Virus record (IMG/VR): IMGVR_UViG_3300006920_000004
Location: 4,110 to 68,109 of that record
Source of the DNA: a virus
Direction: 5' to 3' (one strand)
Length of the DNA stretch: 64,000 bases
The translations under genes and the position numbers were made by a program. Below the pieces are notes generated by a model. The model was not told where the DNA came from, made no database searches, and saw only the letters and a program-made list of their open reading frames with translations. This document shows positions 1 to 64,000 of the stretch, in pieces. Position 1 is the stretch's first letter. The number at the start of each line of letters is the position of its first letter.

Positions 1-553
1 CTCCTTCATTTGGAACGCTTTTAAATTCTAAAACGCTTTCAGGGTTTTTAGTTTCGCTATTGTATTGCACCTTTACAATTTCCATTGATATATGACTACT
101 TGTTTTTTTGCCACCACCACGCACAGGCTTTTTGCACATCTTTTTACTTGCCTCACTAAATCGTTCAGTCGGTATTGGATTGTAGTTTGTTTTACCTTTT
201 GCAAAAACCAGTATGCTTTCGTGGTATCTCAATGGTTGATACTTTGCAGTAGCAAATCCTGTCCCTGTATTTTTTCTCCAAATCCATTCGTATTTAAAAA
301 GTTTAGGATTACTCATTACCAAAGCACTTGAAAATGGTTGTGAGGCAGTTAATACTATTGCTCCATTTGGCTTTATCAACCTTTCGTATTCCTTCCATAG
401 TTGTTCAAATGGTATTATTGTGTCCCATTTACAGGCAGTTGTTCCGTAAGGTAAATCACAAAGTATCATATCAAACATTCCGCTTTCCATTTGTGGCATT
501 AATTCCATACAATCACCTAAGTAAGTTTTATTTTTTTTAAAAATATTTGCCAC
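1..553 (-). CDS. DNA amino-methyltransferase (N6A/N4C, beta class), runs off the left edge
   Basis: Not in the ORF track because no stop lies in the window. Manual translation from GTG 553: MANIFKKNKTYLGDCMELMPQMESGMFDMILCDLPYGTTACKWDTIIPFEQLWKEYERLIKPNGAIVLTASQPFSSALVMSNPKLFKYEWIWRK...; GDC, DLPY and IW.K motifs. Confidence 0.9.
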   Translation of the reverse strand, partial: MANIFKKNKTYLGDCMELMPQMESGMFDMILCDLPYGTTACKWDTIIPFEQLWKEYERLIKPNGAIVLTASQPFSSALVMSNPKLFKYEWIWRKNTGTGFATAKYQPLRYHESILVFAKGKTNYNPIPTERFSEASKKMCKKPVRGGGKKTSSHISMEIVKVQYNSETKNPESVLEFKSVPNEG

Positions 554-623
554 CGCTCTAAAAAGTTTTAATAAAAAAGGTTTCCGTTTCCATATCAAGT
601 TTATCTAAAATTAACCGCACTAC

Positions 624-722
624 GCATAACACGGTATTTGTGCAAGTTTTGCCATTAACTTTTGTCCTCTGAATTGAGCATTGTGCAAGGCAAAACCTGA
701 CACAAATACCCAACCGTTATAG
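624..722 (+). repeat. attC-like imperfect palindrome (integron-cassette-type recombination site)
   Basis: GCATAAC (624-630) ... GTTATAG (716-722); arms GGTATTTGTG/CACAAATACC (633-642/701-710) and CAAGTTTTGCC/GGCAAAACCTG (643-653/689-699, one mismatch); one bulged base at 700; unpaired spacer next to the AAC/GTT boxes. Confidence 0.7.
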
Positions 723-790
723 GCAATAGGGCAGACGTTCTTCGTTTCAACATTTGTGGAAGAAAAAAAGAAAAAAAGCCCACCGCACTT

Positions 791-1549
791 TTAAAATAAT
801 TGTGGTTGAGATATTCTAATATTAAGTCGTTTTTCTGCATATTTACATTGTTCTTCTGATAATTCACTTCCTAAATAATTTCGTTTTTCAATAATACAAG
901 CATTGGCAGTTGTGCCAGTTCCCATAAAACTATCATAAATTAAATCATTTTCTTTTGTATAAAGTAACAATAGCTTTCTAACCAATTCGGTTGAGTAGGT
1001 TGCTTTATTTAAGTCGGTTGAATTATCATTATTTTTGGCAGTAATAAAGTTAAATACATTTTCATAAATAGCTTGTCCCGTTTCTCTTTCTTTCAACTTT
1101 TGCTTATTGCAGTTAAAAGTATAAAATTCGTCTTTTCTGCAAAAAACATAAATGTATTCAACTATCCTTGTCATTTTGTTATGTGATACGTTATTTGGTG
1201 TTGCCATTTGCTTTTTCCATACAATAATATCAGCTAAAGTAAAATCACTTTTTCTTATCAAATCAGCAATAACCAAACTCATTAAAATAGTGTTTTCAGT
1301 TCCATAACTCATATTGTATAAAACAACTCCATTTGGCTCTAAAATTTTATTATATCCTTTAAAAATATCTAAAGTCCAATCAATATACTCATCGTTTGTT
1401 TTATCGTCTTTATAAATATCGTAACCTCTATCAGTTGAGTTTGGTCTTATGATATTATAAGGCGGTGAAGTAATTACTGCATTTACTTTACCATCTAATC
1501 TTTTCATAGTTAGTAAGCAATCTTCGTTGTATATTTTATTTATTTCCAT
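791..1549 (-). CDS. DNA methyltransferase, probably N4-cytosine (beta class)
   Basis: NEDC, TSPPY catalytic motif, IVWKK, YDSFMGTGTT SAM-binding motif, GSEL. Confidence 0.93.
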   Translation of the reverse strand: MEINKIYNEDCLLTMKRLDGKVNAVITSPPYNIIRPNSTDRGYDIYKDDKTNDEYIDWTLDIFKGYNKILEPNGVVLYNMSYGTENTILMSLVIADLIRKSDFTLADIIVWKKQMATPNNVSHNKMTRIVEYIYVFCRKDEFYTFNCNKQKLKERETGQAIYENVFNFITAKNNDNSTDLNKATYSTELVRKLLLLYTKENDLIYDSFMGTGTTANACIIEKRNYLGSELSEEQCKYAEKRLNIRISQPQLF

Positions 1550-1573
1550 CCCTCTTTTTTTCTTTTTTTTCTT

Positions 1574-1656
1574 TAGTGCTTCGATTAAACATTTGTTTTT
1601 ATATCAATTTTAGTGCTTCGATTTCGCCACCTTCGGCAATCTGTAAACCGTTATCC
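1574..1656 (+). repeat. Truncated attC-like site (right half only)
   Basis: Ends in AACCGTTAT (1646-1654), identical to 712-720; CTTCGATTAAACATTTGT resembles CTTCGTTTCAACATTTGT near 740; the left AAC arm is replaced by a T/C tract. Confidence 0.5.
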
Positions 1657-1661
1657 TATTG

Positions 1662-1696
1662 CAAATATAAATACATATTGCAATATTCCTAATTAA
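1662..1696 (-). promoter_or_regulatory. Bacteroidota-type promoter driving the methyltransferase cassettes
   Basis: Minus strand TTAATTAG-N19-TATATTTG. Confidence 0.75.
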
Positions 1697-1707
1697 TCTT
1701 TTTTAAC

Positions 1708-2118
1708 CTATTTTCTTAATTGTCTGCTAAAAAACATTCCTATTTGGTCTTTGTTTACTACTGTAAAATCATGTTCGTTGCAGTATTTTACAGCGTGTTG
1801 TAAATCTCTACATAACATACTTTCGCTTCCATCGGTTCTTCTTGCTTTTACTTTGCTTGAACCGCTAATTATTTCTATTTTTACGTTCATTTTACTTGGT
1901 TTTGGTTTATATTCTTGAATGAAATTTTTAATTGGTGCTTTTAAATTACTAATTGTTATCGCTCCTAATGGGTAAGGATTTTTGTCTAGCTTTATTACTT
2001 TTAGTTCAAAACTGTTTGAGTATGTACGTTTTAACTCATTCGCAGATTTCCTCGTTCTTAATTGGAACGAGTTAATCATGCGAAAGTGAGTTTTGTTTTC
2101 CTTTACTACTGCATACAT
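1708..2118 (-). CDS. Hypothetical protein
   Basis: 136-aa ORF in a tightly packed minus-strand operon. Confidence 0.7.
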   Translation of the reverse strand: MYAVVKENKTHFRMINSFQLRTRKSANELKRTYSNSFELKVIKLDKNPYPLGAITISNLKAPIKNFIQEYKPKPSKMNVKIEIISGSSKVKARRTDGSESMLCRDLQHAVKYCNEHDFTVVNKDQIGMFFSRQLRK

Positions 2119-2191
2119 AATTAGTTAATCACAATTAGGTAAAAGTATGCTACAACAATACATCTAATTACTATCTGGTATATCGTGTCTT

Positions 2192-2383
2192 TCATAGCTG
2201 ATTAATAAATAAATGTTCTATCTCTTGAATGTTATCTCTACGCTCTTGCAAATGTATAGGTCTAAGTCTAGTATTTTTGCTTTGCTCTAACTTTTTTAGC
2301 TGTGCTTTTGAATTGTTAATGTATTTAATACTCATAGCGCACAATAACTGCCTTTGTTTTTCTGTGATGATTAACTGTTTCAT
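2192..2383 (-). CDS. Hypothetical protein
   Basis: 63-aa ORF translationally coupled to the upstream gene. Confidence 0.65.
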   Translation of the reverse strand: MKQLIITEKQRQLLCAMSIKYINNSKAQLKKLEQSKNTRLRPIHLQERRDNIQEIEHLFINQL

Positions 2384-2901
2384 TATGATTTATTTTTTTT
2401 GATTATTTGTTTAAGTTTACTGATATAGCTTTTATCCTCCGCATAAATATTTGATAATAGTTTAAAGTATTCCGCATCGGTTGTAATAAATAGCGCATTT
2501 TGTATCTGGAATGCTTTATAGTCAAGGATACAATCTTCTACTGATTCATACTTAGCATAAGTCCCGTAATCGTGGCTGTTAATGGCAAAAGTGAACCTTT
2601 GTGCAGCTACTCTCATGCCAAAACAGTTTAAATTGTTTTTAAACACTTGTGATTTAAAGTTACTGCTTTCAAGTATTGCCTGTGCGAGGACTATATGACT
2701 AAACTTTATTTTATGCTTTTCAAGGTTATCTCTAAAGCAGTTTATATCAATTTTTTCCTCTAAGCAAGTAGTTTTATCTACTTGCTTTTTGAGTGCATCT
2801 ACCTTTCTGCTGTTGAAAACTTCTGTGAATGTAATTCCTGTTGCAATGCCAATGATAAAAATTATTAATATCAATGCTATATCTCTTCTAAATTCTTTCA
2901 T
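2383..2901 (-). CDS. Membrane-anchored glucosaminidase (GH73 family) peptidoglycan hydrolase
   Basis: N-terminal TM helix; AQAILES catalytic motif, N.FGM, YAED..Y. Confidence 0.85.
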   Translation of the reverse strand: MKEFRRDIALILIIFIIGIATGITFTEVFNSRKVDALKKQVDKTTCLEEKIDINCFRDNLEKHKIKFSHIVLAQAILESSNFKSQVFKNNLNCFGMRVAAQRFTFAINSHDYGTYAKYESVEDCILDYKAFQIQNALFITTDAEYFKLLSNIYAEDKSYISKLKQIIKKNKS

Positions 2902-2905
2902 GGTT

Positions 2906-3145
2906 TTAAACTGTTTGAGCTTGTATGTTTAAAGGGTTAATTAATTTACCATCCATGATTATTTCTACTACTGTGTAGGTTTCTTCTGGCGTTATTCTAA
3001 GCATTTTACTTATGCTTTCCGCTGCTTTTATTCGCTCAACACAATGGTATTCTAATATTTTGATAATAGTTCTTCTTTGCTGTGCTGTTAGCTTTGTTAC
3101 TTTATTGTGTAACTCTGTGGCTAATTGTCCGTTGGTTAGTTTCAT
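2906..3145 (-). CDS. Hypothetical protein
   Basis: 79-aa ORF with A-rich start. Confidence 0.6.
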   Translation of the reverse strand: MKLTNGQLATELHNKVTKLTAQQRRTIIKILEYHCVERIKAAESISKMLRITPEETYTVVEIIMDGKLINPLNIQAQTV

Positions 3146-3311
3146 AATTTTTGTACTATTTTTATGTGGTTAATAATTATATCTTGTTTGATTGCAGTTA
3201 GCTTGCTTAACAATTTTATTGTTTTGATTGTTGGTTCTTGTAAATCTTCTTTTAATTGTAGGTTGTATTTAAAGCAGTCCACAATGTTTGCCTTTTGATG
3301 GCTGTTCATAT

Positions 3312-3509
3312 TTATTGTGCCTTTAAATTGTTGTCAATAAATTCAATGCCAATACATTTGCACATTAATTCTTCTGGATATGCTCCACAATTAAAATATG
3401 CACCAATGAAGTATGCTTTTGCTTCATTTTCAGTTACTGCTCCGCTTACATTTGTGCTGTAATTATTACTAGCATCTTCAAATTTTACATTTATTGTGTT
3501 TAGTTTCAT
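3312..3509 (-). CDS. Small hypothetical phage protein
   Basis: Likely start MKLNTINV at 3509 after an A-rich leader. Confidence 0.65.
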   Translation of the reverse strand: MKLNTINVKFEDASNNYSTNVSGAVTENEAKAYFIGAYFNCGAYPEELMCKCIGIEFIDNNLKAQ

Positions 3510-3522
3510 GTTTTTAGTTGGT

Positions 3523-3789
3523 TTAATTACTAGGTTTATATTTATAACTGCCAAAACTTATAACGTGTTTTTCAATTATTGAATTTACATTTGCTGTGCT
3601 GTCGTTACATTCCTTTGCTACTCTTCCGACTAATTTTCTGTAAGTTAAGCACCCATTGTTAAATAGTTCAATAGCATATTTTGCTTTTACGAGATTTTCG
3701 TTTTCCCAATAGTATTTTACATCATTAAAATACTTTACTTGAATGTCTGTTGCTACTTTGTTAAAAAAGTTTTCTGTTGTATGTATCAT
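3523..3789 (-). CDS. Hypothetical protein
   Basis: 88-aa ORF in operon. Confidence 0.65.
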   Translation of the reverse strand: MIHTTENFFNKVATDIQVKYFNDVKYYWENENLVKAKYAIELFNNGCLTYRKLVGRVAKECNDSTANVNSIIEKHVISFGSYKYKPSN

Positions 3790-3794
3790 GTGTT

Positions 3795-4004
3795 TTAGTT
3801 TTTGTTATATCTTATTTGACCTTGTTTTATTTCTTTCCATTTGCCATTGTATTTGTGCGCAATTTCATGTGCAATATAACCGCAATTATATCTGCAAGTA
3901 ATTGTTAGATAACCGTTTTTTGTAGCAAAGTTTTTTGCTCCTCGTTCTGTTTTTGATGTGTCAATATGTACTCCATTGAGTAATACTCCATAAATGTTTT
4001 GCAT
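3795..4004 (-). CDS. Hypothetical protein
   Basis: 69-aa ORF preceded by the repeated leader motif. Confidence 0.7.
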   Translation of the reverse strand: MQNIYGVLLNGVHIDTSKTERGAKNFATKNGYLTITCRYNCGYIAHEIAHKYNGKWKEIKQGQIRYNKN

Positions 4005-4048
4005 AATTTTTTGTGTTTTTAAATTTGTTTGAAATTGTATGTTTAAAA
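4002..4048 (-). repeat. Repeated ~45-bp intergenic leader, copy 1 (others at 4937-4987 and 5695-5740)
   Basis: Plus-strand consensus TGTGTTTTTAAATTTGTTT-N6-GTATGTTTAAAA adjoining the start codon. Confidence 0.65.
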
Positions 4049-4219
4049 TCTTTTATTAGTTTGTTGAAGTCTTTTTATTTGCATTCTATCTGATTCAAAT
4101 AATATTTGTCTTTCGATAGGCTGTAAATCTTTGTTTGCATCCACAGTCCTGTTAATTAAGGGCTGTGGGTATGTTGCTTTTAAAATTTCACTTGCTAGTT
4201 TTAGTTGTTGGCTGTTCAT
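4043..4219 (-). CDS. Small hypothetical protein
   Basis: Likely start MNSQQ at 4219. Confidence 0.55.
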   Translation of the reverse strand: MNSQQLKLASEILKATYPQPLINRTVDANKDLQPIERQILFESDRMQIKRLQQTNKRF

Positions 4220-4223
4220 AATT

Positions 4224-4427
4224 TTAAATATAATTTTCGTAATAAAATGATTGTTCAACAATGGGTAATTGTGTTTTTAAAACAATATGTTTATTGTTTA
4301 TTGGCGCAATTCCATAACCAAAATGTATTGATAGTCTTTCTATCACTTGCTTTTTGGATGTTGCTTGTATTTGTATTTTTTGCTTTTTGTCTAAAGCTTT
4401 TGTTATTGTTACAATATAATTTTTCAT
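4224..4427 (-). CDS. Small hypothetical protein
   Basis: Likely start MKNYIV at 4427. Confidence 0.55.
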   Translation of the reverse strand: MKNYIVTITKALDKKQKIQIQATSKKQVIERLSIHFGYGIAPINNKHIVLKTQLPIVEQSFYYENYI

Positions 4428-4467
4428 AATTTTATGTGTTTTTACTAAGTTTTTGTTTTTCATAATT

Positions 4468-4656
4468 TTAATTTATGTTTTCTCTTTTATTTGTTTCTTT
4501 TAAAATACTTTCGTATAAATTTGTTAATGTAGTTTGTATTGAGGTGGGCAAATAATTTGAAACGTGTCTGTATGCTTCAATTTCAGCATCAATACTTACA
4601 GCAAGTGAGCATAATTCACTCAATTGATTATCATCTAATTTTTTTAATGTTTTCAT
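4468..4656 (-). CDS. Small hypothetical protein
   Basis: Likely start MKTLKK at 4656. Confidence 0.55.
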   Translation of the reverse strand: MKTLKKLDDNQLSELCSLAVSIDAEIEAYRHVSNYLPTSIQTTLTNLYESILKETNKRENIN

Positions 4657-4657
4657 T

Positions 4658-4939
4658 TTATAGTTCGTTTTTATACATTTTATACAAAATTGCTTCGCTT
4701 GCATCATAACTTAAATGTGTTGCATCTTTGTTTATTCCGTCTCTCCACGTTGGATTTATATCATCTGATTTAAGGCTTTTAATAGCCTTTCGCAAGTCTT
4801 TTTTTGCCAATGATACACTATCATAGATAAGAGTGAAAGAGTTAAACATTGTGTCTTTTTTACTTTCGTAATTTGATAATTTTGAGAGTATTCTAAAATT
4901 ACCTCCGATTTGTCCTTTAATTAAAATTTGTGCTTTCAT
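4658..4939 (-). CDS. Hypothetical protein
   Basis: 93-aa ORF preceded by the repeated leader. Confidence 0.7.
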   Translation of the reverse strand: MKAQILIKGQIGGNFRILSKLSNYESKKDTMFNSFTLIYDSVSLAKKDLRKAIKSLKSDDINPTWRDGINKDATHLSYDASEAILYKMYKNEL

Positions 4940-4981
4940 GAGTTTTTTGATGTGTTTTTTAATTTGTTTGTGTTTGTATGT

Positions 4982-5176
4982 TTAAAATATTTGATTTAAG
5001 TATATAGGCTTTACAGTATAATTGTGTTTTAACTTGTAAGTTTGCCCACTTATAAACAGGTCGGCAAAATCGGAGGGCTGTAAACTTTCGCAACTGTGTA
5101 GCTTTAAAATTTGCCTTGTGTTTTTGTCGGCTGTTGATATGGCTATAATTGTGCCTTTAAAATATATTGCTTTCAT
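4982..5176 (-). CDS. Hypothetical protein
   Basis: 64-aa ORF. Confidence 0.55.
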   Translation of the reverse strand: MKAIYFKGTIIAISTADKNTRQILKLHSCESLQPSDFADLFISGQTYKLKHNYTVKPIYLNQIF

Positions 5177-5183
5177 GTGTTTT

Positions 5184-5507
5184 TTAGTTGTTTAAATATG
5201 CTTTTGAAATTCTTAAAATATAATTAGGGTTGTCTGTGTGTATAGGTTCAATTTTATCAATAAATTTGCACATATCGACATTGCCCATTAAATTATATTC
5301 ACTTTCAAATGTTGGTTTAAATTCTGTATAAAAAAACGGCTTGCCAATTCTAAACCAAAAGCCTATATTATCAGGGCTGTTTAATGTGTACAAATTATTA
5401 AAAGAGTCCTTAAAACTTAAATAGTTATTTTTTAAAATAAAACTATTGAAGTACCCTGTTTTATATGCTTTTTTTGCTGTTTGCTTTAAAATTTTTTTAG
5501 TATTCAT
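5184..5507 (-). CDS. Hypothetical protein
   Basis: 107-aa ORF. Confidence 0.6.
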   Translation of the reverse strand: MNTKKILKQTAKKAYKTGYFNSFILKNNYLSFKDSFNNLYTLNSPDNIGFWFRIGKPFFYTEFKPTFESEYNLMGNVDMCKFIDKIEPIHTDNPNYILRISKAYLNN

Positions 5508-5520
5508 AATTTTATTTTAT

Positions 5521-5697
5521 TTATGTGTTTAAAAATATTTCCTGTTTATCTCTTTTTTCTTTTAAAATGTTTATACTTTCGCAAAGTTCAAATATTAATT
5601 TTGATTTATTAAAAAGCATGTAACAATCTGTTTTTTCAACTATTTTAAGGGCTTTTTCAAGGTTTAAAATATCTTTTTTAATTATTTCTATGTTCAT
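5521..5697 (-). CDS. Small hypothetical protein (58 aa)
   Basis: Manual translation MNIEIIKKDILNLEKALKIVEK...; preceded by repeated leader copy 3. Confidence 0.55.
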   Translation of the reverse strand: MNIEIIKKDILNLEKALKIVEKTDCYMLFNKSKLIFELCESINILKEKRDKQEIFLNT

Positions 5698-5748
5698 GTG
5701 TTTATGTGTTTAAAATTTGTTTAAAAATGTATGTTTTAAAGGCTGTTT

Positions 5749-5844
5749 TTATAACAGTTCTATTATTATAAAAACTGTTAAAAATAATATAAATAAGCCT
5801 ATAATTTGCCCTATTGAAAGGAAGATGTTTATTATTGTTTTCAT
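5749..5844 (-). CDS. 31-aa hydrophobic membrane peptide
   Basis: MKTIINIFLSIGQIIGLFILFLTVFIIIELL; fills the intergenic gap. Confidence 0.5.
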   Translation of the reverse strand: MKTIINIFLSIGQIIGLFILFLTVFIIIELL

Positions 5845-5849
5845 GATGT

Positions 5850-6485
5850 TTAATTTTTTGCTATAAATTCATAAATACTGCCAACACTGTGAGAATTTAA
5901 TAAACCAAAATAATTTAGTAAACTTAAATTTAAACTATTTTTTTGAGCACTAAAACGCTCAACAGCTTGTTTAAATTCATTGTTTATATTTTCGCAGTTT
6001 AAAACAATTTGCCTGTATTCTTCAATTGTTATGTTTTTTAACATGATAGAATTTAGTTCCAAAAATTGCTCAAAAGTATCAATATTTATATATTCAATCG
6101 GTTTGTTATATTCATATTTTCGTTTATACATTTGAAACTTTTCACCGTTCAACGTAATTTCAATAAGTTTATTATCTTCAAATTTACCATAAACATATTT
6201 TAACGCTGCTAATTTTGGATATTTTTTAACCTTTACAGCGTGAAAACTTGAGTCATTGCATAAAATATCATTTATAGGCTTTTCACATTCAAAAACTTGT
6301 TTTGCTAGTTCTCTTAATCTTGTTTGTTTTGCGTTTACTTCACTAATAAGTTTTAACTGCTTTAAATCTTTAATTTGTGAATCAATTTTTTTTAATTGCT
6401 CTATTTCTTTTTTTGCATCATTAAATTTTAAGTTTCTAACAATTGCGCTTTTTTGTTCCTGTAAATTTTCAATTTGTGTGTTCAT
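5850..6485 (-). CDS. Hypothetical coiled-coil protein
   Basis: 211-aa ORF directly downstream of the hammerhead. Confidence 0.75.
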   Translation of the reverse strand: MNTQIENLQEQKSAIVRNLKFNDAKKEIEQLKKIDSQIKDLKQLKLISEVNAKQTRLRELAKQVFECEKPINDILCNDSSFHAVKVKKYPKLAALKYVYGKFEDNKLIEITLNGEKFQMYKRKYEYNKPIEYINIDTFEQFLELNSIMLKNITIEEYRQIVLNCENINNEFKQAVERFSAQKNSLNLSLLNYFGLLNSHSVGSIYEFIAKN

Positions 6486-6506
6486 AATTTTTATTTTTTT
6501 TAGTTT

Positions 6507-6562
6507 GTTTAATACAAGGCTTTTAAACCTTGTTTCGGATATTAAATCCTCATCAGTTAAAC
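6507..6562 (-). ncRNA. Hammerhead ribozyme (type I)
   Basis: Minus strand GTTTAA-CTGATGA-GGAT(TTAAT)ATCC-GAAA-CAAGG(TTTAAAAG)CCTTG-TA-TTAAAC: full core, three perfect stems, GUA cleavage triplet. Confidence 0.9.
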
Positions 6563-6804
6563 TATTTCATATTTTGATATGCTAAAGCCTCCTTTAAAAT
6601 ATTATTTAAATTATCATTAAAAACTTGTTTTGCCTCGTTTATTTTTGCGTCCAAACTTATTTCAAACTGTTTTTTAATTGTTTCTTTGTTTATTACTGTT
6701 AAATTACATGATATTTCAAGCAATAAAATATCAAAATTTATCGAGTCTAAAATATTTTGGCTTGCCTCGTAAGGGCTTTTTAAATTTACATTTGAGTAAT
6801 CCAT
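6562..6804 (-). CDS. Hypothetical protein
   Basis: Likely start MDYSNV at 6804; its stop abuts hammerhead stem I. Confidence 0.7.
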   Translation of the reverse strand: MDYSNVNLKSPYEASQNILDSINFDILLLEISCNLTVINKETIKKQFEISLDAKINEAKQVFNDNLNNILKEALAYQNMK

Positions 6805-6935
6805 AATTTTTTTTGTTTGTGTTTTTAAATTGTTAATTTGATGCTGCAATATTACAGCTAAGTTATTAAAATGATGTTTAGATTTAATTATTTGTTAGTT
6901 AAAAAAACGTTTTAAAACTTGCTTAGGTTATTAAA

Positions 6936-7370
6936 TTAGTAATTATTTATTGGGCTACATAAATTGTCTAGACCTGTATAACTTTCTAATAAAAATATTT
7001 TATTGTCAACTATACCAAAAATTTTATGATTTATAAAATTTGCATCATCCCAATTTTTTGAGCTATTATAAGCAATAATTTTAAAACTCACTTCACTATC
7101 TTTTTTAATTGAATCTAAAAAAGTTTTAACTGGTGAATAATTATAATTAGATAAATGAAAACAAATTTTGTTTATTTCAATACCTTTTTTATAGTTATCA
7201 ATTGAAAAAATAGTATCGGTTTCAATAAATACGCTATGAATCTCATTTGTATATTTACTTTTTTCGTCAATACATATTCGAATAAATGTATTTCCGTCTC
7301 TTTTCATAATTAACATAGCTTGTAAGTTTTTGTCTTTTTTAGCTTGCATAAATTCGTTTGATACTTTCAT
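6936..7370 (-). CDS. Hypothetical protein
   Basis: 144-aa ORF downstream of a TTCCTTTG promoter-like element near 7402-7409. Confidence 0.7.
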   Translation of the reverse strand: MKVSNEFMQAKKDKNLQAMLIMKRDGNTFIRICIDEKSKYTNEIHSVFIETDTIFSIDNYKKGIEINKICFHLSNYNYSPVKTFLDSIKKDSEVSFKIIAYNSSKNWDDANFINHKIFGIVDNKIFLLESYTGLDNLCSPINNY

Positions 7371-7639
7371 AATTTTTATTTTTTATTTGTTTTTGATAGG
7401 GCAAAGGAACATCCAACCGCATTAAACTACAATCTAAAGCAAATTAAAATTAATTAATGGTTGATAGTCAAGCAAATAAAATGTAAAAAGGCTAAAAATA
7501 AATATTATTTAGAATGAATCTAAGTAAAAACGTGTGTTTTTTTGGCTTTTTTGAGCAACAAAAAAACAACAAAAACCACAAAAAAGAAACTAGTAATTAT
7601 ATAAAATTGATAGGTAATAAGAGACAGGAAACAATAAAA

Positions 7640-7891
7640 CTATTTTGATTCAAGTTGGTGAATATACTTTAATAAATCGAAAGTAAAATTATACTGCTTA
7701 CATATTAAGTAAAGAGTATTTAAAGAAACATATTGAATGGAATAGTTTTGTAATTTATTATAAATAAAGTTTTTCGGTAAATTGCAATCCTTAGTAAGTT
7801 TGTAAACGGTTATATTTTCACGCTGTAAAATATCTAAAACAAAGAGTTTAAATAATTCGTTTGTATAAGTTGTTAGTTGTTGTTTATCCAT
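7640..7891 (-). CDS. XRE/Cro-like helix-turn-helix regulator
   Basis: ITVYKLTKDCNLPKNFIYN...VSLNTLYLIC pattern. Confidence 0.65.
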   Translation of the reverse strand: MDKQQLTTYTNELFKLFVLDILQRENITVYKLTKDCNLPKNFIYNKLQNYSIQYVSLNTLYLICKQYNFTFDLLKYIHQLESK

Positions 7892-8496
7892 TCAATTAGA
7901 TGATATTTAAAAACCTATATTAATAGGACTATGAAAAGTGAATGTTAAAAATTTTATTTGTGGAGGTCATTATTCTTTTTTATATATAAACTGCTAAAAT
8001 TTAACCCAAAAAAATAAGCCTTTCAAAAAGGTATATGTTAGAATGATTTATTTTTTAAAGTATCAACCAATAAATTAAACTTTGCTTATTGTTCGTTTAG
8101 CAAAGTTTAAAATATTGATTGACTGATTTTTAAATTTTAATTTTAATAAATTTATTTGCTGTTTACTGCTTACAATAATATTTAAAATGTTGGTATGCAG
8201 TGGATTACAAGGGGTGCGGGTGTTTTTATGTAGAATTTTGGAAGTCAAATGAGTGTAGGTAATAGGTGGCTTACACTCGTACATATTTTTTTTACTAACA
8301 GACTTATTGTGAAATATTTTACTGCACAATACTCTTTCTAAATTCATTTCCATAGGTCAAAGGTAATATAAAACTGTATTAAAACAAAACTCTAATAAAA
8401 ACACTACTTAATTTATCTAAACTCGGTAAACACGAAGACAGGCTAAATAATACTAAACCCCTTGTAAATCTCGAACCGACCGCATATATTTTCAGT

Positions 8497-8907
8497 ATGG
8501 GAAAGCAAAAAGAATACCCTAATTTAATTAAATTACAACAGAAACCCGAAGTTGCTCATATTGAAAAGAAACAAGGGGTTTATCGAATTATATACAACGA
8601 TGGCACTTACTATGTAGGTTCATGTGGAAACTTAAACAGTCGAGCATCAAATTATATGTGCGTTAGGCAATCTAAACACGCTTCTGGAGGATTAAAGAAG
8701 TTATTACAAGTTGGAGGGGTATTTGGTGTTATTGAGTATGCCCCTTATCTTAATAAAGCGGATTTACTCTTATTAGAACGTGAAGAAGTAATTAAAGATG
8801 GCAATAAGACTATAAATAGGAGTTGCCCTGCTTGTAGAAGAAAGATTACAACTTGTAATTGTTGTGATAACTATAAAGGAATTACTAAGATGATTGTCTT
8901 CTTATAG
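8497..8907 (+). CDS. GIY-YIG family endonuclease
   Basis: GVYRI...YYVGS..NL.SR, conserved E (LLERE); Cys-rich C-terminus. Confidence 0.75.
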   Translation: MGKQKEYPNLIKLQQKPEVAHIEKKQGVYRIIYNDGTYYVGSCGNLNSRASNYMCVRQSKHASGGLKKLLQVGGVFGVIEYAPYLNKADLLLLEREEVIKDGNKTINRSCPACRRKITTCNCCDNYKGITKMIVFL

Positions 8908-8924
8908 GATTTAATAAATAGAAA

Positions 8925-8952
8925 AAGGGAGTAAGTTGTTAGCTTCTCCCTT
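8925..8952. terminator. Probable bidirectional intrinsic terminator
   Basis: AAGGGAG...CTCCCTT hairpin between convergent genes. Confidence 0.55.
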
Positions 8953-9154
8953 CTTCCTTTATGCAAGAATAATATTATCTGACGTTATCACGTCATCTAT
9001 TATTATTCTTTATTTCTCCTAAATTGTTCTAAACCAAATTCTAAAATACTTTTTTTTAGTTTCAATGTTTATAATTGATTTTACATCTATATCTCTAAAA
9101 AATAACTCTAGTCTTATATCCCAATAATTTTCTACATCAATATAATCAACCATA

Positions 9155-9430
9155 TTATTTCTTTTTAAATTGTTCAATTAACCATTCTTTAAAACACCAA
9201 GCATCCTCATTGTTTGTATAAAGTCTATATTCTAACCATTTTTGCTCTATATCATTTTCCATTTCTTTGGCTTGTTCGCATTTCATTTTCAATATAGTTG
9301 TTGCTGTCAATATAGCATCAATTTCTTTTTTTAATGATTTGTCTTTTTTAGCTAAATCAATGTACATTTTTTGCTGTTGGTTAATTTCTTCTTCTAACCA
9401 TCCAACTGCCGTTATCTTTTTATTTTGCAT
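9155..9430 (-). CDS. Hypothetical phage protein
   Basis: Likely start MQNKKITAVGWL at 9430. Confidence 0.65.
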   Translation of the reverse strand: MQNKKITAVGWLEEEINQQQKMYIDLAKKDKSLKKEIDAILTATTILKMKCEQAKEMENDIEQKWLEYRLYTNNEDAWCFKEWLIEQFKKK

Positions 9431-10094
9431 ATTTATATATTGTTTGTAGTGATACGTTAATGCCATTATCTGCAAGTTTTTGTTTAATATCTTTCTTAGG
9501 TACACCATTTTGAGATAGTGACTGTACGAGAGTAAATCCTATGGGTGATTTCTTCTCATATACTCTGTGAGATGCTACATAAGCCATTTGTTTTTTAGCA
9601 GTTTCTCTGTTTTGTAACGCTCCATTACCGAGAGTAGATATAATTCTACCTGCTTTTGTGGTATATTCTCCATCAGCTGCTATTCTAGCTTTTATTACTT
9701 GTAATGCCTTAGAGGTTCTTTCGGAAATCATTTTACGTTCTCTTTCAGCTAACGAGGCAAAAATATGCAAAGTAAAGTTATCAACTTCCTTAAAGTCAGC
9801 GCAAATAAATTTAACTTTACTCTCCATTAAAGAACTAATAAAGTAAACATTCCTTGATAACCTGTCTAATTTAGCTACTACTAATGTTGCTCCATGTAAT
9901 TTACAAGTATCAATAGCTTCCATAAGCATAGGTCTGTTGTTTTTCTTACCTGATTCTACTTCTGTGAACGATTTAATTACAATTCCATTGTCGGTAATTT
10001 CCTTTACAGCTTTCTCTTGTGCTTCAAGCCCTAGTCCACTTCTACCTTGTTCTTGGGTACTAACCCTAAGGTAAATACAATATTTCTGTGTCAT
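9420..10094 (-). CDS. Small serine recombinase (resolvase/invertase)
   Basis: YLRVSTQEQ (catalytic Ser), E..SGK..NRP, VAKLDRLSR, AERER..ISERT, C-terminal HTH. Confidence 0.92.
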   Translation of the reverse strand: MTQKYCIYLRVSTQEQGRSGLGLEAQEKAVKEITDNGIVIKSFTEVESGKKNNRPMLMEAIDTCKLHGATLVVAKLDRLSRNVYFISSLMESKVKFICADFKEVDNFTLHIFASLAERERKMISERTSKALQVIKARIAADGEYTTKAGRIISTLGNGALQNRETAKKQMAYVASHRVYEKKSPIGFTLVQSLSQNGVPKKDIKQKLADNGINVSLQTIYKYAK

Positions 10095-10155
10095 AATTTG
10101 TTTGTTTTATTAGGCAAAGTTAAAAATGTAATATAGAATAACTAATTATATTTTT

Positions 10156-10344
10156 TTAATTCAATACTTTTATTATTTTCTCATCTCGGATAGCTTGTTC
10201 AAACTGTTCTCTTGTTCTTGAAAATAGCTTTCCTTTTACTACAAACTCTACTCTTGGGTTCTTTCCGTACCAGATGTCTTTTATTGTTAAATCGTAGCCA
10301 TCGCTTGTTTGGTAGTTTCCTTGTTGGTGTATTGTTACTTTCAT
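10156..10344 (-). CDS. Hypothetical protein
   Basis: 62-aa ORF. Confidence 0.6.
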   Translation of the reverse strand: MKVTIHQQGNYQTSDGYDLTIKDIWYGKNPRVEFVVKGKLFSRTREQFEQAIRDEKIIKVLN

Positions 10345-10348
10345 AATA

Positions 10349-10573
10349 TTAATCCATTTGTCTAAAGTTTATTTCCATACTTACTAATACTCCTTTTACA
10401 TCACGAATGTATTCATCAAAGAGTTCTATTGCTTCGTAATTACTTTGTCGGTACTCTTGGTGGGTTACTTTTCCGTTAGTTTCTTCTCTAAATTCGTAGT
10501 TTTCTTCATGTTTTTCAAGGAAGTACTCGTATCTGTTGTCGTAGGTTGTTATTGATAAATGTCTAATATTCAT
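10349..10573 (-). CDS. Hypothetical protein
   Basis: 74-aa ORF. Confidence 0.6.
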   Translation of the reverse strand: MNIRHLSITTYDNRYEYFLEKHEENYEFREETNGKVTHQEYRQSNYEAIELFDEYIRDVKGVLVSMEINFRQMD

Positions 10574-10592
10574 ATTTTTATGTTTGTTTTAT

Positions 10593-11477
10593 TTAAGAAT
10601 TTGCTGAATTGTAATTGTAAATATAGTTATCACAAGATTTTTTTGCATCATATTCGCTAGTAAAAGTGCCTAAATAAATTGATTTACCTTTTATGTATAT
10701 TCTAGCAGAATATTTTTTCTTTCCAACCTTGTAAACTCCTTTAAATTTAGATGTTTTTTGCTTTTTATTATAAACTATATCTTCAAATCTGTTTTCTAAA
10801 ATACATTTTAAAGCTGCTTCTTTCCCTAAGTAGGCTTCATATTCCGAGTTGTAGCGACCTATATGTAAAGTTTTCTTATTATGATATATGCTTGCTACCC
10901 ATTTATTATTATCTTTATCATAGCTAACACCCTTATAAACACTTGTTTTATTATACCCACATCTATTTATAATTTCGGCATTAGGATTTGATAGTACAGC
11001 CTGATAAGCATTGCTAGCATCAATCTCGTTAATAAACCCGCCTATAAACCTATACTCCCCACCTATATTTATTGAGGCTCTCCACTTCTTAGTGCTTTTA
11101 TTCCAAGTAACTCCTGTATATTTACTAGAATGAGGCTTACTTTTCAAACTTGTGTTTTCTCTTGTTGTTACTATTTCTAAATTTGAAACTCTATTATTGT
11201 GCTTATTAAAATCTTTATGATTTACAACTAAATCAAACCCGCATGGGGTATGCCCTAAAAATGCCATCGCTACTAATTGATGTCCACGAACCAATTTAGA
11301 CTTTCTGTACCCTGCCGCTAGACTATAACAAACATATTTTCCTTCTTTTGCATACCCTTTTAATAACGACCATCTTCCATATCTAAAACTTCTAACTCGC
11401 CCCTCTGAACTTACTTCATATTTTAAGTATCCAAAATCTATTGGACGCCATTCTTCTGTTTCTATCATATTACCCAA
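10593..11477 (-). CDS. NUMOD4-HNH endonuclease with three AP2-like domains
   Basis: EEWRPI..YEVSSEGRVRS; H.LVA.AF; VNHKDFNKHNNRVSNLE..T..EN; three S.Y/FKGV...KW.A.I repeats. Confidence 0.9.
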   Translation of the reverse strand: MGNMIETEEWRPIDFGYLKYEVSSEGRVRSFRYGRWSLLKGYAKEGKYVCYSLAAGYRKSKLVRGHQLVAMAFLGHTPCGFDLVVNHKDFNKHNNRVSNLEIVTTRENTSLKSKPHSSKYTGVTWNKSTKKWRASINIGGEYRFIGGFINEIDASNAYQAVLSNPNAEIINRCGYNKTSVYKGVSYDKDNNKWVASIYHNKKTLHIGRYNSEYEAYLGKEAALKCILENRFEDIVYNKKQKTSKFKGVYKVGKKKYSARIYIKGKSIYLGTFTSEYDAKKSCDNYIYNYNSANS

Positions 11478-11868
11478 TTATTTCTTGTACTATTTTAAAT
11501 CCCATAGTTGTAGCTAAATACTCTTTGCACTTCTCTTCAATTTCTTCTAAAATTTCATAAGAACTTTCTTGCTGACTCTCTATATGTTGAGGAGTTAAGT
11601 CTTTACTATTTTCAAACGCTTTATCTAGTATGGAAACTAAATAATCTTGCTCTATAAAAGCGTCCATAATTAACTTTACGGTTTTTTTGTTTAACATATT
11701 TTGATAGTATCGAATATACTCTGCGTTATGAGCAGCCGCTTTTAATACAGAATGGAACGCTACTAAAGCTACTCTAATATTGTTCATTCTTTTTTCTTTT
11801 TCTTCTGCACTTAAATTTCTAATTTCTAGTTTTGTTAGCGGTGCTTCTCTTTTTATTTTATTTTTCAT
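11470..11868 (-). CDS. Hypothetical protein
   Basis: 132-aa ORF. Confidence 0.7.
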   Translation of the reverse strand: MKNKIKREAPLTKLEIRNLSAEEKEKRMNNIRVALVAFHSVLKAAAHNAEYIRYYQNMLNKKTVKLIMDAFIEQDYLVSILDKAFENSKDLTPQHIESQQESSYEILEEIEEKCKEYLATTMGFKIVQEIIG

Positions 11869-11907
11869 GGTTTTTGTTTTCTAAAATTCTAATTGTTTTT
11901 GTAATAT

Positions 11908-13704
11908 TTAAAAAGGAGGTGTATATTCATCATTATCATCAAAGGTATTTTCGGTACTAGGGGCTATAAAATTGTATTGTACAGGTTTAACTTCTCTAAT
12001 TTTAGCTACAATACCATCTGTTGCAGATTCTTTTAGCCAACTAACATTCTCTTCGGTAGTACCTTCTATTGAATATCTTCCGCTTTGTTTGTCGTAAATT
12101 TGATTTACCGAACCTGTTTCGCCCCAATGATTAAACTTAACTTTTTGAACAAGAACAGTAGTAATATTAGTATCAAAGTTACGATAAACACAAATACCTA
12201 CATCGGCTTTATTATAAAAGTTAGCAGAACCAGCAATATCGTAAAGTGTAGGAACTTCATAGCGTAATCCATCAACTGTTTTACGCATTTTTGTAGGATG
12301 TGCCACTAAGAAGCAATGCACGTTATTTAATTCGCAGAAATCGGCTAATTTGTCTAATTGTTTTCCAATATATCCTGTTGAGTCTTCCTTATGTTCAAGC
12401 TTGTTCCAAGCATCTATTACAAAACAGTCAACTCCTTTTGTTAAAATAATTCTCTTGACACTTGCTAAAATACTGTCTAAAGTAAAGTCTTTTTCAGGTT
12501 TTATAAACCATATTTTGTCTTTAACGTATTCTTTTACAATATTCATTTCGTTAAATGTCATTCTGTTTACGCCATCCCACCATTTTCCTGTAAACAATCT
12601 TGCAAGTTTACTAAAATGTAATTTTGTAGGTTTATTTTCAGGAGAATAGTAAGCAATTTTCCATTTCTCGCTAATATTAAGCCTTACTAGCCAATCATCT
12701 AATAGTGAGGACTTCCCGTGAGAAGGCACGCCTGTAATTATTGTTAAATATCCTTTATGGAAACTAACTAGCTTATCAATTTCATCTATTCCAACCTTAG
12801 CACCGATAGGCAATCCATTGTGATAAAAGTCATCAATATCATCGCTTATGTCGGTTACAGTAAAAACTCCTTCTATTGGAAACTCAATTTTATTGGATAT
12901 AGCATCTAAAATACCTTTATATCCCTCTTTTTGTAAGCAGTCATTAGCATCTTTATAATCTCCAAAAACTACATAGTCACAATTTTCTTTTCCTAAACGT
13001 AATGACAAGTCTTCTCTTAACTTCCTACCTGCAATGTCATTATCTGTTGAAATGTGAAACCTCTTTATATGCGATATACGCTCATAACTATTGTCAAGGT
13101 ATAGTAAGTTATTACTTGACAAAGTTGCGCCATTAGGAACGCTTAAAACATTAACTATGCCCGATTGGTGTAAAGATAAGCAATCCATTTCTCCTTCAAC
13201 TATGTAACATTCGTCAAAATCTTTAACGCTATCTAAGTTAAAAAATATTAGTTCTGCATCTTTTGAAAGTTTAAAGTTCTTTTTAGCGTCACGATATTTT
13301 ACGTTTATTAGTTCGCCATTACGAAAGTAGGGGAACAAACAAGCGTTCATTTCTTTGCCTACTTGTGGCATCCACTCTAACTTATCAACTATTTTAAAAT
13401 GATTAATAGTTTCTTGGTTTATACCTCTGCCTTCAAACCACTTAACAAGGTTTTCACTAGCTCCCGTTTTGTTTATTGCTACTGGTTTTTTGTATTCTAC
13501 TTTTTGCATTTGTTGATAATCATTAGGTAATCCGCCTTTCCACCCACAATGAGCGCAGTTCCAAACTTTTTTGTCTAAGTTTACGCCTAAACATTTGTCT
13601 TTTTTCTTCTTTCTAGTGTGGCTACACTCTGGGCAAGTAGTAGTTATTTCTCCTGCTCTTTTGCCTTGTGGAATATCTATTCCGTAATCTGAAAATGTTT
13701 TCAT
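11908..13704 (-). CDS. Primase-helicase (T7 gp4/Twinkle type)
   Basis: CPEC/CAHC zinc finger, TOPRIM (VEGEMD, DND.AG, KDAND), Walker A GVPSHGKS, IDAWN, VAHP, KVKF. Confidence 0.93.
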   Translation of the reverse strand: MKTFSDYGIDIPQGKRAGEITTTCPECSHTRKKKKDKCLGVNLDKKVWNCAHCGWKGGLPNDYQQMQKVEYKKPVAINKTGASENLVKWFEGRGINQETINHFKIVDKLEWMPQVGKEMNACLFPYFRNGELINVKYRDAKKNFKLSKDAELIFFNLDSVKDFDECYIVEGEMDCLSLHQSGIVNVLSVPNGATLSSNNLLYLDNSYERISHIKRFHISTDNDIAGRKLREDLSLRLGKENCDYVVFGDYKDANDCLQKEGYKGILDAISNKIEFPIEGVFTVTDISDDIDDFYHNGLPIGAKVGIDEIDKLVSFHKGYLTIITGVPSHGKSSLLDDWLVRLNISEKWKIAYYSPENKPTKLHFSKLARLFTGKWWDGVNRMTFNEMNIVKEYVKDKIWFIKPEKDFTLDSILASVKRIILTKGVDCFVIDAWNKLEHKEDSTGYIGKQLDKLADFCELNNVHCFLVAHPTKMRKTVDGLRYEVPTLYDIAGSANFYNKADVGICVYRNFDTNITTVLVQKVKFNHWGETGSVNQIYDKQSGRYSIEGTTEENVSWLKESATDGIVAKIREVKPVQYNFIAPSTENTFDDNDEYTPPF

Positions 13705-14039
13705 CGTGGGAATATAGATACGTTTTTAGCGTTATTCTTTTTTAGCCAATACATTAAACTTGGCATATCGTTATACTGTGGTTGTTCGGTGTTATTAAAC
13801 TTTTGCATAATACCATCTAAAATTATTTGCTGTAATTCGCCAAGAGTAAGTTTAGGGTATTCGTTTTTAATAAAACTAGCTGCAACAATTATTTGCTCTC
13901 CCGTACTATTGTTGTTTCTGATTGAATTAAGCAGCGTAACAGCTTGTGCTACCTCATTTATTGTTGAGGAACATAATTGCTTGTTGTTGTCCAATTGCGC
14001 TAATATCGCTTGTTTCTGTGTTGTTTCTAATGATTTCAT
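13701..14039 (-). CDS. Hypothetical protein, possible helicase loader/inhibitor
   Basis: Position between initiator and helicase; function inferred from synteny only. Confidence 0.5.
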   Translation of the reverse strand: MKSLETTQKQAILAQLDNNKQLCSSTINEVAQAVTLLNSIRNNNSTGEQIIVAASFIKNEYPKLTLGELQQIILDGIMQKFNNTEQPQYNDMPSLMYWLKKNNAKNVSIFPR

Positions 14040-14703
14040 TTGTCCAAGATTTGTTGTTAAAAAATGTTAAAGGGTTTTTTCTATATTTTTTTTCGGGAGT
14101 AGATTTTAAATAGTCTGGCAAGTAATTTATTATTTTCTCTTTATCTGCTTGTGAAATATTATTCCACGCTTTCTCTGATTTAGGTCTATCTATTTTTTTA
14201 TCATAGGCAGTCCAAAAATCTTCAAAAGTTGGATAAACATCTAAATCTATATGTTTACTTGTTTTTTGTTTATTATCTTCTTCTTTACTTAGTAGTTGCT
14301 TGTTATCCATGTGTGGTTCATCCGTTGACGGTTCAACCGTGCATGGATAACAAGTACGTGGTTCAGTCGTAGATTTAAAAAAAGGTTGCGGATTTTCAGT
14401 ATGTGGTTCACCGTTAAAAGGCACGTCATATACTATATGGTTGTATTCAAAAATTCCTAAACTATTCTGTTTTTTTAAAGATAAAATATAACCACTTTCT
14501 TGTAGTTCTTTAAATACAGTGTTTAATTTATCCTTTCCTACACCAATCCTTTTATATAGCTGCGTTTTGTATATCACCCAATTATGGGGTAACGACAGTA
14601 AATGGCAGAGAAGCCCTATTGCCTCTAATGACAGTCCAATTTTTAATACCTCATTAGAAAGTACTAAATAATTAGATGCGTGCTTTGATTTAACTATACT
14701 CAT
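13954..14703 (-). CDS. Phage replication initiator/replisome organizer
   Basis: N-terminal wHTH (LSLEAIGLL...KELQESGYI), EP-repeat linker, C-terminal FEDFW.AY.KK...KNPLTFFN..SW. Confidence 0.8.
   Translation of the reverse strand: MSIVKSKHASNYLVLSNEVLKIGLSLEAIGLLCHLLSLPHNWVIYKTQLYKRIGVGKDKLNTVFKELQESGYILSLKKQNSLGIFEYNHIVYDVPFNGEPHTENPQPFFKSTTEPRTCYPCTVEPSTDEPHMDNKQLLSKEEDNKQKTSKHIDLDVYPTFEDFWTAYDKKIDRPKSEKAWNNISQADKEKIINYLPDYLKSTPEKKYRKNPLTFFNNKSWTNEIIRNNTETSDISAIGQQQAIMFLNNK
14312..14415. repeat. Iteron-like 15-bp-periodic repeats inside the initiator gene (candidate origin)
   Basis: GGTTCA at 14315, 14330, 14360, 14405 and a degenerate copy at 14345. Confidence 0.55.
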
Positions 14704-14882
14704 TATTGTATATGGCTTGTTAGGGTATTAATTAATTTCTTTATATCTTCAGTATTAAGTTTTACCGAACATATTTTAGAAGGGAAGTAAGTGTCATCTT
14801 GAATAAAAATTAGAACGGTATTATTATCTGATTTTATTAGTTCTAATTTACTTTTTTTTGAAGTAAAAATTGATTTTGCCAT
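14703..14882 (-). CDS. Small hypothetical protein
   Basis: MAKSIFTSKK...; TAATG coupling to the initiator gene. Confidence 0.55.
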   Translation of the reverse strand: MAKSIFTSKKSKLELIKSDNNTVLIFIQDDTYFPSKICSVKLNTEDIKKLINTLTSHIQ

Positions 14883-14918
14883 AATTCTTTAAAATTTTAA
14901 ACTTTTAATTGGTAAAAA

Positions 14919-15062
14919 TTACTTTGACTTAATTAAAATAGTCTTTCCTAATTTAACTGCATCTAATGTCTTTCTTGAAATTGCTTGGTATATAGCTTGT
15001 ACGCTAACCCCTTTTTCTTTTGCGTATTCTAATACGCTTTTGTAATTATTTATGTTTTCCAT
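14919..15062 (-). CDS. 47-aa excisionase-like HTH DNA-binding protein
   Basis: MENINNYKSVLEYAKEKGVSVQAIYQAISRKTLDAVKLGKTILIKSK; leaderless promoter TACATTTG-N4-ATG. Confidence 0.7.
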   Translation of the reverse strand: MENINNYKSVLEYAKEKGVSVQAIYQAISRKTLDAVKLGKTILIKSK

Positions 15063-15251
15063 GTGGCAAATGTATATTTAATATTTTAAATAGCAAGTTT
15101 TATTTTAAAATTATTTATATTTTATATGATTACTAATACTTTATTTTTTTTAACCACCATTTTCTTCTCTACAAAAGTATAATACCTAATGGTATAATTA
15201 CATTAATTTAATTTAACTTGTTATTTAGTTAAATATCATTACTTTTGCGAT

Positions 15252-15446
15252 ATGAAAGATTACATATTGCGCTTTGAATTTTACGGAAGGAAGATGAGTA
15301 CAAAAGTAAGAGCATACAACATTAAAGATGCTAAACGTCAAGTAAATGACAGATTAAATTTCATTAGCATAGAAGATATTACAGAACCCGATTTCTCGGC
15401 AGATGATATGCTAAATAACATTAAGAACTTATTCGGATTTAAATAA
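15252..15446 (+). CDS. Hypothetical protein
   Basis: 64 aa; leaderless promoter TACTTTTG-N4-ATG. Confidence 0.75.
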   Translation: MKDYILRFEFYGRKMSTKVRAYNIKDAKRQVNDRLNFISIEDITEPDFSADDMLNNIKNLFGFK

Positions 15447-15457
15447 ACAAATAATAT

Positions 15458-16672
15458 ATGGCAAACAATGGAGTATCGAGGTGGGCGATTTACGAGGAAG
15501 CAATTAAAGATATTATTCTTGAAACTAATTTAGAATCAGACACCGAAATTGCAAGACAGGTTTGTCAGAAATTAAAGTTTACATTAGAGTTTAAGGAGTT
15601 AAGAGAATTTAGGAAGTATGTTTATAGAAATAAACGAAGAATATTAGACGACCATGAAGGAATTTACGATGCAACTAAAGGATTAGATGTAGACTTTGGA
15701 AATGTTAAACACATGTGGCTTAAAAACAAAACCGCAAGTTTATTTGTTAAGAATCCTAATTTTGTAAAGCAAGGCGAAACAGCACCTAAAGAAATTGATT
15801 TCTTGTCAATATTTAAGGATAAAATAGAACCAATTAACTTATCTCCTACACCAAGTAAAATAAATGGTTTTGATAGGTTTATTTATACCGATGTCCACGT
15901 TGGAATGTGTGTTGATAAAGATGGTTTTGCATTATACGAAGGTAAGTGGGACGAGGAGGAGTTAAACATAAGACTTAAAATAGCTATTGATTGGATATTG
16001 AACCATAAAAAGTTTAATACATTGTTTATCAGCGATTTAGGTGATTATATGGACGGATTTGATGGACTTACAGTAAGAAGAGAACACCATTTACCGCAGA
16101 ATATGGATAATCAAACTGCCTTTGATGTTGGATTGAGGTTTAAAATTAAAATGATAGATAGTTTAATTCCTTATTACGATAAAATTGTTTGCAATAATAT
16201 TACGGATGACAATCATTCTGGCTCTTTTTCCTATATTGTTAATTCAGCATTTAAGGCTTACATTGAACTAAAGTACCCTAATGCTGTAACAGTAAACATA
16301 CAGCGTAAGTTCATGGATTACTATATGGTTATGGATAAATTCTGTATAATTGAGTGTCATGGAAAAGATGGTGGGACTATGAAGTTTGGTTTAAAACCGC
16401 AAATAAATGACAAAATTATCAAGACTATATCACATTTTATTGACCAAAATTATTTATCTAAAAAAGGAGTTATAATAGAATTTGACAAAGGAGATAGCCA
16501 TCAATCGCTTATAGATAAGTCTTGCAGTACAAAGTTTCAGTATCATAACTTTCCAAGCTTTGCTCCTCCAAGTAACTGGGTTAAAACTAATTTTCAGAAT
16601 AGTATGAGTGGCTTTACCTTTAGGAACTATTATACCAATGGACAAGTTAGTAATCACGATTATATCTTTTAA
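15458..16672 (+). CDS. Calcineurin-like metallophosphoesterase/nuclease
   Basis: TDVHVG, LGDYMDG, DNH, CHG, GDSH motifs. Confidence 0.85.
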   Translation: MANNGVSRWAIYEEAIKDIILETNLESDTEIARQVCQKLKFTLEFKELREFRKYVYRNKRRILDDHEGIYDATKGLDVDFGNVKHMWLKNKTASLFVKNPNFVKQGETAPKEIDFLSIFKDKIEPINLSPTPSKINGFDRFIYTDVHVGMCVDKDGFALYEGKWDEEELNIRLKIAIDWILNHKKFNTLFISDLGDYMDGFDGLTVRREHHLPQNMDNQTAFDVGLRFKIKMIDSLIPYYDKIVCNNITDDNHSGSFSYIVNSAFKAYIELKYPNAVTVNIQRKFMDYYMVMDKFCIIECHGKDGGTMKFGLKPQINDKIIKTISHFIDQNYLSKKGVIIEFDKGDSHQSLIDKSCSTKFQYHNFPSFAPPSNWVKTNFQNSMSGFTFRNYYTNGQVSNHDYIF

Positions 16673-16675
16673 TCT

Positions 16676-17032
16676 ATGATTATTCCATCCTCCTTTAATA
16701 TGTTTGGACACACAATAACTGTAAAGTACGATAACAAGTATTGTGCAGAAAACGAGTGTTATGGTGAATTTATATATTGGGAAAACACTATTGTACTAGC
16801 AAATAAATACAAAACAGAAAAAACTTGGAGGAAATATAAAGAATCTATAATTGAACATACTTTTTATCATGAATTAGGGCATTGTGTATTATATTATACA
16901 GGCTATGCTGATTTATGGTTAGATGAAAAATTAGTAGATTTAATAGGTGCGCTATATCATCAATACGAAATAAGTAAAACAATAGAAACGAATGGAAAAC
17001 GAAAAAGAAAAAGTAGAAGTAACCAGATTTGA
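16676..17032 (+). CDS. HExxH zinc metallopeptidase-like protein
   Basis: TFYHELGHC followed by DE. Confidence 0.65.
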   Translation: MIIPSSFNMFGHTITVKYDNKYCAENECYGEFIYWENTIVLANKYKTEKTWRKYKESIIEHTFYHELGHCVLYYTGYADLWLDEKLVDLIGALYHQYEISKTIETNGKRKRKSRSNQI

Positions 17033-17165
17033 GATTATAAATCATGCAGATAATGATAAGCCTATTGGTAGATTATTAACTATGAAAAAAATATATGGAG
17101 ATTTTCAATAAGTAGAGGTTCAATATCAAGATGGTGGTAAGACTATTAAAGTATTCTTGAGGTAG
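16992..17165 (+). pseudogene. Small phage gene with an in-frame TAA
   Basis: MENEKEKVEVTRFEIINH...GDFQ*VEVQYQDGGKTIKVFLR; TAA at 17109-17111. Confidence 0.5.
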
Positions 17166-17170
17166 TTATT

Positions 17171-17389
17171 ATGATAGAAGCTAAAGAAAAAGCATTAGAA
17201 ATATTTAACGAGCATTATTTTTACTTGAGAGCGAATCTAATGCACGATGAAGATGCTAAAGAAGATGCAATAGAATGTGCTTTAATTACAGTAAATAGAA
17301 TCTGGAAAGAATTAGAAAACGAAAGAGTATTTGAAATGTACGATTACTGGCAAGAAGTTAAGAACGCACTAGAAAATATATATATTTAG
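17171..17389 (+). CDS. Hypothetical protein
   Basis: 72-aa ORF. Confidence 0.7.
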   Translation: MIEAKEKALEIFNEHYFYLRANLMHDEDAKEDAIECALITVNRIWKELENERVFEMYDYWQEVKNALENIYI

Positions 17390-17436
17390 GTATTTTAGTA
17401 AGCACATCAGTTCAAAACTGACATCTGAAATATAAA

Positions 17437-17476
17437 TCATAATTACTAATTAAAAAGATTTAATTAGTAATTATGA
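17437..17476. repeat. Perfect 18-bp inverted repeat overlapping a promoter -33 element
   Basis: TCATAATTACTAATTAAA-AAGA-TTTAATTAGTAATTATGA. Confidence 0.85.
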
Positions 17477-17498
17477 ATTATATTTTTATTTTTGTGAT

Positions 17499-17588
17499 AT
17501 GAAATTAATACTAATAACAATAATTATATGGGAAATAGTTAAAAACTATGTTCCTAAATTGTTTCATTATTTTTTAAATAAAATGTAA
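17499..17588 (+). CDS. 29-aa leaderless membrane peptide
   Basis: TATTTTTG-N4-ATG; MKLILITIIIWEIVKNYVPKLFHYFLNKM. Confidence 0.5.
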   Translation: MKLILITIIIWEIVKNYVPKLFHYFLNKM

Positions 17589-17589
17589 C

Positions 17590-17955
17590 ATGACACGCAA
17601 AGAAACCATATTAACACTAAACAAAGAATATAGGCGCATCTGTAATGCTTATATAGAAGAGTTTGTGAAAAAGCAAAAGATTAGTTTTGACTATAATATG
17701 GCACAAGAATCAGGAAATACCGTAAGATACTTTGAGCAATATTATTTTAACGTACAAGATATTATATTTGATTTGACTAACAACTGCGCTAAAGGGTTAA
17801 TTTACAGGTGGCAACAATATAATATTAAGAACGATTGCCAATGGACTTATTCTCAATACTGCAAAGGGTTAAGAAAAAGACATAAACAAATAGAAAATAT
17901 TGAAGAACCTTGTCAAGTAACATTAACACACAATGGAGTAGTAATAAATAGATAA
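17590..17955 (+). CDS. Hypothetical protein
   Basis: 121-aa ORF. Confidence 0.7.
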   Translation: MTRKETILTLNKEYRRICNAYIEEFVKKQKISFDYNMAQESGNTVRYFEQYYFNVQDIIFDLTNNCAKGLIYRWQQYNIKNDCQWTYSQYCKGLRKRHKQIENIEEPCQVTLTHNGVVINR

Positions 17956-17971
17956 AAAAACAAATAAACAC

Positions 17972-18322
17972 ATGAAATCAAAACAAGAATTTAACACACA
18001 AGAAGAGTACAGAGAATATTTATTCCAGTACTATTGCCCAACTTGCTTACTATCTGTTAGCCAAAGTGCGCTAGGCGGAGTTAATCAGTACATTGCTGCT
18101 ACTAACTTAGCTAAAGACCTAGTAAATGCAGTAGCACCCTTAGAAATGGATATTCCGCACCCAATGAAAACAAGTAGAGAAGAAATTTTAGGAAGAATTA
18201 TTCCTCAACAAGAATTTGATAAAGTAGTAGAAGCTAATAGAAAGTGGTACGAACTACACAGAGGAACAGGGAGTAATAAAGTAGTAGTTACGAACCCAGA
18301 AGTTGAGGGAGATATGTCGTAA
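17972..18322 (+). CDS. Hypothetical protein
   Basis: 116-aa ORF. Confidence 0.7.
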   Translation: MKSKQEFNTQEEYREYLFQYYCPTCLLSVSQSALGGVNQYIAATNLAKDLVNAVAPLEMDIPHPMKTSREEILGRIIPQQEFDKVVEANRKWYELHRGTGSNKVVVTNPEVEGDMS

Positions 18323-18732
18323 TGGCTAAAAAGGTAGAAAAACAAAGGTTTAAAATTGACTTTATAGAATTTTGTTTCCTCGTGGAGGCGTGCATACCGC
18401 CAAGACCGATTGCTCGTGCAATGTTTTGGCATAATGTAATAAACGAGTATTACCACGAACTTACGACAAACGAAAGAGTAAAGCTATACGAATGGATAAA
18501 TAGAAGTTATTCTATGCAACACGCTCTAGAACTCAATAACGAAGATGCTATTGAGTTTAACTTACGCTACGACCCTAATAATCAGTATGAGGTAAGAACT
18601 GAATGTGAAGGCAAAGAAGAAACCGTACAAGCCTACAAAGATGGAGATAAGTACTATGTAAAAATTAACAAATGGATTTCACCAGAGTTTATAAAGGAAG
18701 TAATAAAAACAGAATGGAACAAGGAAAATTAA
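18322..18732 (+). CDS. Hypothetical protein
   Basis: 136-aa coupled ORF. Confidence 0.75.
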   Translation: MAKKVEKQRFKIDFIEFCFLVEACIPPRPIARAMFWHNVINEYYHELTTNERVKLYEWINRSYSMQHALELNNEDAIEFNLRYDPNNQYEVRTECEGKEETVQAYKDGDKYYVKINKWISPEFIKEVIKTEWNKEN

Positions 18733-18902
18733 AAATAACATTTGAAACAGACAATGTAAAGCACTTAGCTGTTATGAGTGATTCTGTAGGACTAGAAGAA
18801 ATATACAACGCAGTAAACGCAATGCTGATAGGTATGACTTTTCATCAAGAAACAATAAACAATTACATTTTAGAATTAGCAGAGAGTATAGAAAATAAAT
18901 AA
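18714..18902 (+). CDS. Hypothetical protein
   Basis: Likely start MEQGKLKITF. Confidence 0.6.
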   Translation: MEQGKLKITFETDNVKHLAVMSDSVGLEEIYNAVNAMLIGMTFHQETINNYILELAESIENK

Positions 18903-19085
18903 AAAAAAATTATGAACAAAATAGAAAGAGCAATTTACGATGTTAAGTTATTAATTAAAGACAGAGAGTATAAAATATTAGTTGCAGAAACAGAACTTAA
19001 ATCTTTAAAAGTACAACTTAACACTTTAATAATAATTGAAGAAGACCAATCCATACCTTACGAAACATTTATTAACAAATAAACT

Positions 19086-19286
19086 ATGACACCAATATAC
19101 TTTCAACCAAAAGGAATTAGACCTCAATTTTGTGAGGTAGGTATGATTTCAGATACAGACCCTGATTACATTTGGTACTTAAATGAACCTTGTAAAATTT
19201 TAATTAGTGAAGTTAAAATCATAGACAACGGAGAAGTATTTTATAATAAAAAAACTAGAAACCACGAAGTAATAAAATGGAAATAG
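19086..19286 (+). CDS. Hypothetical protein
   Basis: 66-aa ORF. Confidence 0.65.
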   Translation: MTPIYFQPKGIRPQFCEVGMISDTDPDYIWYLNEPCKILISEVKIIDNGEVFYNKKTRNHEVIKWK

Positions 19287-19424
19287 AAGTATGATAATAA
19301 AAATAAAACACTATGAAACAGTTGTTGAAATTGAAACAAAGGATAGCACAAGCGAAACACATAACAACGAAAATATTTTAAAAATAGTAAAAGAAGTTTT
19401 TATACAAATTACAGAAGTAAAAAA

Positions 19425-19799
19425 ATGAAACTACCAATATTTAAGCAACTCCTTAGTAAAATCAAAAAGACAGATGATACTATTGACATATTATACAAAT
19501 ACATTGACATAACAAATGTTACAGAGGAATATAATTCTATAATAACACTTTTGTTAGAACATTACTACGGAGAAGAAGCTAATGAATGGATAGGCTGGTA
19601 TTTGTACGAGAAAGCAGGTCGTAAGGATATAAAAGCATGGGATAAGGATAAGAAAGAGATATGCAGGAACGAGAAAGAACTTTGGGAGTTATGTGAACAA
19701 GCAAGAGTTGTAAAGCTTGATTACGAACCAAAAACCCCAATGACAAATAAACGAAGAGCAGAACTAATGGAGGAGATGAAAAAAATATTTGTAGATTAA
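19425..19799 (+). CDS. Hypothetical protein
   Basis: 124-aa ORF. Confidence 0.7.
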   Translation: MKLPIFKQLLSKIKKTDDTIDILYKYIDITNVTEEYNSIITLLLEHYYGEEANEWIGWYLYEKAGRKDIKAWDKDKKEICRNEKELWELCEQARVVKLDYEPKTPMTNKRRAELMEEMKKIFVD

Positions 19800-19844
19800 A
19801 AAGATTTAATTAGGAATTTAATTCAAAAGACTTAGATTTGCTCT

Positions 19845-19934
19845 TGTGTTAATTGGAAATAGTTCTCATAATGCTATTTCAAATAAATTTGTTTTGTAAA
19901 AATTCCTTCAATTAATTTTGAGGGAATTTTTTTT
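19845..19934 (+). ncRNA. Candidate stand-alone small RNA (~90 nt)
   Basis: Own promoter TTAATTAG-N19-TAGATTTG (19806-19840), hairpin GAAATAG/CTATTTC, strong terminator 19898-19934, no credible ORF. Confidence 0.6.
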
Positions 19935-19978
19935 AAAAATAAATTAGAATAATTAAATTATTTGCGTATATTTGCAAA

Positions 19979-20089
19979 ACATAAATAAGTATTAGGCAAT
20001 GTGAGAGTTGATTGATACTTACTAAAATTTAGCAATAACTAAATTAAGCCCCTTTTATCTCTCACTAATTGGGGCTTTTTTATTTAATT
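19979..20089 (+). ncRNA. Kissing-loop/terminator 5' leader of an HNH gene
   Basis: Promoter TATATTTG 19967-19974; hairpin loop GTGAGAG (20001-07) complementary to CTCTCAC (20059-65) in the loop of the AAGCCCC/GGGGCTT-U-tract hairpin. Confidence 0.65.
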
Positions 20090-20797
20090 ATGACTGATTT
20101 AGAAAATAAAGAACATAAAAAAGAATATCGTAAAATTAACAAAGAAAAAATTAAAGAATATCAAAAAGAATACAATAAAGAATATCTTTTAAAAAACAAA
20201 GAAAAAGTAATTGAATATATGAAAATATATCGTTTAAATAATAAAGAACATATTAAAGAAAATAATAAAGAATACTATCAAAATAATGCAGAAGAACTTA
20301 GCAAAAAGCAAAAAGAATATAATCAAAAAAATAAGCAGCAGCTTAATGAAAAAGCAAAAGAATATTATCAAAATAACAAAGAAAAACTTAGCAAAAAGCA
20401 AAAAGAATATAATCAAAAAAATAAGATAGAACGTAATAAAAACTTAACCAACAGAAGAGAAACAGACTCATTATTTAAATTAAGAACGAACATAAGAAAT
20501 TTAATTTATATTTCAATAAAAAAGCAAGGGTATTTAAAGCAATCAAGAACATTTGAAATACTTGGGTGTGAATATGAAGATTTTAAATTACATCTCGAAC
20601 GACAATTTACCAAAGGAATGACTTGGGAGAATCAAGGAGAATGGCATTTAGACCACATTTATCCTGTTTCACTTGCAAAAGATGAAGAAGAGTTAATTAA
20701 ACTAAACCACTATACAAATTTTCAGCCTATGTGGGCAGCAGAAAACATAAGTAAAGGGAATAGGATAATAGCAAATACCCAAATTAAATTAATATAA
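20090..20797 (+). CDS. HNH endonuclease with N-terminal K/E/Y-rich helical repeats
   Basis: GMTWENQGEWHLDHIYPVS...HYTNFQPMWAAENISKGN; duplicated KEYYQNN..LSKKQKEYNQKNK; ATG at 20090. Confidence 0.85.
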   Translation: MTDLENKEHKKEYRKINKEKIKEYQKEYNKEYLLKNKEKVIEYMKIYRLNNKEHIKENNKEYYQNNAEELSKKQKEYNQKNKQQLNEKAKEYYQNNKEKLSKKQKEYNQKNKIERNKNLTNRRETDSLFKLRTNIRNLIYISIKKQGYLKQSRTFEILGCEYEDFKLHLERQFTKGMTWENQGEWHLDHIYPVSLAKDEEELIKLNHYTNFQPMWAAENISKGNRIIANTQIKLI

Positions 20798-20892
20798 ACC
20801 ATTCAAAGATTTTTGTAAAAGAGAAGTAAGGACTTACTAGCGTTAAAAAAATTTAATTAGAATCATTCTAAACAATATTTTATATTTGCATT

Positions 20893-21069
20893 ATGGAAGA
20901 AGAATTAAAAAAAATAGAATTGGAAATATTTCTAAGAAATAGAGAGTTTACTCAATTAGCATTAGAAACAAAAGATGCAATAGAAGAAGCGGACTCATTA
21001 GAAACTTTAAAAACATGGTTCAAGGGTACAGTAAACGAATTAGGATTAGATAAATATTTTGGGTTTTAG
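20893..21069 (+). CDS. 58-aa leaderless hypothetical protein
   Basis: TATATTTG-N4-ATG; MEEELKKIELEIFLRN... Confidence 0.6.
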   Translation: MEEELKKIELEIFLRNREFTQLALETKDAIEEADSLETLKTWFKGTVNELGLDKYFGF

Positions 21070-21145
21070 AATAAATAATTAACTAATATTAATGTAATTT
21101 AAAACTAATATGTTATATTTGTGCCTTAAAATTAGATTTAGTATT

Positions 21146-21946
21146 ATGGGTTTACCATTAATTATACCAATAGTAGGAGCAGCTATGCAGGGACTAGGCG
21201 CACTTGCATCTTATCAGAGAGAACAAGCAGCCAAAGCACAGGCTGACCAACTAGCAGGACAACCATTACCCGAATACACTCCAACAGCACAAACTAACGA
21301 GCAATTTAGAACAGCTACTGCTGGAGTAGCTAATCCACAAGGATATAGTGGAGCAGAAACTTCTAAATTTCAAAATAGACTTGCTCAAATACTTGCTACA
21401 CAACAAGCCAACGCTCAAAACATGGGTGGTGGAGGAGTTGCAAGAGCGATTGGTGCAATAGGAAATGCTAGTGCAATAAATTCAAACGCTGATTTTGCTG
21501 CATCTGATGCTAATTTAAACAGAGGGCAAAGAAACATAGCTCAAAGTAGATTAAGCAACATAGTAAATCAAATTCAAGGCATGAAAAATCAAAATACTTC
21601 TTATGCAATGAATAGGAGAGCGCAAACAGAACAAGCATTAGGAAATGCTATAAGAAGTAATCGTGACCAATGGCAAGGTAGTTTAATGAACATGGGTGGA
21701 GATTTATTAGGAGCAGGGTTAACATCAAGAATAGGCATGGGTGGCGCAACAACCGCAACTCCAGCAGAAAGCGCAAGCTTAGGAGGAAGCTTAGGTAAAA
21801 CTTATTTAAGTACAGGCAGTAGAATGAACTTACCAAATAGATTTAGAAATGCAACCTATACAGCCCCAACTCCTAATTATGGAAATGGTGTAAATATGGG
21901 TGATGATTATGGAGATGCAGACCTTATAAATAAATACGGAGGTTAA
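21146..21946 (+). CDS. Probable ejection/pilot virion protein
   Basis: Gly/Ala-rich hydrophobic N-terminus and Q/N/A-rich helices; first gene of the large-protein cluster. Confidence 0.6.
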   Translation: MGLPLIIPIVGAAMQGLGALASYQREQAAKAQADQLAGQPLPEYTPTAQTNEQFRTATAGVANPQGYSGAETSKFQNRLAQILATQQANAQNMGGGGVARAIGAIGNASAINSNADFAASDANLNRGQRNIAQSRLSNIVNQIQGMKNQNTSYAMNRRAQTEQALGNAIRSNRDQWQGSLMNMGGDLLGAGLTSRIGMGGATTATPAESASLGGSLGKTYLSTGSRMNLPNRFRNATYTAPTPNYGNGVNMGDDYGDADLINKYGG

Positions 21947-21951
21947 TAATT

Positions 21952-23427
21952 ATGGCAGAAGACGTAACACTAGGGCTTGGAGGTATATTAGGCGAAAGCA
22001 CTAACTTAAAACCTATAAATGACAGACCTTTTACAAGAGCAGCACAACAAGAATTATCTTTAGGACTAAAAGCTAAAGCTGATGAAGCTAAACTAGCTGC
22101 TGAAAAAGCTAAGGTAGATAGGGAGTATATGAATATTATTAAACCTATTTCTACTGGCAATACAATAATTGATGCCAATATATCAAAAAGATATAATGAA
22201 TTTATGGCAAACAAAGATTACAATAGCTATCAAAAAAGGAATGAACTTGGTAATTTTATGGCTAATCAACAATCTCACGCAAAAGGATATGATGATTTTA
22301 CAAATGCAGTAAAAAAAGGAGATATACTTGTAAGCCCAGAAGATAAGCAAAATATTATTACAAGAAATTACGAAGCCTTATCTAAAAGTTCCGATTTTGC
22401 TAAAAACCCTGAATCTAATTTATACGAACCTATTTCATATCACCCTAATTATGATATAAATAAAATGTTAAATACTGCTTTTACATGGAGTGGAGACACC
22501 CCTTTAAATACTGCTGATAGAAAATTATCATCAATAAAAGGTAGTGATTACGCAAGTATAGCAGTTGCACCAGAAATTGTTGATAATGAAATAAACAAAT
22601 TACTTAAAGATGAACATTTTATGGCTAATTACTTATTAAAAAATAAGGAAAAAGTTAATAAAGAAATGGTTGACAGTAAAGTAGATTTACGACAAGCTGA
22701 ATTTAATTTAATTAAAAAAGAACACGCTCCTGATTTTAGAGTAGAAAGAAATATTAAAGACTTCCCTAAAGCAAGTGGTGGGTTTAATTTTAATTTTGGT
22801 GGCGGAGGTTCAATTGGCAGTAACGGTATTGAAATGAAACCAGACCCTACTAATATTGGGCTGATAAATATTAACAAAATAGTAAAAGAAGGTAAAGAGC
22901 CAGAAGTGTTAAGCGCAACAATACTTGACAAGAATGGCACATCTCATAATTTTGCTAAAATAGAAGGATTCAGAAGGATAGGGCAAGATAATTATCAAGT
23001 AATAGGTTCTATCAAAGAAGGCGGTTCTACCGTTGAGCAAACACCAAAAAACATTAGCGGAGAGCAGTTGGCGAAATCAGTAGGAATGAGTAAGGATGCT
23101 TTAGAAAAGTTCCCTATTTCATTTGATTATGACAAAGAGATGGCTGCAAGAGAAAAAGGTTTCAATATATATGTCAAAAAATATCCAAAAACAGCTAATA
23201 AATCAGGTGAATTAGAGCCTACTACTATGGAATCATTGTATGGCGACCCTGATATTACAAAATACATATCGTATAAACCAACAGCACCAACTGTAAAAAC
23301 AGTAGCACCACAAGCAACAACTAAACCTCAATCAGCAAGTAAAACAATGACAAGTGCTGAATACAGAAAATTAAGCCCAACAGAAAGAGCCGCATTTAAA
23401 ACAAGCGGAGGTAAAGTAGAAGGATAA
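21952..23427 (+). CDS. Probable internal virion (ejection) protein
   Basis: 491 aa; synteny. Confidence 0.55.
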   Translation: MAEDVTLGLGGILGESTNLKPINDRPFTRAAQQELSLGLKAKADEAKLAAEKAKVDREYMNIIKPISTGNTIIDANISKRYNEFMANKDYNSYQKRNELGNFMANQQSHAKGYDDFTNAVKKGDILVSPEDKQNIITRNYEALSKSSDFAKNPESNLYEPISYHPNYDINKMLNTAFTWSGDTPLNTADRKLSSIKGSDYASIAVAPEIVDNEINKLLKDEHFMANYLLKNKEKVNKEMVDSKVDLRQAEFNLIKKEHAPDFRVERNIKDFPKASGGFNFNFGGGGSIGSNGIEMKPDPTNIGLININKIVKEGKEPEVLSATILDKNGTSHNFAKIEGFRRIGQDNYQVIGSIKEGGSTVEQTPKNISGEQLAKSVGMSKDALEKFPISFDYDKEMAAREKGFNIYVKKYPKTANKSGELEPTTMESLYGDPDITKYISYKPTAPTVKTVAPQATTKPQSASKTMTSAEYRKLSPTERAAFKTSGGKVEG

Positions 23428-23431
23428 AAAT

Positions 23432-26400
23432 ATGCCAGATAAAATAAAAGAAGCATTTACAGCTATAAACGACAAAGAGTTATTTTTAGACGAGCAAGAC
23501 TTTAGGGATAATGTAATAAAAGACCCTAAAGGAACATTTGAAGCATTGAATAATTATGGTAAAACTAAAGGGTTTTTTTTAGATTACGGAGATTTTGAAA
23601 GTGCTTTAGATTTAAAAAAAAAAGTACCTTCCGTACCAACTTTTTCAACAAGTTTGGAAGAGGTTATTCAGCCTTTACCAAATGGTGTAAAAGAAATTGC
23701 TCAATCTCCATTAACATCGAACTTAAAATCGGAAATACCGACATACATTGACCCTACAAAACCTTTAAAAACTAAAGATGTTGTAGATGTAAATGCCGAG
23801 AAAAAACCTTTTGATAGCAATGTAATAAGAGAACAGCGTAAGCAAAGAATGGGTACACATAGTAGCAACTTAATGGCTGCCATTGTAAAAGAACCCGACC
23901 TATACACTAAGAAAGCATCTACTTCTCATTACGGAACACAGTTTGTACCCGAAACGCCTAATATTGAAAACATATCAAAGGCAATAGATGTATATGCCGA
24001 CAAAATAAAAAGAACTACTGGCGAAGATATTACTACTTACGATAAACAATATTTAGTAAATAGTGTTGCTGAACAAGTAAAACAAAGAAAAGATATTGCA
24101 GAAGCAGCATCAAATGCAAGTTTAAGGGCAACAAATAGAAAAGAATTACCATCATACGCTTACACAGGGGTAACTAATAATAAAGGAGAAGTATTAACAA
24201 AAGGATTTTTTCAAGAAGCAAACGAAAAAATAATCAACGAGCAAAATAAAGAAGTTAATAATTATAAAATCAATTCTCAAAACTTAACCAATAAAGTTGC
24301 ATTAGAAGTAGCACCCGAAGTAAATGCCTTAAAACTTGATGTTAAAAGCAAAGCAGAAATGTTAAACCAAGAGGTTGCAACTGCTTTTAATAAATCATTT
24401 GAAGAAAAAGACAAAGCACTATACGCTCAATATAATCAATTAGTTCAAAGCGGACAAATGACACCAGAAGTAGCAAACGGTGCATTAAAAATAAAAAGAG
24501 AAGAATTACAAAAGCAAACACAAGACGAAGTAACTGCTGCCTATGCGCCTAAATTTGACCAATTAAATAAAGATGTTAATTTAAAATCAAAAGATATTCA
24601 GAGTAGGTACAATAGAAACTATTTAGCAAAAGCAAACTTACTAAAAGAAGCTACTGATAAGAGATTACAAGAAATAGCCCAAAAAAATATGGTAAATATG
24701 CCAAAGGGGTATATGGAAAAATGGGGTAAAGATTTTCAAGAAAGTTTATCTGAAATAAATAAAAAAAATATAAATCAAGCATATTTAGAAGCCAAAAATA
24801 CACCAATGGCAGTAAGAATGTCAAAAGCTATAACAGCAGGTTTTGGCGATGTATTAGGCTCAATAGGTGGTGCTATGTCTTTTGCAGGTTTAGATGCAAG
24901 TGCAGTAAACGATGTAGTTATTAAAACTGCAATGCAAAACGAATTAGCAAGTGGCGCATACTATCAAATTAAAGACGAGGAGTCAAAATTAAAAGGAAAT
25001 AAATACGAAAACTTTGGAGAAAAACTTTTAGACCCTTCATGGTGGATTGACAATGGTGTTCGTTCTGTTCCATTTATGTTAGCAACTATGCCAGTAGGAA
25101 TAGCAGCAGGTTACGGAACAGGAACTTTGGTTAAAATGTTAGGCGCAAGTAAAAGAGCAGCAGCTATTTCAAGTGCAGTAGGTGGTGGTGCTGTAAGTTG
25201 GTTAGGAGAAGCAACACTAGAAGCAGGAAGTGCATTTAACGATGCTTTAAAACAAGGATATTCAGAAAAAGATGCTGGAGAAATAGCAGCAAGAACATAC
25301 GAGAATAACTTATCAACATTACCTTTAAGTGTGTTTCAAATGATGCCAGTATTTAGTAAAGCGTTTAACTTTACTAAAGCTTTTGCAATGGAAACAGTTT
25401 CAGGGGGAGCAGAAGAAATATTACAAGGTTGGTCACAAGCACAAGCAAACGCATCAGCACAAGGTCAAGACGTAAGTATATTTGAATATGCTAAAACTCC
25501 ACAAGCATTAGAGGAAGGAACTATTGGAGCAGCAATGTCATCGGGAATGGCACTATTTGCTTTAGATAATACTCCTAATATTGACAAACAAATATCTGCA
25601 TTAATGAGTTCTATAAGCGTAGGTGGCGAACAACACGCAAGAGCAGTATTAGATATAATGAACAAGAATAAAGCCATTACAGATGTTCAATATAAAGAAG
25701 CTAATTTACAGTTAGACTATATAATGAATGGTATCGAAAGTGTTCAAAACTTTAACGTAGATGATAACGTGAAGGTAGGATTAGTAGGTAAATTTGCTAA
25801 AATAGGCAGAGCAAAAGCTATGCTTACAGATGATGAAAATGATTTGGCAAGTCAAGCTGCAAAAGAAATGATTGCAGAACAAGAAAAAGAGATAAAAGAA
25901 ATTTTAAAAGGAACTACTCCTTTATATTTAGTATTTGAAAAAGGCAATCCAATACCAACAGCAGCAAGTAAAGAGGATTTTATAGCAATATTAAAAGACC
26001 CAAAATTAAGAGAGCAATTTACATTACAAGCAATAAACGATGATAAATGGCAATCACAAGTAGATAAAGTATATAAAACAGAAACACCAACAGTTAGTGA
26101 AGAAACTTCCCCTTCGGAAGTTACTGCAATAACTGACATAAATCAAGAACAAACAAATGCAGAACAAGAAATTACTCCAACAACTCAAACCACTATTACA
26201 CCAAGTAGCGATATTAGTAGTAAAGTACAGGCATCTGGTAATGTAGAACAAATTGATTTAGATTTTGAAGGAAAACCTAATAAATTTTCAGATATTACAT
26301 TAGAAGATAATAACCAATTCGATTTTGAATATGAACTAAAAAAATCGTTAGGATTTGAAGGCAATCAATCTTTTAGTGGATATAAAGGTATGGGAAAAAT

Positions 26401-28315
26401 TGGAGATAACGGAACTGAAATTGTTATTAGGGTTAAAGACCATACTGCAAATCCCGATAGAATAGATGCAGAAATGGATGAAGATTATGGTGATACTAAA
26501 TTGTTTATTAATGTAATTCCTTACGAACAAAAAGGTTTTTTTGATAAATACGATAGAGAAGGATTGGTAAATATTTATATTAAAGAAGGCGATACAGTTT
26601 CTGATATAAAACAAAAAGTAAAAGATGCAATAATAAACTATAAACAAAATGATAAAGAAAACATCACAGGGTTACAAAGTAACCAGCGAGAAGGGCAAGA
26701 ACCTAAGCAAACCAAACCTAACGAAAACAGAAGCGCAGAAGAGATTAGCGCAAGTGGAAATGTTCAAACATATGAAGAAAAAGTAGAACCCCTACTATCT
26801 AAAGAAACACCCAAAGCAGAAGTTGGAGATATTTCAAAGGAAGATGAGAATTACAAGCAATCAAGGGAGGTTACAGAAGCGGTAAGCAAAGAAAATCCTG
26901 AGGCAAGTGTATTAATACATCCTAAAGGAGAAGATTTAAGTTTAACAGCAGTATATGTAGGAAAAGAAAAAAGAGGTCAAGGAATAGGCTCAAAAGTACT
27001 TGAAAGCGTAAAAAGGCAAGCAGATAAATTAGGTAAAAAAGTAGTTTTAGATGCTACTAAAGAATTAGACGAGGAAACCGACTTAGAGAGATTAGGAAAT
27101 TTTTATGAAAAGAATGGATTTGTAAAAGTTGGTGAAAATAAGTTTGAATACAATTCAAAAGAAACACTCAAAGAAGAAAGTAAACCTATAACCTTACCAA
27201 CAGAAGATAAAAGTAAAGAGATAGCTTTACAAAAGGAAAGTGAATCAGAAATTATAGATAAGATAAACGCATTTCCAAGCAGTTCCAATACTTTTGACCA
27301 ATCATTAAAAGAATCAATGCTAGAAAACCCTCAAAGAGCAAAATTGGCTTTTGAGTTAAGAGATTTGGCAAGTAAAGTATGGGAAATGGATTTAGACCCA
27401 ACAGGGAAAAATATAAGTTCATTATCAATGTTTTTTTATGGAGATGCCAATAATGCTACTGAATTTTTAGAAGGTCAAATAAAAGACGCTAATAGTTCAA
27501 TAGAGCGAATGAAAGGGCAAATATCAAGGTTAGGTAAATCAAAATCTGACCAAAGTTTAATAAAAAGTTATGAAGAAGACATAGCTAGTAGAGAAAAAGC
27601 TATTAAAAAATACAAACAATATTTAACCCCCTCACCTACCACAGAAAACCTTAAAGGTGAAACCACCGAGAAGCCTACTACCAAAGAAGTTACTCCTACT
27701 GAAAGTCCAGTTTTTGATGATAAAAACATGACAAAAGAGGGGGGAGAAATACCACAACAAATAATAGACAAAGAAGGCGAAAAAGAATACTTAGCTATCG
27801 TTGGCGATAACGGATATAAATATGCAATATCAATAGGTGAAGGTGTAAATCAAGGGCTATTAGGGAGAAAAGAGGATATAAAAAAGGCAGAAGCAGAATA
27901 TAATGATAAAGGATGGTATATATCTTCGCAACTAGGAATTGATAATCTAATGAATGTTTTTGTTAAAAACAAGGAGATTCTAAACTATATAATAGATAAA
28001 AAATATCATAAGGAATTAGGCATAAAAACAACTGTTCAAGAAACGAGAACAGAAGCAAAAACTGAACAAACCAAAAAAGTAGTTAAAGACCTAAACACAG
28101 CAGAAGTAGAAGCGGTAGCAAAAGTTTTAGCAAGAGAAAATACTAAGCAAGGTAAAACCGAAGCTAAAAATGCTAGAAAAACCGAAGCAAGTAAATCAAT
28201 TAAAGAAACACAAAACGCTGAAACAATATTAGCAATAACAAATAACTTAGATATGATTAGAGCCAAATTACTTGAAAGTGGCGACATAAAAACTATTGAT
28301 TGTAAATGGGGCTAA
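23432..28315 (+). CDS. Large internal virion/ejection protein with an embedded GNAT domain
   Basis: 1627 aa; hydrophobic Gly/Ala segment and E...E..Q helical motifs; GNAT motif V..EKRGQGIGSKVL...L..FYEKNGF. Confidence 0.7.
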   Translation: MPDKIKEAFTAINDKELFLDEQDFRDNVIKDPKGTFEALNNYGKTKGFFLDYGDFESALDLKKKVPSVPTFSTSLEEVIQPLPNGVKEIAQSPLTSNLKSEIPTYIDPTKPLKTKDVVDVNAEKKPFDSNVIREQRKQRMGTHSSNLMAAIVKEPDLYTKKASTSHYGTQFVPETPNIENISKAIDVYADKIKRTTGEDITTYDKQYLVNSVAEQVKQRKDIAEAASNASLRATNRKELPSYAYTGVTNNKGEVLTKGFFQEANEKIINEQNKEVNNYKINSQNLTNKVALEVAPEVNALKLDVKSKAEMLNQEVATAFNKSFEEKDKALYAQYNQLVQSGQMTPEVANGALKIKREELQKQTQDEVTAAYAPKFDQLNKDVNLKSKDIQSRYNRNYLAKANLLKEATDKRLQEIAQKNMVNMPKGYMEKWGKDFQESLSEINKKNINQAYLEAKNTPMAVRMSKAITAGFGDVLGSIGGAMSFAGLDASAVNDVVIKTAMQNELASGAYYQIKDEESKLKGNKYENFGEKLLDPSWWIDNGVRSVPFMLATMPVGIAAGYGTGTLVKMLGASKRAAAISSAVGGGAVSWLGEATLEAGSAFNDALKQGYSEKDAGEIAARTYENNLSTLPLSVFQMMPVFSKAFNFTKAFAMETVSGGAEEILQGWSQAQANASAQGQDVSIFEYAKTPQALEEGTIGAAMSSGMALFALDNTPNIDKQISALMSSISVGGEQHARAVLDIMNKNKAITDVQYKEANLQLDYIMNGIESVQNFNVDDNVKVGLVGKFAKIGRAKAMLTDDENDLASQAAKEMIAEQEKEIKEILKGTTPLYLVFEKGNPIPTAASKEDFIAILKDPKLREQFTLQAINDDKWQSQVDKVYKTETPTVSEETSPSEVTAITDINQEQTNAEQEITPTTQTTITPSSDISSKVQASGNVEQIDLDFEGKPNKFSDITLEDNNQFDFEYELKKSLGFEGNQSFSGYKGMGKIGDNGTEIVIRVKDHTANPDRIDAEMDEDYGDTKLFINVIPYEQKGFFDKYDREGLVNIYIKEGDTVSDIKQKVKDAIINYKQNDKENITGLQSNQREGQEPKQTKPNENRSAEEISASGNVQTYEEKVEPLLSKETPKAEVGDISKEDENYKQSREVTEAVSKENPEASVLIHPKGEDLSLTAVYVGKEKRGQGIGSKVLESVKRQADKLGKKVVLDATKELDEETDLERLGNFYEKNGFVKVGENKFEYNSKETLKEESKPITLPTEDKSKEIALQKESESEIIDKINAFPSSSNTFDQSLKESMLENPQRAKLAFELRDLASKVWEMDLDPTGKNISSLSMFFYGDANNATEFLEGQIKDANSSIERMKGQISRLGKSKSDQSLIKSYEEDIASREKAIKKYKQYLTPSPTTENLKGETTEKPTTKEVTPTESPVFDDKNMTKEGGEIPQQIIDKEGEKEYLAIVGDNGYKYAISIGEGVNQGLLGRKEDIKKAEAEYNDKGWYISSQLGIDNLMNVFVKNKEILNYIIDKKYHKELGIKTTVQETRTEAKTEQTKKVVKDLNTAEVEAVAKVLARENTKQGKTEAKNARKTEASKSIKETQNAETILAITNNLDMIRAKLLESGDIKTIDCKWG

Positions 28316-28352
28316 ATAACTATACTCGCAAAACTACAACAAACAAAAATAG

Positions 28353-28386
28353 AAAGCTATGCTAATTCAGCGTAGCTTTTTGTTTT
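28353..28386 (+). terminator. Intrinsic terminator (first copy of a terminator-promoter direct repeat)
   Basis: AAAGCTATGCT-AATTC-AGCGTAGCTTT followed by a T tract. Confidence 0.75.
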
Positions 28387-28414
28387 TGTTGCAAAAAATA
28401 ATACCTTTGTAATT

Positions 28415-28903
28415 ATGAAATACGAAATACCAAAAAAAGCAATGAACATTGTTAATAGCCTAGCTAAACTAGAACTAGGACAAACATCATTTTATAAACG
28501 ACTTGCTCAACAAGCAAACAAAAGCGGATTCCTATTAGCAGAAAAATATTTTTTAGCAGAAAGCAAAGAAGAGAGCGAACATTTTGACGGGTGGTTATCG
28601 TATGTAAACGGTAGAGGAAACGACTTCTGTATTCCAAGCGTAGAAGAATATGACATAGAAGCAAAAGACCTAACAGAACTTATAGAACTAAGCCTAGAAA
28701 AAGAAATAGAAGTAAGTATAGCCTACAACGAAGCATACAGCGAACTACTAAGCCTAGACGTACCAACAGCAATAAAAGCAATAGAGTACATTACTATTCA
28801 AACACTAGCAGTAGCAATATACAAAGATTACGCATCAGCACTAAGCGGATTAGATAAAAGCGGTCAGTTGGTAGCAGAACACTCAATTTTCGAGGAAAAC
28901 TAA
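28415..28903 (+). CDS. Ferritin-like protein
   Basis: E...S.FY, GF....YF..ES.EE.EH, E..V, Q: non-haem ferritin pattern, 162 aa. Confidence 0.85.
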   Translation: MKYEIPKKAMNIVNSLAKLELGQTSFYKRLAQQANKSGFLLAEKYFLAESKEESEHFDGWLSYVNGRGNDFCIPSVEEYDIEAKDLTELIELSLEKEIEVSIAYNEAYSELLSLDVPTAIKAIEYITIQTLAVAIYKDYASALSGLDKSGQLVAEHSIFEEN

Positions 28904-28905
28904 AT

Positions 28906-29007
28906 ATGGAAAGCGAATGCTGTGGAGCAGAAGAATGGATAGAAGATACAGGTATTTGCGGTTATTGTCGTGAACACGCTGATTGGATGGATACAGAAGA
29001 AGAATAA
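28906..29007 (+). CDS. 33-aa Cys-rich acidic microprotein
   Basis: MESECCGAEEWIEDTGICGYCREHADWMDTEEE. Confidence 0.65.
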   Translation: MESECCGAEEWIEDTGICGYCREHADWMDTEEE

Positions 29008-29032
29008 CTAAATACATTACAATTTTAAAAAT

Positions 29033-29075
29033 GCCCTCCATGCCTATCAACGATGCACACTTGGAGGGCTTTTTT
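29033..29075 (+). terminator. Intrinsic terminator with a 21-nt loop
   Basis: GCCCTCCA...TGGAGGGC-TTTTTT. Confidence 0.75.
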
Positions 29076-29169
29076 GTGTTCAAATTAAAATATATATTTT
29101 AAAACATTTTACTTGCATACATAAATAATATATATTACATTTGTGCAATAATTAAATATATTATTCGAT

Positions 29170-29775
29170 ATGATTACAGAAGTAATAATGAAAAGAGAAT
29201 TATTTGGGCAACAAATATCTCAAAAAAGCCAAAGTGAATTTTTTAGTGCAACCGATTTGGTAAGGGCAGGAAATAAATGGCGAATAGCAAATGGTTATTC
29301 TGATTTTAATTTAAGCCAATATTTAAAAGGGGTAAAAACATTAGAGTTTATAAACGAATTAGAAATAAAATATGGCAAAAGTTTTATTAATGGTAGAGGG
29401 AGAAATGCGCATACATGGGTACACCCTTTACTTTTTATTGACGTTGCATTATCTTTAAACCCAAAATTGAAAATTGAAGTGTATGAATGGCTTTTTGATA
29501 ATCTTATAAAGTACAGAAACGATAGTGGAGATAGCTATAAAGAAATGTCAGCAGCGTTATTTACTAGGGTAAACAATGTTAGAGAATTTCAGCAGTATAT
29601 CCAAAAAGTAGCAAGTGAAATAAAGGCTTCTTTAAGTGTAAAAAGTTGGGAAACTGCAAGTGAAAAGCAATTAAAGCAGAGGGATTTAATACATAACAGT
29701 ATAAAACTTCTTTGTAGAGTAATGAAAGACACAGACTCTATTGTTAGAATTGCAATTGAGGAAAATATTAAATAA
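29170..29775 (+). CDS. KilA-N domain DNA-binding protein
   Basis: FFSATDL, FINEL, GRG..TWVHPLLFIDVA..LNP...VYEW. Confidence 0.88.
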   Translation: MITEVIMKRELFGQQISQKSQSEFFSATDLVRAGNKWRIANGYSDFNLSQYLKGVKTLEFINELEIKYGKSFINGRGRNAHTWVHPLLFIDVALSLNPKLKIEVYEWLFDNLIKYRNDSGDSYKEMSAALFTRVNNVREFQQYIQKVASEIKASLSVKSWETASEKQLKQRDLIHNSIKLLCRVMKDTDSIVRIAIEENIK

Positions 29776-29781
29776 AATAAT

Positions 29782-30006
29782 ATGACAAACAAAACATACA
29801 AAATAGAAACTATCCAAGACATATTTGATGTTGTAACGGAAGAGAATTGGGAATTACTTTCTGCTGATATATGCCAAGTGCTTTACGATATTGCTAAGAT
29901 AAAAAAAGTAGCAGAAAATCCTAAAGACATTAAGTGGGCAGAGTTCTTATGGACAGACGATGGAATAGTAGGACATAAGATTACTCTTGTGCCAAAAGAG
30001 GATTAA
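29782..30006 (+). CDS. Hypothetical protein
   Basis: 74-aa ORF. Confidence 0.7.
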   Translation: MTNKTYKIETIQDIFDVVTEENWELLSADICQVLYDIAKIKKVAENPKDIKWAEFLWTDDGIVGHKITLVPKED

Positions 30007-30038
30007 ATAAACAAGCGGAGAAAACAAACAAAAAGAGT

Positions 30039-30071
30039 AAGCTACCTTAATTTCAAGGTGGCTTTCTTTTT
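30039..30071 (+). terminator. Intrinsic terminator (second copy of the direct repeat)
   Basis: AAGCTACCTT-AATTTC-AAGGTGGCTT followed by a T tract. Confidence 0.75.
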
Positions 30072-30116
30072 GTTGTAAAAAAAGACTAAATTTGTTACTT
30101 TAAATAAACAAACGAA

Positions 30117-33100
30117 ATGCCTTGTAACATAACTTTCACTCCTATTGGAAAAACAGAACCTATAACACTAACAGAACCAGAATACATAGTATTTCTTGCA
30201 ACTCCTGATGAGAATGGAATAACTGAATACCAAAAACTAATTGATAGCGGAATAGACTTACCTCCAATAACCCCACCAAAAGCACCTAAGAAAGAAAACG
30301 CACCAAGTGAGGGAGGGAAGAAACTAATGAGAGGTGTAACAAAACAATTCCTAAAAGAAAACCCTAGCTTAGCAGAAATACTTTCAGAAGACGCTATTTA
30401 CTACGACCAAATGCCTAACAAGCTTTCAGAAGCAGAAGCTAGAAAAATAATCGAAGTAACACCTATTGATTACTTAGAAAAAGGAATAAGAGATTTAAAC
30501 AACGGAATGAATGGTGCTGTAAGAAACGTATTAGCACAATTAACAATAAAGGAGTACGATAGGATAGGTAGAAGCCAAGATGCAATAGATTTAAGAGAAT
30601 GGCTAATAAAAGCTAATACCGATGCAGGTCAATTCACACAAGCATCGTTTGTAATACCAACTTTAAGTGCAGCAACAGAAGTATTTGCTGTAAGCCAAGC
30701 AATAAAAAAGATTAACCAAGAACGTGCTGAAAAAGATGGCAAACCTAAAAAGATTGCTAAAGAATTTAAAAAAGCTAACAAGGAAGCAGCAAAAGAAGCA
30801 GTAGAAAACGTACAAGGTAAATTAGAAAAATTTAGTCAAGCCCCTAATAGAAAATCGCCAACATACGGTTCTAAGAATAAGTTAGTAACAAAAGAGAATT
30901 ACGATAAGTTATTAAAAGACTTAAATAAAATGACTTTTGCTGCTGCACTCCCTGTTCAATTAATACCAATAGGAGTTTATCATATAGAAGCAGGAACAAG
31001 AAACTTTGTAGCATTTAGCGAAGCAGTAATAGAAGCAGTAGGAGAAAAAGTTAAACCATATTTAAAAGACCTTTACAATAAAGCGGTAGAACAAGTAGAT
31101 ACAGAAATTAATGAAGCTAGGGGCAAAAAATGGAAAGATAAATTAGATGTAGCATTAGCAAAAGCCGATAAAAAAGGAATTGAAAAAGCAATAGCTAGCT
31201 TACAGAACGTAGCTAAAGAAGAAGGCTTATGGGGTAAGTATAGAGATATGGCTGCTAAAAGATTAAAGAATATTAGCCTAGAACAAGCAAGTTCAGACAT
31301 AAGAGAAAACGCAGCATTAGAAGACTTTACTAACGGGCTTGTAAGAAATATGCAAGCAAAGATTATAGAAGCGTTACCTGCAAGCGAAAGAACAAGCAAA
31401 CCACTAAGAAGTTCAATTGAAGTTATTGGCGATGCTTATAAAAACTTAGATAAATATGCTGACGTATGGGAGAAAACTAAAGCGGAGTTTCAAGAAAAAT
31501 ATAAAGATAACGAACAAGCATTAGAAGCTATTGACGCTTACTTTGGAGATATATTAGCAACACCATTTAGCCAAAAAGAAATTACTAAAGCGGTAATAAA
31601 AGGACTTAAAGAAGAAGGCGAAACTATTGCAAAAATAGCACAACAACACTATACTGTTTACGATGCAACCAAAAGAACCTTAATAGAAAAGTTAGTAAAA
31701 GAAGCAGGTTTGACAGAAGCACAAGCAAAAGAAATAGGCGAAGCTATAAGTAAAGAATTTGATAGATTAGCACTAGAGAAAAAACAACAAATACTAGCAA
31801 CTATTTTTAGCAAAAAGGAACGTGGTAAAAATCAAGTAAAGAATTTAGAAACAGAGTTAATCAGATTAACAAACTTAGGTGCATTTACTGACGATGCTTT
31901 AGTGAAAGCTTATGCTGAAAAAATGGGGTGGGCAACATTAACTCCCGAAAATATAAAAGAAATTGAACGATTAGCAAGCATAGTAGAAAGAACTGCCGAT
32001 GGATTAAAGAAAGCAAGTGCTATTGAAGATTTATTAGGATACCAAGCCAAACTTAAAGGAGTATCACTTATTGACGTAATGTTTTCTATATGGTACGCAA
32101 ATTTACTAAGTGGGTATAATACACAGATAGTAAACGCTGCATCGGGATTGTATAATACCCTTTCGGTGTTTGGTGTAGCAGCATTAAGAAGACCTAAATC
32201 AGTTCCGTTCCTTGTAAATGGTTGGCTGAATGGTATAAAACAAGGTTTTTTTGAAGCCAAAAGCACACTAACAACGGGTTATAGTCCATTAAGAGGTAGG
32301 GTAGAAGTTCCTTCAACATTAGAACTATATCCATTTAAAGGTGGTGATTTTAACCCTGCTAATTATTTAAAATATGTAAGAAGAGTAATGGCAGCTACCG
32401 ATGTACTTATAGCAGGTGGACTTAAAGAGATGAGAGCCTATCAATGGGCAAGAATGATGGCGGCAAACGATGGAAAGCTAGAGCCAAACGTAAACACAAG
32501 ACAAAGAGCCTTAGAATATTTAAACAAAGATAACGATTCTGTAAATCACGCTAAAGAAACAGCAGCACTTGAATTACAAAAAGAAATAGAAGATATAAAT
32601 AACGAGCCTATTAGTCAAAAAGAAAAAGATGCTAAAATAAAAAAAGCAAAGAATGATGAACAAAGACGTGTATTTGAATTAGTTGAAATGGCTAGAGGTA
32701 CTGAAATAATAGAAGAAAGTGCCAATTTTGCAGCAAGGTCAACTTTCAATTATAAAACAGAAGGTGCTTTAGGTGGATTAGTAACAAGCATTAATAATTT
32801 TATAGAGAAAAACAATAGAACAAAACTACTAAAATTTGTAGTTCCTTTTACGACAATTGTAGCAAACGTGGCTAACGAAGCGTTAAACTATACACCTGTT
32901 GGATATATAAGAGGAATGGGCAATGGTTCTATTTTAAATATGCCTAGAAAAGATTTTGAGGATATGTCAGAAACAAGACAAGCAGAATTTAAGGCAGAAC
33001 TTAAAACAAAAGCATTAATGGGTCTTGCACTAACAACAGCAGTAGCAATGTTAGCAACACTTAAAGGAGATGACGATGACGAGCCGATACTAGAAATAAC

Positions 33101-34259
33101 CGCAAACGGAACAGGCGATTATCAGAAAAACGAATTATTAAAAAAAGACGAAGGTTGGCAGCCTTATTCATACCGAGTATGGAATCCTTCAACTAAAAAA
33201 TATGGCGCATGGATTTCATATAGATACACTCCTTTAATAGTAATGTTTTCCCTTATTGGTAATTTAAAAGATTACGAAGCATATAGGAGAGAAAAACTAA
33301 CAGATTCGGATTTTACTAAATTTGGAGTAGCAATGACTGCTTCAATGAGAGTATTTTTTGATGCTACATTTTTAGCTTCTTTAAATACATTTTTAGGTAG
33401 TTTATTTAGTGGTGCTACTGTTTCGGAAGATGCAGCAACTAATCTATATAAATCATTAGTAAAAACAGTTAAATCAGCAGTTGTACCTGCCTTATATACT
33501 CAAACAGCAAAAGAAATAGAAGCAGCTTTTAAAATTCCCGTAAAAGAAACAAGATTAAATCCTTTAGGAATGGTTGTGGAAGATATGCCTTATTTAAGAA
33601 ATTACTTTGAGAATAAAATAGATGCGATAGGTAACGAGGTAATTCCTGATACAGATGTATTAGTTTCAGCAGGAGAGGGAAATAAAATAGTAAAATTACT
33701 TGCAGAAAAGAAATCGTTAATAAAACCGCCAGATATAAGAAAAGAAGTTTACTATAACATAAAAGAACAAAAGGATATGGTTATGGATGGTAAACAATTT
33801 AATTTATACGCTCAAACAAGAGGAGGGTTAATATCTAAATTCCTTAACGAAAACTATGAAGAAATAAAAGATTTAGAATTAGGCGAAGCGCAAAAGTTTA
33901 TTTCAAATGGTATAACAGAATCTACTAAAATAGCCAAAGATAGAATACAATATAGCGAAAAAGATTATCAAGCAATTGTAGCAGAGAAAGAACAAGCGTT
34001 TAAGGATAAAATAGAAAATAAAGAAAAGGCAGAAAAAGCGCAAGAGAAATTAGACAGACTAAACAATGTAACAGAAGAAGAAAAAGATTTAAGAAAAAAA
34101 GTTAAGTCAATGTCATTTGAAGATGCTAAACTTAAAATATTAAAACCACTTTTACTTGAATCGAATAGCCCTAGCACTCTTATACAAAGAATGAGAAAAG
34201 CTAACATTATAACAACATACGAACAAGAACAAGATTTAAGAAAACAATTAAAAAAATAA
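30117..34259 (+). CDS. Large helical internal virion/ejection protein
   Basis: 1380 aa; Y.NLLSG..TQ..N, VPF, G.G...GWQPYS motifs typical of podovirus ejection proteins. Confidence 0.7.
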   Translation: MPCNITFTPIGKTEPITLTEPEYIVFLATPDENGITEYQKLIDSGIDLPPITPPKAPKKENAPSEGGKKLMRGVTKQFLKENPSLAEILSEDAIYYDQMPNKLSEAEARKIIEVTPIDYLEKGIRDLNNGMNGAVRNVLAQLTIKEYDRIGRSQDAIDLREWLIKANTDAGQFTQASFVIPTLSAATEVFAVSQAIKKINQERAEKDGKPKKIAKEFKKANKEAAKEAVENVQGKLEKFSQAPNRKSPTYGSKNKLVTKENYDKLLKDLNKMTFAAALPVQLIPIGVYHIEAGTRNFVAFSEAVIEAVGEKVKPYLKDLYNKAVEQVDTEINEARGKKWKDKLDVALAKADKKGIEKAIASLQNVAKEEGLWGKYRDMAAKRLKNISLEQASSDIRENAALEDFTNGLVRNMQAKIIEALPASERTSKPLRSSIEVIGDAYKNLDKYADVWEKTKAEFQEKYKDNEQALEAIDAYFGDILATPFSQKEITKAVIKGLKEEGETIAKIAQQHYTVYDATKRTLIEKLVKEAGLTEAQAKEIGEAISKEFDRLALEKKQQILATIFSKKERGKNQVKNLETELIRLTNLGAFTDDALVKAYAEKMGWATLTPENIKEIERLASIVERTADGLKKASAIEDLLGYQAKLKGVSLIDVMFSIWYANLLSGYNTQIVNAASGLYNTLSVFGVAALRRPKSVPFLVNGWLNGIKQGFFEAKSTLTTGYSPLRGRVEVPSTLELYPFKGGDFNPANYLKYVRRVMAATDVLIAGGLKEMRAYQWARMMAANDGKLEPNVNTRQRALEYLNKDNDSVNHAKETAALELQKEIEDINNEPISQKEKDAKIKKAKNDEQRRVFELVEMARGTEIIEESANFAARSTFNYKTEGALGGLVTSINNFIEKNNRTKLLKFVVPFTTIVANVANEALNYTPVGYIRGMGNGSILNMPRKDFEDMSETRQAEFKAELKTKALMGLALTTAVAMLATLKGDDDDEPILEITANGTGDYQKNELLKKDEGWQPYSYRVWNPSTKKYGAWISYRYTPLIVMFSLIGNLKDYEAYRREKLTDSDFTKFGVAMTASMRVFFDATFLASLNTFLGSLFSGATVSEDAATNLYKSLVKTVKSAVVPALYTQTAKEIEAAFKIPVKETRLNPLGMVVEDMPYLRNYFENKIDAIGNEVIPDTDVLVSAGEGNKIVKLLAEKKSLIKPPDIRKEVYYNIKEQKDMVMDGKQFNLYAQTRGGLISKFLNENYEEIKDLELGEAQKFISNGITESTKIAKDRIQYSEKDYQAIVAEKEQAFKDKIENKEKAEKAQEKLDRLNNVTEEEKDLRKKVKSMSFEDAKLKILKPLLLESNSPSTLIQRMRKANIITTYEQEQDLRKQLKK

Positions 34260-34272
34260 CTATCTTTGTAAC

Positions 34273-34896
34273 ATGACAGGAGCAGAAATATACGGAATAC
34301 TAGGAGCATTATATGACTTTCCTATGAACGGGATAATACCAAAGGCTAAGGTAAATCAACAATTAGTAATGATACAAGCAGAATACTTTAAACCTATGTT
34401 TAAATTATTTGGCGAAAACGGTGAAATAAATGGTGAATTAGAACCGCTAATGAAAACATTTTCTGTGGCAACACCTACTAATAACATTGTGTCTAAAACA
34501 GTAAATACAGTAGATTACCTTACATTAATAAGTATAGATGCAACCTTTGTAGTAAACGGGAATACCTACACAAATACTGCTGCACCATTACCTCCTAACT
34601 CAATGACTAACAGTTTCAGCAATGGAACGTTTTTGTACCCTAAATATTACATAATAAATGATAATATAACAATATACCCTAAAAACGTACAATGCACATT
34701 AGCAGAGGGTAATTATTTTAGAACACCATTTACAATAGATGTAACAAATAGCGGTACACAAATACTTTATAACATTAACACCGTAACAGGAATAGTAAGA
34801 CAATTACTTTCAAGTTATGGATTAAGTTTATCAGACCCTCGTTACCAACAATGGGAACGTGAAATTATGCAAACAAATAACACAGTAATTAAATAA
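34273..34896 (+). CDS. Probable tail ring/tubular protein
   Basis: 207 aa; leaderless; YP.Y...I.IYP, Y.R.P; structural context. Confidence 0.5.
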   Translation: MTGAEIYGILGALYDFPMNGIIPKAKVNQQLVMIQAEYFKPMFKLFGENGEINGELEPLMKTFSVATPTNNIVSKTVNTVDYLTLISIDATFVVNGNTYTNTAAPLPPNSMTNSFSNGTFLYPKYYIINDNITIYPKNVQCTLAEGNYFRTPFTIDVTNSGTQILYNINTVTGIVRQLLSSYGLSLSDPRYQQWEREIMQTNNTVIK

Positions 34897-35771
34897 TGGC
34901 ACTACTACCAAAAATAAACTTATACCAAAACAGCGAAGATAATTCAGTTGTAGAAATACTTGATACAACAGGGCTATACGCAACGAATAATAGCGGAGGG
35001 TACAATACACCCAACTTAGCTATATCAAGTGCTTATGGAGTATTAAGAATAGGAAATTACCTAAGCTTACAAAACCTTAATAGCGTTAGTAGTGGCAACC
35101 TAACACAATACAAAGAATACATTAAAACAAGTGGCACTAATAAAACTTACGACAACAAAGTAATAGTTGTAGGAAGTGTATTTACACCATTTATAAGTGT
35201 AGCAGTTCAAAGTGGCGATACATTTAAAGAAACGGGATATTATTACTCACCAATTGGAACATGGCGACCAAGCGTAACTACACCAATATACTTAACAAGT
35301 GGAGATTTAGGATTAGGTACAAGTAGCGTAATAGCCGATACGATATTCCCAATAGAATATAAAGTGTATAGCGCAATACTAACTAACCCTACAACAGTAA
35401 TTGGTAGAGAGTATTTAGTACAAAGTAATTCAACAACGTGGGGTGGAAACACATATCGTAAAGGAGAAATATTTATAGCAAGTGCGGCAAGTGCAGTAGT
35501 AGGAACAGTAAGTGCATACGAAAGCGGTTATTACAATACTTTTCAAACATCGTTCAATATTAGTCAGCAATTAAAGGATTTAATTGTGAGTAATATTAAC
35601 AATCCTAAACCCAAAAACGAACAGTTCCAAATGGAAATAGCAAGACTATACTCAAGAATAGAAGCAATGAATTGGAACAACGGACTAGGAAACATAAGCC
35701 AAACAAACGCTTACGATAACATACAAGACATAGCCAACACTTGCATAGCACTAGCAACTAATAATTACTAA
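34896..35771 (+). CDS. Structural (tail hub-like) protein, paralog of 44126-44992
   Basis: Shared D.T..YAT, TGYY, Y.VY and Y..G..F motifs. Confidence 0.55.
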   Translation: MALLPKINLYQNSEDNSVVEILDTTGLYATNNSGGYNTPNLAISSAYGVLRIGNYLSLQNLNSVSSGNLTQYKEYIKTSGTNKTYDNKVIVVGSVFTPFISVAVQSGDTFKETGYYYSPIGTWRPSVTTPIYLTSGDLGLGTSSVIADTIFPIEYKVYSAILTNPTTVIGREYLVQSNSTTWGGNTYRKGEIFIASAASAVVGTVSAYESGYYNTFQTSFNISQQLKDLIVSNINNPKPKNEQFQMEIARLYSRIEAMNWNNGLGNISQTNAYDNIQDIANTCIALATNNY

Positions 35772-35772
35772 A

Positions 35773-36027
35773 GTGAACGAACATAAACTCTACGAAATAA
35801 TGCTATCACAGATAACCCTAGAACAACAAGGGCTACCTAACAATACTTATTTAAACAAAATAATAATGGAAACTACTAACTTATTACAAGCATTAAAATT
35901 TATAGGATGTACCCCAAGCGATACATTACAGATAGAGAATAGGTTAGATGCAATGTTAGGATTCTGGAGAGCAACAACTCGTTATACTCAAAATATATTT
36001 AACGGATATTTTCAAACAATAGCTTAA
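35773..36027 (+). CDS. Small structural protein, paralog of 43903-44133
   Basis: N.LD.ML..W motif shared. Confidence 0.5.
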   Translation: MNEHKLYEIMLSQITLEQQGLPNNTYLNKIIMETTNLLQALKFIGCTPSDTLQIENRLDAMLGFWRATTRYTQNIFNGYFQTIA

Positions 36028-36036
36028 CTTTGTAAC

Positions 36037-36723
36037 ATGAATACCTTAAAACTCGTAGATGAATTAGTAAGAGCCGTAAATAGCGGATATAATAGTAGTG
36101 ACAAGAAAGTTGATGACAATTATATATTTGAGATGCTACCTCAATGGAGAGCGCAAATGATGATACTTACCTACAATGGCGGTAAAGTACCAAACAGCAA
36201 TACTGTTATAAAGGGTAATAAACTTATACCTTCATATTGGAAACAAGAAGTAACTTATACAATTAATCCATTAGTACAAGACCCTACAGCAGATTATTTA
36301 ACAGTACAAGGATTACCCATAGTTAGCTTAAACGAGCAGAACGATGGTATGCAATACTTCGGAACTAAAAGTATTGCTAATGGCTTCTTTTACGCAAGAA
36401 GTTTGAACGAAATTCAACAGTTTAAAGATTTACGTTTACTAACTAAAAAACCTGCTGTATTAATAGTAGGAAACGAAAGAAGAATTTATGGTAATAAGTT
36501 ATTAAAAGAAGTGCTAGAAGTCGGAATATACCAAGACCCGTATGCAGCGAACCCTACTTATAATTACAACACAGACCGATTCCCAATTGCGGAAGGAGAT
36601 GTTTACTTAATGAAAGAAATAGCAATTGCAGCGTTAAGAACAGAATTTAGAGCAATAAAAGACGTTACTGCTGATGGCGGTCAGATTGAACAAGCAACTT
36701 TAAAAAACAATATTTTAGGGTAG
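36037..36723 (+). CDS. Probable tail ring/tubular protein
   Basis: 228 aa; leaderless; GIYQDP...D.FPI motif resembling crAss-type ring proteins. Confidence 0.55.
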   Translation: MNTLKLVDELVRAVNSGYNSSDKKVDDNYIFEMLPQWRAQMMILTYNGGKVPNSNTVIKGNKLIPSYWKQEVTYTINPLVQDPTADYLTVQGLPIVSLNEQNDGMQYFGTKSIANGFFYARSLNEIQQFKDLRLLTKKPAVLIVGNERRIYGNKLLKEVLEVGIYQDPYAANPTYNYNTDRFPIAEGDVYLMKEIAIAALRTEFRAIKDVTADGGQIEQATLKNNILG

Positions 36724-36757
36724 TTTGTTTGTTTAATAGAAATAATTATATTTGCAG

Positions 36758-36829
36758 TGCGAGTAGGAGAAGTGGTAACTCACGAGGCTCATAACCTTGA
36801 GATACTTGGTTCGATTCCAAGATTCGCAA
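36758..36829 (+). tRNA. tRNA with CAT anticodon, initiator (fMet)-like; no encoded CCA
   Basis: Acceptor TGCGAGT/ATTCGCA, D stem GAG/CTC (A11:U24), anticodon arm CGAGG-CTCATAA-CCTTG, T arm CTTGG-TTCGATT-CCAAG; promoter TATATTTG at 36747. Confidence 0.92.
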
Positions 36830-36842
36830 CAAATATAAATAA

Positions 36843-36872
36843 AAAGCCCCTAGCATAATTGTTAGGGGCTTT
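36843..36872. terminator. Bidirectional terminator
   Basis: AAAGCCCCTAG...TTAGGGGCTTT between the tRNA and the convergent operon. Confidence 0.8.
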
Positions 36873-36878
36873 ATTTGT

Positions 36879-37544
36879 TTAGTAGGTTTTAAATGCAAAT
36901 TTATTATTAATATCTGCAACTCGTTTACCTTCTTGGCTATCATTTTCAGCAGCCAATCCTCGAATGTATCGTTTCTCAACCTTGTACTCATGTAAGTAAG
37001 TAGCATATTTAGCCATTTGTGAAGCATCTCCTCGCTCTAAACAGAAATCCGACATAACTCCATAGGTTAAACATAAATCAGCTACACGAGGCAATACTAA
37101 ATTGCCATTATCATCTAGGTTAATTCCTATATAAGAAATCTGACAGTATGAGTCTTCAATAGCAGTCCCGAACCAAATGTAATTATCTTTAACTCTTGCA
37201 GAGGTATTATTATTAAAACTACCCTTGTAAAAGCCAGTAGTAGGAGCATAAGGCGCAGTAGAATTAATGTCATTTAAGGCTTTAAAAGTTCTTATAGGGT
37301 TGTGACCTTCAAGAATAATAAAACCTTTTGGCAACGGTGCTGTAAACGTAGTTAAATCAATAGGTATTTGAGCAATTTGAGAAGGAAACACAAAGAAGTT
37401 CCTTAATTGTCTTACCTTATCATTTAAACTATTGTAAAGGTACGCATCATGTAATGGCGTATCACTTATACCTAGTTTTAATTTTACTCGTTGTATAATT
37501 TCATTCTCTGAAACTACATCGTACACACCGTTGTCGTTAGTCAT
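36879..37544 (-). CDS. Probable head-tail adaptor/ring protein
   Basis: 221 aa downstream of portal; LP.GF, ISY.GI.LDD.G..VLP. Confidence 0.55.
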   Translation of the reverse strand: MTNDNGVYDVVSENEIIQRVKLKLGISDTPLHDAYLYNSLNDKVRQLRNFFVFPSQIAQIPIDLTTFTAPLPKGFIILEGHNPIRTFKALNDINSTAPYAPTTGFYKGSFNNNTSARVKDNYIWFGTAIEDSYCQISYIGINLDDNGNLVLPRVADLCLTYGVMSDFCLERGDASQMAKYATYLHEYKVEKRYIRGLAAENDSQEGKRVADINNKFAFKTY

Positions 37545-37546
37545 TA

Positions 37547-38773
37547 TTATTTAGTTTTAATTATGTAAGGAGATTTTTCTGCTCTCACTCTTTCTATTTC
37601 AGATGAATACCATTCTTGTAACTCAACGCTAGCAATTCTAGGGTCTTGTGCCAATTCAGAAATACACTTAGCTTCACTTTTGCCTGTATCAGCTAAGAAT
37701 TGGTATCTATTTTTAACCATGTCAGCAGTTACATCTTGACCTTTAAACATGATTTGCATTAGTTTATTACTTATTTTAAGTTTACTACTTTCAGTTTCTT
37801 TAAAATCTCTATCCTTTTCCATACGTTCAAATACAGCAGGTTTAGTTTTTAATCCATCACCAACAGGCTCGACAGTAGTTTCTGCTAATTGAATGTCTTC
37901 ACTAACGTCTTGAATACCTAATTCAAACTTCAATAACTTATATTGTTGCTTGTTCTTTTTAAAGTAAGCCACAGCTTCGTTAATATCAGTACCTACATTC
38001 TCTTCATTAAACATTAAGTAAGCACCAACTTTTTCAATAATAAACTTATCATTTTTAATAAGAACAGTACCTTTAGTAATAGTTACTTGCATTGAGTCTT
38101 CTAATTTCTTAGATACAGAAATATATTTCTCAATATCAGAATTAACTAAGGCTACACAATGATTGAATAAACTTCTTTCTTCGTAGCCACTAATATTTTT
38201 AACACCCCAAATGTAAGCAAAGTCAATTAACTTTTGTTTGTCATTTTCAAACCAAGACTTCAATTGAGAAGTAGCATCAATAACTAAGAAATTAGTTTCA
38301 GTTACTTTTTCAATTTTAGCTACGTTATCAATGTAATCAAATTTAACCAAGTTAAAATTCACGTTAGGGTTTAATTCTGCACCTGCTTCATTTCTAACAG
38401 ACACTTCATTATGAAGTTTAAGGAACGCTAATAATGCTTTGATATTATCGTTATCCTCTGGCGATAAACCATTTTCTACTGCTTCTGCACTTGAATCAAA
38501 ATAAGTAAAGCTAGTAAAGAATACTTTCTTATCACCTTCTGTCATAAATCCATTCAATTCAATTGAGTGAATCTTATTTCTTTCGGCAGCCTGTGACGAA
38601 TGTTCATCTAACCCACTAGGTAGATAATCTAATTTACGCAATACATTACCTTCTGAAATAAGGCAAGCCCAATCTCCTTTGTTTACGTTGGTGGTTCTCG
38701 CTTTCGTTTCAAACCTAATTTTTGGAGCAGCACTTAGGGCTTGCTTCGTTTTGATTGTTACTTCTCTTTTCAT
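37547..38773 (-). CDS. Hypothetical, probably virion/portal-associated protein
   Basis: 408 aa following portal. Confidence 0.5.
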   Translation of the reverse strand: MKREVTIKTKQALSAAPKIRFETKARTTNVNKGDWACLISEGNVLRKLDYLPSGLDEHSSQAAERNKIHSIELNGFMTEGDKKVFFTSFTYFDSSAEAVENGLSPEDNDNIKALLAFLKLHNEVSVRNEAGAELNPNVNFNLVKFDYIDNVAKIEKVTETNFLVIDATSQLKSWFENDKQKLIDFAYIWGVKNISGYEERSLFNHCVALVNSDIEKYISVSKKLEDSMQVTITKGTVLIKNDKFIIEKVGAYLMFNEENVGTDINEAVAYFKKNKQQYKLLKFELGIQDVSEDIQLAETTVEPVGDGLKTKPAVFERMEKDRDFKETESSKLKISNKLMQIMFKGQDVTADMVKNRYQFLADTGKSEAKCISELAQDPRIASVELQEWYSSEIERVRAEKSPYIIKTK

Positions 38774-38790
38774 TGTTTGTTTGTTTTCTT

Positions 38791-40956
38791 TTATTGTTTA
38801 ATTTCTCCTTGTTGAGCCATTTCTTTTTGATGTTCTTGCTCAAGTAATTGTTGCATTAGTTTTTGGTCTATTTCTGCATCTTTATTCTCCATACTTGTAG
38901 CAGCACCAGTAGCAGCTATATTCTGTTGTGCTTGTGCTTGCATTGCTGAATTAGCAGCAGCAGCGTCTTGTTGTTGTTTAACAGCAGCTTGTTCGGCTTG
39001 TTGACGTAATAAAGCCATGTTATCAAGTATTTGCTCTACTGCATCAAGAGTTTCTGCTCTCATTATTTTAATGTACTCACGTTTAGCATCAGGATTAACA
39101 CCTGCTTCTTGAACAGTAATTTGACCTAATGTAGCTTTTACTTGTTCTGTTAATTGACTATCAAAATCAAATCTAATTTCAAAATCATCGTTAAGCATTT
39201 CTTGTACTGAATCCATTTTAAGTAATGTAGCAGCAGTATCACCTATTTGTAAGCTAAACGCTTCCTCGTCTTGGTCAGCAAGAACTAATCTTGTCTTGTC
39301 AACTCCTAAAGATATTACATCTTGAAAAAAGGTAGTTAAGCCACCGTATAACCATTGTGTACCTGTTTCGGCACTAAGTATATTATTTTGTAATTGAGCC
39401 TCACCAACGTAGTTAGAAGAACCTAAACGAGATTGAATAGGCATATTAAGTACATCTGCAAGTACGTTATCCCAATATTGTAATTGACCTAAATATAATT
39501 GAACATTAGGGTCAACAGTCATATCAAGAATTTCAATCATCTTGTTAGTTTTTTCTTGCCCTGCTTCTACTTCTGTTCTGTTCCCTACTAATATACCTTG
39601 CTGTTTCATCATAGCAAGCATATCGGGAGTTTTCATAAAGTCAGGTAATTGAGAAGTATCTACGAAAGGAATTTTACCCATTGCCCTAGCTAACATACCT
39701 TGCATAGTAGTAGTTAAGGCATCTTTCATATCTTGAATTTTATGTACAAGCATTACAACACCCATATTGCTACCAAGTAATGTGAAAGGAGTAAAGGCAC
39801 AAAAATCTAATCTACGTCTTGACTTATCTCTTTTATCAGAAACACTATTAGGTTTAATACCACAGTTTCTTAAATATTTATTTCCAATTAATTGTCCTTG
39901 TCTAATACACTCAACGGGAACGCCATCAATATAAGTAATAGAACGCCATTCAACGTCTGCTACCCATACTTTAGGAACAGTAGTCATATTAGAATACCAA
40001 TTAATAAAATTCCAACCTTGAACGTAAGGGGCTTGTGCATTACCAGTATTCATAGCAATTGCTTCTAAATCCTCTACTTCTTCTTTAGTAAAATCAAATC
40101 TAGCAACAATATCAGCAACAGAGTAAGGTTTAAATTCACCTGCTAAAGCATCGTTAATATGATGGTCTTCATTACGAGTCATATCAATAATAGCATATTC
40201 AGGTTCTACAACCCTCATATATACTCTACCTTTACTTTCGTAAATTCTAATTAAAGAACGCCCTCCAATAAAACAATATTGAGCAGCCTTTAAAAATAAA
40301 TCAAAGTAACGATTACGATATAAGAAGTCTTTACCTATATTTCTATAAGCAAACTCCATTTCATCCATAAAACTTTTAAAGTATTTTTGTATACTCATCT
40401 CATCGTTAATATTTAAACCTTGAGGTATTTCTAATTCAATATTACCTAATTCCTTTTGGTCTAATAAAAACTTTTTAGCATCTACAACTGACTTTAATAC
40501 GTTTAATTTTAAAGCTTTCCTACTTAATATTCCCTCACTAATACCATTAGCTTGAAGTATTTTAGGTAAAGGCTTAAATTGTTGGCGACACTTACCATCA
40601 AAATAACGAAACATAGCAGATATTTCAAGTCCACGCCACATTGGTATTTGAGTTGCAGCATTTGTCGCATCTTTAGAAGCCCATTCGTATTCAGTATTAT
40701 ACTGTAATCCGTAAATATAACGAGCAGCAAATACATATTGGTCTATAAATCTTGTGTTTATTCTATCATAAGGGTCGCCAATAGCACCTCTCATTTGAGT
40801 AGATACAATAGGTTGATTATAAGAAGTACCTACAATCCATCGAATATTTCTAGCATAATCAGAGCCTTCCCACTCTCTCCTATCATTTGATTGATTAGGT
40901 TGTATTGAAGGAGAAGCCCCTCCCGATATAACTTCATTTATTAGTTTCGATTTCAT
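38791..40956 (-). CDS. Portal protein
   Basis: 721 aa directly after terL; helical, Q/A-rich C-terminal barrel. Confidence 0.85.
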   Translation of the reverse strand: MKSKLINEVISGGASPSIQPNQSNDRREWEGSDYARNIRWIVGTSYNQPIVSTQMRGAIGDPYDRINTRFIDQYVFAARYIYGLQYNTEYEWASKDATNAATQIPMWRGLEISAMFRYFDGKCRQQFKPLPKILQANGISEGILSRKALKLNVLKSVVDAKKFLLDQKELGNIELEIPQGLNINDEMSIQKYFKSFMDEMEFAYRNIGKDFLYRNRYFDLFLKAAQYCFIGGRSLIRIYESKGRVYMRVVEPEYAIIDMTRNEDHHINDALAGEFKPYSVADIVARFDFTKEEVEDLEAIAMNTGNAQAPYVQGWNFINWYSNMTTVPKVWVADVEWRSITYIDGVPVECIRQGQLIGNKYLRNCGIKPNSVSDKRDKSRRRLDFCAFTPFTLLGSNMGVVMLVHKIQDMKDALTTTMQGMLARAMGKIPFVDTSQLPDFMKTPDMLAMMKQQGILVGNRTEVEAGQEKTNKMIEILDMTVDPNVQLYLGQLQYWDNVLADVLNMPIQSRLGSSNYVGEAQLQNNILSAETGTQWLYGGLTTFFQDVISLGVDKTRLVLADQDEEAFSLQIGDTAATLLKMDSVQEMLNDDFEIRFDFDSQLTEQVKATLGQITVQEAGVNPDAKREYIKIMRAETLDAVEQILDNMALLRQQAEQAAVKQQQDAAAANSAMQAQAQQNIAATGAATSMENKDAEIDQKLMQQLLEQEHQKEMAQQGEIKQ

Positions 40957-40995
40957 TTCATTGCAAATTTACATTAAAAAATTATATTATCAAAA

Positions 40996-43026
40996 TTATC
41001 CTTCTTTCAGTTCCCATTTAAACTCACCATTCACATATTTACTAACCCACATTTGAGATTTTACTTTTTCTTTTGCTACATTTTGAGTATCGGGGTCAAA
41101 GTTTCCACAAGCCATACAGCCTACACCATAAGCATCGGACAAATCCGTATTGGCTGTTCCGTATTTAAGTAAGTTTTCTACTATTCTTTGAGAGTTTATT
41201 TTATGACCGTATAGCCTTAAATATTTATTCATAATAGAAGTTCTATAATCTTTATTGTTCCCATCAATGTAAATACCATAAGCATCTCCACTTTTTTCAA
41301 GTAGTTTGTCGGTATTGTGTTTCTTTAATTGACGAATAAGTATCTTTTGTTGCCCTTCTGTTTCAAATAAATCAGTAATGGTACTTCCTGCACTTGCGTT
41401 TCTTTCGGGATAAGCCCTACACCCTCCAAACTTATTATAATACATACATACCCATAAAGCAACCTTTTCTACAATGTATCTTTTTTCGGGTCTAATTGAA
41501 ATATTAGCCACATCAACATATTGATTATCGCCTGTAATTTTATGCACAACAATAGAAAATTCAGATTTAACCTTACCTTTTTCAGAACCATCGGCATTTT
41601 TATTTGTACTGTTAATAGCCGTACTAGAAGCATCAAGTCCTACACGATACAAATGGTGTTCTTCTGGGTGTTCAAATACCTCAACAGTAAACTGCCCATC
41701 TTCATTAGTAGGTGTTAATTCTATTTCTTTAGTACCATTATGCCTAAGAATATTATACTTAGGTTGTGTAGTTCCTTTTAATTCTTTTAATCTTTTGTTC
41801 AGTATTTCAATTACATCGGGTTCTAATCCACCATCTTTTTCAATATTAAAAACGTGTTCAATATATCTAGGGTTTTGTCTTTGATATAAAACCTTTGCAC
41901 CATCTGTAAGAGATTCTAAGTTGTTCTCCCAAAACTTAATAGCTTCGTCTATTTTAGGCTCTCCATATTCATCAATAAATTGATTACCCCTACCACCTAA
42001 GTAGAAAGGTATAAACATTCTTTTTAGTTTAGATTTAGTAAATCCATTAGCATTTTTATCGTTTTCGTTACTATCTTCATAAATAGCTTGAGCATCTACA
42101 AGTGATTCAGAAGTAACATTTTCAGCAGTAGCAATAAGCCACATTTTACCAACTACTTTCGACCCAAAATCTTCCGTACATTGTGCTAAAGCTTTAGAGT
42201 GCCAATTAGATAAAGTCATATCCTTAATAGGCTTTAATGAAGCATATTCGTCTAAGAAGGCTCTCTTTAATTTCTTTCCTTGAATACCTGATATTTTAGT
42301 TGGCTTAACCATAAAACTTACAGCATTACCGCTTTCAATTCCATCGGCACTTTTCCAAGTAATGCTATCAATTGTACTTGCTCTGCTTAATGCAACTAAG
42401 TTTTCAGCAGGAGGGTCTATTTTAGAATGTTTATATTTCCATATAGGTAAACTTTCGTGTAGGTTTTCATTCGCAAAATGTGTTTTAGTAAAAATATCTT
42501 TTGCTTCATCATCATTTAACGCTTGAACTACATAAATACCCGAATCTGAAAGAATAGCATCTGCAAACATTTCTGCTTGAGCAATTTCCGATTTTCCAAG
42601 TCGCTTCATACTAAACACTATACCACCTGCACACTTTTCATCTTTAACACACAAGTCCATAAAATAGAACAAATCTCTTTGCGCTCTAGTATAAATAAAG
42701 TAATCGCTTGAAGAATCTTTTAGTTTCCAATGCGCTAAAGTAAAGTAATAAGAACCTGTAAAGTAATTTAACTTACCATTTATCCACACATAAATACCAT
42801 GCTTAATTCTTTTTATTTCTCTTGCATAAATATCAATAGACTCTTTCCTTGATAATTTAGTAAAATCAGGAAATGTAGGTCTTATCCACTTTTGTTCTTT
42901 CTTAGGCAACTCGGCATTTAAAATATCATGTAAGCCTTCTATTGGCTCATATACAATATATTCTAAATCATCAGTTCCTTCAAGTTTTATATTTCGTAAT
43001 ATTTTTCTATTTTCTTTCAAGAGCAA
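40996..43026 (-). CDS. terL: Terminase large subunit
   Basis: KRLGKS Walker A, FLDE Walker B, ATA motif, VGLD/ERN/D.SDA RNase H-like nuclease. Confidence 0.9.
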   Translation of the reverse strand: MLLKENRKILRNIKLEGTDDLEYIVYEPIEGLHDILNAELPKKEQKWIRPTFPDFTKLSRKESIDIYAREIKRIKHGIYVWINGKLNYFTGSYYFTLAHWKLKDSSSDYFIYTRAQRDLFYFMDLCVKDEKCAGGIVFSMKRLGKSEIAQAEMFADAILSDSGIYVVQALNDDEAKDIFTKTHFANENLHESLPIWKYKHSKIDPPAENLVALSRASTIDSITWKSADGIESGNAVSFMVKPTKISGIQGKKLKRAFLDEYASLKPIKDMTLSNWHSKALAQCTEDFGSKVVGKMWLIATAENVTSESLVDAQAIYEDSNENDKNANGFTKSKLKRMFIPFYLGGRGNQFIDEYGEPKIDEAIKFWENNLESLTDGAKVLYQRQNPRYIEHVFNIEKDGGLEPDVIEILNKRLKELKGTTQPKYNILRHNGTKEIELTPTNEDGQFTVEVFEHPEEHHLYRVGLDASSTAINSTNKNADGSEKGKVKSEFSIVVHKITGDNQYVDVANISIRPEKRYIVEKVALWVCMYYNKFGGCRAYPERNASAGSTITDLFETEGQQKILIRQLKKHNTDKLLEKSGDAYGIYIDGNNKDYRTSIMNKYLRLYGHKINSQRIVENLLKYGTANTDLSDAYGVGCMACGNFDPDTQNVAKEKVKSQMWVSKYVNGEFKWELKEG

Positions 43027-43366
43027 AGTTCCTTACGTCTTTATGTGTAACAATAGATTTATCTAAAGAATTTACTTCTTCAATAGTAAGTGTTTGCTGA
43101 ATAGCTTTTAATTTTTCATTTAAAGTATCTAATTGAGATAATACTTTTAAGGCTGTTTCTACATTCTGCCTAGAGTTTTCTTCTTCTAAACCACCTCTAA
43201 TAGTAAAAGGGTTTTTTATTATTTCCTCTGACAATGCCTTGATTTGACTATAATAAGTTTGCGCTACAATAAAATCGGGGCTAATAAAAGCCGAATTTAT
43301 TTTATCCTTAGTAGCCTTAGATAACTTGTCGTAATTTAGTTCTTTTTTTTCTTGTTCCGTAAGCAT
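43007..43366 (-). CDS. Probable terminase small subunit
   Basis: 119-aa helical protein overlapping the terL start. Confidence 0.5.
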   Translation of the reverse strand: MLTEQEKKELNYDKLSKATKDKINSAFISPDFIVAQTYYSQIKALSEEIIKNPFTIRGGLEEENSRQNVETALKVLSQLDTLNEKLKAIQQTLTIEEVNSLDKSIVTHKDVRNFALERK

Positions 43367-43433
43367 AATGTTTGTTTTTTAAGCTAGTACTAATTTCCAC
43401 GTTAGTACTAGCTGTTATTGTAATGTTTATTAG

Positions 43434-43901
43434 TTATAAGCAAATATAAGTTCCCGAAACATACCAATCATCGGCTACTGAAAGCGGATTTACGGGGGTG
43501 TTGTATTTAAAAGCTAAATCGTTAGTAGTTCCACCGTACCATAATAGCATATTAGTACTTAAAGGAATCCCTTCCCCAAGTATTCTATAATGCTGAACAG
43601 CAGAATCGTCATAAACTTGTCCATCTCTAAATACATATTGAACAGATGGAGCAAAAGGTAATGTTACTGAATACTGACCTGTGCCAAAGTTAGTAACAGT
43701 AGCACAATTAATATTTATAGTAAAATGCACAAGCCTTCCTATTTTAATATAAGAACCAGTTGCAGGATTAGAAGAATAAGTAAGCCCTGTTCCTGTCCAT
43801 ATTGGCGTATAAGACACAACATCGGAGTTTGCTCTATTATCTATATAATCATTAATTGAATCCATTACGGATTGTGGTATTGGTGTTTTTAGTATTGTCA
43901 T
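43434..43901 (-). CDS. Tail fibre-type beta-domain protein
   Basis: YTP.W...GSYIKIGRLV...LPF...SGTY pattern. Confidence 0.6.
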   Translation of the reverse strand: MTILKTPIPQSVMDSINDYIDNRANSDVVSYTPIWTGTGLTYSSNPATGSYIKIGRLVHFTININCATVTNFGTGQYSVTLPFAPSVQYVFRDGQVYDDSAVQHYRILGEGIPLSTNMLLWYGGTTNDLAFKYNTPVNPLSVADDWYVSGTYICL

Positions 43902-43902
43902 A

Positions 43903-44133
43903 TTAGTATTGCCATTGGGTTAGTAAAAAGTCTAAATTATTATTCATTGAAACAGTATCAGTATCACTTGAAATAAGAGAATCCACAATAGATAAACTAA
44001 CAAAAGGATAAAAAGAAATAAGGTTTGTAGGCTTATTCCCCCCTCTAGTATAGCTATTTGTAACATTACCTTCGCTTGATAATATTTTGTTAGTAATAGT
44101 CTTAAAAGTTGATTCATATCTTGGTCTAAGCAT
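43903..44133 (-). CDS. Small structural protein
   Basis: Likely start MLRPRY at 44133. Confidence 0.5.
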   Translation of the reverse strand: MLRPRYESTFKTITNKILSSEGNVTNSYTRGGNKPTNLISFYPFVSLSIVDSLISSDTDTVSMNNNLDFLLTQWQY

Positions 44134-44992
44134 TTCTTGTATTTTTATTAGTGTCAAATAATACTGAATTAATATAATCAAGGTTATTCTGAATATCACT
44201 TGCGCTATAAGTAGCACTTGTAAATGATTGTATATAAGGCATAGATAAACAAGTAACTGCTTTAATATAATTTGCTCTAAAATCTTCGCTTACATTATAA
44301 GTTCCATTAGCTAATGAATCGTTATATCCTTTAATGACATCGGTAGCATTAGCATCAGTCCAAAATGCAGAAGTAGAAGTATCTAAAAATGCTACTACAT
44401 AAGCAGTTCCGCTTACGGTAAAATCATCCATTGTAACTCCTGTAAAGGTTTGCCCTACATAATATTTAGAAGTAGAATTAACTGTTACAGAACTTCCTAA
44501 TGTACCTTGTACCAAGCAAAGACCATCAGGCAACGAATCACCGCTATTATATCTTGTGTTGTAAATTTCGTAACGAACATACCTAAAGTTATCTTGAAAG
44601 TAAGTATCTGCCTCGCCAATTGTACTAGGCGTATATACGCTAGTAATTTGAACGCTAGGAATAGTTAAGTTAGGCAAACAATAGTAGCCAGTAGCTTTAA
44701 CCACAACACCACTTGTAGGTAGTATAAAGTCAGCGTGTGCTACAAATATATCATTAGGATAATAAGTATGCCCATTAAGTAAAAGAGAACCGCTAACAAC
44801 AGTATATTCGGTATTAGCTAATAAAGAAGCAACCGTTGTAGCATTGAGAATACTATTATAAGTAGCAAATAAGTACCTAATGCCATTAATAGAGGAAATA
44901 CTAACACCAAGTGTAGCGTAATCCGTACTATCAGAAACGCTAATTGTTTCATTTGTATTCTTGTCATAAGAAATTATTATATCTGTTGCCAT
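44126..44992 (-). CDS. Structural (tail hub-like) protein
   Basis: Paralog of 34896-35771. Confidence 0.55.
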   Translation of the reverse strand: MATDIIISYDKNTNETISVSDSTDYATLGVSISSINGIRYLFATYNSILNATTVASLLANTEYTVVSGSLLLNGHTYYPNDIFVAHADFILPTSGVVVKATGYYCLPNLTIPSVQITSVYTPSTIGEADTYFQDNFRYVRYEIYNTRYNSGDSLPDGLCLVQGTLGSSVTVNSTSKYYVGQTFTGVTMDDFTVSGTAYVVAFLDTSTSAFWTDANATDVIKGYNDSLANGTYNVSEDFRANYIKAVTCLSMPYIQSFTSATYSASDIQNNLDYINSVLFDTNKNTRNA

Positions 44993-46257
44993 TATACGTT
45001 TACTATTTTAGATATTATGTACCAATGATAAAAACCTGTAATTGTATTTTGTCCGCCATATTTAAGAGTGATAGAGTCGTATGCCGCAGTAATAGTATAA
45101 CTAGTTGCACTGTTTATTCTTTCATTAGTAGCGTTAAATGGAAGTATTAAAGTGCTTGCTCCTGCCGATGCGTTTGTAATTATAAATTCATTCCCAACTG
45201 ATACAGTAGAAGTATCAGGTAATGTTATTGTTTTGCCAGAGGCGTTTACTAAAATAGTTCCTTCTGTTATTGGAACTGGATAATCTGCCGTAACTGTCTT
45301 TATTTTAGAAGTTCTAACAATTAAATCAGTAGCACTCATTGCTAAGTTACCACTAATTGCTATTTCTTCTGTGCTACCTACACCTGCGGTAATTCTTCCT
45401 AATATTCTTTTAGTTGCACTTACTGCTTGCATTTTAGCGTAAGTAACTGCGTTTGCAGCTATTGTTAAAGCTTCGCTTCCTACAACATCTCCTGTATGAG
45501 TAGCATTCCATTTATTAGTAGCTCCTGCTACAATATTATCAGCACCGATGGTTACTGTAGTTCCTGTTAGTCCGTTTAATGTTACGATTCCAACTGAAGG
45601 TGCTGCCCACGATGCATTACCACCTACTAACGTAAGGACATTGGTATTTGTTCCGCTGCCTGTTAAAGCATTTATTGCATCTTGTGCTGTTGATTTGCCT
45701 GTTCCTCCTTTAGCTATACTTAAAGGAGCAGTTGCTTTAAGAGCATTTACTTCAATATTTGAAGGAACTACATCTACTGTTAATAATCCTGAACTTGGAA
45801 CTAAGGTAACTTTACTGCTTCCTGCAACCATTGTAAACCATTCATTTGCAGTAGCAGCACTATTTGCTCTAAGAATTTGATAAGCAGTTCCTAATGTAGT
45901 AAGTCCATTACCACCTTTAGTATAAGGTACTGTTGGTAAATCTGCTGCTACCATTGCTCTCATTGTAGGTTTAGCAGAACCCGTAGATACTGCACTTGCA
46001 TAAATAAGATTAGAAGCAGTAGCTACTTTAGTAAAAGTAATTACGGGAGCAGTAGTAGGATTAGCTATACTTACATTAAGAAAGTCTGAATTAGTATCGG
46101 AATCAACTTCTGAAATAGAAGTTACGCTACCACTACTTACAGAAGCATCTTGTAAGGCTCTGATAGCTGCTTGTATTTGTGCTTGGCTTGTGGCAAAGTC
46201 TATAATTGTTAGTTCCTTTCCTGCTTCAGGAGTAGGAAGTGTAAATGTGCTTGGCAT
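44992..46257 (-). CDS. Tail fibre protein
   Basis: Ala/Thr/Gly-rich; KGGTG, GDV.G, NAVTYAKMQ motifs; leaderless start. Confidence 0.75.
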   Translation of the reverse strand: MPSTFTLPTPEAGKELTIIDFATSQAQIQAAIRALQDASVSSGSVTSISEVDSDTNSDFLNVSIANPTTAPVITFTKVATASNLIYASAVSTGSAKPTMRAMVAADLPTVPYTKGGNGLTTLGTAYQILRANSAATANEWFTMVAGSSKVTLVPSSGLLTVDVVPSNIEVNALKATAPLSIAKGGTGKSTAQDAINALTGSGTNTNVLTLVGGNASWAAPSVGIVTLNGLTGTTVTIGADNIVAGATNKWNATHTGDVVGSEALTIAANAVTYAKMQAVSATKRILGRITAGVGSTEEIAISGNLAMSATDLIVRTSKIKTVTADYPVPITEGTILVNASGKTITLPDTSTVSVGNEFIITNASAGASTLILPFNATNERINSATSYTITAAYDSITLKYGGQNTITGFYHWYIISKIVNV

Positions 46258-46300
46258 GGTACAAATATAATATTATTTTAATAAATATTCTCTTTTAATT

Positions 46301-46339
46301 AAAAAGCCCCTCTAGTATTTGTAGAGAGGCTCTTTTTTT
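46301..46339. terminator. Intrinsic terminator
   Basis: AAAAAGCCCCTCTA...TAGAGAGGCT with flanking A and T tracts. Confidence 0.7.
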
Positions 46340-46354
46340 ATATTTGATTAGTTA

Positions 46355-47425
46355 TTATTTGTATTCTATAAAAAATCTAACTTTAAGTCCTACTAATGCT
46401 GCATTTGGCTGCAATTGGAAAGATATAAATCTTGTTAGCCAAATATCTCTTAACACTGAACTAACTAAATTTTGACCTATATAATAATCCCCAATTATGT
46501 TTTCTAGTATTCCGCCTCCTCCAATGTTGGCAAAAGAAACTTCTTTATAAACAGTTCCTGCGTCACCTATGTTAGCAGTTAATACGTTTAGCCCTAAAAT
46601 TGCTCCCGAAACCACGCTATCTATATTATAATATGCGTCATAAACGCCTGTATTACTATTCCCTGCACTAACAAATGCCCCAGTAGATATATTATATCTA
46701 TTTAGTGTATTTGACTGATTTAAGCAAAAGTTTATTCCTCCATTATTTGAACTTAAATTTGTGTAAACTTTTATTTTAGTAATTTGATTCCATGTTGTTG
46801 ATGGCTTGAAAAATGCCTGTGGCGAAGCCCCTGCAAGCGTAGCAATGGAAACAAGCGGTTTGTTTATCCCGTCAAAAGACCACCCTGTTGAAGAATAATA
46901 AGAATCTCCTTCAATATAATTAGAAGCCCCATTTATAGCTAGAACTTTAGTTCCGCCTGTTGAAACTACCGTAATATCTCCACTATCATATTGATTAATT
47001 GCGGGTGGAGTCCATGTCCAAGCACCTGGAAGTGGATTTTCGTAACAAAAGAAAGTATAAGGCTTTCCATCGGAAGGAATTAAAGCACTTCCATTAACTA
47101 CTCCATTAATAGAGCCTCCTGTAACACTTGGATAAACTACGATTGGAAAACCACTTGTATTAATAATAGTAGAACTGTTCCCTTTTTTTGGAGGGTTAGG
47201 TAATCTACAAGCATAGTTTGTAGCACTTGCTGTAGTTATTACATTATAAGCATATTGCATATAAGTAGTAGTTGTAGCTGCTGTAGTGCCAGTCATTGCA
47301 GTAACAGTATTTATTGTATTGTTAGTAGCAGTTGCAAGAGCAATTAAATCATTTAAGATTGGTCTTAAATAACTATTTTGAGGGTCATTTATTAATTTTT
47401 GCGATTCTAAGGATATTGGATTCAT
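46355..47425 (-). CDS. Tail/head fibre-like protein with its own promoter and terminator
   Basis: 356 aa, Thr/Gly/Asn-rich beta protein. Confidence 0.55.
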   Translation of the reverse strand: MNPISLESQKLINDPQNSYLRPILNDLIALATATNNTINTVTAMTGTTAATTTTYMQYAYNVITTASATNYACRLPNPPKKGNSSTIINTSGFPIVVYPSVTGGSINGVVNGSALIPSDGKPYTFFCYENPLPGAWTWTPPAINQYDSGDITVVSTGGTKVLAINGASNYIEGDSYYSSTGWSFDGINKPLVSIATLAGASPQAFFKPSTTWNQITKIKVYTNLSSNNGGINFCLNQSNTLNRYNISTGAFVSAGNSNTGVYDAYYNIDSVVSGAILGLNVLTANIGDAGTVYKEVSFANIGGGGILENIIGDYYIGQNLVSSVLRDIWLTRFISFQLQPNAALVGLKVRFFIEYK

Positions 47426-47441
47426 AGTTGCAAATATAATA

Positions 47442-47684
47442 TTATTTTAATAAACTCTTATGTTTTTTAATATATTCTGTTAAAGCAGCACAAATAATTG
47501 CAGTTTCACCTTTAAGTCCATTTTGGTCTATAATTTCATACATATCAATAAGCTGATTAACACTTACCCTTGCTTGAATAACTGAACTAACATACATTCC
47601 TATACCTATTTTTTTAACGCATTTAAGCCTAATATCTTCGGGTAAAGCGTCAATTCTTATCTTTTGATTATTACTTAATTCCAT
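47442..47684 (-). CDS. Ribbon-helix-helix-like regulator (the 237-aa ORF call is over-extended)
   Basis: Start MELSNN at 47684; VIQARVS...AIICAALTEYI; TGTATTAC x2 beside its promoter. Confidence 0.55.
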   Translation of the reverse strand: MELSNNQKIRIDALPEDIRLKCVKKIGIGMYVSSVIQARVSVNQLIDMYEIIDQNGLKGETAIICAALTEYIKKHKSLLK

Positions 47685-47772
47685 AGTTGTATTACAATGT
47701 ATTACGCAAAGATATGAAAATAGTATTAATAAACAATAATAATATGACATTTGTAGCGAAAACAACCATATA

Positions 47773-48801
47773 ATGAGTACAGAAGCAGAAAGACTTGCAG
47801 CAGAGTACATGGAGGAAAACTCCAAAAATGCTGACCCAATTGTAGTAGAAACGCCAGTTGAGGTAGAAAAACCAGTAGCAGTAGAACCTACAACAGTAGT
47901 AACAGAAGAAGTGGTAACACTAAAAACTGAAACAGAAGAAGTAGAAAAAATATCGCTCTTTGACAATATTGATAACCTAGACAAAACTGAAATTACAACG
48001 AAAGAAGTAACATCAGAATTGCCTGAAAGTATTAAAGCACAGTTAGCTGAATACGAAGCTTTAAAGGCTGAACGTGAAGCAGAGGTTAATTCAGACATGT
48101 ATAAACTACTTAAAAGCGGTTTAACATTAGAACAAATAGCTAATGGAATTACCAAAGTAGATTATTCAAGCTTTACTACTGCTGACTTAATTAAGTTAGA
48201 ATTAGAAAAAGCAGGATTAAGTGGCGATGACTTAGAAGCAGCAATAGAAGAAGAAGTAAGTGGATATAATTCACTAACACCTTTAGCTAAAGCAAAGTAC
48301 GACAACGATTTAAAATCTAACTACAAGACAGAAATTAAATACGATGAAGCTACTAAACTTTTAGAAGATACTTTAAAAGCAAATGCTAGTAATAAACCTT
48401 TAAGCCAAGAAGCATATATAAAGCAACAAGAAGAAGAAACCGCTGCTAATATTAAGGCTGACATCGAAAGCATAGATAAATACTTAGGTATTTTAAAAGG
48501 CAAAGGAGAATTAGACGATGCAACAGTAGAAGCAATTAAAAATAGCTATAACTTTAACAAAAGTATTGGCTACTTAAATGGCGATAAGTTCGATGCGTTA
48601 TTATTTATAAAAAACGAATATAAAATACAAAACTTTGAAAAAGCAGTAGCAGAAGCAGAGAAAAGAGTCTTTGAAAAAGCAGCTAAGAAATTCGGTAACC
48701 CCGAACAACATGGCGGAGGAGGAGGAGTAGGCACAGATAAAACGCCTGACCAAATCTATGAAGAATACTTGAGCAATGCAACTAAACCAAAATATAATTA
48801 A
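47773..48801 (+). CDS. Capsid scaffolding-like protein
   Basis: Acidic, helical, immediately upstream of the capsid gene. Confidence 0.7.
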   Translation: MSTEAERLAAEYMEENSKNADPIVVETPVEVEKPVAVEPTTVVTEEVVTLKTETEEVEKISLFDNIDNLDKTEITTKEVTSELPESIKAQLAEYEALKAEREAEVNSDMYKLLKSGLTLEQIANGITKVDYSSFTTADLIKLELEKAGLSGDDLEAAIEEEVSGYNSLTPLAKAKYDNDLKSNYKTEIKYDEATKLLEDTLKANASNKPLSQEAYIKQQEEETAANIKADIESIDKYLGILKGKGELDDATVEAIKNSYNFNKSIGYLNGDKFDALLFIKNEYKIQNFEKAVAEAEKRVFEKAAKKFGNPEQHGGGGGVGTDKTPDQIYEEYLSNATKPKYN

Positions 48802-48827
48802 GAAACTTTAAAAACCAAAAATAAAGA

Positions 48828-50144
48828 ATGAATACAATCCCAATAGGGCAAAACGCAGGTAGCATTTTTGATGCAGCGAATTTTACCCCGTTACAAGTTT
48901 ACAACTTAGTAACTCAAACAAACAAGGCATTTAAAATGGGTCAAGCCAATATGCCAAAAGTAATGCGTGAACTATCAAAATTAAATGGTTCTACGGGTTC
49001 AATTTTAAGTGGTACAAGAACTTACAAGTTCCCTCGTATCGGAAACCAATTCCCTTACGCTGTAAGTGGACAAGCTGCTGCATTATCAAACAATAACAAG
49101 ACTGCTACAATTACTTTAACTGATTCAAGTTATAAAGAAATTGGAGTAGGTTCTTACATTTCTGATACTACAACAGGTGTTTCATGTAAAGTAACAGCTA
49201 TCTCGGCAGGTGTTATCACAGCAGATTTATCGTTTAGCCCTAGTGGTTCAACAGTATTAACTGCAAATGATTTTGCTGCTAACAACCAAATATCTTTCAT
49301 AGGATATAACGGTGGAACTAGAGTTTACAAAGCGCAAGAGCAAGGAACTCCTTTACCTCATTACGACACTTACCAAATCGGTCAATTTACAGCAGATGCT
49401 TTTGTTAAGGCTGAAGATGCAAATCAAGCTACTTGGTTCAAGTTAAACGGTCAGAACTACTACGCTGCTAAAGAAGAAATGTACAAAATTGATTTAATGC
49501 ACTCTGCAATGTACAACTATTACTTAGGTAATTATGGTGCAATCAGTGGCGAAAATCCTTTACCTGCATCTTTCTTAAATCAATTGAAACAGTATGGTGC
49601 AATGACTCAATCAAAAGCAGCTAACTTATCATTAAATGATTTTGAAGATATTGCTACTGACTTTATGCGTCAAGGTGCTGTAAGTGATGGTACTGAAATG
49701 TTTGTTTTCTGTGGTTTAGACTACGCTAAAAACATCTCAAGAGTATTAAGACCTTACGTTTCTACTGCTGGTACAAACAACATTTTAAAAGCTACAAGTG
49801 GTTTAGATATTCGTAGATTTGAAGTATCGGGCTTAGTATTAAACGTAGTTGTTGAAATGTACTTTGAAAACAAAAACCAAGTAGGAGCAGGTAAATCTGA
49901 TTCAGCTTATTGGGTTTGTGCAGACGGTGCTTATTCAGAAGATGGAAAATACATTCCACCAATTGTAGATGTGTATTACGGACAAGAAGGATTACAAAGA
50001 AGTGTAATTTTAGGAAAGAAAGATTTAATGGGTAAACACGTTGCAAATCCTGTAAACGACCAACCATTCAGTCAAGTAAGTTTTGAAATGAACTCGGCTA
50101 AAGTAATTACAGATGTTCAAAAATGTATGTATCACGGTAATTAA
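48828..50144 (+). CDS. Major capsid protein
   Basis: 438 aa after the scaffold gene; codon usage of a highly expressed gene. Confidence 0.75.
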   Translation: MNTIPIGQNAGSIFDAANFTPLQVYNLVTQTNKAFKMGQANMPKVMRELSKLNGSTGSILSGTRTYKFPRIGNQFPYAVSGQAAALSNNNKTATITLTDSSYKEIGVGSYISDTTTGVSCKVTAISAGVITADLSFSPSGSTVLTANDFAANNQISFIGYNGGTRVYKAQEQGTPLPHYDTYQIGQFTADAFVKAEDANQATWFKLNGQNYYAAKEEMYKIDLMHSAMYNYYLGNYGAISGENPLPASFLNQLKQYGAMTQSKAANLSLNDFEDIATDFMRQGAVSDGTEMFVFCGLDYAKNISRVLRPYVSTAGTNNILKATSGLDIRRFEVSGLVLNVVVEMYFENKNQVGAGKSDSAYWVCADGAYSEDGKYIPPIVDVYYGQEGLQRSVILGKKDLMGKHVANPVNDQPFSQVSFEMNSAKVITDVQKCMYHGN

Positions 50145-50171
50145 TTTTTAACCAATTAAATAAATAACGAA

Positions 50172-51209
50172 ATGACAATTTTAAGACAATCAATAATTTT
50201 AAATACATTAGCGGATAACGCTGCTGATGCGTTTGTAGATGCCAATGGCTTTCTACAATTAACGGGTGCAGCTTATGGCGCACCTAAAGCAACTGCTTGT
50301 TCATTAACAAGACAAAATGCAGTTTCAGAAATATTAGGTGTTGTTACTACTACTTTTACAGCAGTAAGTGGACAAACTTATATTTTGAAAGTATTTGGTG
50401 GTAATGCAATTCAAGGTGGTTACAATGCTTCGGTTAAGACTTACACTTATACTGCTAGTGCAACTGACACAGCAACAACTATTGGAGATGTATTCAGAGC
50501 ATTTATTAATGCTGACGTAAACATTTTAAACATAGTTGCTACTGGTACTACTACTTTAATTTGTACTGCTAAAACAGGTTTTGCAGAAATATTCTGTACA
50601 ACTACTACTGCTAACACATCTATTGTACAAACTACCGCAGGTGTACCAAGCGTAGGACAAGGAACAGTATTAGCTACTGACCTTAACTTTGTAGCAAGTA
50701 CTACTTACGGTACATTTACCGCAGGTGCTACTTACACACGTTGGAACATTAGTTGGTCAACACCTAATACAATAGCTGCTCCTTCAAGCAACACAATTGC
50801 TAACAATGAGTATGTATTGTTTATTAACAACGCAGCAACTTCAAGTGGTTCATTAAGTGCAGCTACTAACTTAAACTTTATTCAAAACACTTCTTACGGT
50901 ACTTTAACTTTACTACAAGCAGGTTACAGAGCAAGTTTAATTGCATTAGGAGATGCTACTACTACCGCAGCTATATCAGTAACAACTGGTGCAATCGCTT
51001 TAGCAACAGGAACAGATACTTTAGCTTCTTTAGGAGTTCAAAGTGGGGATTTCTTAGTTTTAGCAGCATCAGGTACAACAGCTTTCACTACAACTGTTAA
51101 TACTAAGGTTCTTGGTGTAACAGGTGCAGCAGCAGGTTTCGGTACAAACATTGTAGCACAATCTGCTGTATTGTTTAAAGCTATATCGGTTCGTAACTTA
51201 CCTCGTTAA
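50172..51209 (+). CDS. Auxiliary capsid/decoration protein
   Basis: Thr/Ala-rich, follows the capsid gene, followed by a terminator. Confidence 0.6.
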   Translation: MTILRQSIILNTLADNAADAFVDANGFLQLTGAAYGAPKATACSLTRQNAVSEILGVVTTTFTAVSGQTYILKVFGGNAIQGGYNASVKTYTYTASATDTATTIGDVFRAFINADVNILNIVATGTTTLICTAKTGFAEIFCTTTTANTSIVQTTAGVPSVGQGTVLATDLNFVASTTYGTFTAGATYTRWNISWSTPNTIAAPSSNTIANNEYVLFINNAATSSGSLSAATNLNFIQNTSYGTLTLLQAGYRASLIALGDATTTAAISVTTGAIALATGTDTLASLGVQSGDFLVLAASGTTAFTTTVNTKVLGVTGAAAGFGTNIVAQSAVLFKAISVRNLPR

Positions 51210-51218
51210 TTAATAATA

Positions 51219-51300
51219 AAAACATACATTATTTGTTTCCATGCTTGTAATGTTTGTTTTCTTCCAACACAATAACCTCCGATAAGGGGGTTTTTGTGTT
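51219..51300 (+). terminator. Structured 3' UTR and terminator of the capsid operon
   Basis: Hairpin AAAACATACATTA/TAATGTTTGTTTT, then AACCTCC-GATAA-GGGGGTT with a T tract. Confidence 0.7.
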
Positions 51301-51368
51301 TTATTACATATTGCGATATGCGATTAAAACTTTATAATTTATAATTAAAATTTGGTTATCTTTGCTGT

Positions 51369-54300
51369 ATGCAATCAAGCCAATTAAACGACTTATCAAA
51401 GGGTATGAATAGAGATACGGATTATCCCTCAATGCCCGATAATTACTATCCGTATGCCAATGATTTGGAACAAATAAGCGATGAAGAATTTGCTTCAAAT
51501 ATTAAAAATAGCAAAGCAGGAACACTTCAAATAACAAAAGTACCTAACGCAACTCCTCAAACAATTATGTTTAGAGTAAGAACTTACTCTGATTTAGGTC
51601 AAGCAATAGGTGGTCAATATTGGACAAATCAAACATTTGTTCTTAAAGATGCTAATGGCGTACAAGTAGGCTCATCACTTGTAATTGCAAATTTATTAGG
51701 TAATGCTGTTACAAATACTGACTTTAAAACTTACTTAGATACTGAATTTGCAGGGAATGGAACAGTAGCCTTACAAGGAACAAGTGTACTATACACAACT
51801 ATTACATTAACTTCTCCTATATACAATTCAGTAGTTAGTTGTACTCAACAAGTAGTTATAAATGGAGTTGCTGATGTTAAGATTAACGAACTTGTAGTTA
51901 TTAGAGAATTAATCACTACTGAAACAGAATTAGAACCACTTGCTTACGTTAATAGTCAAAATTTAGGGTTTATATTAAGTGTAAGCGCAGATAATACTAT
52001 TACAGAACTTGGTGTAGTAGATGAAGATAATAATTGGACTTACACAAGGTTACTAAGAACAAAAAACTTTATATTAAGCAAAACACAACCTATTAAATTT
52101 ATAGTAGAACAACAAAACGATGGCGTATATGCTTTATATTTTACTGACAACACTATCAAGGATAAATGTATTTACGTTCCACCTGCTTTAACACAAGATT
52201 GTTGTTTAACATACAACCCTACAAATATTCAAGTAGCAGGAAAAGGAATATATAATTTAGTAAAAACCGATGCTCAAACTAACAGCCAATTAGTAAATAA
52301 TATTGGATATGTCAGTTATAAAAATACGCTACAAAGCGGTGGTGGCTTACTTACAGGAGGAAAAAGATATGTGTGTAGGTTTGGAATAAATGGTTCTAAC
52401 ATAACTACTCAATGGAGTATGTTAAGCAATATTGTTCCCGTAATAGCTGCAAGTGCTGATAGTGGACTTGCATGGGTAAGTACGGAAGGAACACCAAGTG
52501 GAACACCTACAAGCAAACAAAATATATTAACAATTAATAATGCACAAGCAGACGTATTTAATTTTGTAGAATTAGCAGTTGTAAACTATACTGCTCAAAA
52601 TGCAAGTAGTGCAGAAATAGTTGGAAGGTTTGATGTATTAGCAGAAAGCTTTGATATTATTCATAGTGGTTTAGAACAAACAACATTATTGGATGTTGTA
52701 AGCCTTATAGAAGCCGAACCTATAATTCTTAAAGTAAAAGACATTGAAACTAAAAAGAATAGAATAAACAGAGCAAATATAGTAACTGCTAACGAAGATG
52801 CTAAGTGGCAGGCAATAGCTGAAAATGCAGTTGTTACTACTCAAAGATTTTCAGATAGTTTGAGTAATACAGGAATATTAGCAACAGGCGTTGGTAATGT
52901 TAGATTTTGGGGATATTCTCAATACAGTACATTTCTTAGTATAGCTAATGGCAATAAAAGAGTATTATCTTTAGTACCTAATTCAATATTAGGAGTTACT
53001 CCATCTCCTTTTGTTCAGTCAACTGGTGCTTATACTGTAACAAGTGCTGATGAGCCTGTTTTACAAATGAATTTAACAGCTTACGGAACAATACAAGGCT
53101 CATCAGACGGTCTTTCTAATTTTAATATGTATTTTGTTGTTTATAAAGCAGGAGTCGAAGTTGCATCAATACTTATGGCAGACTTTAAGCGTAACAACGA
53201 TTCAATTCAAACCATTTATAATGTTAGTGTAAATACTTTGATAAATGTCAATGTTGCATTAGGAGATGTACTAGAATTTAAATATCAATTTTATTCGGCA
53301 GATGGAAATGCACAATTTACTCTGAATCAAGATGGTATAAATTTGCGTATAAATCAAGTAGGTAGTCAAAGTGCAACACAGTTTAAGGGTACACAAGTAG
53401 GCGAGTATCAAATACCTTATAACGTAGCAAACAGAACAGGCTATATGTTATACGAATACTACATGACTTATGTTAGATTTCATTTAAAGAATGGTTACAT
53501 TACAGCACCATATCCTTTAGGAAAATACTATATAGACAATGCTACATACAAACGAGGTTTAGTTCAAATATTACCAACAGACCCTAAAACCCCGTTTACC
53601 GATACAAGCACATTATATAATAGAAAAGTATATAATTATGCTTTAAGCGTAGCTAATTTAGACCTTTTTTACGTTAAAGATGAATTATTAGGAGTAAGTT
53701 TTGAAAGAAGCGAACCTTTAAACACAGTTATTGGAAGTGGTATATACCACAATGCAAGAGTAGTAGATGGAGATACTTACACCTCTGGAAAAGATTATGT
53801 AGGAGGAGTATTGTCTGATACATCGTCTTTAAGAAAGTTTGGTCTATTCTTAAGTAATGACTTAGATAATCAAGTAATAAAGTATAGTAAAGGCGATTAC
53901 TTAAAGCTATTAGGCTTACCTAGAGTGTTAGGATACAATGACAATTACAAAAGCGGAAATGACAAAACAGGTGTTATTACAGAATTATTAGGAAGTGTTT
54001 TTAATGGCTCTGTTGGTGCACCAGAAGAAGACGATATGACTTTAGCTACTTACCCAATTGAAGATAGTTCAACTATTGACTTTAATTCAGTAGGTAATAC
54101 TATTTATAACACAACAGCAGATTTATATTACAAACCAAGTACAAGCACCTTAAATAATGCTTATACTAACGCAAAAGGAGTAGCAGTAGCAACAACTAAT
54201 TATGTAGCTACTAAATTCTTTACAGCTAATGATAAAAATACTTTTATAGCATTTTATATTAGACCTATTAATTTAAGCACAATAGATTATAAAAATTATA

Positions 54301-55952
54301 AGCCAATTCCAACAGGAGAAATAGTAAGGATTACATCATCAACTCCAGACGTACTACCTGCTACAACATTTTATGGCGGAGATACTTATACTCAAAAAGT
54401 AATAAGAAAAGAAGCTAGTTGGTACACAAATCCAATTAACACAGCAACAATACCAACTCCTCCTCAAGAAGTAGTAAGTACCATAATTACGTTTTATGCA
54501 CAAAACAGATTGAATAGTCAATTGTTTTATACAGATACCACTGCACCAAAGGCAACATGGAACTTACAAGGAAGTAAAAGTTTATACCAATACTTATTTC
54601 CATTTGCTAATTCAAGTGAATTAGTAGATGAACAACATAACTTTGATAAGTCTTACATAGGAGCAAATCAAGTAAATAGAATTAGCCCTTACAATCCTTT
54701 ACTACCATATCCTACAAGTAACCCTACAAGAATATACTACTCTGATGAGAAAGCAGTAGGTAGTTTGTACGATGCGTACAGAAAAGTTAAGCCATTAAAC
54801 TTTGTAGATTTAGAACTTCAAAACGGTGCTATTACAGCAATATTTGACATTAGAGATGTAATGGTAGTTATTCAACCAAACTTTGTAGGAGCAATTCCTT
54901 ACGCTGCTGATACTATGATACAAAGTGATAATACTGCTAAAATATTAGTAGGAAGTGGGACTGTGTATAGTAATAGAGTTTATCCACTATCAAGTTTTGG
55001 AACAGAATTAAAAACAGCTACTTTAAAAGGATATAACGTAAACGGAAACCCTCAAGTATATTGGCTAAGCAAAGACTTTACTAACATTAATCGTTACGAT
55101 TATAGTGGAGTAAAAATACTTACAGACCAGAATAGTATGAGAACATTTATTAAAAACAATGTAGCGCATATTAAGAATGAGTTTGATGTAAACTTATACT
55201 ACGATGTTAATAAAAGTGATGTAACAGTAACAGCAAGGGCAAGTAAAATATTTCCTAATTGGATAAGTAATTATCCTTATGTAGTAGGTGACACAGTATC
55301 ATTTGGAGGGGAAGGATATTATCCAGAAGGAGATTTTGAGAAAATTAATGCAACTTATGTGTGTAAAAACAATGTTACAAGTACAGTAAATCCATTTTTA
55401 GACTCAACATTAAGTACAAGCAATTGGACACGAAAAGAATTTACAGACAATGCTTACTACAATCATTGGAGTTTAATCTTTAACGAAGTGGATAATATGT
55501 TCTTAACTTTCCTAAGTGCTTTACAAAAAAGATACTTTACTCACAATAAACGAATATTTACACCGAGAGGAATAAGTGAATTTGGTAGAATTTATGAGAT
55601 AAACGTAGGTGAACCACTAAAGTTCTTTGAACAGAATGGAACTTGGAAACAAGGTCAGTTTTGTTTAGACATTCTTATTAATAAAGGTGGAGCATTTAAA
55701 AGATTTATAACAATAACTCTTGAAAATGGTACTTACGCAATAATAGATGCCGATGTAACTACTGAAACTGATACTAATTTCAGTACTTGTACCGAACATG
55801 AAGCAAGAGCAAATATTACCTACTACCCTATACAGCCTGATTTTAATAATGAATTATTTGGAACTTACTTATTAGTAAAAATTAGAAGTTATGATTTAGT
55901 AAAAATAAGAAGTATTAGCGGAATATTTAATAATATTAACATAAGACGATAA
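51369..55952 (+). CDS. Tail muzzle/stabilisation protein (crAss-like)
   Basis: 1527 aa; KGMN.D N-terminus, GGDTY, RIYYSD...D.YR...NF.DL...G.IT motifs. Confidence 0.7.
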   Translation: MQSSQLNDLSKGMNRDTDYPSMPDNYYPYANDLEQISDEEFASNIKNSKAGTLQITKVPNATPQTIMFRVRTYSDLGQAIGGQYWTNQTFVLKDANGVQVGSSLVIANLLGNAVTNTDFKTYLDTEFAGNGTVALQGTSVLYTTITLTSPIYNSVVSCTQQVVINGVADVKINELVVIRELITTETELEPLAYVNSQNLGFILSVSADNTITELGVVDEDNNWTYTRLLRTKNFILSKTQPIKFIVEQQNDGVYALYFTDNTIKDKCIYVPPALTQDCCLTYNPTNIQVAGKGIYNLVKTDAQTNSQLVNNIGYVSYKNTLQSGGGLLTGGKRYVCRFGINGSNITTQWSMLSNIVPVIAASADSGLAWVSTEGTPSGTPTSKQNILTINNAQADVFNFVELAVVNYTAQNASSAEIVGRFDVLAESFDIIHSGLEQTTLLDVVSLIEAEPIILKVKDIETKKNRINRANIVTANEDAKWQAIAENAVVTTQRFSDSLSNTGILATGVGNVRFWGYSQYSTFLSIANGNKRVLSLVPNSILGVTPSPFVQSTGAYTVTSADEPVLQMNLTAYGTIQGSSDGLSNFNMYFVVYKAGVEVASILMADFKRNNDSIQTIYNVSVNTLINVNVALGDVLEFKYQFYSADGNAQFTLNQDGINLRINQVGSQSATQFKGTQVGEYQIPYNVANRTGYMLYEYYMTYVRFHLKNGYITAPYPLGKYYIDNATYKRGLVQILPTDPKTPFTDTSTLYNRKVYNYALSVANLDLFYVKDELLGVSFERSEPLNTVIGSGIYHNARVVDGDTYTSGKDYVGGVLSDTSSLRKFGLFLSNDLDNQVIKYSKGDYLKLLGLPRVLGYNDNYKSGNDKTGVITELLGSVFNGSVGAPEEDDMTLATYPIEDSSTIDFNSVGNTIYNTTADLYYKPSTSTLNNAYTNAKGVAVATTNYVATKFFTANDKNTFIAFYIRPINLSTIDYKNYKPIPTGEIVRITSSTPDVLPATTFYGGDTYTQKVIRKEASWYTNPINTATIPTPPQEVVSTIITFYAQNRLNSQLFYTDTTAPKATWNLQGSKSLYQYLFPFANSSELVDEQHNFDKSYIGANQVNRISPYNPLLPYPTSNPTRIYYSDEKAVGSLYDAYRKVKPLNFVDLELQNGAITAIFDIRDVMVVIQPNFVGAIPYAADTMIQSDNTAKILVGSGTVYSNRVYPLSSFGTELKTATLKGYNVNGNPQVYWLSKDFTNINRYDYSGVKILTDQNSMRTFIKNNVAHIKNEFDVNLYYDVNKSDVTVTARASKIFPNWISNYPYVVGDTVSFGGEGYYPEGDFEKINATYVCKNNVTSTVNPFLDSTLSTSNWTRKEFTDNAYYNHWSLIFNEVDNMFLTFLSALQKRYFTHNKRIFTPRGISEFGRIYEINVGEPLKFFEQNGTWKQGQFCLDILINKGGAFKRFITITLENGTYAIIDADVTTETDTNFSTCTEHEARANITYYPIQPDFNNELFGTYLLVKIRSYDLVKIRSISGIFNNINIRR

Positions 55953-56010
55953 TAATCTTGTTTTAATGAAAAAAAAATTGCAAATTTGTAGTATTAAATA
56001 ATTTATAAAA

Positions 56011-56391
56011 ATGGCAGCACCAACTAAAATGAAAGTTAGAGAAAACTTTCAATCATATAGTGAAGTAAGTAAAGAATTTCCTATACTTATAGCAACAGTT
56101 GAAGAAGGATTAATGCAAAAAGTTAGTTCTGAAAACCTTGATAAAATAAGTGGTAGTGGAGGATTTAAATACTTTGGAACAACCGCCCAAACAAGTGTGG
56201 CTTATAAAAGTCTTGTAATTAATACTGATGCTGTATTTACTTCTATTACTGTTAGTGATGGAACTACATTAACTAATTTAGGATTAAATGGAGCTGTTAC
56301 TGTAAGTGCTGGTATATACTTACCAATGCCAATAGGTGTTACTATTACAGCAGTAACTTTAACAAGTGGTTCGGCAATCGGATATAACTAA
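56011..56391 (+). CDS. Structural protein
   Basis: C-terminal TAVTLTSGSAIGY beta motif. Confidence 0.55.
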   Translation: MAAPTKMKVRENFQSYSEVSKEFPILIATVEEGLMQKVSSENLDKISGSGGFKYFGTTAQTSVAYKSLVINTDAVFTSITVSDGTTLTNLGLNGAVTVSAGIYLPMPIGVTITAVTLTSGSAIGYN

Positions 56392-57836
56392 TGTTAGGGA
56401 TTAGCACTTCTAATTTAAGAGTAGGTGGATTTCGTGGTGGAATTTTAGCGGATTCTAAAACTATTTACAATCGTATAATAGCTGATGGTGGTGTATCAGA
56501 CTTAACTCGTTTAAACTTTTTTGTTAAAGGTTTGAAAACTATCTATGGCTCATTGGCAAACGTGCCTATTTGTCACGATGCTCATTGGATTGGTTACAAA
56601 TTAGGCAGTGGAACAGGCGCAACAGCAGGACAAGCAGCAGCGAAATTATATAGTTTAACAGTAGAAGGTGATGCATTGCAAACAACAGCAGCAAGTCAGC
56701 CATTGTTATTGAGTCATAATGGTGCAAGTAGTGATAATTATTGGTGGGGAAGTGGGGTAACAGGTAATTATGTAAGTACACCTGATGCAGTAGCAAATAG
56801 AATTTTAGGCGATACTGAAATAATAGCCAAATTGGAATTTAATTCTACAACTACTGCAAGAACAATTATTTCAAAGTGGGGAAATGGAACTAATTTAAAT
56901 TTTTTATTATACATCGGTTCTGATTCAAATATATATTTTGGACAATCAATAACAGGTATTCTTGATGTTTATGCAGTTACTTCTACACCACTAACTACTG
57001 CAATAAATACAGTTGTTTTTATAAAAGCAACAAGGGTTTCTTCAACAGGTGTTGTAACATTTTTTACAAGTTCAGATGGTATTACCTATACACAATTAGG
57101 AACACCAATTACATCGGTAACAGGAAATAGATTTAATTCAACTGCAAATTTAAATATTACTGCTTATGCTAATGGTATAGCTAATGCTTTTACAAGTATT
57201 ATAAAGATATATAGTGTAACAATAGCAAACTCAATCGGTGGCACACCTGTAGTTGACTTTAACCCTGCAACATACAACGCAGCTACAAGTCAAACTGCTT
57301 GGACAAGTGCAACAGGTGAAATCTGGACAATTTCAACGGGAACAGCAACAGTTGGTTATAAAGGGGTTTTAGTTTCAAGGACTATTGTTCAAGGTGATGG
57401 TGTTGATGATACTTTAATCAGTAGCACTTTAGCAAGTAGGCAATATTTTACAAGTATATTAGCAGTAAAAATGGCAATAACTGCAAATAAAAACATCTTG
57501 GGTTCTACATTAGATTCCCATTTAATATATACTGCGTCTAATTTATGGAGAGCATATAACGGAATAGAAATAACAGGAAGCGCAGCTAATACTACTTTAA
57601 ATATGGTAACTATTAATTTTAACAATTTAACAAGTAGTTTTATTTTAAACGCAAACACACCTGTAACAGGAATAACAGGATTGCAAACAAGCACAAATGT
57701 AAAGTTATTTGGTGGTGCTTCATCATTTGGAAACTCTACTATAAATACAGTTATACAATCATTGGCAGTAATTGATTCAACTCAACAAACTGCAACGTAT
57801 AATTTAATCCGTTCTCTAAATGAAAATGCTTTTTAA
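56391..57836 (+). CDS. Tail fibre/receptor-binding protein with a LamG/ConA-like domain
   Basis: Q..AASQP, IISKW, F.TS.DG..YTQLG, GDGVDD motifs. Confidence 0.7.
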   Translation: MLGISTSNLRVGGFRGGILADSKTIYNRIIADGGVSDLTRLNFFVKGLKTIYGSLANVPICHDAHWIGYKLGSGTGATAGQAAAKLYSLTVEGDALQTTAASQPLLLSHNGASSDNYWWGSGVTGNYVSTPDAVANRILGDTEIIAKLEFNSTTTARTIISKWGNGTNLNFLLYIGSDSNIYFGQSITGILDVYAVTSTPLTTAINTVVFIKATRVSSTGVVTFFTSSDGITYTQLGTPITSVTGNRFNSTANLNITAYANGIANAFTSIIKIYSVTIANSIGGTPVVDFNPATYNAATSQTAWTSATGEIWTISTGTATVGYKGVLVSRTIVQGDGVDDTLISSTLASRQYFTSILAVKMAITANKNILGSTLDSHLIYTASNLWRAYNGIEITGSAANTTLNMVTINFNNLTSSFILNANTPVTGITGLQTSTNVKLFGGASSFGNSTINTVIQSLAVIDSTQQTATYNLIRSLNENAF

Positions 57837-57885
57837 GTGGATATAAATGTATTGTAATTACCGAACATTTGACTATATTTGCATT

Positions 57886-58491
57886 ATGACAAAAATGATA
57901 CAAGTAAATAATGGACAAAGGTTTGGTCGTTATGAAGTAATTTTAAGGGTTGACAATGTAGATAGTAGACCACATTTTAAATGTAAATGTGATTGTGGTA
58001 ATGAAAGGATTGTTAGTGGTAAATATTTAAGACAAGGACTATCAAAATCCTGCGGATGTTATGGTGCTGAACAAAGAAAAAAAGCATCTACAACACACGG
58101 TCATTCTCCAAGATTAAAGCAATCAAGAGAATATCAAGCTTGGAGGAATATGAAGAATAGGTGTTTAGATATTAATAATAAACAATATGAAGATTATGGA
58201 GGTCGTGGAATTACTTTATGTAAAGAATGGCTAACATTTGAAAACTTTATCAATGATATGGGTTTAAGTAATGGTCTTACTATTGATAGAATAAATGTTA
58301 ATGGAAACTATGAAGCATCTAATTGCAAATGGTCAACAGTAAAAGAACAAGCAAGAAATAAACGTAATAACCATATTGTTTATTTAAATAATAAAGCAAT
58401 GACAATGATTGAAGCATCAGAAATTATGAACATAAAATATGATAGTTTGAGAATGAAACTAAAAAGAGCAAATACCAATATAATAAACTAA
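57886..58491 (+). CDS. Free-standing HNH endonuclease
   Basis: G.RFGR, CKCDCG, SKSCGC, W.NMK.RC, YGGRGI, TIDRINVNGNYE.SNC.W...EQ.RN; leaderless ATG at 57886. Confidence 0.9.
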   Translation: MTKMIQVNNGQRFGRYEVILRVDNVDSRPHFKCKCDCGNERIVSGKYLRQGLSKSCGCYGAEQRKKASTTHGHSPRLKQSREYQAWRNMKNRCLDINNKQYEDYGGRGITLCKEWLTFENFINDMGLSNGLTIDRINVNGNYEASNCKWSTVKEQARNKRNNHIVYLNNKAMTMIEASEIMNIKYDSLRMKLKRANTNIIN

Positions 58492-58748
58492 TGGAAGATT
58501 CAATTCAATACCCACGATTCTATAAATGCTTAACACTTGCTGAATTTAAGTTATTAGATGACAAATGTTGTGTTCTTTTAGGATTGCCAAACGATGAGGC
58601 AACTAATGATTATGCAAATCCAATTGTAGACATTCAAGGATTCAATTGGTTAGTGGTTAATACTGACATAGCAAGTTTATTTACTGAAGCAGAGATTGAT
58701 GCAATGGTGCAATACGATGAGATAGTTTTACCTGTTGTTAATCCGTAA
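58491..58748 (+). CDS. Hypothetical protein, possible tail-fibre partner
   Basis: 85 aa acidic; synteny. Confidence 0.5.
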   Translation: MEDSIQYPRFYKCLTLAEFKLLDDKCCVLLGLPNDEATNDYANPIVDIQGFNWLVVNTDIASLFTEAEIDAMVQYDEIVLPVVNP

Positions 58749-58921
58749 TGAAAAAGAATATTTTATTAGTAATTGAAAACGGATTTGCTTGGGGTGGTGT
58801 AATAACTGCTTATGCTATGGCAATTTTACCAATCATTCAAGTTATGGCAGGTGTAGTTGCTTTTGTATTTTCGTTATTGTCTATAATCAAAATTTGTAAG
58901 AATTGGTATGAAAAAGATTAA
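58748..58921 (+). CDS. 57-aa membrane protein (holin candidate)
   Basis: MKKNILLVIENGFAWGGVITAYAMAILPIIQVMAGVVAFVFSLLSIIKICKNWYEKD. Confidence 0.6.
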   Translation: MKKNILLVIENGFAWGGVITAYAMAILPIIQVMAGVVAFVFSLLSIIKICKNWYEKD

Positions 58922-59108
58922 GCAAAATTGGGAAAGTAAATTAAGCACGGCAATGGGTTTTATAGTTGCTATTTCTACGGCTTGGATAACTATTGATTGG
59001 ACAGTTTTTGATATCAACAAAGAGTACCCTAAATTGATTTTAAGTGCATTAATTGGGGTTGGTGGATATATGACAAAAATAAATTCAAATGGAACTAAAA
59101 GTAATTAG
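58908..59108 (+). CDS. Holin candidate
   Basis: Two TM segments, directly upstream of the endolysin. Confidence 0.65.
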   Translation: MKKIKQNWESKLSTAMGFIVAISTAWITIDWTVFDINKEYPKLILSALIGVGGYMTKINSNGTKSN

Positions 59109-59117
59109 AGAAACCAA

Positions 59118-59498
59118 ATGGCAACTAGAGATATAAAAGACGCAGTACCGCAATTGCAATTGGCTTACGAAGCAGCAAAAAAAGAATACCAAACGCTTTA
59201 CCCAACAGCACCACAGCCTTTTTTAACCTGCGTGCATAGAAGTAATGAAGAGCAAACACAACTATACGCACAAGGAAGAACTATTAAAGGTAAAATAGTA
59301 ACCAATGCCAAAGCAGGGCAAAGCAAGCACAATAAAATACCTAGCGAAGCGTTTGACGTTGGTTTTATTACTTTAGATAAAAAACTAAGTTGGGATTCAA
59401 AACATTTTAAAAACTTTGCTGCCATTATAAAACCAAAAGGAATTAAATGGGGCGGAGAATTTAAGTCAATTCCCGATGCGCCACACTTTGAAATATAA
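59118..59498 (+). CDS. Endolysin, M15 (L-Ala-D-Glu) peptidase
   Basis: RS..EQ..LYAQGRT, TNAK.GQS.HN, AFD, WGG.F, D.PHFE. Confidence 0.92.
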   Translation: MATRDIKDAVPQLQLAYEAAKKEYQTLYPTAPQPFLTCVHRSNEEQTQLYAQGRTIKGKIVTNAKAGQSKHNKIPSEAFDVGFITLDKKLSWDSKHFKNFAAIIKPKGIKWGGEFKSIPDAPHFEI

Positions 59499-59501
59499 AC
59501 C

Positions 59502-59894
59502 ATGCTAATCCTACTCATATCAATATCACTTATAGCATACGCTTTTGCGGGCTTATGTGAGGCTATATTCGAAGGAATATGGTATTACGATTCTATTAGC
59601 TATTACTTTAAGAAAACTGCTAATAAAGTATTTTGGTCAAGAAAAGCATTTTACGGAATTAAAGATAGAAATAACGATGGAATAGTAAGTTATTGGGAGA
59701 GTACATTTATTTGTAATGGCGGTCATGTAATTAAGTTTGTAAAGACATTTGGGTTAATCCTTGCATCTATTGGTACAATACTAATTACAAAATACAGTTT
59801 AAAATATGCTATTTTCTGTGTACTTTTTGGACTTGTAATCGTTAAGCCTAAAACATTTGATATATTTTTAACCATATTTAAGAAAAAGAAATGA
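59502..59894 (+). CDS. Membrane protein
   Basis: Three hydrophobic segments. Confidence 0.6.
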   Translation: MLILLISISLIAYAFAGLCEAIFEGIWYYDSISYYFKKTANKVFWSRKAFYGIKDRNNDGIVSYWESTFICNGGHVIKFVKTFGLILASIGTILITKYSLKYAIFCVLFGLVIVKPKTFDIFLTIFKKKK

Positions 59895-60103
59895 CAATCA
59901 AAGAATTTATATTATCAACATTAGTAGTAATTATACTAGCATTTATTGGTGGGTTTTTTACCTGTAAAAGTTTTCACGAAGAACCTAAAGAAGTAGTATA
60001 TGATATTACTCATATAGCAGATAGTGTAATAGCTGCTAATAAACATTCAGATACAGTAATTATAGAATTAGAAGGAAAAATTAAGTTGTTATTTACTCGA
60101 TAA
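59891..60103 (+). pseudogene. Probable truncated membrane-anchored (spanin-like) gene, 5' part
   Basis: N-terminal TM, ends abruptly at the inserted promoter; a start-less 3' remnant lies at 61293-61388. Confidence 0.45.
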
Positions 60104-60119
60104 TAGCTATCTTTGCATT

Positions 60120-60221
60120 ACAAGTTCGGTCTGACACTTTAGAACTTAACAATATTAAACTTCCCATTTATTTGAATTTTGAAGTCAGACCCAAAAAGAG
60201 AGTATTTGGGATTTTTTATTT
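60120..60221 (+). ncRNA. Kissing-loop/terminator 5' leader of an HNH gene
   Basis: Promoter TATCTTTG 60108-15; AAGTTC/GAACTT hairpin with loop GGTCTGAC (60128-35) complementary to GTCAGACC (60184-91) in the loop of the TCCCA/TGGGA-U6 hairpin. Confidence 0.65.
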
Positions 60222-60887
60222 ATGGAAATTTGGAAAGATATAAAAGGGTACGAAGGTTATTATCAAGTAAGTAGTTTAGGGAGGGTTAAATCATTTAAAG
60301 CTAAAAAGGCTAAGATAATGAAAGGTACAGTATCTAATAAAGGGTATCGAGTAGTAAGCTTATGCACAGATAATATTCAATATAAAAACAGCGTTCATGT
60401 ATTGGCAGCCATTGCTTTTAAAGGTCATATACCATGTGGGCATGAAAAAGTTATAAATCATATTGATTTTAATAAATTAAATAATCAAGAAGATAATCTT
60501 GAGATAGTAACACAAAGAGAAAACTGTAACCAAAAACATATAAAATCAAGCAGCCAATATATAGGCGTATATTGGCATGAAAAGCATAAAAAATGGTATG
60601 CTGTAATTTCGTACAATGGCAAGACTAAATATTTAGGATATTCAGAAATAGAAAAGGAGGCATCTATATACTATGAAAATGCTTTATTAGCTATAAAAAA
60701 TGGCAAAGAAATAATCGCAAAGAAATCCGATTTTTCTTCAAAATATAAAGGGGTTTCATGGCATAAAAAATCAAAAAAATGGAGAGCAGTTATTAAAATC
60801 AACAAAAAGGCAGAATATTTAGGTACATTTGCATCTGAAATAGATGCACATAACGCATATCAAAACGCTTTAAATAAAATAATATGA
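60222..60887 (+). CDS. NUMOD4-HNH-AP2 endonuclease
   Basis: EIWKDIKGYEGYYQVSSLGRVKS; INHIDFNKLNN...NLE..T..EN; two AP2-like repeats. Confidence 0.92.
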   Translation: MEIWKDIKGYEGYYQVSSLGRVKSFKAKKAKIMKGTVSNKGYRVVSLCTDNIQYKNSVHVLAAIAFKGHIPCGHEKVINHIDFNKLNNQEDNLEIVTQRENCNQKHIKSSSQYIGVYWHEKHKKWYAVISYNGKTKYLGYSEIEKEASIYYENALLAIKNGKEIIAKKSDFSSKYKGVSWHKKSKKWRAVIKINKKAEYLGTFASEIDAHNAYQNALNKII

Positions 60888-61291
60888 AAAATATAACAAT
60901 AATCGCAACATTACTATTACTTTCAAGCTGCTACACTAAAAACCAAGCACTAAAAAAATTTTGCAAACAAGACACAACTCAATTTGTTTTTATTATCCAT
61001 GATACTATAATAATTGATTCAGTTCAAGTTGATTCGGTATTTAGCGATAAAGTTGACTCGGTGTATATAACAAACGATAGGATAGAGATTCAGTATGTAA
61101 AAAAGTATGGTAAAATCTATTTGCAAGGTAAATGTAAGGGAGATACTATTTATCGTGAAAAAATAGTAACAATTAAAGTTCCTTCAACTTGCATAAAACC
61201 CTCTAAATTTGAACAGTTTATTTTAGATTCAAAGTGGTGGGTTTTGTTCGTGATAATACTTCTTGTATCACTTTTGATATATAGGAAATAA
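60884..61291 (+). CDS. Unimolecular spanin candidate
   Basis: Lipobox LLSSC, beta-rich middle, C-terminal TM helix followed by basic residues. Confidence 0.7.
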   Translation: MKNITIIATLLLLSSCYTKNQALKKFCKQDTTQFVFIIHDTIIIDSVQVDSVFSDKVDSVYITNDRIEIQYVKKYGKIYLQGKCKGDTIYREKIVTIKVPSTCIKPSKFEQFILDSKWWVLFVIILLVSLLIYRK

Positions 61292-61384
61292 TAAGGCTCT
61301 TAAAACTAAGAATACTTCACTAAAATCATACTTAAAGATTTTGGGTGGAATTATATTAGTTGAAGTAGTGCGTTTACTTATTAG

Positions 61385-61543
61385 TTAAGGCTTAACTTTA
61401 GGAACAAAACTCTCACACTTATCTTTTAAAGCAAATACTGTATGTGAATAATGCTTACAGTATTTCGCACATTCAAACCTTTGCCCACATAATACTTTTG
61501 TGCCAAAGTGTTCTCCACTACATTTTTGTTTTATCTGTTCCAT
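61385..61543 (-). CDS. 52-aa Cys-rich protein
   Basis: MEQIKQKCSGEHFGTKVLCGQRFECAKYCKH...CESF; minus-strand TACTTTTG promoter at 61553-61560. Confidence 0.55.
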   Translation of the reverse strand: MEQIKQKCSGEHFGTKVLCGQRFECAKYCKHYSHTVFALKDKCESFVPKVKP

Positions 61544-61633
61544 AATTACCCACAAAAGTAATAGAAAAACACCTAATTTAATAATTAAAATAAATTAATT
61601 AGGTAATAAATGTTGAAAACTTATCTTTGCATT

Positions 61634-61744
61634 ATGGAAAACGGAAAAGTAATTTGCATAATTATAGCCGCAGTAGTTGTATTAGCAATAGGTTGGGGGT
61701 ATATGATTAAAGAATATTTAGAGAATAAAATGGATGGGAAGTAA
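61634..61744 (+). CDS. 36-aa leaderless membrane peptide
   Basis: TATCTTTG-N4-ATG; MENGKVICIIIAAVVVLAIGWGYMIKEYLENKMDGK. Confidence 0.55.
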   Translation: MENGKVICIIIAAVVVLAIGWGYMIKEYLENKMDGK

Positions 61745-61845
61745 GTGGACGCTGAAAGACTTAAAGGATAAGGGAATATTCGTTAATAGTGATGGAATAG
61801 GAAAGAAATTAGACAAGCCTAAGACAAAGAAAGTAAAAAGTAAAG

Positions 61846-62172
61846 ATGATAGAAGTAAAGATAAAAACACTTTCGGTAAATGAAGTTTGGCAAGGTAAAA
61901 GGTTTAAAACACAATCGTATAAAAATTACGAAAAAGCTGTTTTATTTATGCTACCTAAAATACAATTACAAAAACCTCCTTACAGAGTAGATTTTGAATT
62001 TGGCTTTAGTAATGTTTTGTCCGATATAGATAATCCAATTAAGCCAATATTTGACATACTTCAAAAAAAGTATGGAATAAATGATAGAGATATTTATGAA
62101 TTGGTTGTAAGAAAAATTATAGTAAAAAAGGGGCAAGAGTATTTTAAATTTAATATATTGCACATTGAATAA
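61846..62172 (+). CDS. rusA: RusA-like Holliday junction resolvase
   Basis: LSVN, DIDNPIKPIFDIL, NDRDI motifs. Confidence 0.85.
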   Translation: MIEVKIKTLSVNEVWQGKRFKTQSYKNYEKAVLFMLPKIQLQKPPYRVDFEFGFSNVLSDIDNPIKPIFDILQKKYGINDRDIYELVVRKIIVKKGQEYFKFNILHIE

Positions 62173-62232
62173 TAAATAAATAAGTAAATAAAAACCAAGT
62201 AAATTAAATTAAGTAAATTAAATTAAGTAAAA

Positions 62233-63069
62233 ATGAGTAGAAGTAATCAAGAAGAAACATCGGTAAATCCAACTAAGCGTTGGTTCAGATGGTCAGGTAA
62301 GAATGGTAGTATCACATACTACGACAAAGAAAAGAAAGAAAATGTGCCTGTAAAAATGCCATTTACATTCCTATTATTAGATGAATTAACGTCAATTTCG
62401 GGTTATAGTGAATCCGAAGACAAAGGAATTTATTCTAATGAAGTAAAGTTTACTAACAGCGAGAAGTTAAATGTTCGTTGCGGTAAGAACACAATTGAAG
62501 TTGGCTTGTATGCTGACATTAAAGATGCTGTAAAAGCTAAAGGTGGGAAGTATTCAAGAAGTTGCTATATAGCATTTAAAGATGACAATGGTAGTTTGGA
62601 AATAGGTAATTTCCTTTTTACTGGGTCTTCGTTAAGCGGTGGCGACCACAAAGAAAAAGGTGCTAAAGAAAAGATTAAGTTAGATGGATGGATGGACTTT
62701 ATGAACACTCACAAGAAAACTGTTTATAACGGTGCTGTTAAAATAGACCTTGAGCCAAGAGTATGCCAAAAGGGTTCTAATGAATATAGAATACCTAAGT
62801 TTTCATTACAAGAAACTAGCGAAGAAACAAACACTTTAGCTGCTGCCTTAGATAATGATTTACAAGCATTTTTAGCAGTGTACTTAAAGAAAGATAACAC
62901 TAAAGAAGAAACCCCTACTACACCTACTGCCGAGCCTAATAAATTAGCTAATACAGAAGCAGTTTATGGTTCGCCTAGAACGAGAGAAGAAATTACTGCA
63001 CCTAACGAAGACTTTACTTCTGGATTTGGTGCAAGTAACGATGATGATGGAACTGAGTTACCATTTTGA
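62233..63069 (+). CDS. Probable phage single-stranded DNA-binding protein
   Basis: Aromatic/beta-rich core and acidic tail ending DDDGTELPF. Confidence 0.65.
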   Translation: MSRSNQEETSVNPTKRWFRWSGKNGSITYYDKEKKENVPVKMPFTFLLLDELTSISGYSESEDKGIYSNEVKFTNSEKLNVRCGKNTIEVGLYADIKDAVKAKGGKYSRSCYIAFKDDNGSLEIGNFLFTGSSLSGGDHKEKGAKEKIKLDGWMDFMNTHKKTVYNGAVKIDLEPRVCQKGSNEYRIPKFSLQETSEETNTLAAALDNDLQAFLAVYLKKDNTKEETPTTPTAEPNKLANTEAVYGSPRTREEITAPNEDFTSGFGASNDDDGTELPF

Positions 63070-63184
63070 TAACTAATTGATTATCAAATGAGTAAACAAT
63101 TATTTTTCGAATCAAGAGAGTTAGAAATAGCTCTCTTGACAAGAGAACAAATCGCACAATTAAAACAAATAGAGGAACAAAAAC

Positions 63185-64000
63185 ATGAAAGTACAGAGAG
63201 TAATAATAAACGAGTTCAAGAAGTTAAAGGACATAGACGTAAATTTAGATGGTAAAAACGTATTTGTTAAAGCAGAAAACGGTGTAGGCAAATCTACTTT
63301 TATGCAGTTCATAGAAATTGCACTAGGAAGTAAAGCTGCTGTACCACCAGATGCCAAAGGTGAAGGTGTAGTTTTAGTTGATAAGAATGGAGTTGATTAC
63401 GAACTTAAAGTTAAGTTTAAAGATGGTAAGAGTGTTATAACCGTTAGCGGAGAAGGTTTAAAAGACAATTCTAAATCAGCTATTGCTCAATTAGTAGGTA
63501 AGATAGACTTTGATGTAGATGAATTTGTAAAGATGTCCGACACAAAGAAAGGACAGAAAGACCAAGTAGAAGCATACAGAGATATGTTAGACGAGGAAAC
63601 TAAAATATTCTTACGCAAGATTGAGAATACTATCAAGGCTTCATTTGACGACAGAACCGAACTAACAAGTAAAGTCAAACAACACAAAGCATGGATACAA
63701 GAAAGCCCTTTGTTTGGCAAAGACTTAGACATAGAACCTTTAGATGCTGCTGAAATTCAAATGGAGTTAGAGAGTGCTAACAAGAAAAATATTCAAGTAG
63801 ATAAAGTTTTAGAGAATTTAGAGATAAGGACTAAAGACATTGCTATTTGGGAGGAGGAAATTAAACACATACAAGCTAAAATTTATGCTGCTAAACAATC
63901 AGATGAGTTAGCTTCTAAGTGGATTCCTAATAACCCTAAGATAGATGTAACAACTATTACTGCTAAGTTTAACACAATAAGTGAACATAATAAGAGAGCA
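63185..64000 (+). CDS. SbcC/Rad50-like ATPase, runs off the right edge
   Basis: Manual translation MKVQRVIINEFKKLKDIDVNLDGKNVFVKAENGVGKSTFMQFI...; Walker A then coiled coil. Confidence 0.85.
   Translation, partial: MKVQRVIINEFKKLKDIDVNLDGKNVFVKAENGVGKSTFMQFIEIALGSKAAVPPDAKGEGVVLVDKNGVDYELKVKFKDGKSVITVSGEGLKDNSKSAIAQLVGKIDFDVDEFVKMSDTKKGQKDQVEAYRDMLDEETKIFLRKIENTIKASFDDRTELTSKVKQHKAWIQESPLFGKDLDIEPLDAAEIQMELESANKKNIQVDKVLENLEIRTKDIAIWEEEIKHIQAKIYAAKQSDELASKWIPNNPKIDVTTITAKFNTISEHNKRA

Follow-up and report, generated by a model that had tools for sequence, protein, structure and literature searches.

A row of DNA-methylase cassettes in a freshwater phage points to an integron-like gene-capture system with reversed genes in phages of Flavobacteriia-type hosts

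The source of the DNA analysed here is a complete freshwater phage genome of 68,109 bp (IMG/VR record IMGVR_UViG_3300006920_000004) that carries four DNA-methylase genes in a row, and the window, as the term is used below, is the 64,000-nt stretch of it from position 4,110 to 68,109. The array occupies genome positions 2304-5762, with its promoter-side half at window positions 1-1653 (Table 1), and within 3.5 kb it holds one half site and three full hairpin elements and ends in a junction consisting of a flank and a TAAC core. Read in the direction of the genes, each cassette begins with a folded site (bulge, stem-loop-stem), continues with GTTA core, variable flank, leader and gene, and closes with a second flank and a TAAC core. 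All four genes are DNA methyltransferases or look-alikes. The two in the promoter-side half, MTase2 and MTase1, are reverse-strand N6/N4 methyltransferases; the earlier note, a model's reading of the sequence alone, had already taken them for DNA methyltransferases in reverse orientation, and both have strong Pfam matches (for MTase1, N6_N4_Mtase at E 3.1e-30 over the full length); the other two are C5-like by motifs read by eye, gene F having no Pfam match and gene H scoring 17.9 bits against a cut-off of 22. MTase1 continues leftward to genome position 3856, giving a protein of 283 aa, and its stop is followed by a flank and TAAC core at genome 3846-3843. MTase2 has 195 relatives in IMG/VR, and the surroundings of its gene are conserved as well: the trailer corresponds to a 73-nt block kept 3' of homologous genes in L001 (twice), L004, L013, L033 and L055 (nhmmer E 4e-17 to 4e-15), and the leader is kept 5' of the homologous gene in the same five relatives.

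Table 1. Features of the promoter-side half of the array, in window coordinates.
Feature	Position	Strand	Description
Cassette 2 gene, N6/N4 DNA methyltransferase (MTase1), 5' part	1-598	minus	Pfam N6_N4_Mtase, partial match in window
Element 3' flank, start of cassette 2	615-626	minus	gene-sense tgcgtagtgcgg
Complete attC-like element	627-719	minus	TAAC 719-716, 5-nt bulge GGTTG, imperfect 21-bp stem, 36-nt loop, GT, GTTA 630-627
Cassette 1 trailer	720-790	minus	ends in flank ccctattgccta before TAAC; contains motif ACAAATGTTGAAACGAAGAAC
Cassette 1 gene, N6/N4 DNA methyltransferase (MTase2), 252 aa	791-1549	minus	Pfam N6_N4_Mtase, E 1.6e-37
Cassette 1 leader	1550-1593	minus	motif AATGTTTAATCGAAGCACTAAAG and A-rich run
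Truncated element (half site)	1594-1653	minus	TAAC 1653-1650, bulge, left arm, first loop motif; right arm and GTTA core missing
TATATTTG box, possible Bacteroidota-type -7 promoter element, upstream of array	1669-1662	minus	read from sequence

The imperfect palindrome described between the two methylase genes is present, its arms (633-650 and 693-710) being 83% complementary, with one extra base in the stem on the gene-sense strand, as had been claimed, and with G.T oppositions that can be read directly on that same strand. The DNA fold of the palindrome pairs 631-715, the element reaches -28.4 kcal/mol in the core-plus-arm scan introduced below, and the 192-nt spacer gives z = -2.95 as a minus-strand RNA fold, against only z = -1.62 as a plus-strand DNA fold. 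The boundary sequence AACCGTTAT does recur, at positions 712 and 1646, the sole two occurrences on that strand of the 68,109-bp genome, and the unit from GTT to GTT measures the 934 nt first reported (716 to 1650). A blastn-short comparison of both spacers with their own genome returned A-runs and no further copies; the other elements of the genome are too divergent in sequence and were therefore found by structure only. The suggested comparison with Rfam, Flavo-1 in particular, gave no matching family: at gathering scores the 64 kb yielded only a tRNA and a borderline abiF, and window 1-2400 gave nothing relevant, Flavo-1 included, at E up to 10.

Leftward of the window, the array continues with two more sites and the terminal junction, in line with the expectation of further sites. 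The GTTATGC box predicted there lies at genome 3843-3849, 7 nt past the first methylase stop, and is the core of another complete 125-nt element. The flank that opens cassette 2, tgcgtagtgcgg, is reverse-complementary at 9 of 12 positions to tagcattacgca (genome 3858-3847), which stands before the closing TAAC of the same cassette, and all three mismatches give G.T when read in gene sense; the three cassettes of the source genome that can be tested all follow this rule at 9 of 12 positions. Across the wider family, 169 of 209 unique cassettes (81%) have a triplet after the GTTA of one element that is reverse-complementary to the one preceding the TAAC of the next, and the other 40 deviate at one or more positions; random pairs match at 6.7%, and the two flanks of one hairpin match in 24 of 307 cases. 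As in integrons, the start of a cassette is complementary to its own end rather than to the adjacent inverse core, a trait that would be the trace of a circular intermediate.

Beyond MTase2 stands half of a related site, as previously noted, which matches the left part of the complete 125-nt element of L013 at 87% over 78 nt, and the junction between half site and leader falls inside a motif common to loop and leader. The first, promoter-proximal cassette is fused to this half site and, having lost the other half, would be locked in place, as had been supposed. The phage promoter placed upstream of the array amounts to the TATATTTG box only, which fits a Bacteroidota -7 consensus, TAnnTTTG; a sigma-70 scan shows no excess, with 8 matches against 7.0 expected.

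A core-plus-arm scan with a threshold of -16 kcal/mol and with the TAAC and GTTA cores fixed in advance yielded 111 sites at 85 loci, against 8 in shuffles, and replaced a first scanner that allowed too little arm offset (5 matches against 3 in shuffles). The resulting family comprises 156 copies with 125 distinct bodies, and 307 elements once recombinase loci are added, distributed over IMG/VR phage contigs and cultured Flavobacterium and Polaribacter phages. Fourteen elements lie in the cultured Flavobacterium phage filifjonk9-1 and 52 on a single 170-kb viral contig, and Polaribacter phage P12002L carries family sites with the core variants CAAC and GTTG. The shared layout in gene sense is flank-TAAC-G, a bulge of 4-5 nt, stem-loop-stem and T-GTTA-flank, and 306 further elements share with 627-719 the attC arrangement of AAC, a stem with unpaired features, loop, stem and GTT. 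Of the 156 copies, 132 have as spacer a bulge of 3-5 nt on one side only, and a T.G opposition is conserved in 89 of 125 bodies; unlike integron sites, the family has a one-sided 4-5 nt bulge and a conserved outer box with a T.G opposition. Since the scan fixes TAAC and GTTA, their invariance is by construction. Integron cores follow the consensus RYYYAAC / GTTRRRY; with AAC and GTT fixed by the scan, 73 of the 125 bodies have T and 33 have G directly after GTTA, so that the strict purine run of GTTRRRY is often broken and the core here would read GTTA-K. Folded with DNA parameters, the gene-sense strand of the 125 bodies is the more stable one by 109 to 15 (p = 4e-18); RNA parameters give 98 to 26. 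A transcript-level role could explain this bias equally well.

Comparison with relatives places the boundaries of the units at the cores. In 3 of 19 relatives the similarity to MTase2 extends past the gene, and in these (L001, L004 and L013) it begins at window 1593 and ends at 716, 715 and 713, respectively, within AACCGTTAT, which agrees with unit boundaries at GTT. The similarity between L006 and the fourth cassette (95.6% over 742 nt) ends on the last base of the terminal TAAC. In five cultured phages, about 99% identical, gene gain, loss and permutation break at cores: 60 of 121 internal alignment endpoints lie no more than 35 nt from a core, where 1000 random trials give a mean of 15.2 and a maximum of 25. 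The 121 endpoints trace back to some ten different junctions among these five closely similar genomes. The core-linked endpoints divide into 54 at TAAC, upstream, and 6 at GTTA, downstream, with one junction on the GTTA side. One backbone carries five different last cassettes joined at the same nucleotide, ATAAC/TACAATATTAC, where the slash marks the joint.

Because the breaks fall at the TAAC core, the hairpin moves with the gene downstream of it, and the genes are therefore reversed relative to the integron convention. The reverse orientation asserted at the outset is borne out by two further lines of evidence, as the hairpin is co-inherited with the downstream gene in 13 cases against 1 among 15 informative homologous cassette pairs and the right hairpin arms encode the N-terminus of that gene. 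Unlike integrons, where promoterless cassettes share the orientation of the site and are transcribed from an integrase-side promoter, the genes here are uniformly reversed with respect to the crossover core, face the capture junction and the recombinase, and can have their start encoded by the preceding hairpin; some cassettes bear TTTG...TAnnTTTG boxes of their own. In contigs from public sequencing runs, three skip joints and two back-joints were discarded for low depth, short sides or A-rich repeats, as were stretches that had no cover.

The statement that the window holds no recombinase proved correct for tyrosine recombinases (PF00589) and Y1 transposases (PF01797), each with 0 matches in the whole source genome, but not for recombinases at large, as a 224-aa serine recombinase is encoded at window 9420-10094. 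This gene was rejected as the array enzyme, being missing from five of five other array-bearing records. Tyrosine recombinases are also missing from four cultured Flavobacterium phages and from P12002L. Related arrays adjoin such an enzyme: among 41 recombinase loci with at least 2.5 kb of upstream sequence, 38 have elements upstream (102 elements), with the Xer-type gene just after the last cassette, and 39 have the matching terminal TAAC, whereas only 3 of 61 loci have elements downstream of the recombinase (4 elements). An attI-like junction, TAAC/TAnTATATGTA, of the form TAAC/TACTATATGTA, is conserved in about 27 loci with the recombinase ATG 52-53 nt past it; 3 of the 41 loci have no upstream element and 12 or so of the 39 terminal junctions depart from the 52-53 nt. 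This linkage could in part be conserved gene order in one phage lineage, which would make the 41 loci non-independent. As in integrons, one end of the array has a simple capture site with the enzyme beside it.

Where the earlier note had thought of an IntI-like recombinase, the array-linked enzyme is Xer-like and, unlike integron integrases, has no IntI-specific domain. It aligns with IntI4 over 80-178 and 204-275, with 25 residues in place of the 68 of IntI4, is colinear with XerA (4a8e), scores 154.8 bits on TIGR02249 (cut-off 265), and belongs to a family of which the 19 aligned members all fit 300 columns; the additional domain around patch III that marks the IntI clade is absent. A scan of cellular genomes returned no close bacterial relative, the best matches being XerA-like proteins of DPANN archaea at 36-45% identity. 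TAAC...GTTA hairpins lie upstream in three DPANN recombinase loci, and background hairpins in those cellular genomes are mostly without the family geometry.

The reading we favour, with a probability of about three in four, is that the four methylase cassettes are part of an integron-like gene-capture system of phages infecting Flavobacteriia-type hosts, and that this array is without an integrase of its own. What the earlier note observed is real, and most of its interpretation is upheld. In the proposed mechanism, which rests throughout on comparative sequence, the gene-sense strand would fold as single-stranded DNA, a tyrosine recombinase would exchange strands at the 5' TAAC, and the excised cassettes would be circular, with their two flanks paired within the circle. 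Re-entry would take place at the attI-like junction; the capture site had been placed under the promoter, and by analogy with relatives it would instead be the promoter-distal (far) end of the array. A recombinase supplied in trans, as had been proposed, fits the count of zero tyrosine recombinases in the source genome and the Xer-type enzyme beside related arrays: the array would be served by such an enzyme from a co-infecting phage or prophage or would otherwise now be frozen, and in a phage without a tyrosine recombinase it may be a fossil. With somewhat less assurance, we lean towards a broader Bacteroidota-phage platform that combines a Xer/XerA recombinase free of the IntI domain, an attI-like junction 52-53 nt away, reversed arrays of up to at least 52 cassettes bounded by strand-asymmetric folded sites, a cargo mainly of DNA-modification and other candidate counter-defence genes, and enzyme-less phages whose arrays are reshuffled in trans.

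It is unlikely that the array is instead a fragment of a canonical integron (a CALIN), with ordinary attC sites whose source, and whose enzyme, is a host or plasmid IntI bearing the IntI-specific domain. If its sites count as attC-like, the array does qualify as a CALIN, having two or more of them within a few kb and lacking an integrase in the vicinity, and it shows such marks of integrons as AAC...GTT cores, a stem-loop layout and the flank rule. Qi et al. 2023 (Front Microbiol, PMC9892861) describe recombination by IntI1 at one of two sites of P12002L; this phage has family sites, and the sites tested in that work may differ from the family elements described here. Such an origin is at odds with the Xer-type, XerA-colinear enzyme next to the arrays, in which 25 residues stand for IntI4's 68, and with the uniformly reversed genes. 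The same paper found 17 clusters in 10,705 phage genomes and names no Flavobacterium phage in its main text, yet one such phage carries 14 elements, which suggests that standard models mostly miss these sites.

Slightly less probable still is that the hairpins are intergenic regulatory structures (terminators or sites of RNA processing or stability) and that the genes were shuffled by homologous recombination between repeats. In T4-type phages, cassettes made of a promoter and a stem-loop are known, and their shuffling by homologous recombination has been proposed. The genes on either side of the hairpins are indeed co-transcribed, folding is better on the transcript strand, which also bears the G.T oppositions, one motif is common to leaders, trailers and loops, and the half site at 1594-1653 did come about by recombination inside that shared motif. 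Homologous exchange does not, however, predict complementary cassette ends (81% against 6.7%), five unrelated cassettes joined at one backbone nucleotide with no shared sequence past the core, or a dedicated recombinase that keeps a constant distance of 52-53 nt from the terminal core, and the stems are not followed by a T-run. That the hairpins themselves are mobile, as miniature palindromic elements or IS200/IS605-type ends inserted between accessory genes by a single-strand transposase, is very improbable. One body does occur three times in L044 with both flanks different, and the elements are strand-asymmetric, but the source genome has no Y1 transposase, complementarity runs across genes (169/209) and not across single hairpins (24/307), and indels in the cultured phages move gene and hairpin together.

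The proposed gene capture by a phage-borne, Xer-type enzyme has parallels in known systems. The cholera-toxin phage integrates through XerCD acting on folded single-stranded DNA, and in a similar way a Xer-type enzyme that lacks the IntI insertion could act on a one-strand hairpin; there, host enzymes insert an entire phage at dif in a single event, unlike the cassette array with its own recombinase considered here. Methylase-bearing phage attC clusters are known in outline from Qi et al. 2023 (PMC9892861), where the P12002L cluster includes two methylases. Like the integrons and CALINs treated in that paper, the present arrays consist of units of a single or a few genes with imperfect palindromes and AAC...GTT cores between them, and like its phage CALINs they have methylase cargo in phages, the P12002L sites belonging to the same family; unlike those known phage clusters, they can comprise 52 cassettes or more on a single phage contig. 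We found no description in the literature of the array-linked recombinase, the reversed orientation or this scale. The nearest cellular proteins, XerA-like and from DPANN, recall archaeal integrons, whose integrases are reported to have the IntI domain and to number only 6 for 539 attC sites (Ghaly et al. 2022, Sci Adv, PMC9668308); compared with what is reported there, the host domain and site sequences are different and the recombinase of the phage system is without the IntI domain. Sedentary chromosomal integrons that store anti-phage defence, as presented in bioRxiv 10.1101/2024.07.02.601686, similarly act as a cassette bank for the phage-host arms race, and unlike them the present arrays are phage-borne and, in place of defence systems, carry genes for DNA modification as well as a homologue of Tad3, which inhibits Thoeris.

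The cargo is mostly DNA-modification genes, plus other candidate counter-defence genes. Among 150 cassette ORFs, the methylases comprise 31 N6_N4, 2 MT-A70, 2 Dam, 1 D12 and 1 C5, and the same ORFs include 2 TAGT, 3 PAPS_reduct and 1 Tad3. The most likely role of the methylases would be to protect phage DNA against host restriction, and the folded site that bounds each methylase gene suggests an exchange of anti-restriction genes, in the form of complete cassettes, among phages of Flavobacterium-type hosts. According to Nilsson et al. 2020, methylase presence or absence among these Flavobacterium phages is linked to plating efficiency. If gene capture operates as proposed, it would explain that association and would provide a concrete mechanism by which virulent phages gain, lose and reorder anti-restriction genes in near-identical backbones. 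It would also suggest that a Xer-type enzyme can recombine cassettes on folded DNA while lacking the domain regarded as indispensable for integron integrases, which would bear on the origins of integrons. The arrays would be a viral mirror image of the bacterial integrons that store defence, with those of the cultured Muminvirus phages reshuffled in trans, and several hundred small cassettes, mostly of unknown function, would become counter-defence candidates. Integron finders in current use probably overlook such arrays. Some of the hairpins are annotated as small proteins in GenBank records.

The 4.1 kb of genome that stands left of window 1-1696 extends the methylase pair of the earlier note: with its sites and genes, the array counts four cassettes (genome 2304-5762, numbered from the promoter side), in which every gene is a methylase or methylase-like. 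The source is a 68,109-bp IMG/VR virus record (window = bases 4110-68109), rated complete, with direct terminal repeats and 31.5% G+C; top public matches for region 1-1696 are freshwater metagenomes. The two N6/N4 methylase genes are separated by an imperfect palindrome with no further copies by sequence similarity in the genome and no matching Rfam family; its box AACCGTTAT occurs twice on its strand across the whole genome, at window 712 and 1646 only. The GTTATGC box predicted leftward in the earlier note is present 7 nt past the first-methylase stop (genome 3843-3849), where it forms the core of a full 125-nt element, an attC-like folded site running from a TAAC core to a GTTA core on the gene-sense strand. 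The genes among the left-hand sites encode a 229-aa protein with C5-methylase-like motifs and no Pfam match, and a 211-aa protein whose C5 methylase match is weak, at 17.9 bits for a cut-off of 22. A whole-genome scan found core-plus-flank motifs clustered at this array alone. An 845-nt lake-sample contig from another study spans the second-methylase unit (genome 4849-5702), shows 18 differences and extends past it on neither side, and the contigs of the best holder among public runs break at genome 4832 and 5694, a contig-based comparison in which weak joints were not relied on.

Features of the array and of other loci (slash, junction)
Feature	Position	Strand	Basis or detail
N6/N4 DNA methyltransferase (second methylase; cassette 1)	window 791-1549	-	E 1.6e-37
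N6/N4 DNA methyltransferase (first methylase; cassette 2), 283 aa	window 2-598, on to genome 3856	-	E 3.1e-30
Complete element	window 627-719	-	flank ccctattgccta, TAAC (719-716), five unpaired bases, 21-bp stem (one extra base, G.T oppositions), 36-nt loop, GT, GTTA (630-627), flank tgcgtagtgcgg
Complete 125-nt element	genome 3722-3846		GTTATGC core
62-nt element	genome 3027-3088		structural scan
Terminal junction gcagcttgcgta-TAAC/tagtcgattgg	genome 2304-2307		array's closing end
Small serine recombinase, 224 aa	window 9420-10094	-	Pfam Resolvase, 90.3 bits
DPANN hairpins	L172:52-131, L174:7738-7819, L177:7271-8964		upstream of XerA-like recombinases
Helix-turn-helix-like small gene	L083 4932-4981, 8050-8099, 13207-13256, 17916-17965, 18750-18799; L044 7946-7995; L082 5004-5053		

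At the promoter end, window 1594-1653 corresponds to a complete 125-nt element of the related locus L013 over its left arm and the first motif of its loop, then passes directly into the second-methylase leader. Since this junction sits in AAATGTTnAAnCGAAGCA, a motif common to loop and leader, recombination within the motif removed the GTTA core with its right arm, as well as the hairpin of cassette 1. The suggestion that the promoter-proximal cassette is locked in place is thus borne out, cassette 1 being joined to a half site, while the proposed capture site under the promoter is not; by analogy with relatives, the capture junction would be the array end away from the promoter. A motif near AAATGTTnAAnCGAAGnAC was observed at window 737-757, 1576-1596 and 1613-1623 and within 125-nt element loops of L013, L044 and L085, that is, in leaders, trailers and long-element loops, on the gene-sense strand every time. 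It is the recombination point behind the truncation of site 1594-1653, and may be a protein-binding site or phage promoter.

Among second-methylase relatives in IMG/VR (195 confirmed, 80 kept), similarity to L001 (97%), L004 (75%) and L013 (72%) extends from window 1593 to 716, 715 and 713, respectively, ending inside the AACCGTTAT box. L001 has a tandem pair of methylase cassettes whose leaders, trailers and hairpins are arranged as here, and in L044, part of a 170-kb viral contig, an element follows nearly every gene. Scanning for TAAC...GTTA pairs 40-180 nt apart with duplex-forming inner arms returned 111 sites in 85 loci versus 8 in shuffled sequence at an energy threshold of -16 kcal/mol, and 105 versus 2 at -18 kcal/mol; the 170-kb contig has 52 elements across 50 kb, the cultured Flavobacterium phage filifjonk9-1 has 14 in its first 12 kb, and Polaribacter phage P12002L has short family members. 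The family consensus is A-T-T-G-C-nnn-TAAC-G-K-T-T, stem-loop-stem, T-GTTA-K-nn-G-C-W-G-K, in which the invariance of TAAC and GTTA is imposed by the scan, P12002L having CAAC and GTTG variants. Small 'hypothetical protein' genes in GenBank overlie hairpin elements in L084 (MN812206.1, 2733-2837) and L089 (MN812220.1, 2321-2425), and several such short CDS in these phage records are probably not genes.

The crossover point was located by comparing five cultured Flavobacterium phages, whose ~99% identical backbones differ by cassette gain, loss and permutation. Internal alignment endpoints fell within 35 nt of an element core in 60 of 121 cases (against 15.2 on average and at most 25 in 1000 random trials), 54 at TAAC versus 6 at GTTA, although the 121 derive from about ten distinct junction places and are not independent, and several scored as 'far' actually lie at TAAC half sites absent from the element list. 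Five different last cassettes join the backbone at one identical nucleotide (ATAAC/TACAATATTAC), and the match of the fourth cassette here to L006 (95.6% over 742 nt) ends with the final base of the array's terminal TAAC. Across 26 homologous cassette pairs from different records, 15 of them informative, similarity was greater for the upstream hairpin in 13 and for the downstream hairpin in 1; moreover, several element types have the start codon in the loop, with right arm, GTTA and flank encoding the N-terminus of the next gene, as in the third cassette of this genome. By these observations, each hairpin belongs with the gene that follows. On the window plus strand, a cassette runs TTA-flank, reversed gene, flank-TAAC, hairpin, G, the layout of an integron cassette except that the gene is inverted, in agreement with the antiparallel orientation proposed earlier.

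The flanks carry a probable trace of circular cassettes. The triplet after GTTA is the exact reverse complement of the triplet before the next element's TAAC in 169 of 209 unique cassettes, compared with 24/307 for the two flanks of one hairpin and 6.7% for random flank pairs, and in cassettes 2, 3 and 4 of this genome the 12-nt flanks match at 9/12 positions each. Homologous exchange between repeats would not predict such complementarity, which is the pattern of integron cassettes. Folding is also strand-biased: among 125 distinct elements, the gene-sense strand folds better in 109 versus 15 for its complement with DNA parameters (p = 4e-18) and in 98 versus 26 with RNA parameters, and a T.G opposition in the outer box is kept in 89. 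On the gene-sense strand the AAC next to the breakpoint is 5', which by convention is also the arrangement of the attC bottom strand, the one that recombines; alternatively, the bias could stem from a function in the transcript.

The statement that the window holds no recombinase stands for tyrosine recombinases, which, like Y1 transposases, are absent from this genome, but fails for the serine class, of which one member is present; that enzyme is absent from 5 of 5 other array-bearing records compared. Tyrosine recombinases are likewise missing from P12002L and four cultured Flavobacterium phages. The 170-kb contig encodes a single one (298 aa), its first in-frame ATG ~47 nt beyond the last cassette's end, ...ATAAC. 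This protein is colinear with Pyrococcus XerA (4a8e, E 1.4e-44) and aligns to IntI4 in two blocks, between which it has 25 residues against 68 in IntI4, and it thus lacks the IntI-specific domain; it scores below the NCBIfam cut-offs for both XerA_Arch (206 bits; 220) and integron integrase (154.8 bits; 265). In the integron-like subgroup of Smyshlyaev et al. (2021), the IntI insertion is incompletely conserved. A profile built from 19 homologues yielded 80 viral loci. Elements lie within 2.5 kb upstream of the recombinase in 38 of the 41 loci with at least 36% identity and at least 2.5 kb of upstream sequence (102 elements), and downstream in only 3 of 61 (4 elements). A terminal TAAC with a triplet matching the last element occurs in 39 of the 41, about 27 of these 39 having the junction TAAC/TAnTATATGTA with the recombinase ATG 52-53 nt beyond. 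Junction and recombinase look like an attI-integrase module; part of the signal could come from conserved gene order, because many loci may be related phages. The closest cellular relatives of the phage enzyme are DPANN XerA-like recombinases (36-45%), and contigs of Woesearchaeota, Pacearchaeota and another archaeon have TAAC-AT...CT-GTTA hairpins upstream of such genes. Some archaeal attC arrays without an identified IntI may be worked by Xer-type enzymes; Ghaly et al. (2022) list 539 archaeal attC sites versus only six IntIs.

Unit length across 187 cassettes has a median of 658 nt (range 192-2211). Among the largest 150 of 180 non-redundant ORFs (50 aa or longer), Pfam identified 31 N6_N4, 2 MT-A70, 2 Dam, 1 D12 and 1 C5 methylases, together with 3 PAPS_reduct, 2 TET-associated glycosyltransferases, 2 DUF4326, 1 Tad3 (Thoeris inhibitor), 1 YopX and a few acetyltransferases, and most of the 150 had no match. 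At least seven cassettes of the 170-kb contig hold a recurrent small gene with a helix-turn-helix-like stretch and an internal TAAC...GTTA pair, which the scan scores as a weak 50-nt hit; the gene could encode an accessory DNA-binding factor.

Overall, the cassette array noticed in this phage is real, and the evidence supports reading it as integron-like; it belongs to a family known in outline only, which differs from integrons in enzyme, gene orientation and site details and whose recombination mechanism we infer. In a screen of 10,705 phage genomes, Qi et al. (2023; PMC9892861) reported 17 attC clusters without integrase, one of them in P12002L with two methylases and 'divergent' site directions, five methylase cassettes in total, and recombination of five of six tested phage sites by IntI1; the main text leaves Flavobacterium phages unnamed. 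Nilsson et al. (2020; PMC7077304) tied low plating efficiency to a missing methylase, the available text mentioning no palindromes, cassettes or hairpins. Our literature search found no published account that pairs a Xer-type recombinase with cassette arrays in phages that infect Bacteroidota.

Elsewhere in the genome, a 124-bp direct terminal repeat (genome 1-124 and 67986-68109, the latter window 63877-64000) is consistent with a complete, circularly assembled genome. Rfam identified a borderline abiF RNA at window 29034-29069 (+; 37.7 bits, gathering score 37) and a tRNA gene at 36758-36829 (+; 55.9 bits), whose anticodon loop CUCAUAA gives the anticodon CAU. In the first-methylase core (window 177-472), DNA identity to methylases from phages of Polaribacter, Flavobacterium and Staphylococcus is 70-77%, unusually high for a phage gene compared across hosts.

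What the first reader, a model, noticed from the sequence alone, without database searches (positions are those of the whole stretch)
19967..20092. Kissing-loop attenuator leader in front of an HNH gene (copy 1 of a shared architecture)
Seen: promoter, hairpin 1 (TAAGTATTAG/TTGATACTTA, loop GTGAGAG), a small AATTTAG/CTAAATT hairpin, then a terminator-like hairpin (AAGCCCC/GGGGCTT plus U tract) whose 18-nt loop holds CTCTCAC, the exact complement of loop 1; the ATG follows 8 nt after the U tract. The leader at 60108-60224 has the same layout with an unrelated kissing sequence, i.e. structure conserved without sequence. Inference: a class of cis-acting RNA that throttles toxic mobile endonucleases through a loop-loop pseudoknot coupled to termination or translation, or a short RNA partner for the nuclease. 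I cannot assign it to a named family.
Basis: partly seen in the sequence, partly recalled or inferred. Interest (0 to 1): 0.8.

Follow-up and report, generated by a model that had tools for sequence, protein, structure and literature searches.

The report
Kissing-loop leader RNA on phage endonuclease genes
Two nuclease genes in this Flavobacteria-type phage each start with a short folded RNA in which a hairpin at the RNA's 5' end pairs, loop to loop, with the loop of a terminator-like hairpin just before the start codon, and the same undescribed design recurs with many different pairing words on mobile endonuclease genes in related phages.

Summary

It is more than chance. In an automated test of hairpin-plus-T-tract leaders upstream of homologous nuclease genes, 9 of 20 non-redundant leaders had a loop word that pairs with upstream sequence at shuffle p<=0.007 (Fisher p 1.8e-11).

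One large sequence family keeps the same scaffold but uses at least 14 different 6-nt loop words. Each word's exact complement lies in the apical loop of the 3' hairpin in 49 of 59 cognate cases, against 72 of 3130 non-cognate cases.

The element travels with the gene as a promoter + leader + ORF cassette of about 800 bp. No Rfam family matches it.

It is not specific to HNH genes. It also precedes GIY-YIG endonucleases, helicase, primase-polymerase and small unknown genes.

My best reading is a cis-acting, promoter-proximal leader whose kissing-locked terminator hairpin attenuates transcription and damps translation. This function is inferred only. No RNA data exist, and how the loop pairing affects termination is unknown.

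I found no evidence that the RNA partners with the nuclease. I rate it a new variant of a known kind (a leader/attenuator RNA), with high interest for RNA and phage biologists.

The parts
19967..19974 (+). Leader 1: Bacteroidetes sigma-A type -7 box TATATTTG. The predicted transcription start is about 19979.
   Evidence: Sequence. The box position -12..-5 comes from PMC9723704 (passages read). The same box stands upstream of all related leaders.
19986..20021 (+). Leader 1, hairpin 1: arms 19986-19995 and 20012-20021, plus an inner CAA/TTG helix.
   Evidence: MFE; 13 pairs, 97.4% of cells paired in 9 relatives, and one compensatory pair (23-34).
20001..20007 (+). Leader 1, kissing word X (GTGAGAG) in the loop of hairpin 1.
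   Evidence: All 7 pairs with X' hold in 9 of 9 relatives. G-C is replaced by A-U in 2 of them.
20026..20045 (+). Leader 1, small middle hairpin AATTTAG/CTAAATT.
   Evidence: It is the weakest helix among relatives (83.9% of cells paired).
20046..20077 (+). Leader 1, terminator-like hairpin AAGCCCC/GGGGCTT with an 18-nt loop.
   Evidence: dG -12.7; 98.8% of cells paired, with one compensatory pair (82-94).
20059..20065 (+). Leader 1, kissing word X' (CTCTCAC) in the loop of the terminator-like hairpin.
20076..20081 (+). Leader 1, T6 tract directly after the hairpin.
20090..20797 (+). Gene 1: a 235-aa endonuclease-VII/HNH-like nuclease, part of a mobile cassette.
   Evidence: PHROG 1035, E 4.6e-11. 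One search shows that a relative with the same leader family is an insertion of about 800 bp.
60108..60115 (+). Leader 2: -7 box TATCTTTG. The predicted transcription start is about 60120.
60122..60147 (+). Leader 2, hairpin 1 AAGTTC/GAACTT with a 14-nt loop.
60128..60135 (+). Leader 2, kissing word X (GGTCTGAC).
   Evidence: helix -12.6 kcal/mol; 0 of 300 shuffles and 0 of 38 non-cognate pairings as good.
60162..60211 (+). Leader 2, long irregular terminator-like hairpin TCCCA...TGGGA. The alternative short hairpin is 60190-60210.
   Evidence: MFE; dG -12.0.
60184..60191 (+). Leader 2, kissing word X' (GTCAGACC) in the apical loop of the long hairpin.
60212..60217 (+). Leader 2, T6 tract.
60222..60887 (+). 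Gene 2: a 221-aa NUMOD4 + HNH_3 + AP2 homing-type endonuclease.

Best explanation
Each site is the transcribed leader of a self-contained expression cassette: host-type promoter, roughly 100-nt leader, then the gene.

The RNA starts a few bases before a small 5' hairpin. The loop word X of that hairpin forms a 7-8 bp kissing helix with its complement X' in the apical loop of a long 3' hairpin. The G+C-rich base of the 3' hairpin is followed at once by a U tract, and 10-14 nt later by the AUG.

Shown here:
- The fold, including the loop-loop helix, is under selection as RNA.
- It moves together with the gene.

Inferred:
- The 3' hairpin plus U tract acts as an intrinsic terminator, so most transcripts from the cassette's own promoter, and from upstream, stop as a short RNA of about 100 nt.
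- Read-through mRNAs carry a rigid, kissing-locked hairpin that reaches to about -12 of the start codon. In a host without Shine-Dalgarno pairing, this lowers initiation.
- The net effect is a low, context-independent output for a gene that lands in arbitrary places in phage genomes.

Whether the kissing helix strengthens, weakens or times termination is unknown.
For: Structure:
- among 128 distinct upstream regions of homologues of both nucleases, 31 had a hairpin + T tract within 32 nt of the ATG (20 non-redundant). Nine of the 20 had an upstream word pairing with the hairpin interior at shuffle p<=0.007. Fisher p 1.8e-11 over all 20.
- In 8 of those 9 leaders X' lies wholly or mostly in unpaired positions of the hairpin's MFE fold. 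L214, whose hairpin was mis-delimited, is the exception.
- in the GTAGAG-type family the cognate 6-nt complement is present in 49 of 59 cases, against 72 of 3130 non-cognate pairings. I accept 14 distinct words.
- 4 of the 7 kissing pairs show 3-4 Watson-Crick pair types. The apical stem, which was not selected for, is paired in 45 of 45 sequences, with compensatory changes at 2 of its 3 pairs.
- the leader-1 family keeps all 7 kissing pairs in 9 of 9 sequences, with one compensatory change. G-U pairs in the stems mark the sense strand as the folded one.

Specificity:
- whole-genome scans of this phage and FCV-1, both strands, gave 290 hairpin+T domains, 9 at p<=0.01. Only three of those also have an ATG within 15 nt, and they are the three endonuclease leaders.
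- 652 kb of other phage DNA gave 82 domains and 7 hits. Six are leader-1 relatives and one is dubious.

Mobility:
- L330 differs from L333 by an insertion of about 800 bp that begins just before the -7 box and ends at the nuclease stop codon.
- the leader-1 family also fronts a NUMOD4-type gene (L115).

Terminator and translation reading:
- G+C-rich basal stems are followed by T4-T9 tracts, often with an A tract upstream.
- the 14 nt before the ATG are 63% T and 20% A in 41 leader genes, against 29% T and 48% A in 275 background ORFs. G of the stem occupies -12/-13 in about half.
- In Flavobacterium johnsoniae, initiation is tuned by secondary structure and by upstream adenines at -3, -6, -12 and -13 (PMC6847099, passages read).
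Against: - No RNA data exist: no RNA run holds the phage.
- The U tract is degenerate (for example GGTTACTTACTATT) in 6 of the family's leaders: L244, L256, L266, L277, L290 and L306. Termination therefore cannot be the universal function.
- Helicase and primase-polymerase genes, which need real expression, carry the same leader.
- At leader 2 the next gene overlaps the nuclease stop codon, so efficient termination would be polar on a probable lysis gene.
- I found no alternative antiterminator pairing.
- Leader 2 on its own does not fold better than shuffles, and no relative of it was found.
- The loops are 7-18 nt or more, larger than in textbook terminators. The consensus terminator scan did not list either hairpin.
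Confidence: 0.45

Rival explanations
1. The element is a stabilising and insulating 5' UTR, not an attenuator. The 5'-terminal hairpin locked onto the 3' hairpin protects the mRNA's 5' end from nucleases. It also keeps the rest of the leader from pairing with the U-rich start region, so a mobile gene is expressed the same way wherever it lands. On this view the resemblance to a terminator is secondary.
For: - Hairpin 1 begins 1-7 nt after the predicted transcription start. In the GTAGAG family the spacing is TTTR + 5 nt + GTAGAG, and the -7 box lies at -12..-5.
- In some types X is the very 5' end of the RNA (L199, L226, L164).
- The U tract is degenerate in 6 leaders while the hairpins and loop words are kept.
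- The leader also precedes replication genes that must be expressed.
- The distance from X' to the ATG is narrow: 26-33 nt in 39 of 46 cases.
Against: - Most leaders have a clean T4-T9 run directly after a G+C-rich stem, often with an upstream A tract. By established knowledge of intrinsic termination, such a run should terminate bacterial RNA polymerase whatever its purpose.
- The start regions are unlike the A-rich ones of other phage genes, which does not suggest efficient translation.
Confidence: 0.2
2. The element is a conditional switch. The kissing-locked terminator is the default 'off' state, and a phage or host factor reads it through at a set time of infection. That factor could be an antiterminator protein, a modified polymerase, a metabolite or temperature. 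This would make these genes a delayed class, in the manner of short terminated transcripts that need an antiterminator.
For: - The promoter, short leader, terminator, gene order holds at all sites.
- The leader fronts functionally early-type genes: endonucleases, helicase, primase-polymerase and a Lin1244_N protein.
- One subfamily has a conserved internal loop, AGUA on the 5' side and GAAA on the 3' side next to the apical stem, that could be a docking site. That this resembles a sarcin-ricin / loop-E motif is recalled, not tested.
Against: - No sequence element is shared by all types. The covariance model of the large family does not find leaders 1 and 2.
- No candidate regulator was identified.
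- No alternative fold competing with the terminator was found.
Confidence: 0.15
3. The terminated RNA of about 100 nt is itself the product: a small, compact, stable RNA that acts in trans. The gene behind it is expressed only by leakage.
For: - Four related leaders (L254, L260, L265, L300) have no ORF until 52-100 nt further on, and those ORFs differ between phages.
- A syntenic relative of this window (L331) has another such leader followed by about 360 nt without an ORF of 30 aa or more.
- Two complementary loops on one RNA could in principle pair between molecules.
Against: - The ATG follows X' at 26-33 nt in 39 of 46 cases, which fits coupling to the gene.
- The loop words differ between leaders, even within one genome (this window; L264 and L285 lie on one contig). 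No common target is therefore evident.
- Nothing links the RNA to the nuclease protein.
Confidence: 0.12
4. The element works mainly at the DNA level. As a conserved promoter-plus-stem-loop module it would serve as a recombination point for shuffling gene cassettes, like the PeSL elements of T4-like phages. The RNA fold would be incidental.
For: - The same leader family fronts unrelated genes (L115).
- Leaders sit at borders between conserved and variable DNA.
- PeSLs are promoter + stem-loop cassettes that flank variable ORFs and recombine (PMC2839356 and PMC4122927, passages read).
Against: - Compensatory changes that keep a long-range 7-bp pairing and the hairpin stems, and G-U pairs valid on one strand only, are what selection on RNA gives. 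Recombination does not explain them.
- The fast-changing loop words lower, not raise, the homology available for recombination.
- In PeSLs the stem-loop lies within or upstream of the promoter. Here it is transcribed.
Confidence: 0.06

Closest known systems
Regulatory RNA structures and terminators of T4-family homing endonuclease genes (I-TevI/II/III, segB, mobE, seg43(25)); review PMC2988022, passages read
   Same: - Mobile endonuclease genes in phages carry their own promoters, RNA hairpins next to the start codon and intrinsic terminators that limit expression.
- seg43(25) has a very stable hairpin just upstream of the ribosome-binding site that does not sequester it.
   Different: - The T4 hairpins sequester a Shine-Dalgarno sequence and are bypassed by a late promoter inside the hairpin.
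- Here there is no Shine-Dalgarno sequence, the promoter lies upstream of the whole fold, and the hairpin ends 10-14 nt before the AUG.
- A covarying loop-loop helix links two hairpins here. No such pairing is mentioned in the passages I read.
PeSL (promoter-early stem-loop) cassettes of T4-like phages; PMC2839356 and PMC4122927, passages read
   Same: - Small composite promoter + terminator-like stem-loop modules placed directly before the start codon of variable, often accessory genes.
- They are linked to modular shuffling of those genes.
   Different: - PeSL stem-loops lie between, over or upstream of the -35/-10 boxes and stop transcription coming from upstream.
- Here two hairpins lie downstream of the promoter inside the transcript and pair with each other.
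Intrinsic-terminator attenuators and leader RNAs in general, and antisense kissing-loop control of plasmid replication (ColE1 RNA I/RNA II type); recalled knowledge, no call
   Same: - The order promoter, short leader, G+C-rich hairpin + U tract, gene.
- Fully complementary loops of 7-8 nt on two hairpins.
   Different: - Classical attenuators switch between a terminator and an antiterminator, and none was found here.
- The plasmid kissing complexes form between two RNAs. Here both loops are on one RNA, and X' lies in the terminator's own loop.

Membership tests
Any Rfam 15 family | Covariance-model match at the family's gathering score | tested here: not met
   - the whole window gives only a tRNA and a borderline abiF hit elsewhere.
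- region 19900-20150 at E<=10 gives 19 matches, all far below gathering (best 25.3 bits against 55).
- 15 loci carrying GTAGAG-type leaders (114,407 bases) give 7 matches, all tRNA.
Intrinsic (Rho-independent) terminator | G+C-rich stem followed at once by a U tract | tested here: met
   - Leader 1: AAGCCCC/GGGGCTT + T6.
- Leader 2: TCCCA/TGGGA + T6.
- Most relatives have T4-T9 tracts, but 6 family members have degenerate tracts.
Intrinsic (Rho-independent) terminator | Short loop (3-8 nt in the consensus scan) | tested here: not met
   - The loop or interior is 18 nt in leader 1 and 40 nt in leader 2.
- Neither hairpin was listed by the consensus scan of 12000-30000 (one search covers leader 1 only).
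Intrinsic (Rho-independent) terminator | RNA 3' ends at the U tract | not testable with these tools
   No RNA run holds the sequence.
Kissing-loop (loop-loop) complex | Two hairpin loops with Watson-Crick complementary words that covary | tested here: met
   In the large family both loops are 8 nt with 7 complementary bases.
Kissing-loop (loop-loop) complex | Both stems and the loop-loop helix form at the same time, within one molecule | not testable with these tools
   - No pseudoknot-aware or 3D folding tool was on hand.
- RNAalifold, when given the family alignment, chose the X:X' helix itself as the consensus structure.
T4-type endonuclease translational hairpin | [quoted passage not shown] | tested here: not met
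   There is no Shine-Dalgarno sequence, the hairpin ends 10-14 nt before the AUG, and the promoter lies upstream of the whole fold. The definition comes from PMC2988022.
PeSL cassette | Stem-loop within, over or upstream of the early promoter boxes | tested here: not met
   Both hairpins lie downstream of the -7 box in the transcript. The definition comes from PMC2839356.
GTAGAG-type leader family (defined here) | Match to covariance model R1, built from 45 members | tested here: not met
   - 8 matches at E<=1 in 455,376 bases, none of them in the window.
- Leaders 1 and 2 share the architecture but not detectable sequence homology.
HNH endonuclease (gene 1) | Pfam HNH-family domain | tested here: not met
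   - No Pfam family matches, even at E<=1.
- Gene 1 does match PHROG 1035 'endonuclease VII' (E 4.6e-11).
- Gene 2 meets the criterion: NUMOD4, HNH_3 and AP2.

The most novel reading that the evidence does not exclude
This may be a mobile, self-contained RNA 'governor' that travels with selfish endonuclease genes, and is also used by replication genes, across Bacteroidota phages.

Its loop-loop word would work as a fast-evolving private barcode. Each cassette's leader would then fold only on itself, avoiding cross-pairing with the other leaders made in the same infected cell. The locked terminator would be opened at a set stage of infection by a factor still to be found.

That would be a new class of conditional attenuator in a phylum whose gene control is poorly known.
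Probability: 0.2. Interest if true: 0.8.

Novelty: new variant of a known kind. Interest (0 to 1): 0.7.

Why it matters
- Bacteroidota lack Shine-Dalgarno-led initiation, and little is known about how their phages control gene expression.
- This is a widespread structured RNA, seen here in dozens of viral contigs and in isolated Flavobacterium phages (elemo phages, FCV-1). It has unusually clear covariation and a simple design: two 8-nt loops that kiss, one of them on a terminator.
- It gives a directly testable system for how tertiary RNA contacts act on intrinsic termination and on Shine-Dalgarno-independent translation.
- It also bears on how selfish endonuclease cassettes bring their own expression control with them.
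- The interchangeable loop words suggest orthogonal parts for RNA engineering in Bacteroidota.

Tried and rejected
- **RNA evidence.** No RNA holder was listed for window 19800-20900.
- **DNA contigs.** Laying four DNA runs on 18500-22500 gave only short contigs, and none bridged an endonuclease-free allele.
- **Relatives of leader 2.** Three had a complementary word downstream, and none looked like a leader. Leader 2 therefore stands alone.
- **First structural scan.** It required perfect stems and missed FCV-1, which has a bulged stem. It also gave AT-rich chance hits: 4 clusters per strand in the 68-kb genome.
- **Shuffle test on word length alone.** It gave weak p values of 0.01-0.14, because AT-rich 7-mers match easily. 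I replaced it with a helix-energy test.
- **RNAduplex cognate against non-cognate test.** It was noisy (Mann-Whitney p 0.002), and I do not lean on it.
- **Limits of the test.** It missed two leaders that are clear by eye: L159 (hairpin mis-called) and L199 (10-bp helix with a G-U). It also scored L075, whose X lies in what I read as a sigma-70-type -35 box and which may be a false positive.
- **Candidate at window 4998-5123.** I rejected it. It lies among minus-strand genes, and its word is AT-rich.
- **Scan of two large phage records.** It covered 137 domains and gave 5 hits. Two are real leaders, both in front of endonuclease genes, and three are spurious hits in coding DNA. It missed the known leader of G001.
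- **Bacterial genomes.** Sixteen relatives of gene 2 were found. Only a 3-kb Paludibacteraceae-binned contig (L335) carries such a leader. A Bacteroides chromosome copy does not.
- **Literature.** None of these searches brought up a description of this element. The supplementary tables of PMC10690425 (10,006 candidate viral RNAs) could not be opened and may list it.
Full report
**What is in the window**

Leader 1:
- A Bacteroidetes-type -7 box TATATTTG (19967-19974).
- A 10-pair hairpin (19986-19995 / 20012-20021, two G-U pairs) whose loop holds GTGAGAG (20001-20007).
- A small hairpin (20026-20045).
- A hairpin AAGCCCC/GGGGCTT (20046-20077) with an 18-nt loop that holds CTCTCAC (20059-20065).
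- A T6 tract (20076-20081), then the ATG at 20090.

Leader 2:
- TATCTTTG (60108-60115).
- A hairpin AAGTTC/GAACTT (60122-60147) whose loop holds GGTCTGAC (60128-60135).
- A long irregular hairpin TCCCA...TGGGA (60162-60211) whose apical loop holds GTCAGACC (60184-60191).
- A T6 tract (60212-60217), then the ATG at 60222.

Leader 1 folds far better than its shuffles (z -3.77, 0 of 200). Leader 2 does not (z -1.18, 30 of 200). Leader 2 also has an alternative short hairpin, CCCAAA/TTTGGG, that overlaps X' by two bases.

Gene 2 is a NUMOD4 + HNH_3 + AP2 endonuclease. Gene 1 has no Pfam hit. It matches PHROG 1035 'endonuclease VII', and its relatives in Flavobacterium elemo phages are annotated as HNH or endonuclease VII.

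The window is most of a 68,109-base phage record with terminal repeats.

**Is it more than chance?**

I fetched homologues of both nucleases from viral contigs and read the DNA upstream of each. The same layout recurs with unrelated loop words, for example:
- CCGCCAAG/CTTGGCGG (elemo phages, L001, L018).
- GTGAGACG/CGTCTCAC (L007).
- TGGCGG/CCGCCA (L017).
- ATTGCGG/CCGCAAT (L032).
- GGTAGCAG/CTGCTACC (L170).
- AGCCTAGC/GCTAGGCT (L214).

An automated, unbiased test took all 128 distinct upstream regions.
- It found a hairpin + T tract within 32 nt of the ATG in 31 of them (20 non-redundant).
- For each it asked for the most stable contiguous Watson-Crick helix between the 100 nt upstream and the hairpin interior.
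- Nine of the 20 beat their shuffles at p<=0.007, both window leaders among them. A tenth had p=0.033, and ten were not significant.
- Fisher's combination over all 20 gives p 1.8e-11.
- The test missed two leaders that are clear by eye (L159, L199). It scored one (L075) that I think is a false positive.

Whole-genome scans of this phage and of Flavobacterium phage FCV-1, both strands, found 290 hairpin+T domains, 9 of them at p<=0.01. Only three of those 9 also have an ATG within 15 nt, and they are the three endonuclease leaders. FCV-1's own leader is GTAGTGC/GCACTAC, in front of gp61.

In 652 kb of other phage DNA, 82 domains gave 7 hits. Six are relatives of leader 1 and one is dubious.

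**A large family with one scaffold and many words**

Three leaders (L152, L159, FCV-1) share the 5' hairpin GTAG-AG-N6-CTAC. A pattern built on it gave 62 distinct matches in viral contigs.

Of the 59 with full flanks, 49 have the exact complement of their own 6-nt word within 90 nt downstream. For non-cognate pairings the figure is 72 of 3130 (2.3%).

I accept 14 different words. Three further words came from matches in coding-like DNA, and I dropped them as chance.

In the alignment of 45 members:
- X and X' fall in fixed columns.
- Four of the seven kissing pairs show three or four Watson-Crick types.
- The three-pair apical stem under X', for which the rows were not selected, is paired in 45 of 45, with compensatory changes at two pairs.

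The 100% pairing of the kissing helix is partly by construction, because the rows were chosen for the 6-nt complement. One search is the fair figure.

Both loops are 8 nt with 7 complementary bases, and X' is unpaired in the MFE fold of the 3' hairpin in 45 of 46.

The leader-1 family (9 sequences) keeps all 7 kissing pairs, with one G-C to A-U exchange and two further compensatory pairs in the stems. G-U pairs show that the sense strand is the one that folds.

A covariance model of the large family finds its members in other records but not leaders 1 or 2. The window's two leaders are therefore separate sequence families that share only the design. No relative of leader 2 was found.

**What it is attached to**

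The element belongs to a mobile cassette.
- Two related contigs differ by an insertion of about 800 bp. It starts just before the -7 box and ends at the nuclease stop codon (L330 against L333).
- The leader-1 family also fronts a NUMOD4-type gene (L115).
- A contig syntenic with this window carries, at the same spot after the same upstream terminator, a different leader (GCGTGCGGC/GCCGCACGC). That leader is followed by about 360 nt without an ORF of 30 aa or more.

The element is not confined to HNH genes. The 46 distinct proteins behind GTAGAG-type leaders gave these Pfam counts:
- NUMOD4 10, NUMOD3 10, HNH_3 9, GIY-YIG 7, AP2 5.
- ResIII and Helicase_C 4 each.
- Prim-Pol and DUF3987 3 each.
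- Lin1244_N 1.

By my reading of their N-termini, about 28 of the 46 are homing-type endonucleases. The others are replication genes and small unknown ORFs.

Four related leaders have no ORF close behind.

Conversely, the third NUMOD4/HNH_3 gene of this phage (10593-11477, minus strand) abuts the gene before it and has no leader. Many homologues elsewhere also lack one: 97 of the 128 upstream regions had no hairpin + T tract.

In three complete phage genomes scanned without prior knowledge, all five clean hits front endonuclease genes.

**How it probably works**

In Flavobacterium psychrophilum the sigma-A box TAnnTTTG lies at -12 to -5 (PMC9723704, passages read).
- Leader 1 RNA should then start near 19979 and leader 2 RNA near 60120.
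- The 5' hairpin therefore sits 2-7 nt from the RNA's 5' end, and at +2 in the large family.
- A terminated RNA would be about 100 nt.

The 3' hairpins have G+C-rich bases, T4-T9 tracts and often an upstream A tract. By established knowledge of intrinsic termination, these features should stop RNA polymerase.

The 14 nt before the ATG are 63% T and 20% A in 41 leader genes, against 29% T and 48% A in 275 other ORFs from three phages. G of the stem occupies -12/-13 in about half. In Flavobacterium johnsoniae, initiation is tuned by structure near the start and by upstream adenines, -12 and -13 included (PMC6847099, passages read).

I therefore read the element as a constitutive, leaky attenuator combined with a translational damper. 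It is carried by the cassette so that its output stays low and independent of where it lands.

This is inference. No RNA data exist. The sign of the kissing helix's effect is unknown. Six family members have a degenerate U tract. Replication genes use the same leader. At leader 2, strong termination would be polar on the overlapping downstream gene.

The rival explanations are:
- A stabilising, insulating 5' UTR.
- A switch opened by an unknown factor.
- A stand-alone small RNA.
- A PeSL-like recombination module.

**Comparison with what is known**

No Rfam family matches, and six literature searches found no description.

The closest known systems are:
- The hairpins and terminators that limit T4-family homing endonucleases (PMC2988022).
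- The PeSL promoter + stem-loop cassettes of T4-like phages (PMC2839356 and PMC4122927).

This element differs from both. The hairpins are transcribed from an upstream promoter, no ribosome-binding site is sequestered, and two hairpins are tied by a covarying loop-loop helix whose 3' partner sits in the terminator's own loop.

**Verdict**

- I rate it a new variant of a known kind, with interest 0.7.

Noticed in passing
window 29034-29069 (+): This is a borderline Rfam abiF RNA hit (37.7 bits against a gathering score of 37). It is a hairpin GCCCTCCA...TGGAGGGC with a 20-nt loop followed by T6, just after a stop codon, so it looks like an ordinary terminator with a large loop.
   Followed up: partly
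window 36758-36830 (+): A phage-borne tRNA-Met (anticodon CAT), found by both Rfam and ARAGORN.
   Followed up: no
window 10593-11477 (-): A third NUMOD4 + HNH_3 + AP2 endonuclease gene (294 aa). It abuts the upstream ORF and has no promoter or leader of its own.
   Followed up: partly
window 59118-61291 (+): Endonuclease gene 2 sits inside what looks like a lysis cassette. It is preceded by an M15-type endolysin (59118-59498) and two small membrane proteins. The next ORF (60884-61291) overlaps its stop codon; I read that ORF's N-terminus as lipoprotein-like.
   Followed up: partly
window 20881-20895 (+): The gene after endonuclease 1 has a -7 box TATATTTG only 4 nt before its ATG (20893). With the box at -12..-5, that would give a leaderless or nearly leaderless mRNA.
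   Followed up: no
window 19902-19934 (+): An ordinary terminator (ATTCCTTC / GAGGGAAT with a 10-nt loop, then T8) closes the upstream operon just before the leader-1 promoter. It is conserved in the syntenic contig L331.
   Followed up: partly
window 607-740 and genome G000:C1:2619-3209 (before the window): The scan flagged 10-nt complementary words on both strands (GGTATTTGTG/CACAAATACC; ATTGTGGCAA). It also flagged a hairpin + T-run at G000 3164-3209 with a 7-nt upstream complement and an ATG 21 nt on. The nature of these features is unknown.
   Followed up: no
window 20100-20390 (+): The N-terminal half of gene 1 is a K/E/N-rich repeat (KEYNQKNK-like). Metagenome contigs show many skips and back-steps there. 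They also show roughly 10-fold higher summed depth over 20510-20643 than over the flanks, as expected for a multi-copy gene family with repeat-length variants.
   Followed up: no
L033, L034, L044, L045 (upstream of gene-1 homologues, about 170 nt before the ATG): In phages whose genes use Shine-Dalgarno sites (GGAGG), the homologous nuclease genes have a different long leader. It has a long-range stem and a word (for example CCGTAT) complementary to sequence at the Shine-Dalgarno site (ATACGG), which may be a different solution to the same control problem.
   Followed up: no
A3 alignment columns 53-60 and 70-77 (for example L244, L261, FCV-1/L248, L335): A subfamily of the 3' hairpins keeps an internal loop with AGUA on the 5' side and GAAA on the 3' side, next to the covarying apical stem. 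Other subfamilies have UGAU/UGAU there. It may be a structured turn or a docking site. The likeness to a sarcin-ricin / loop-E motif is recalled, not tested.
   Followed up: partly
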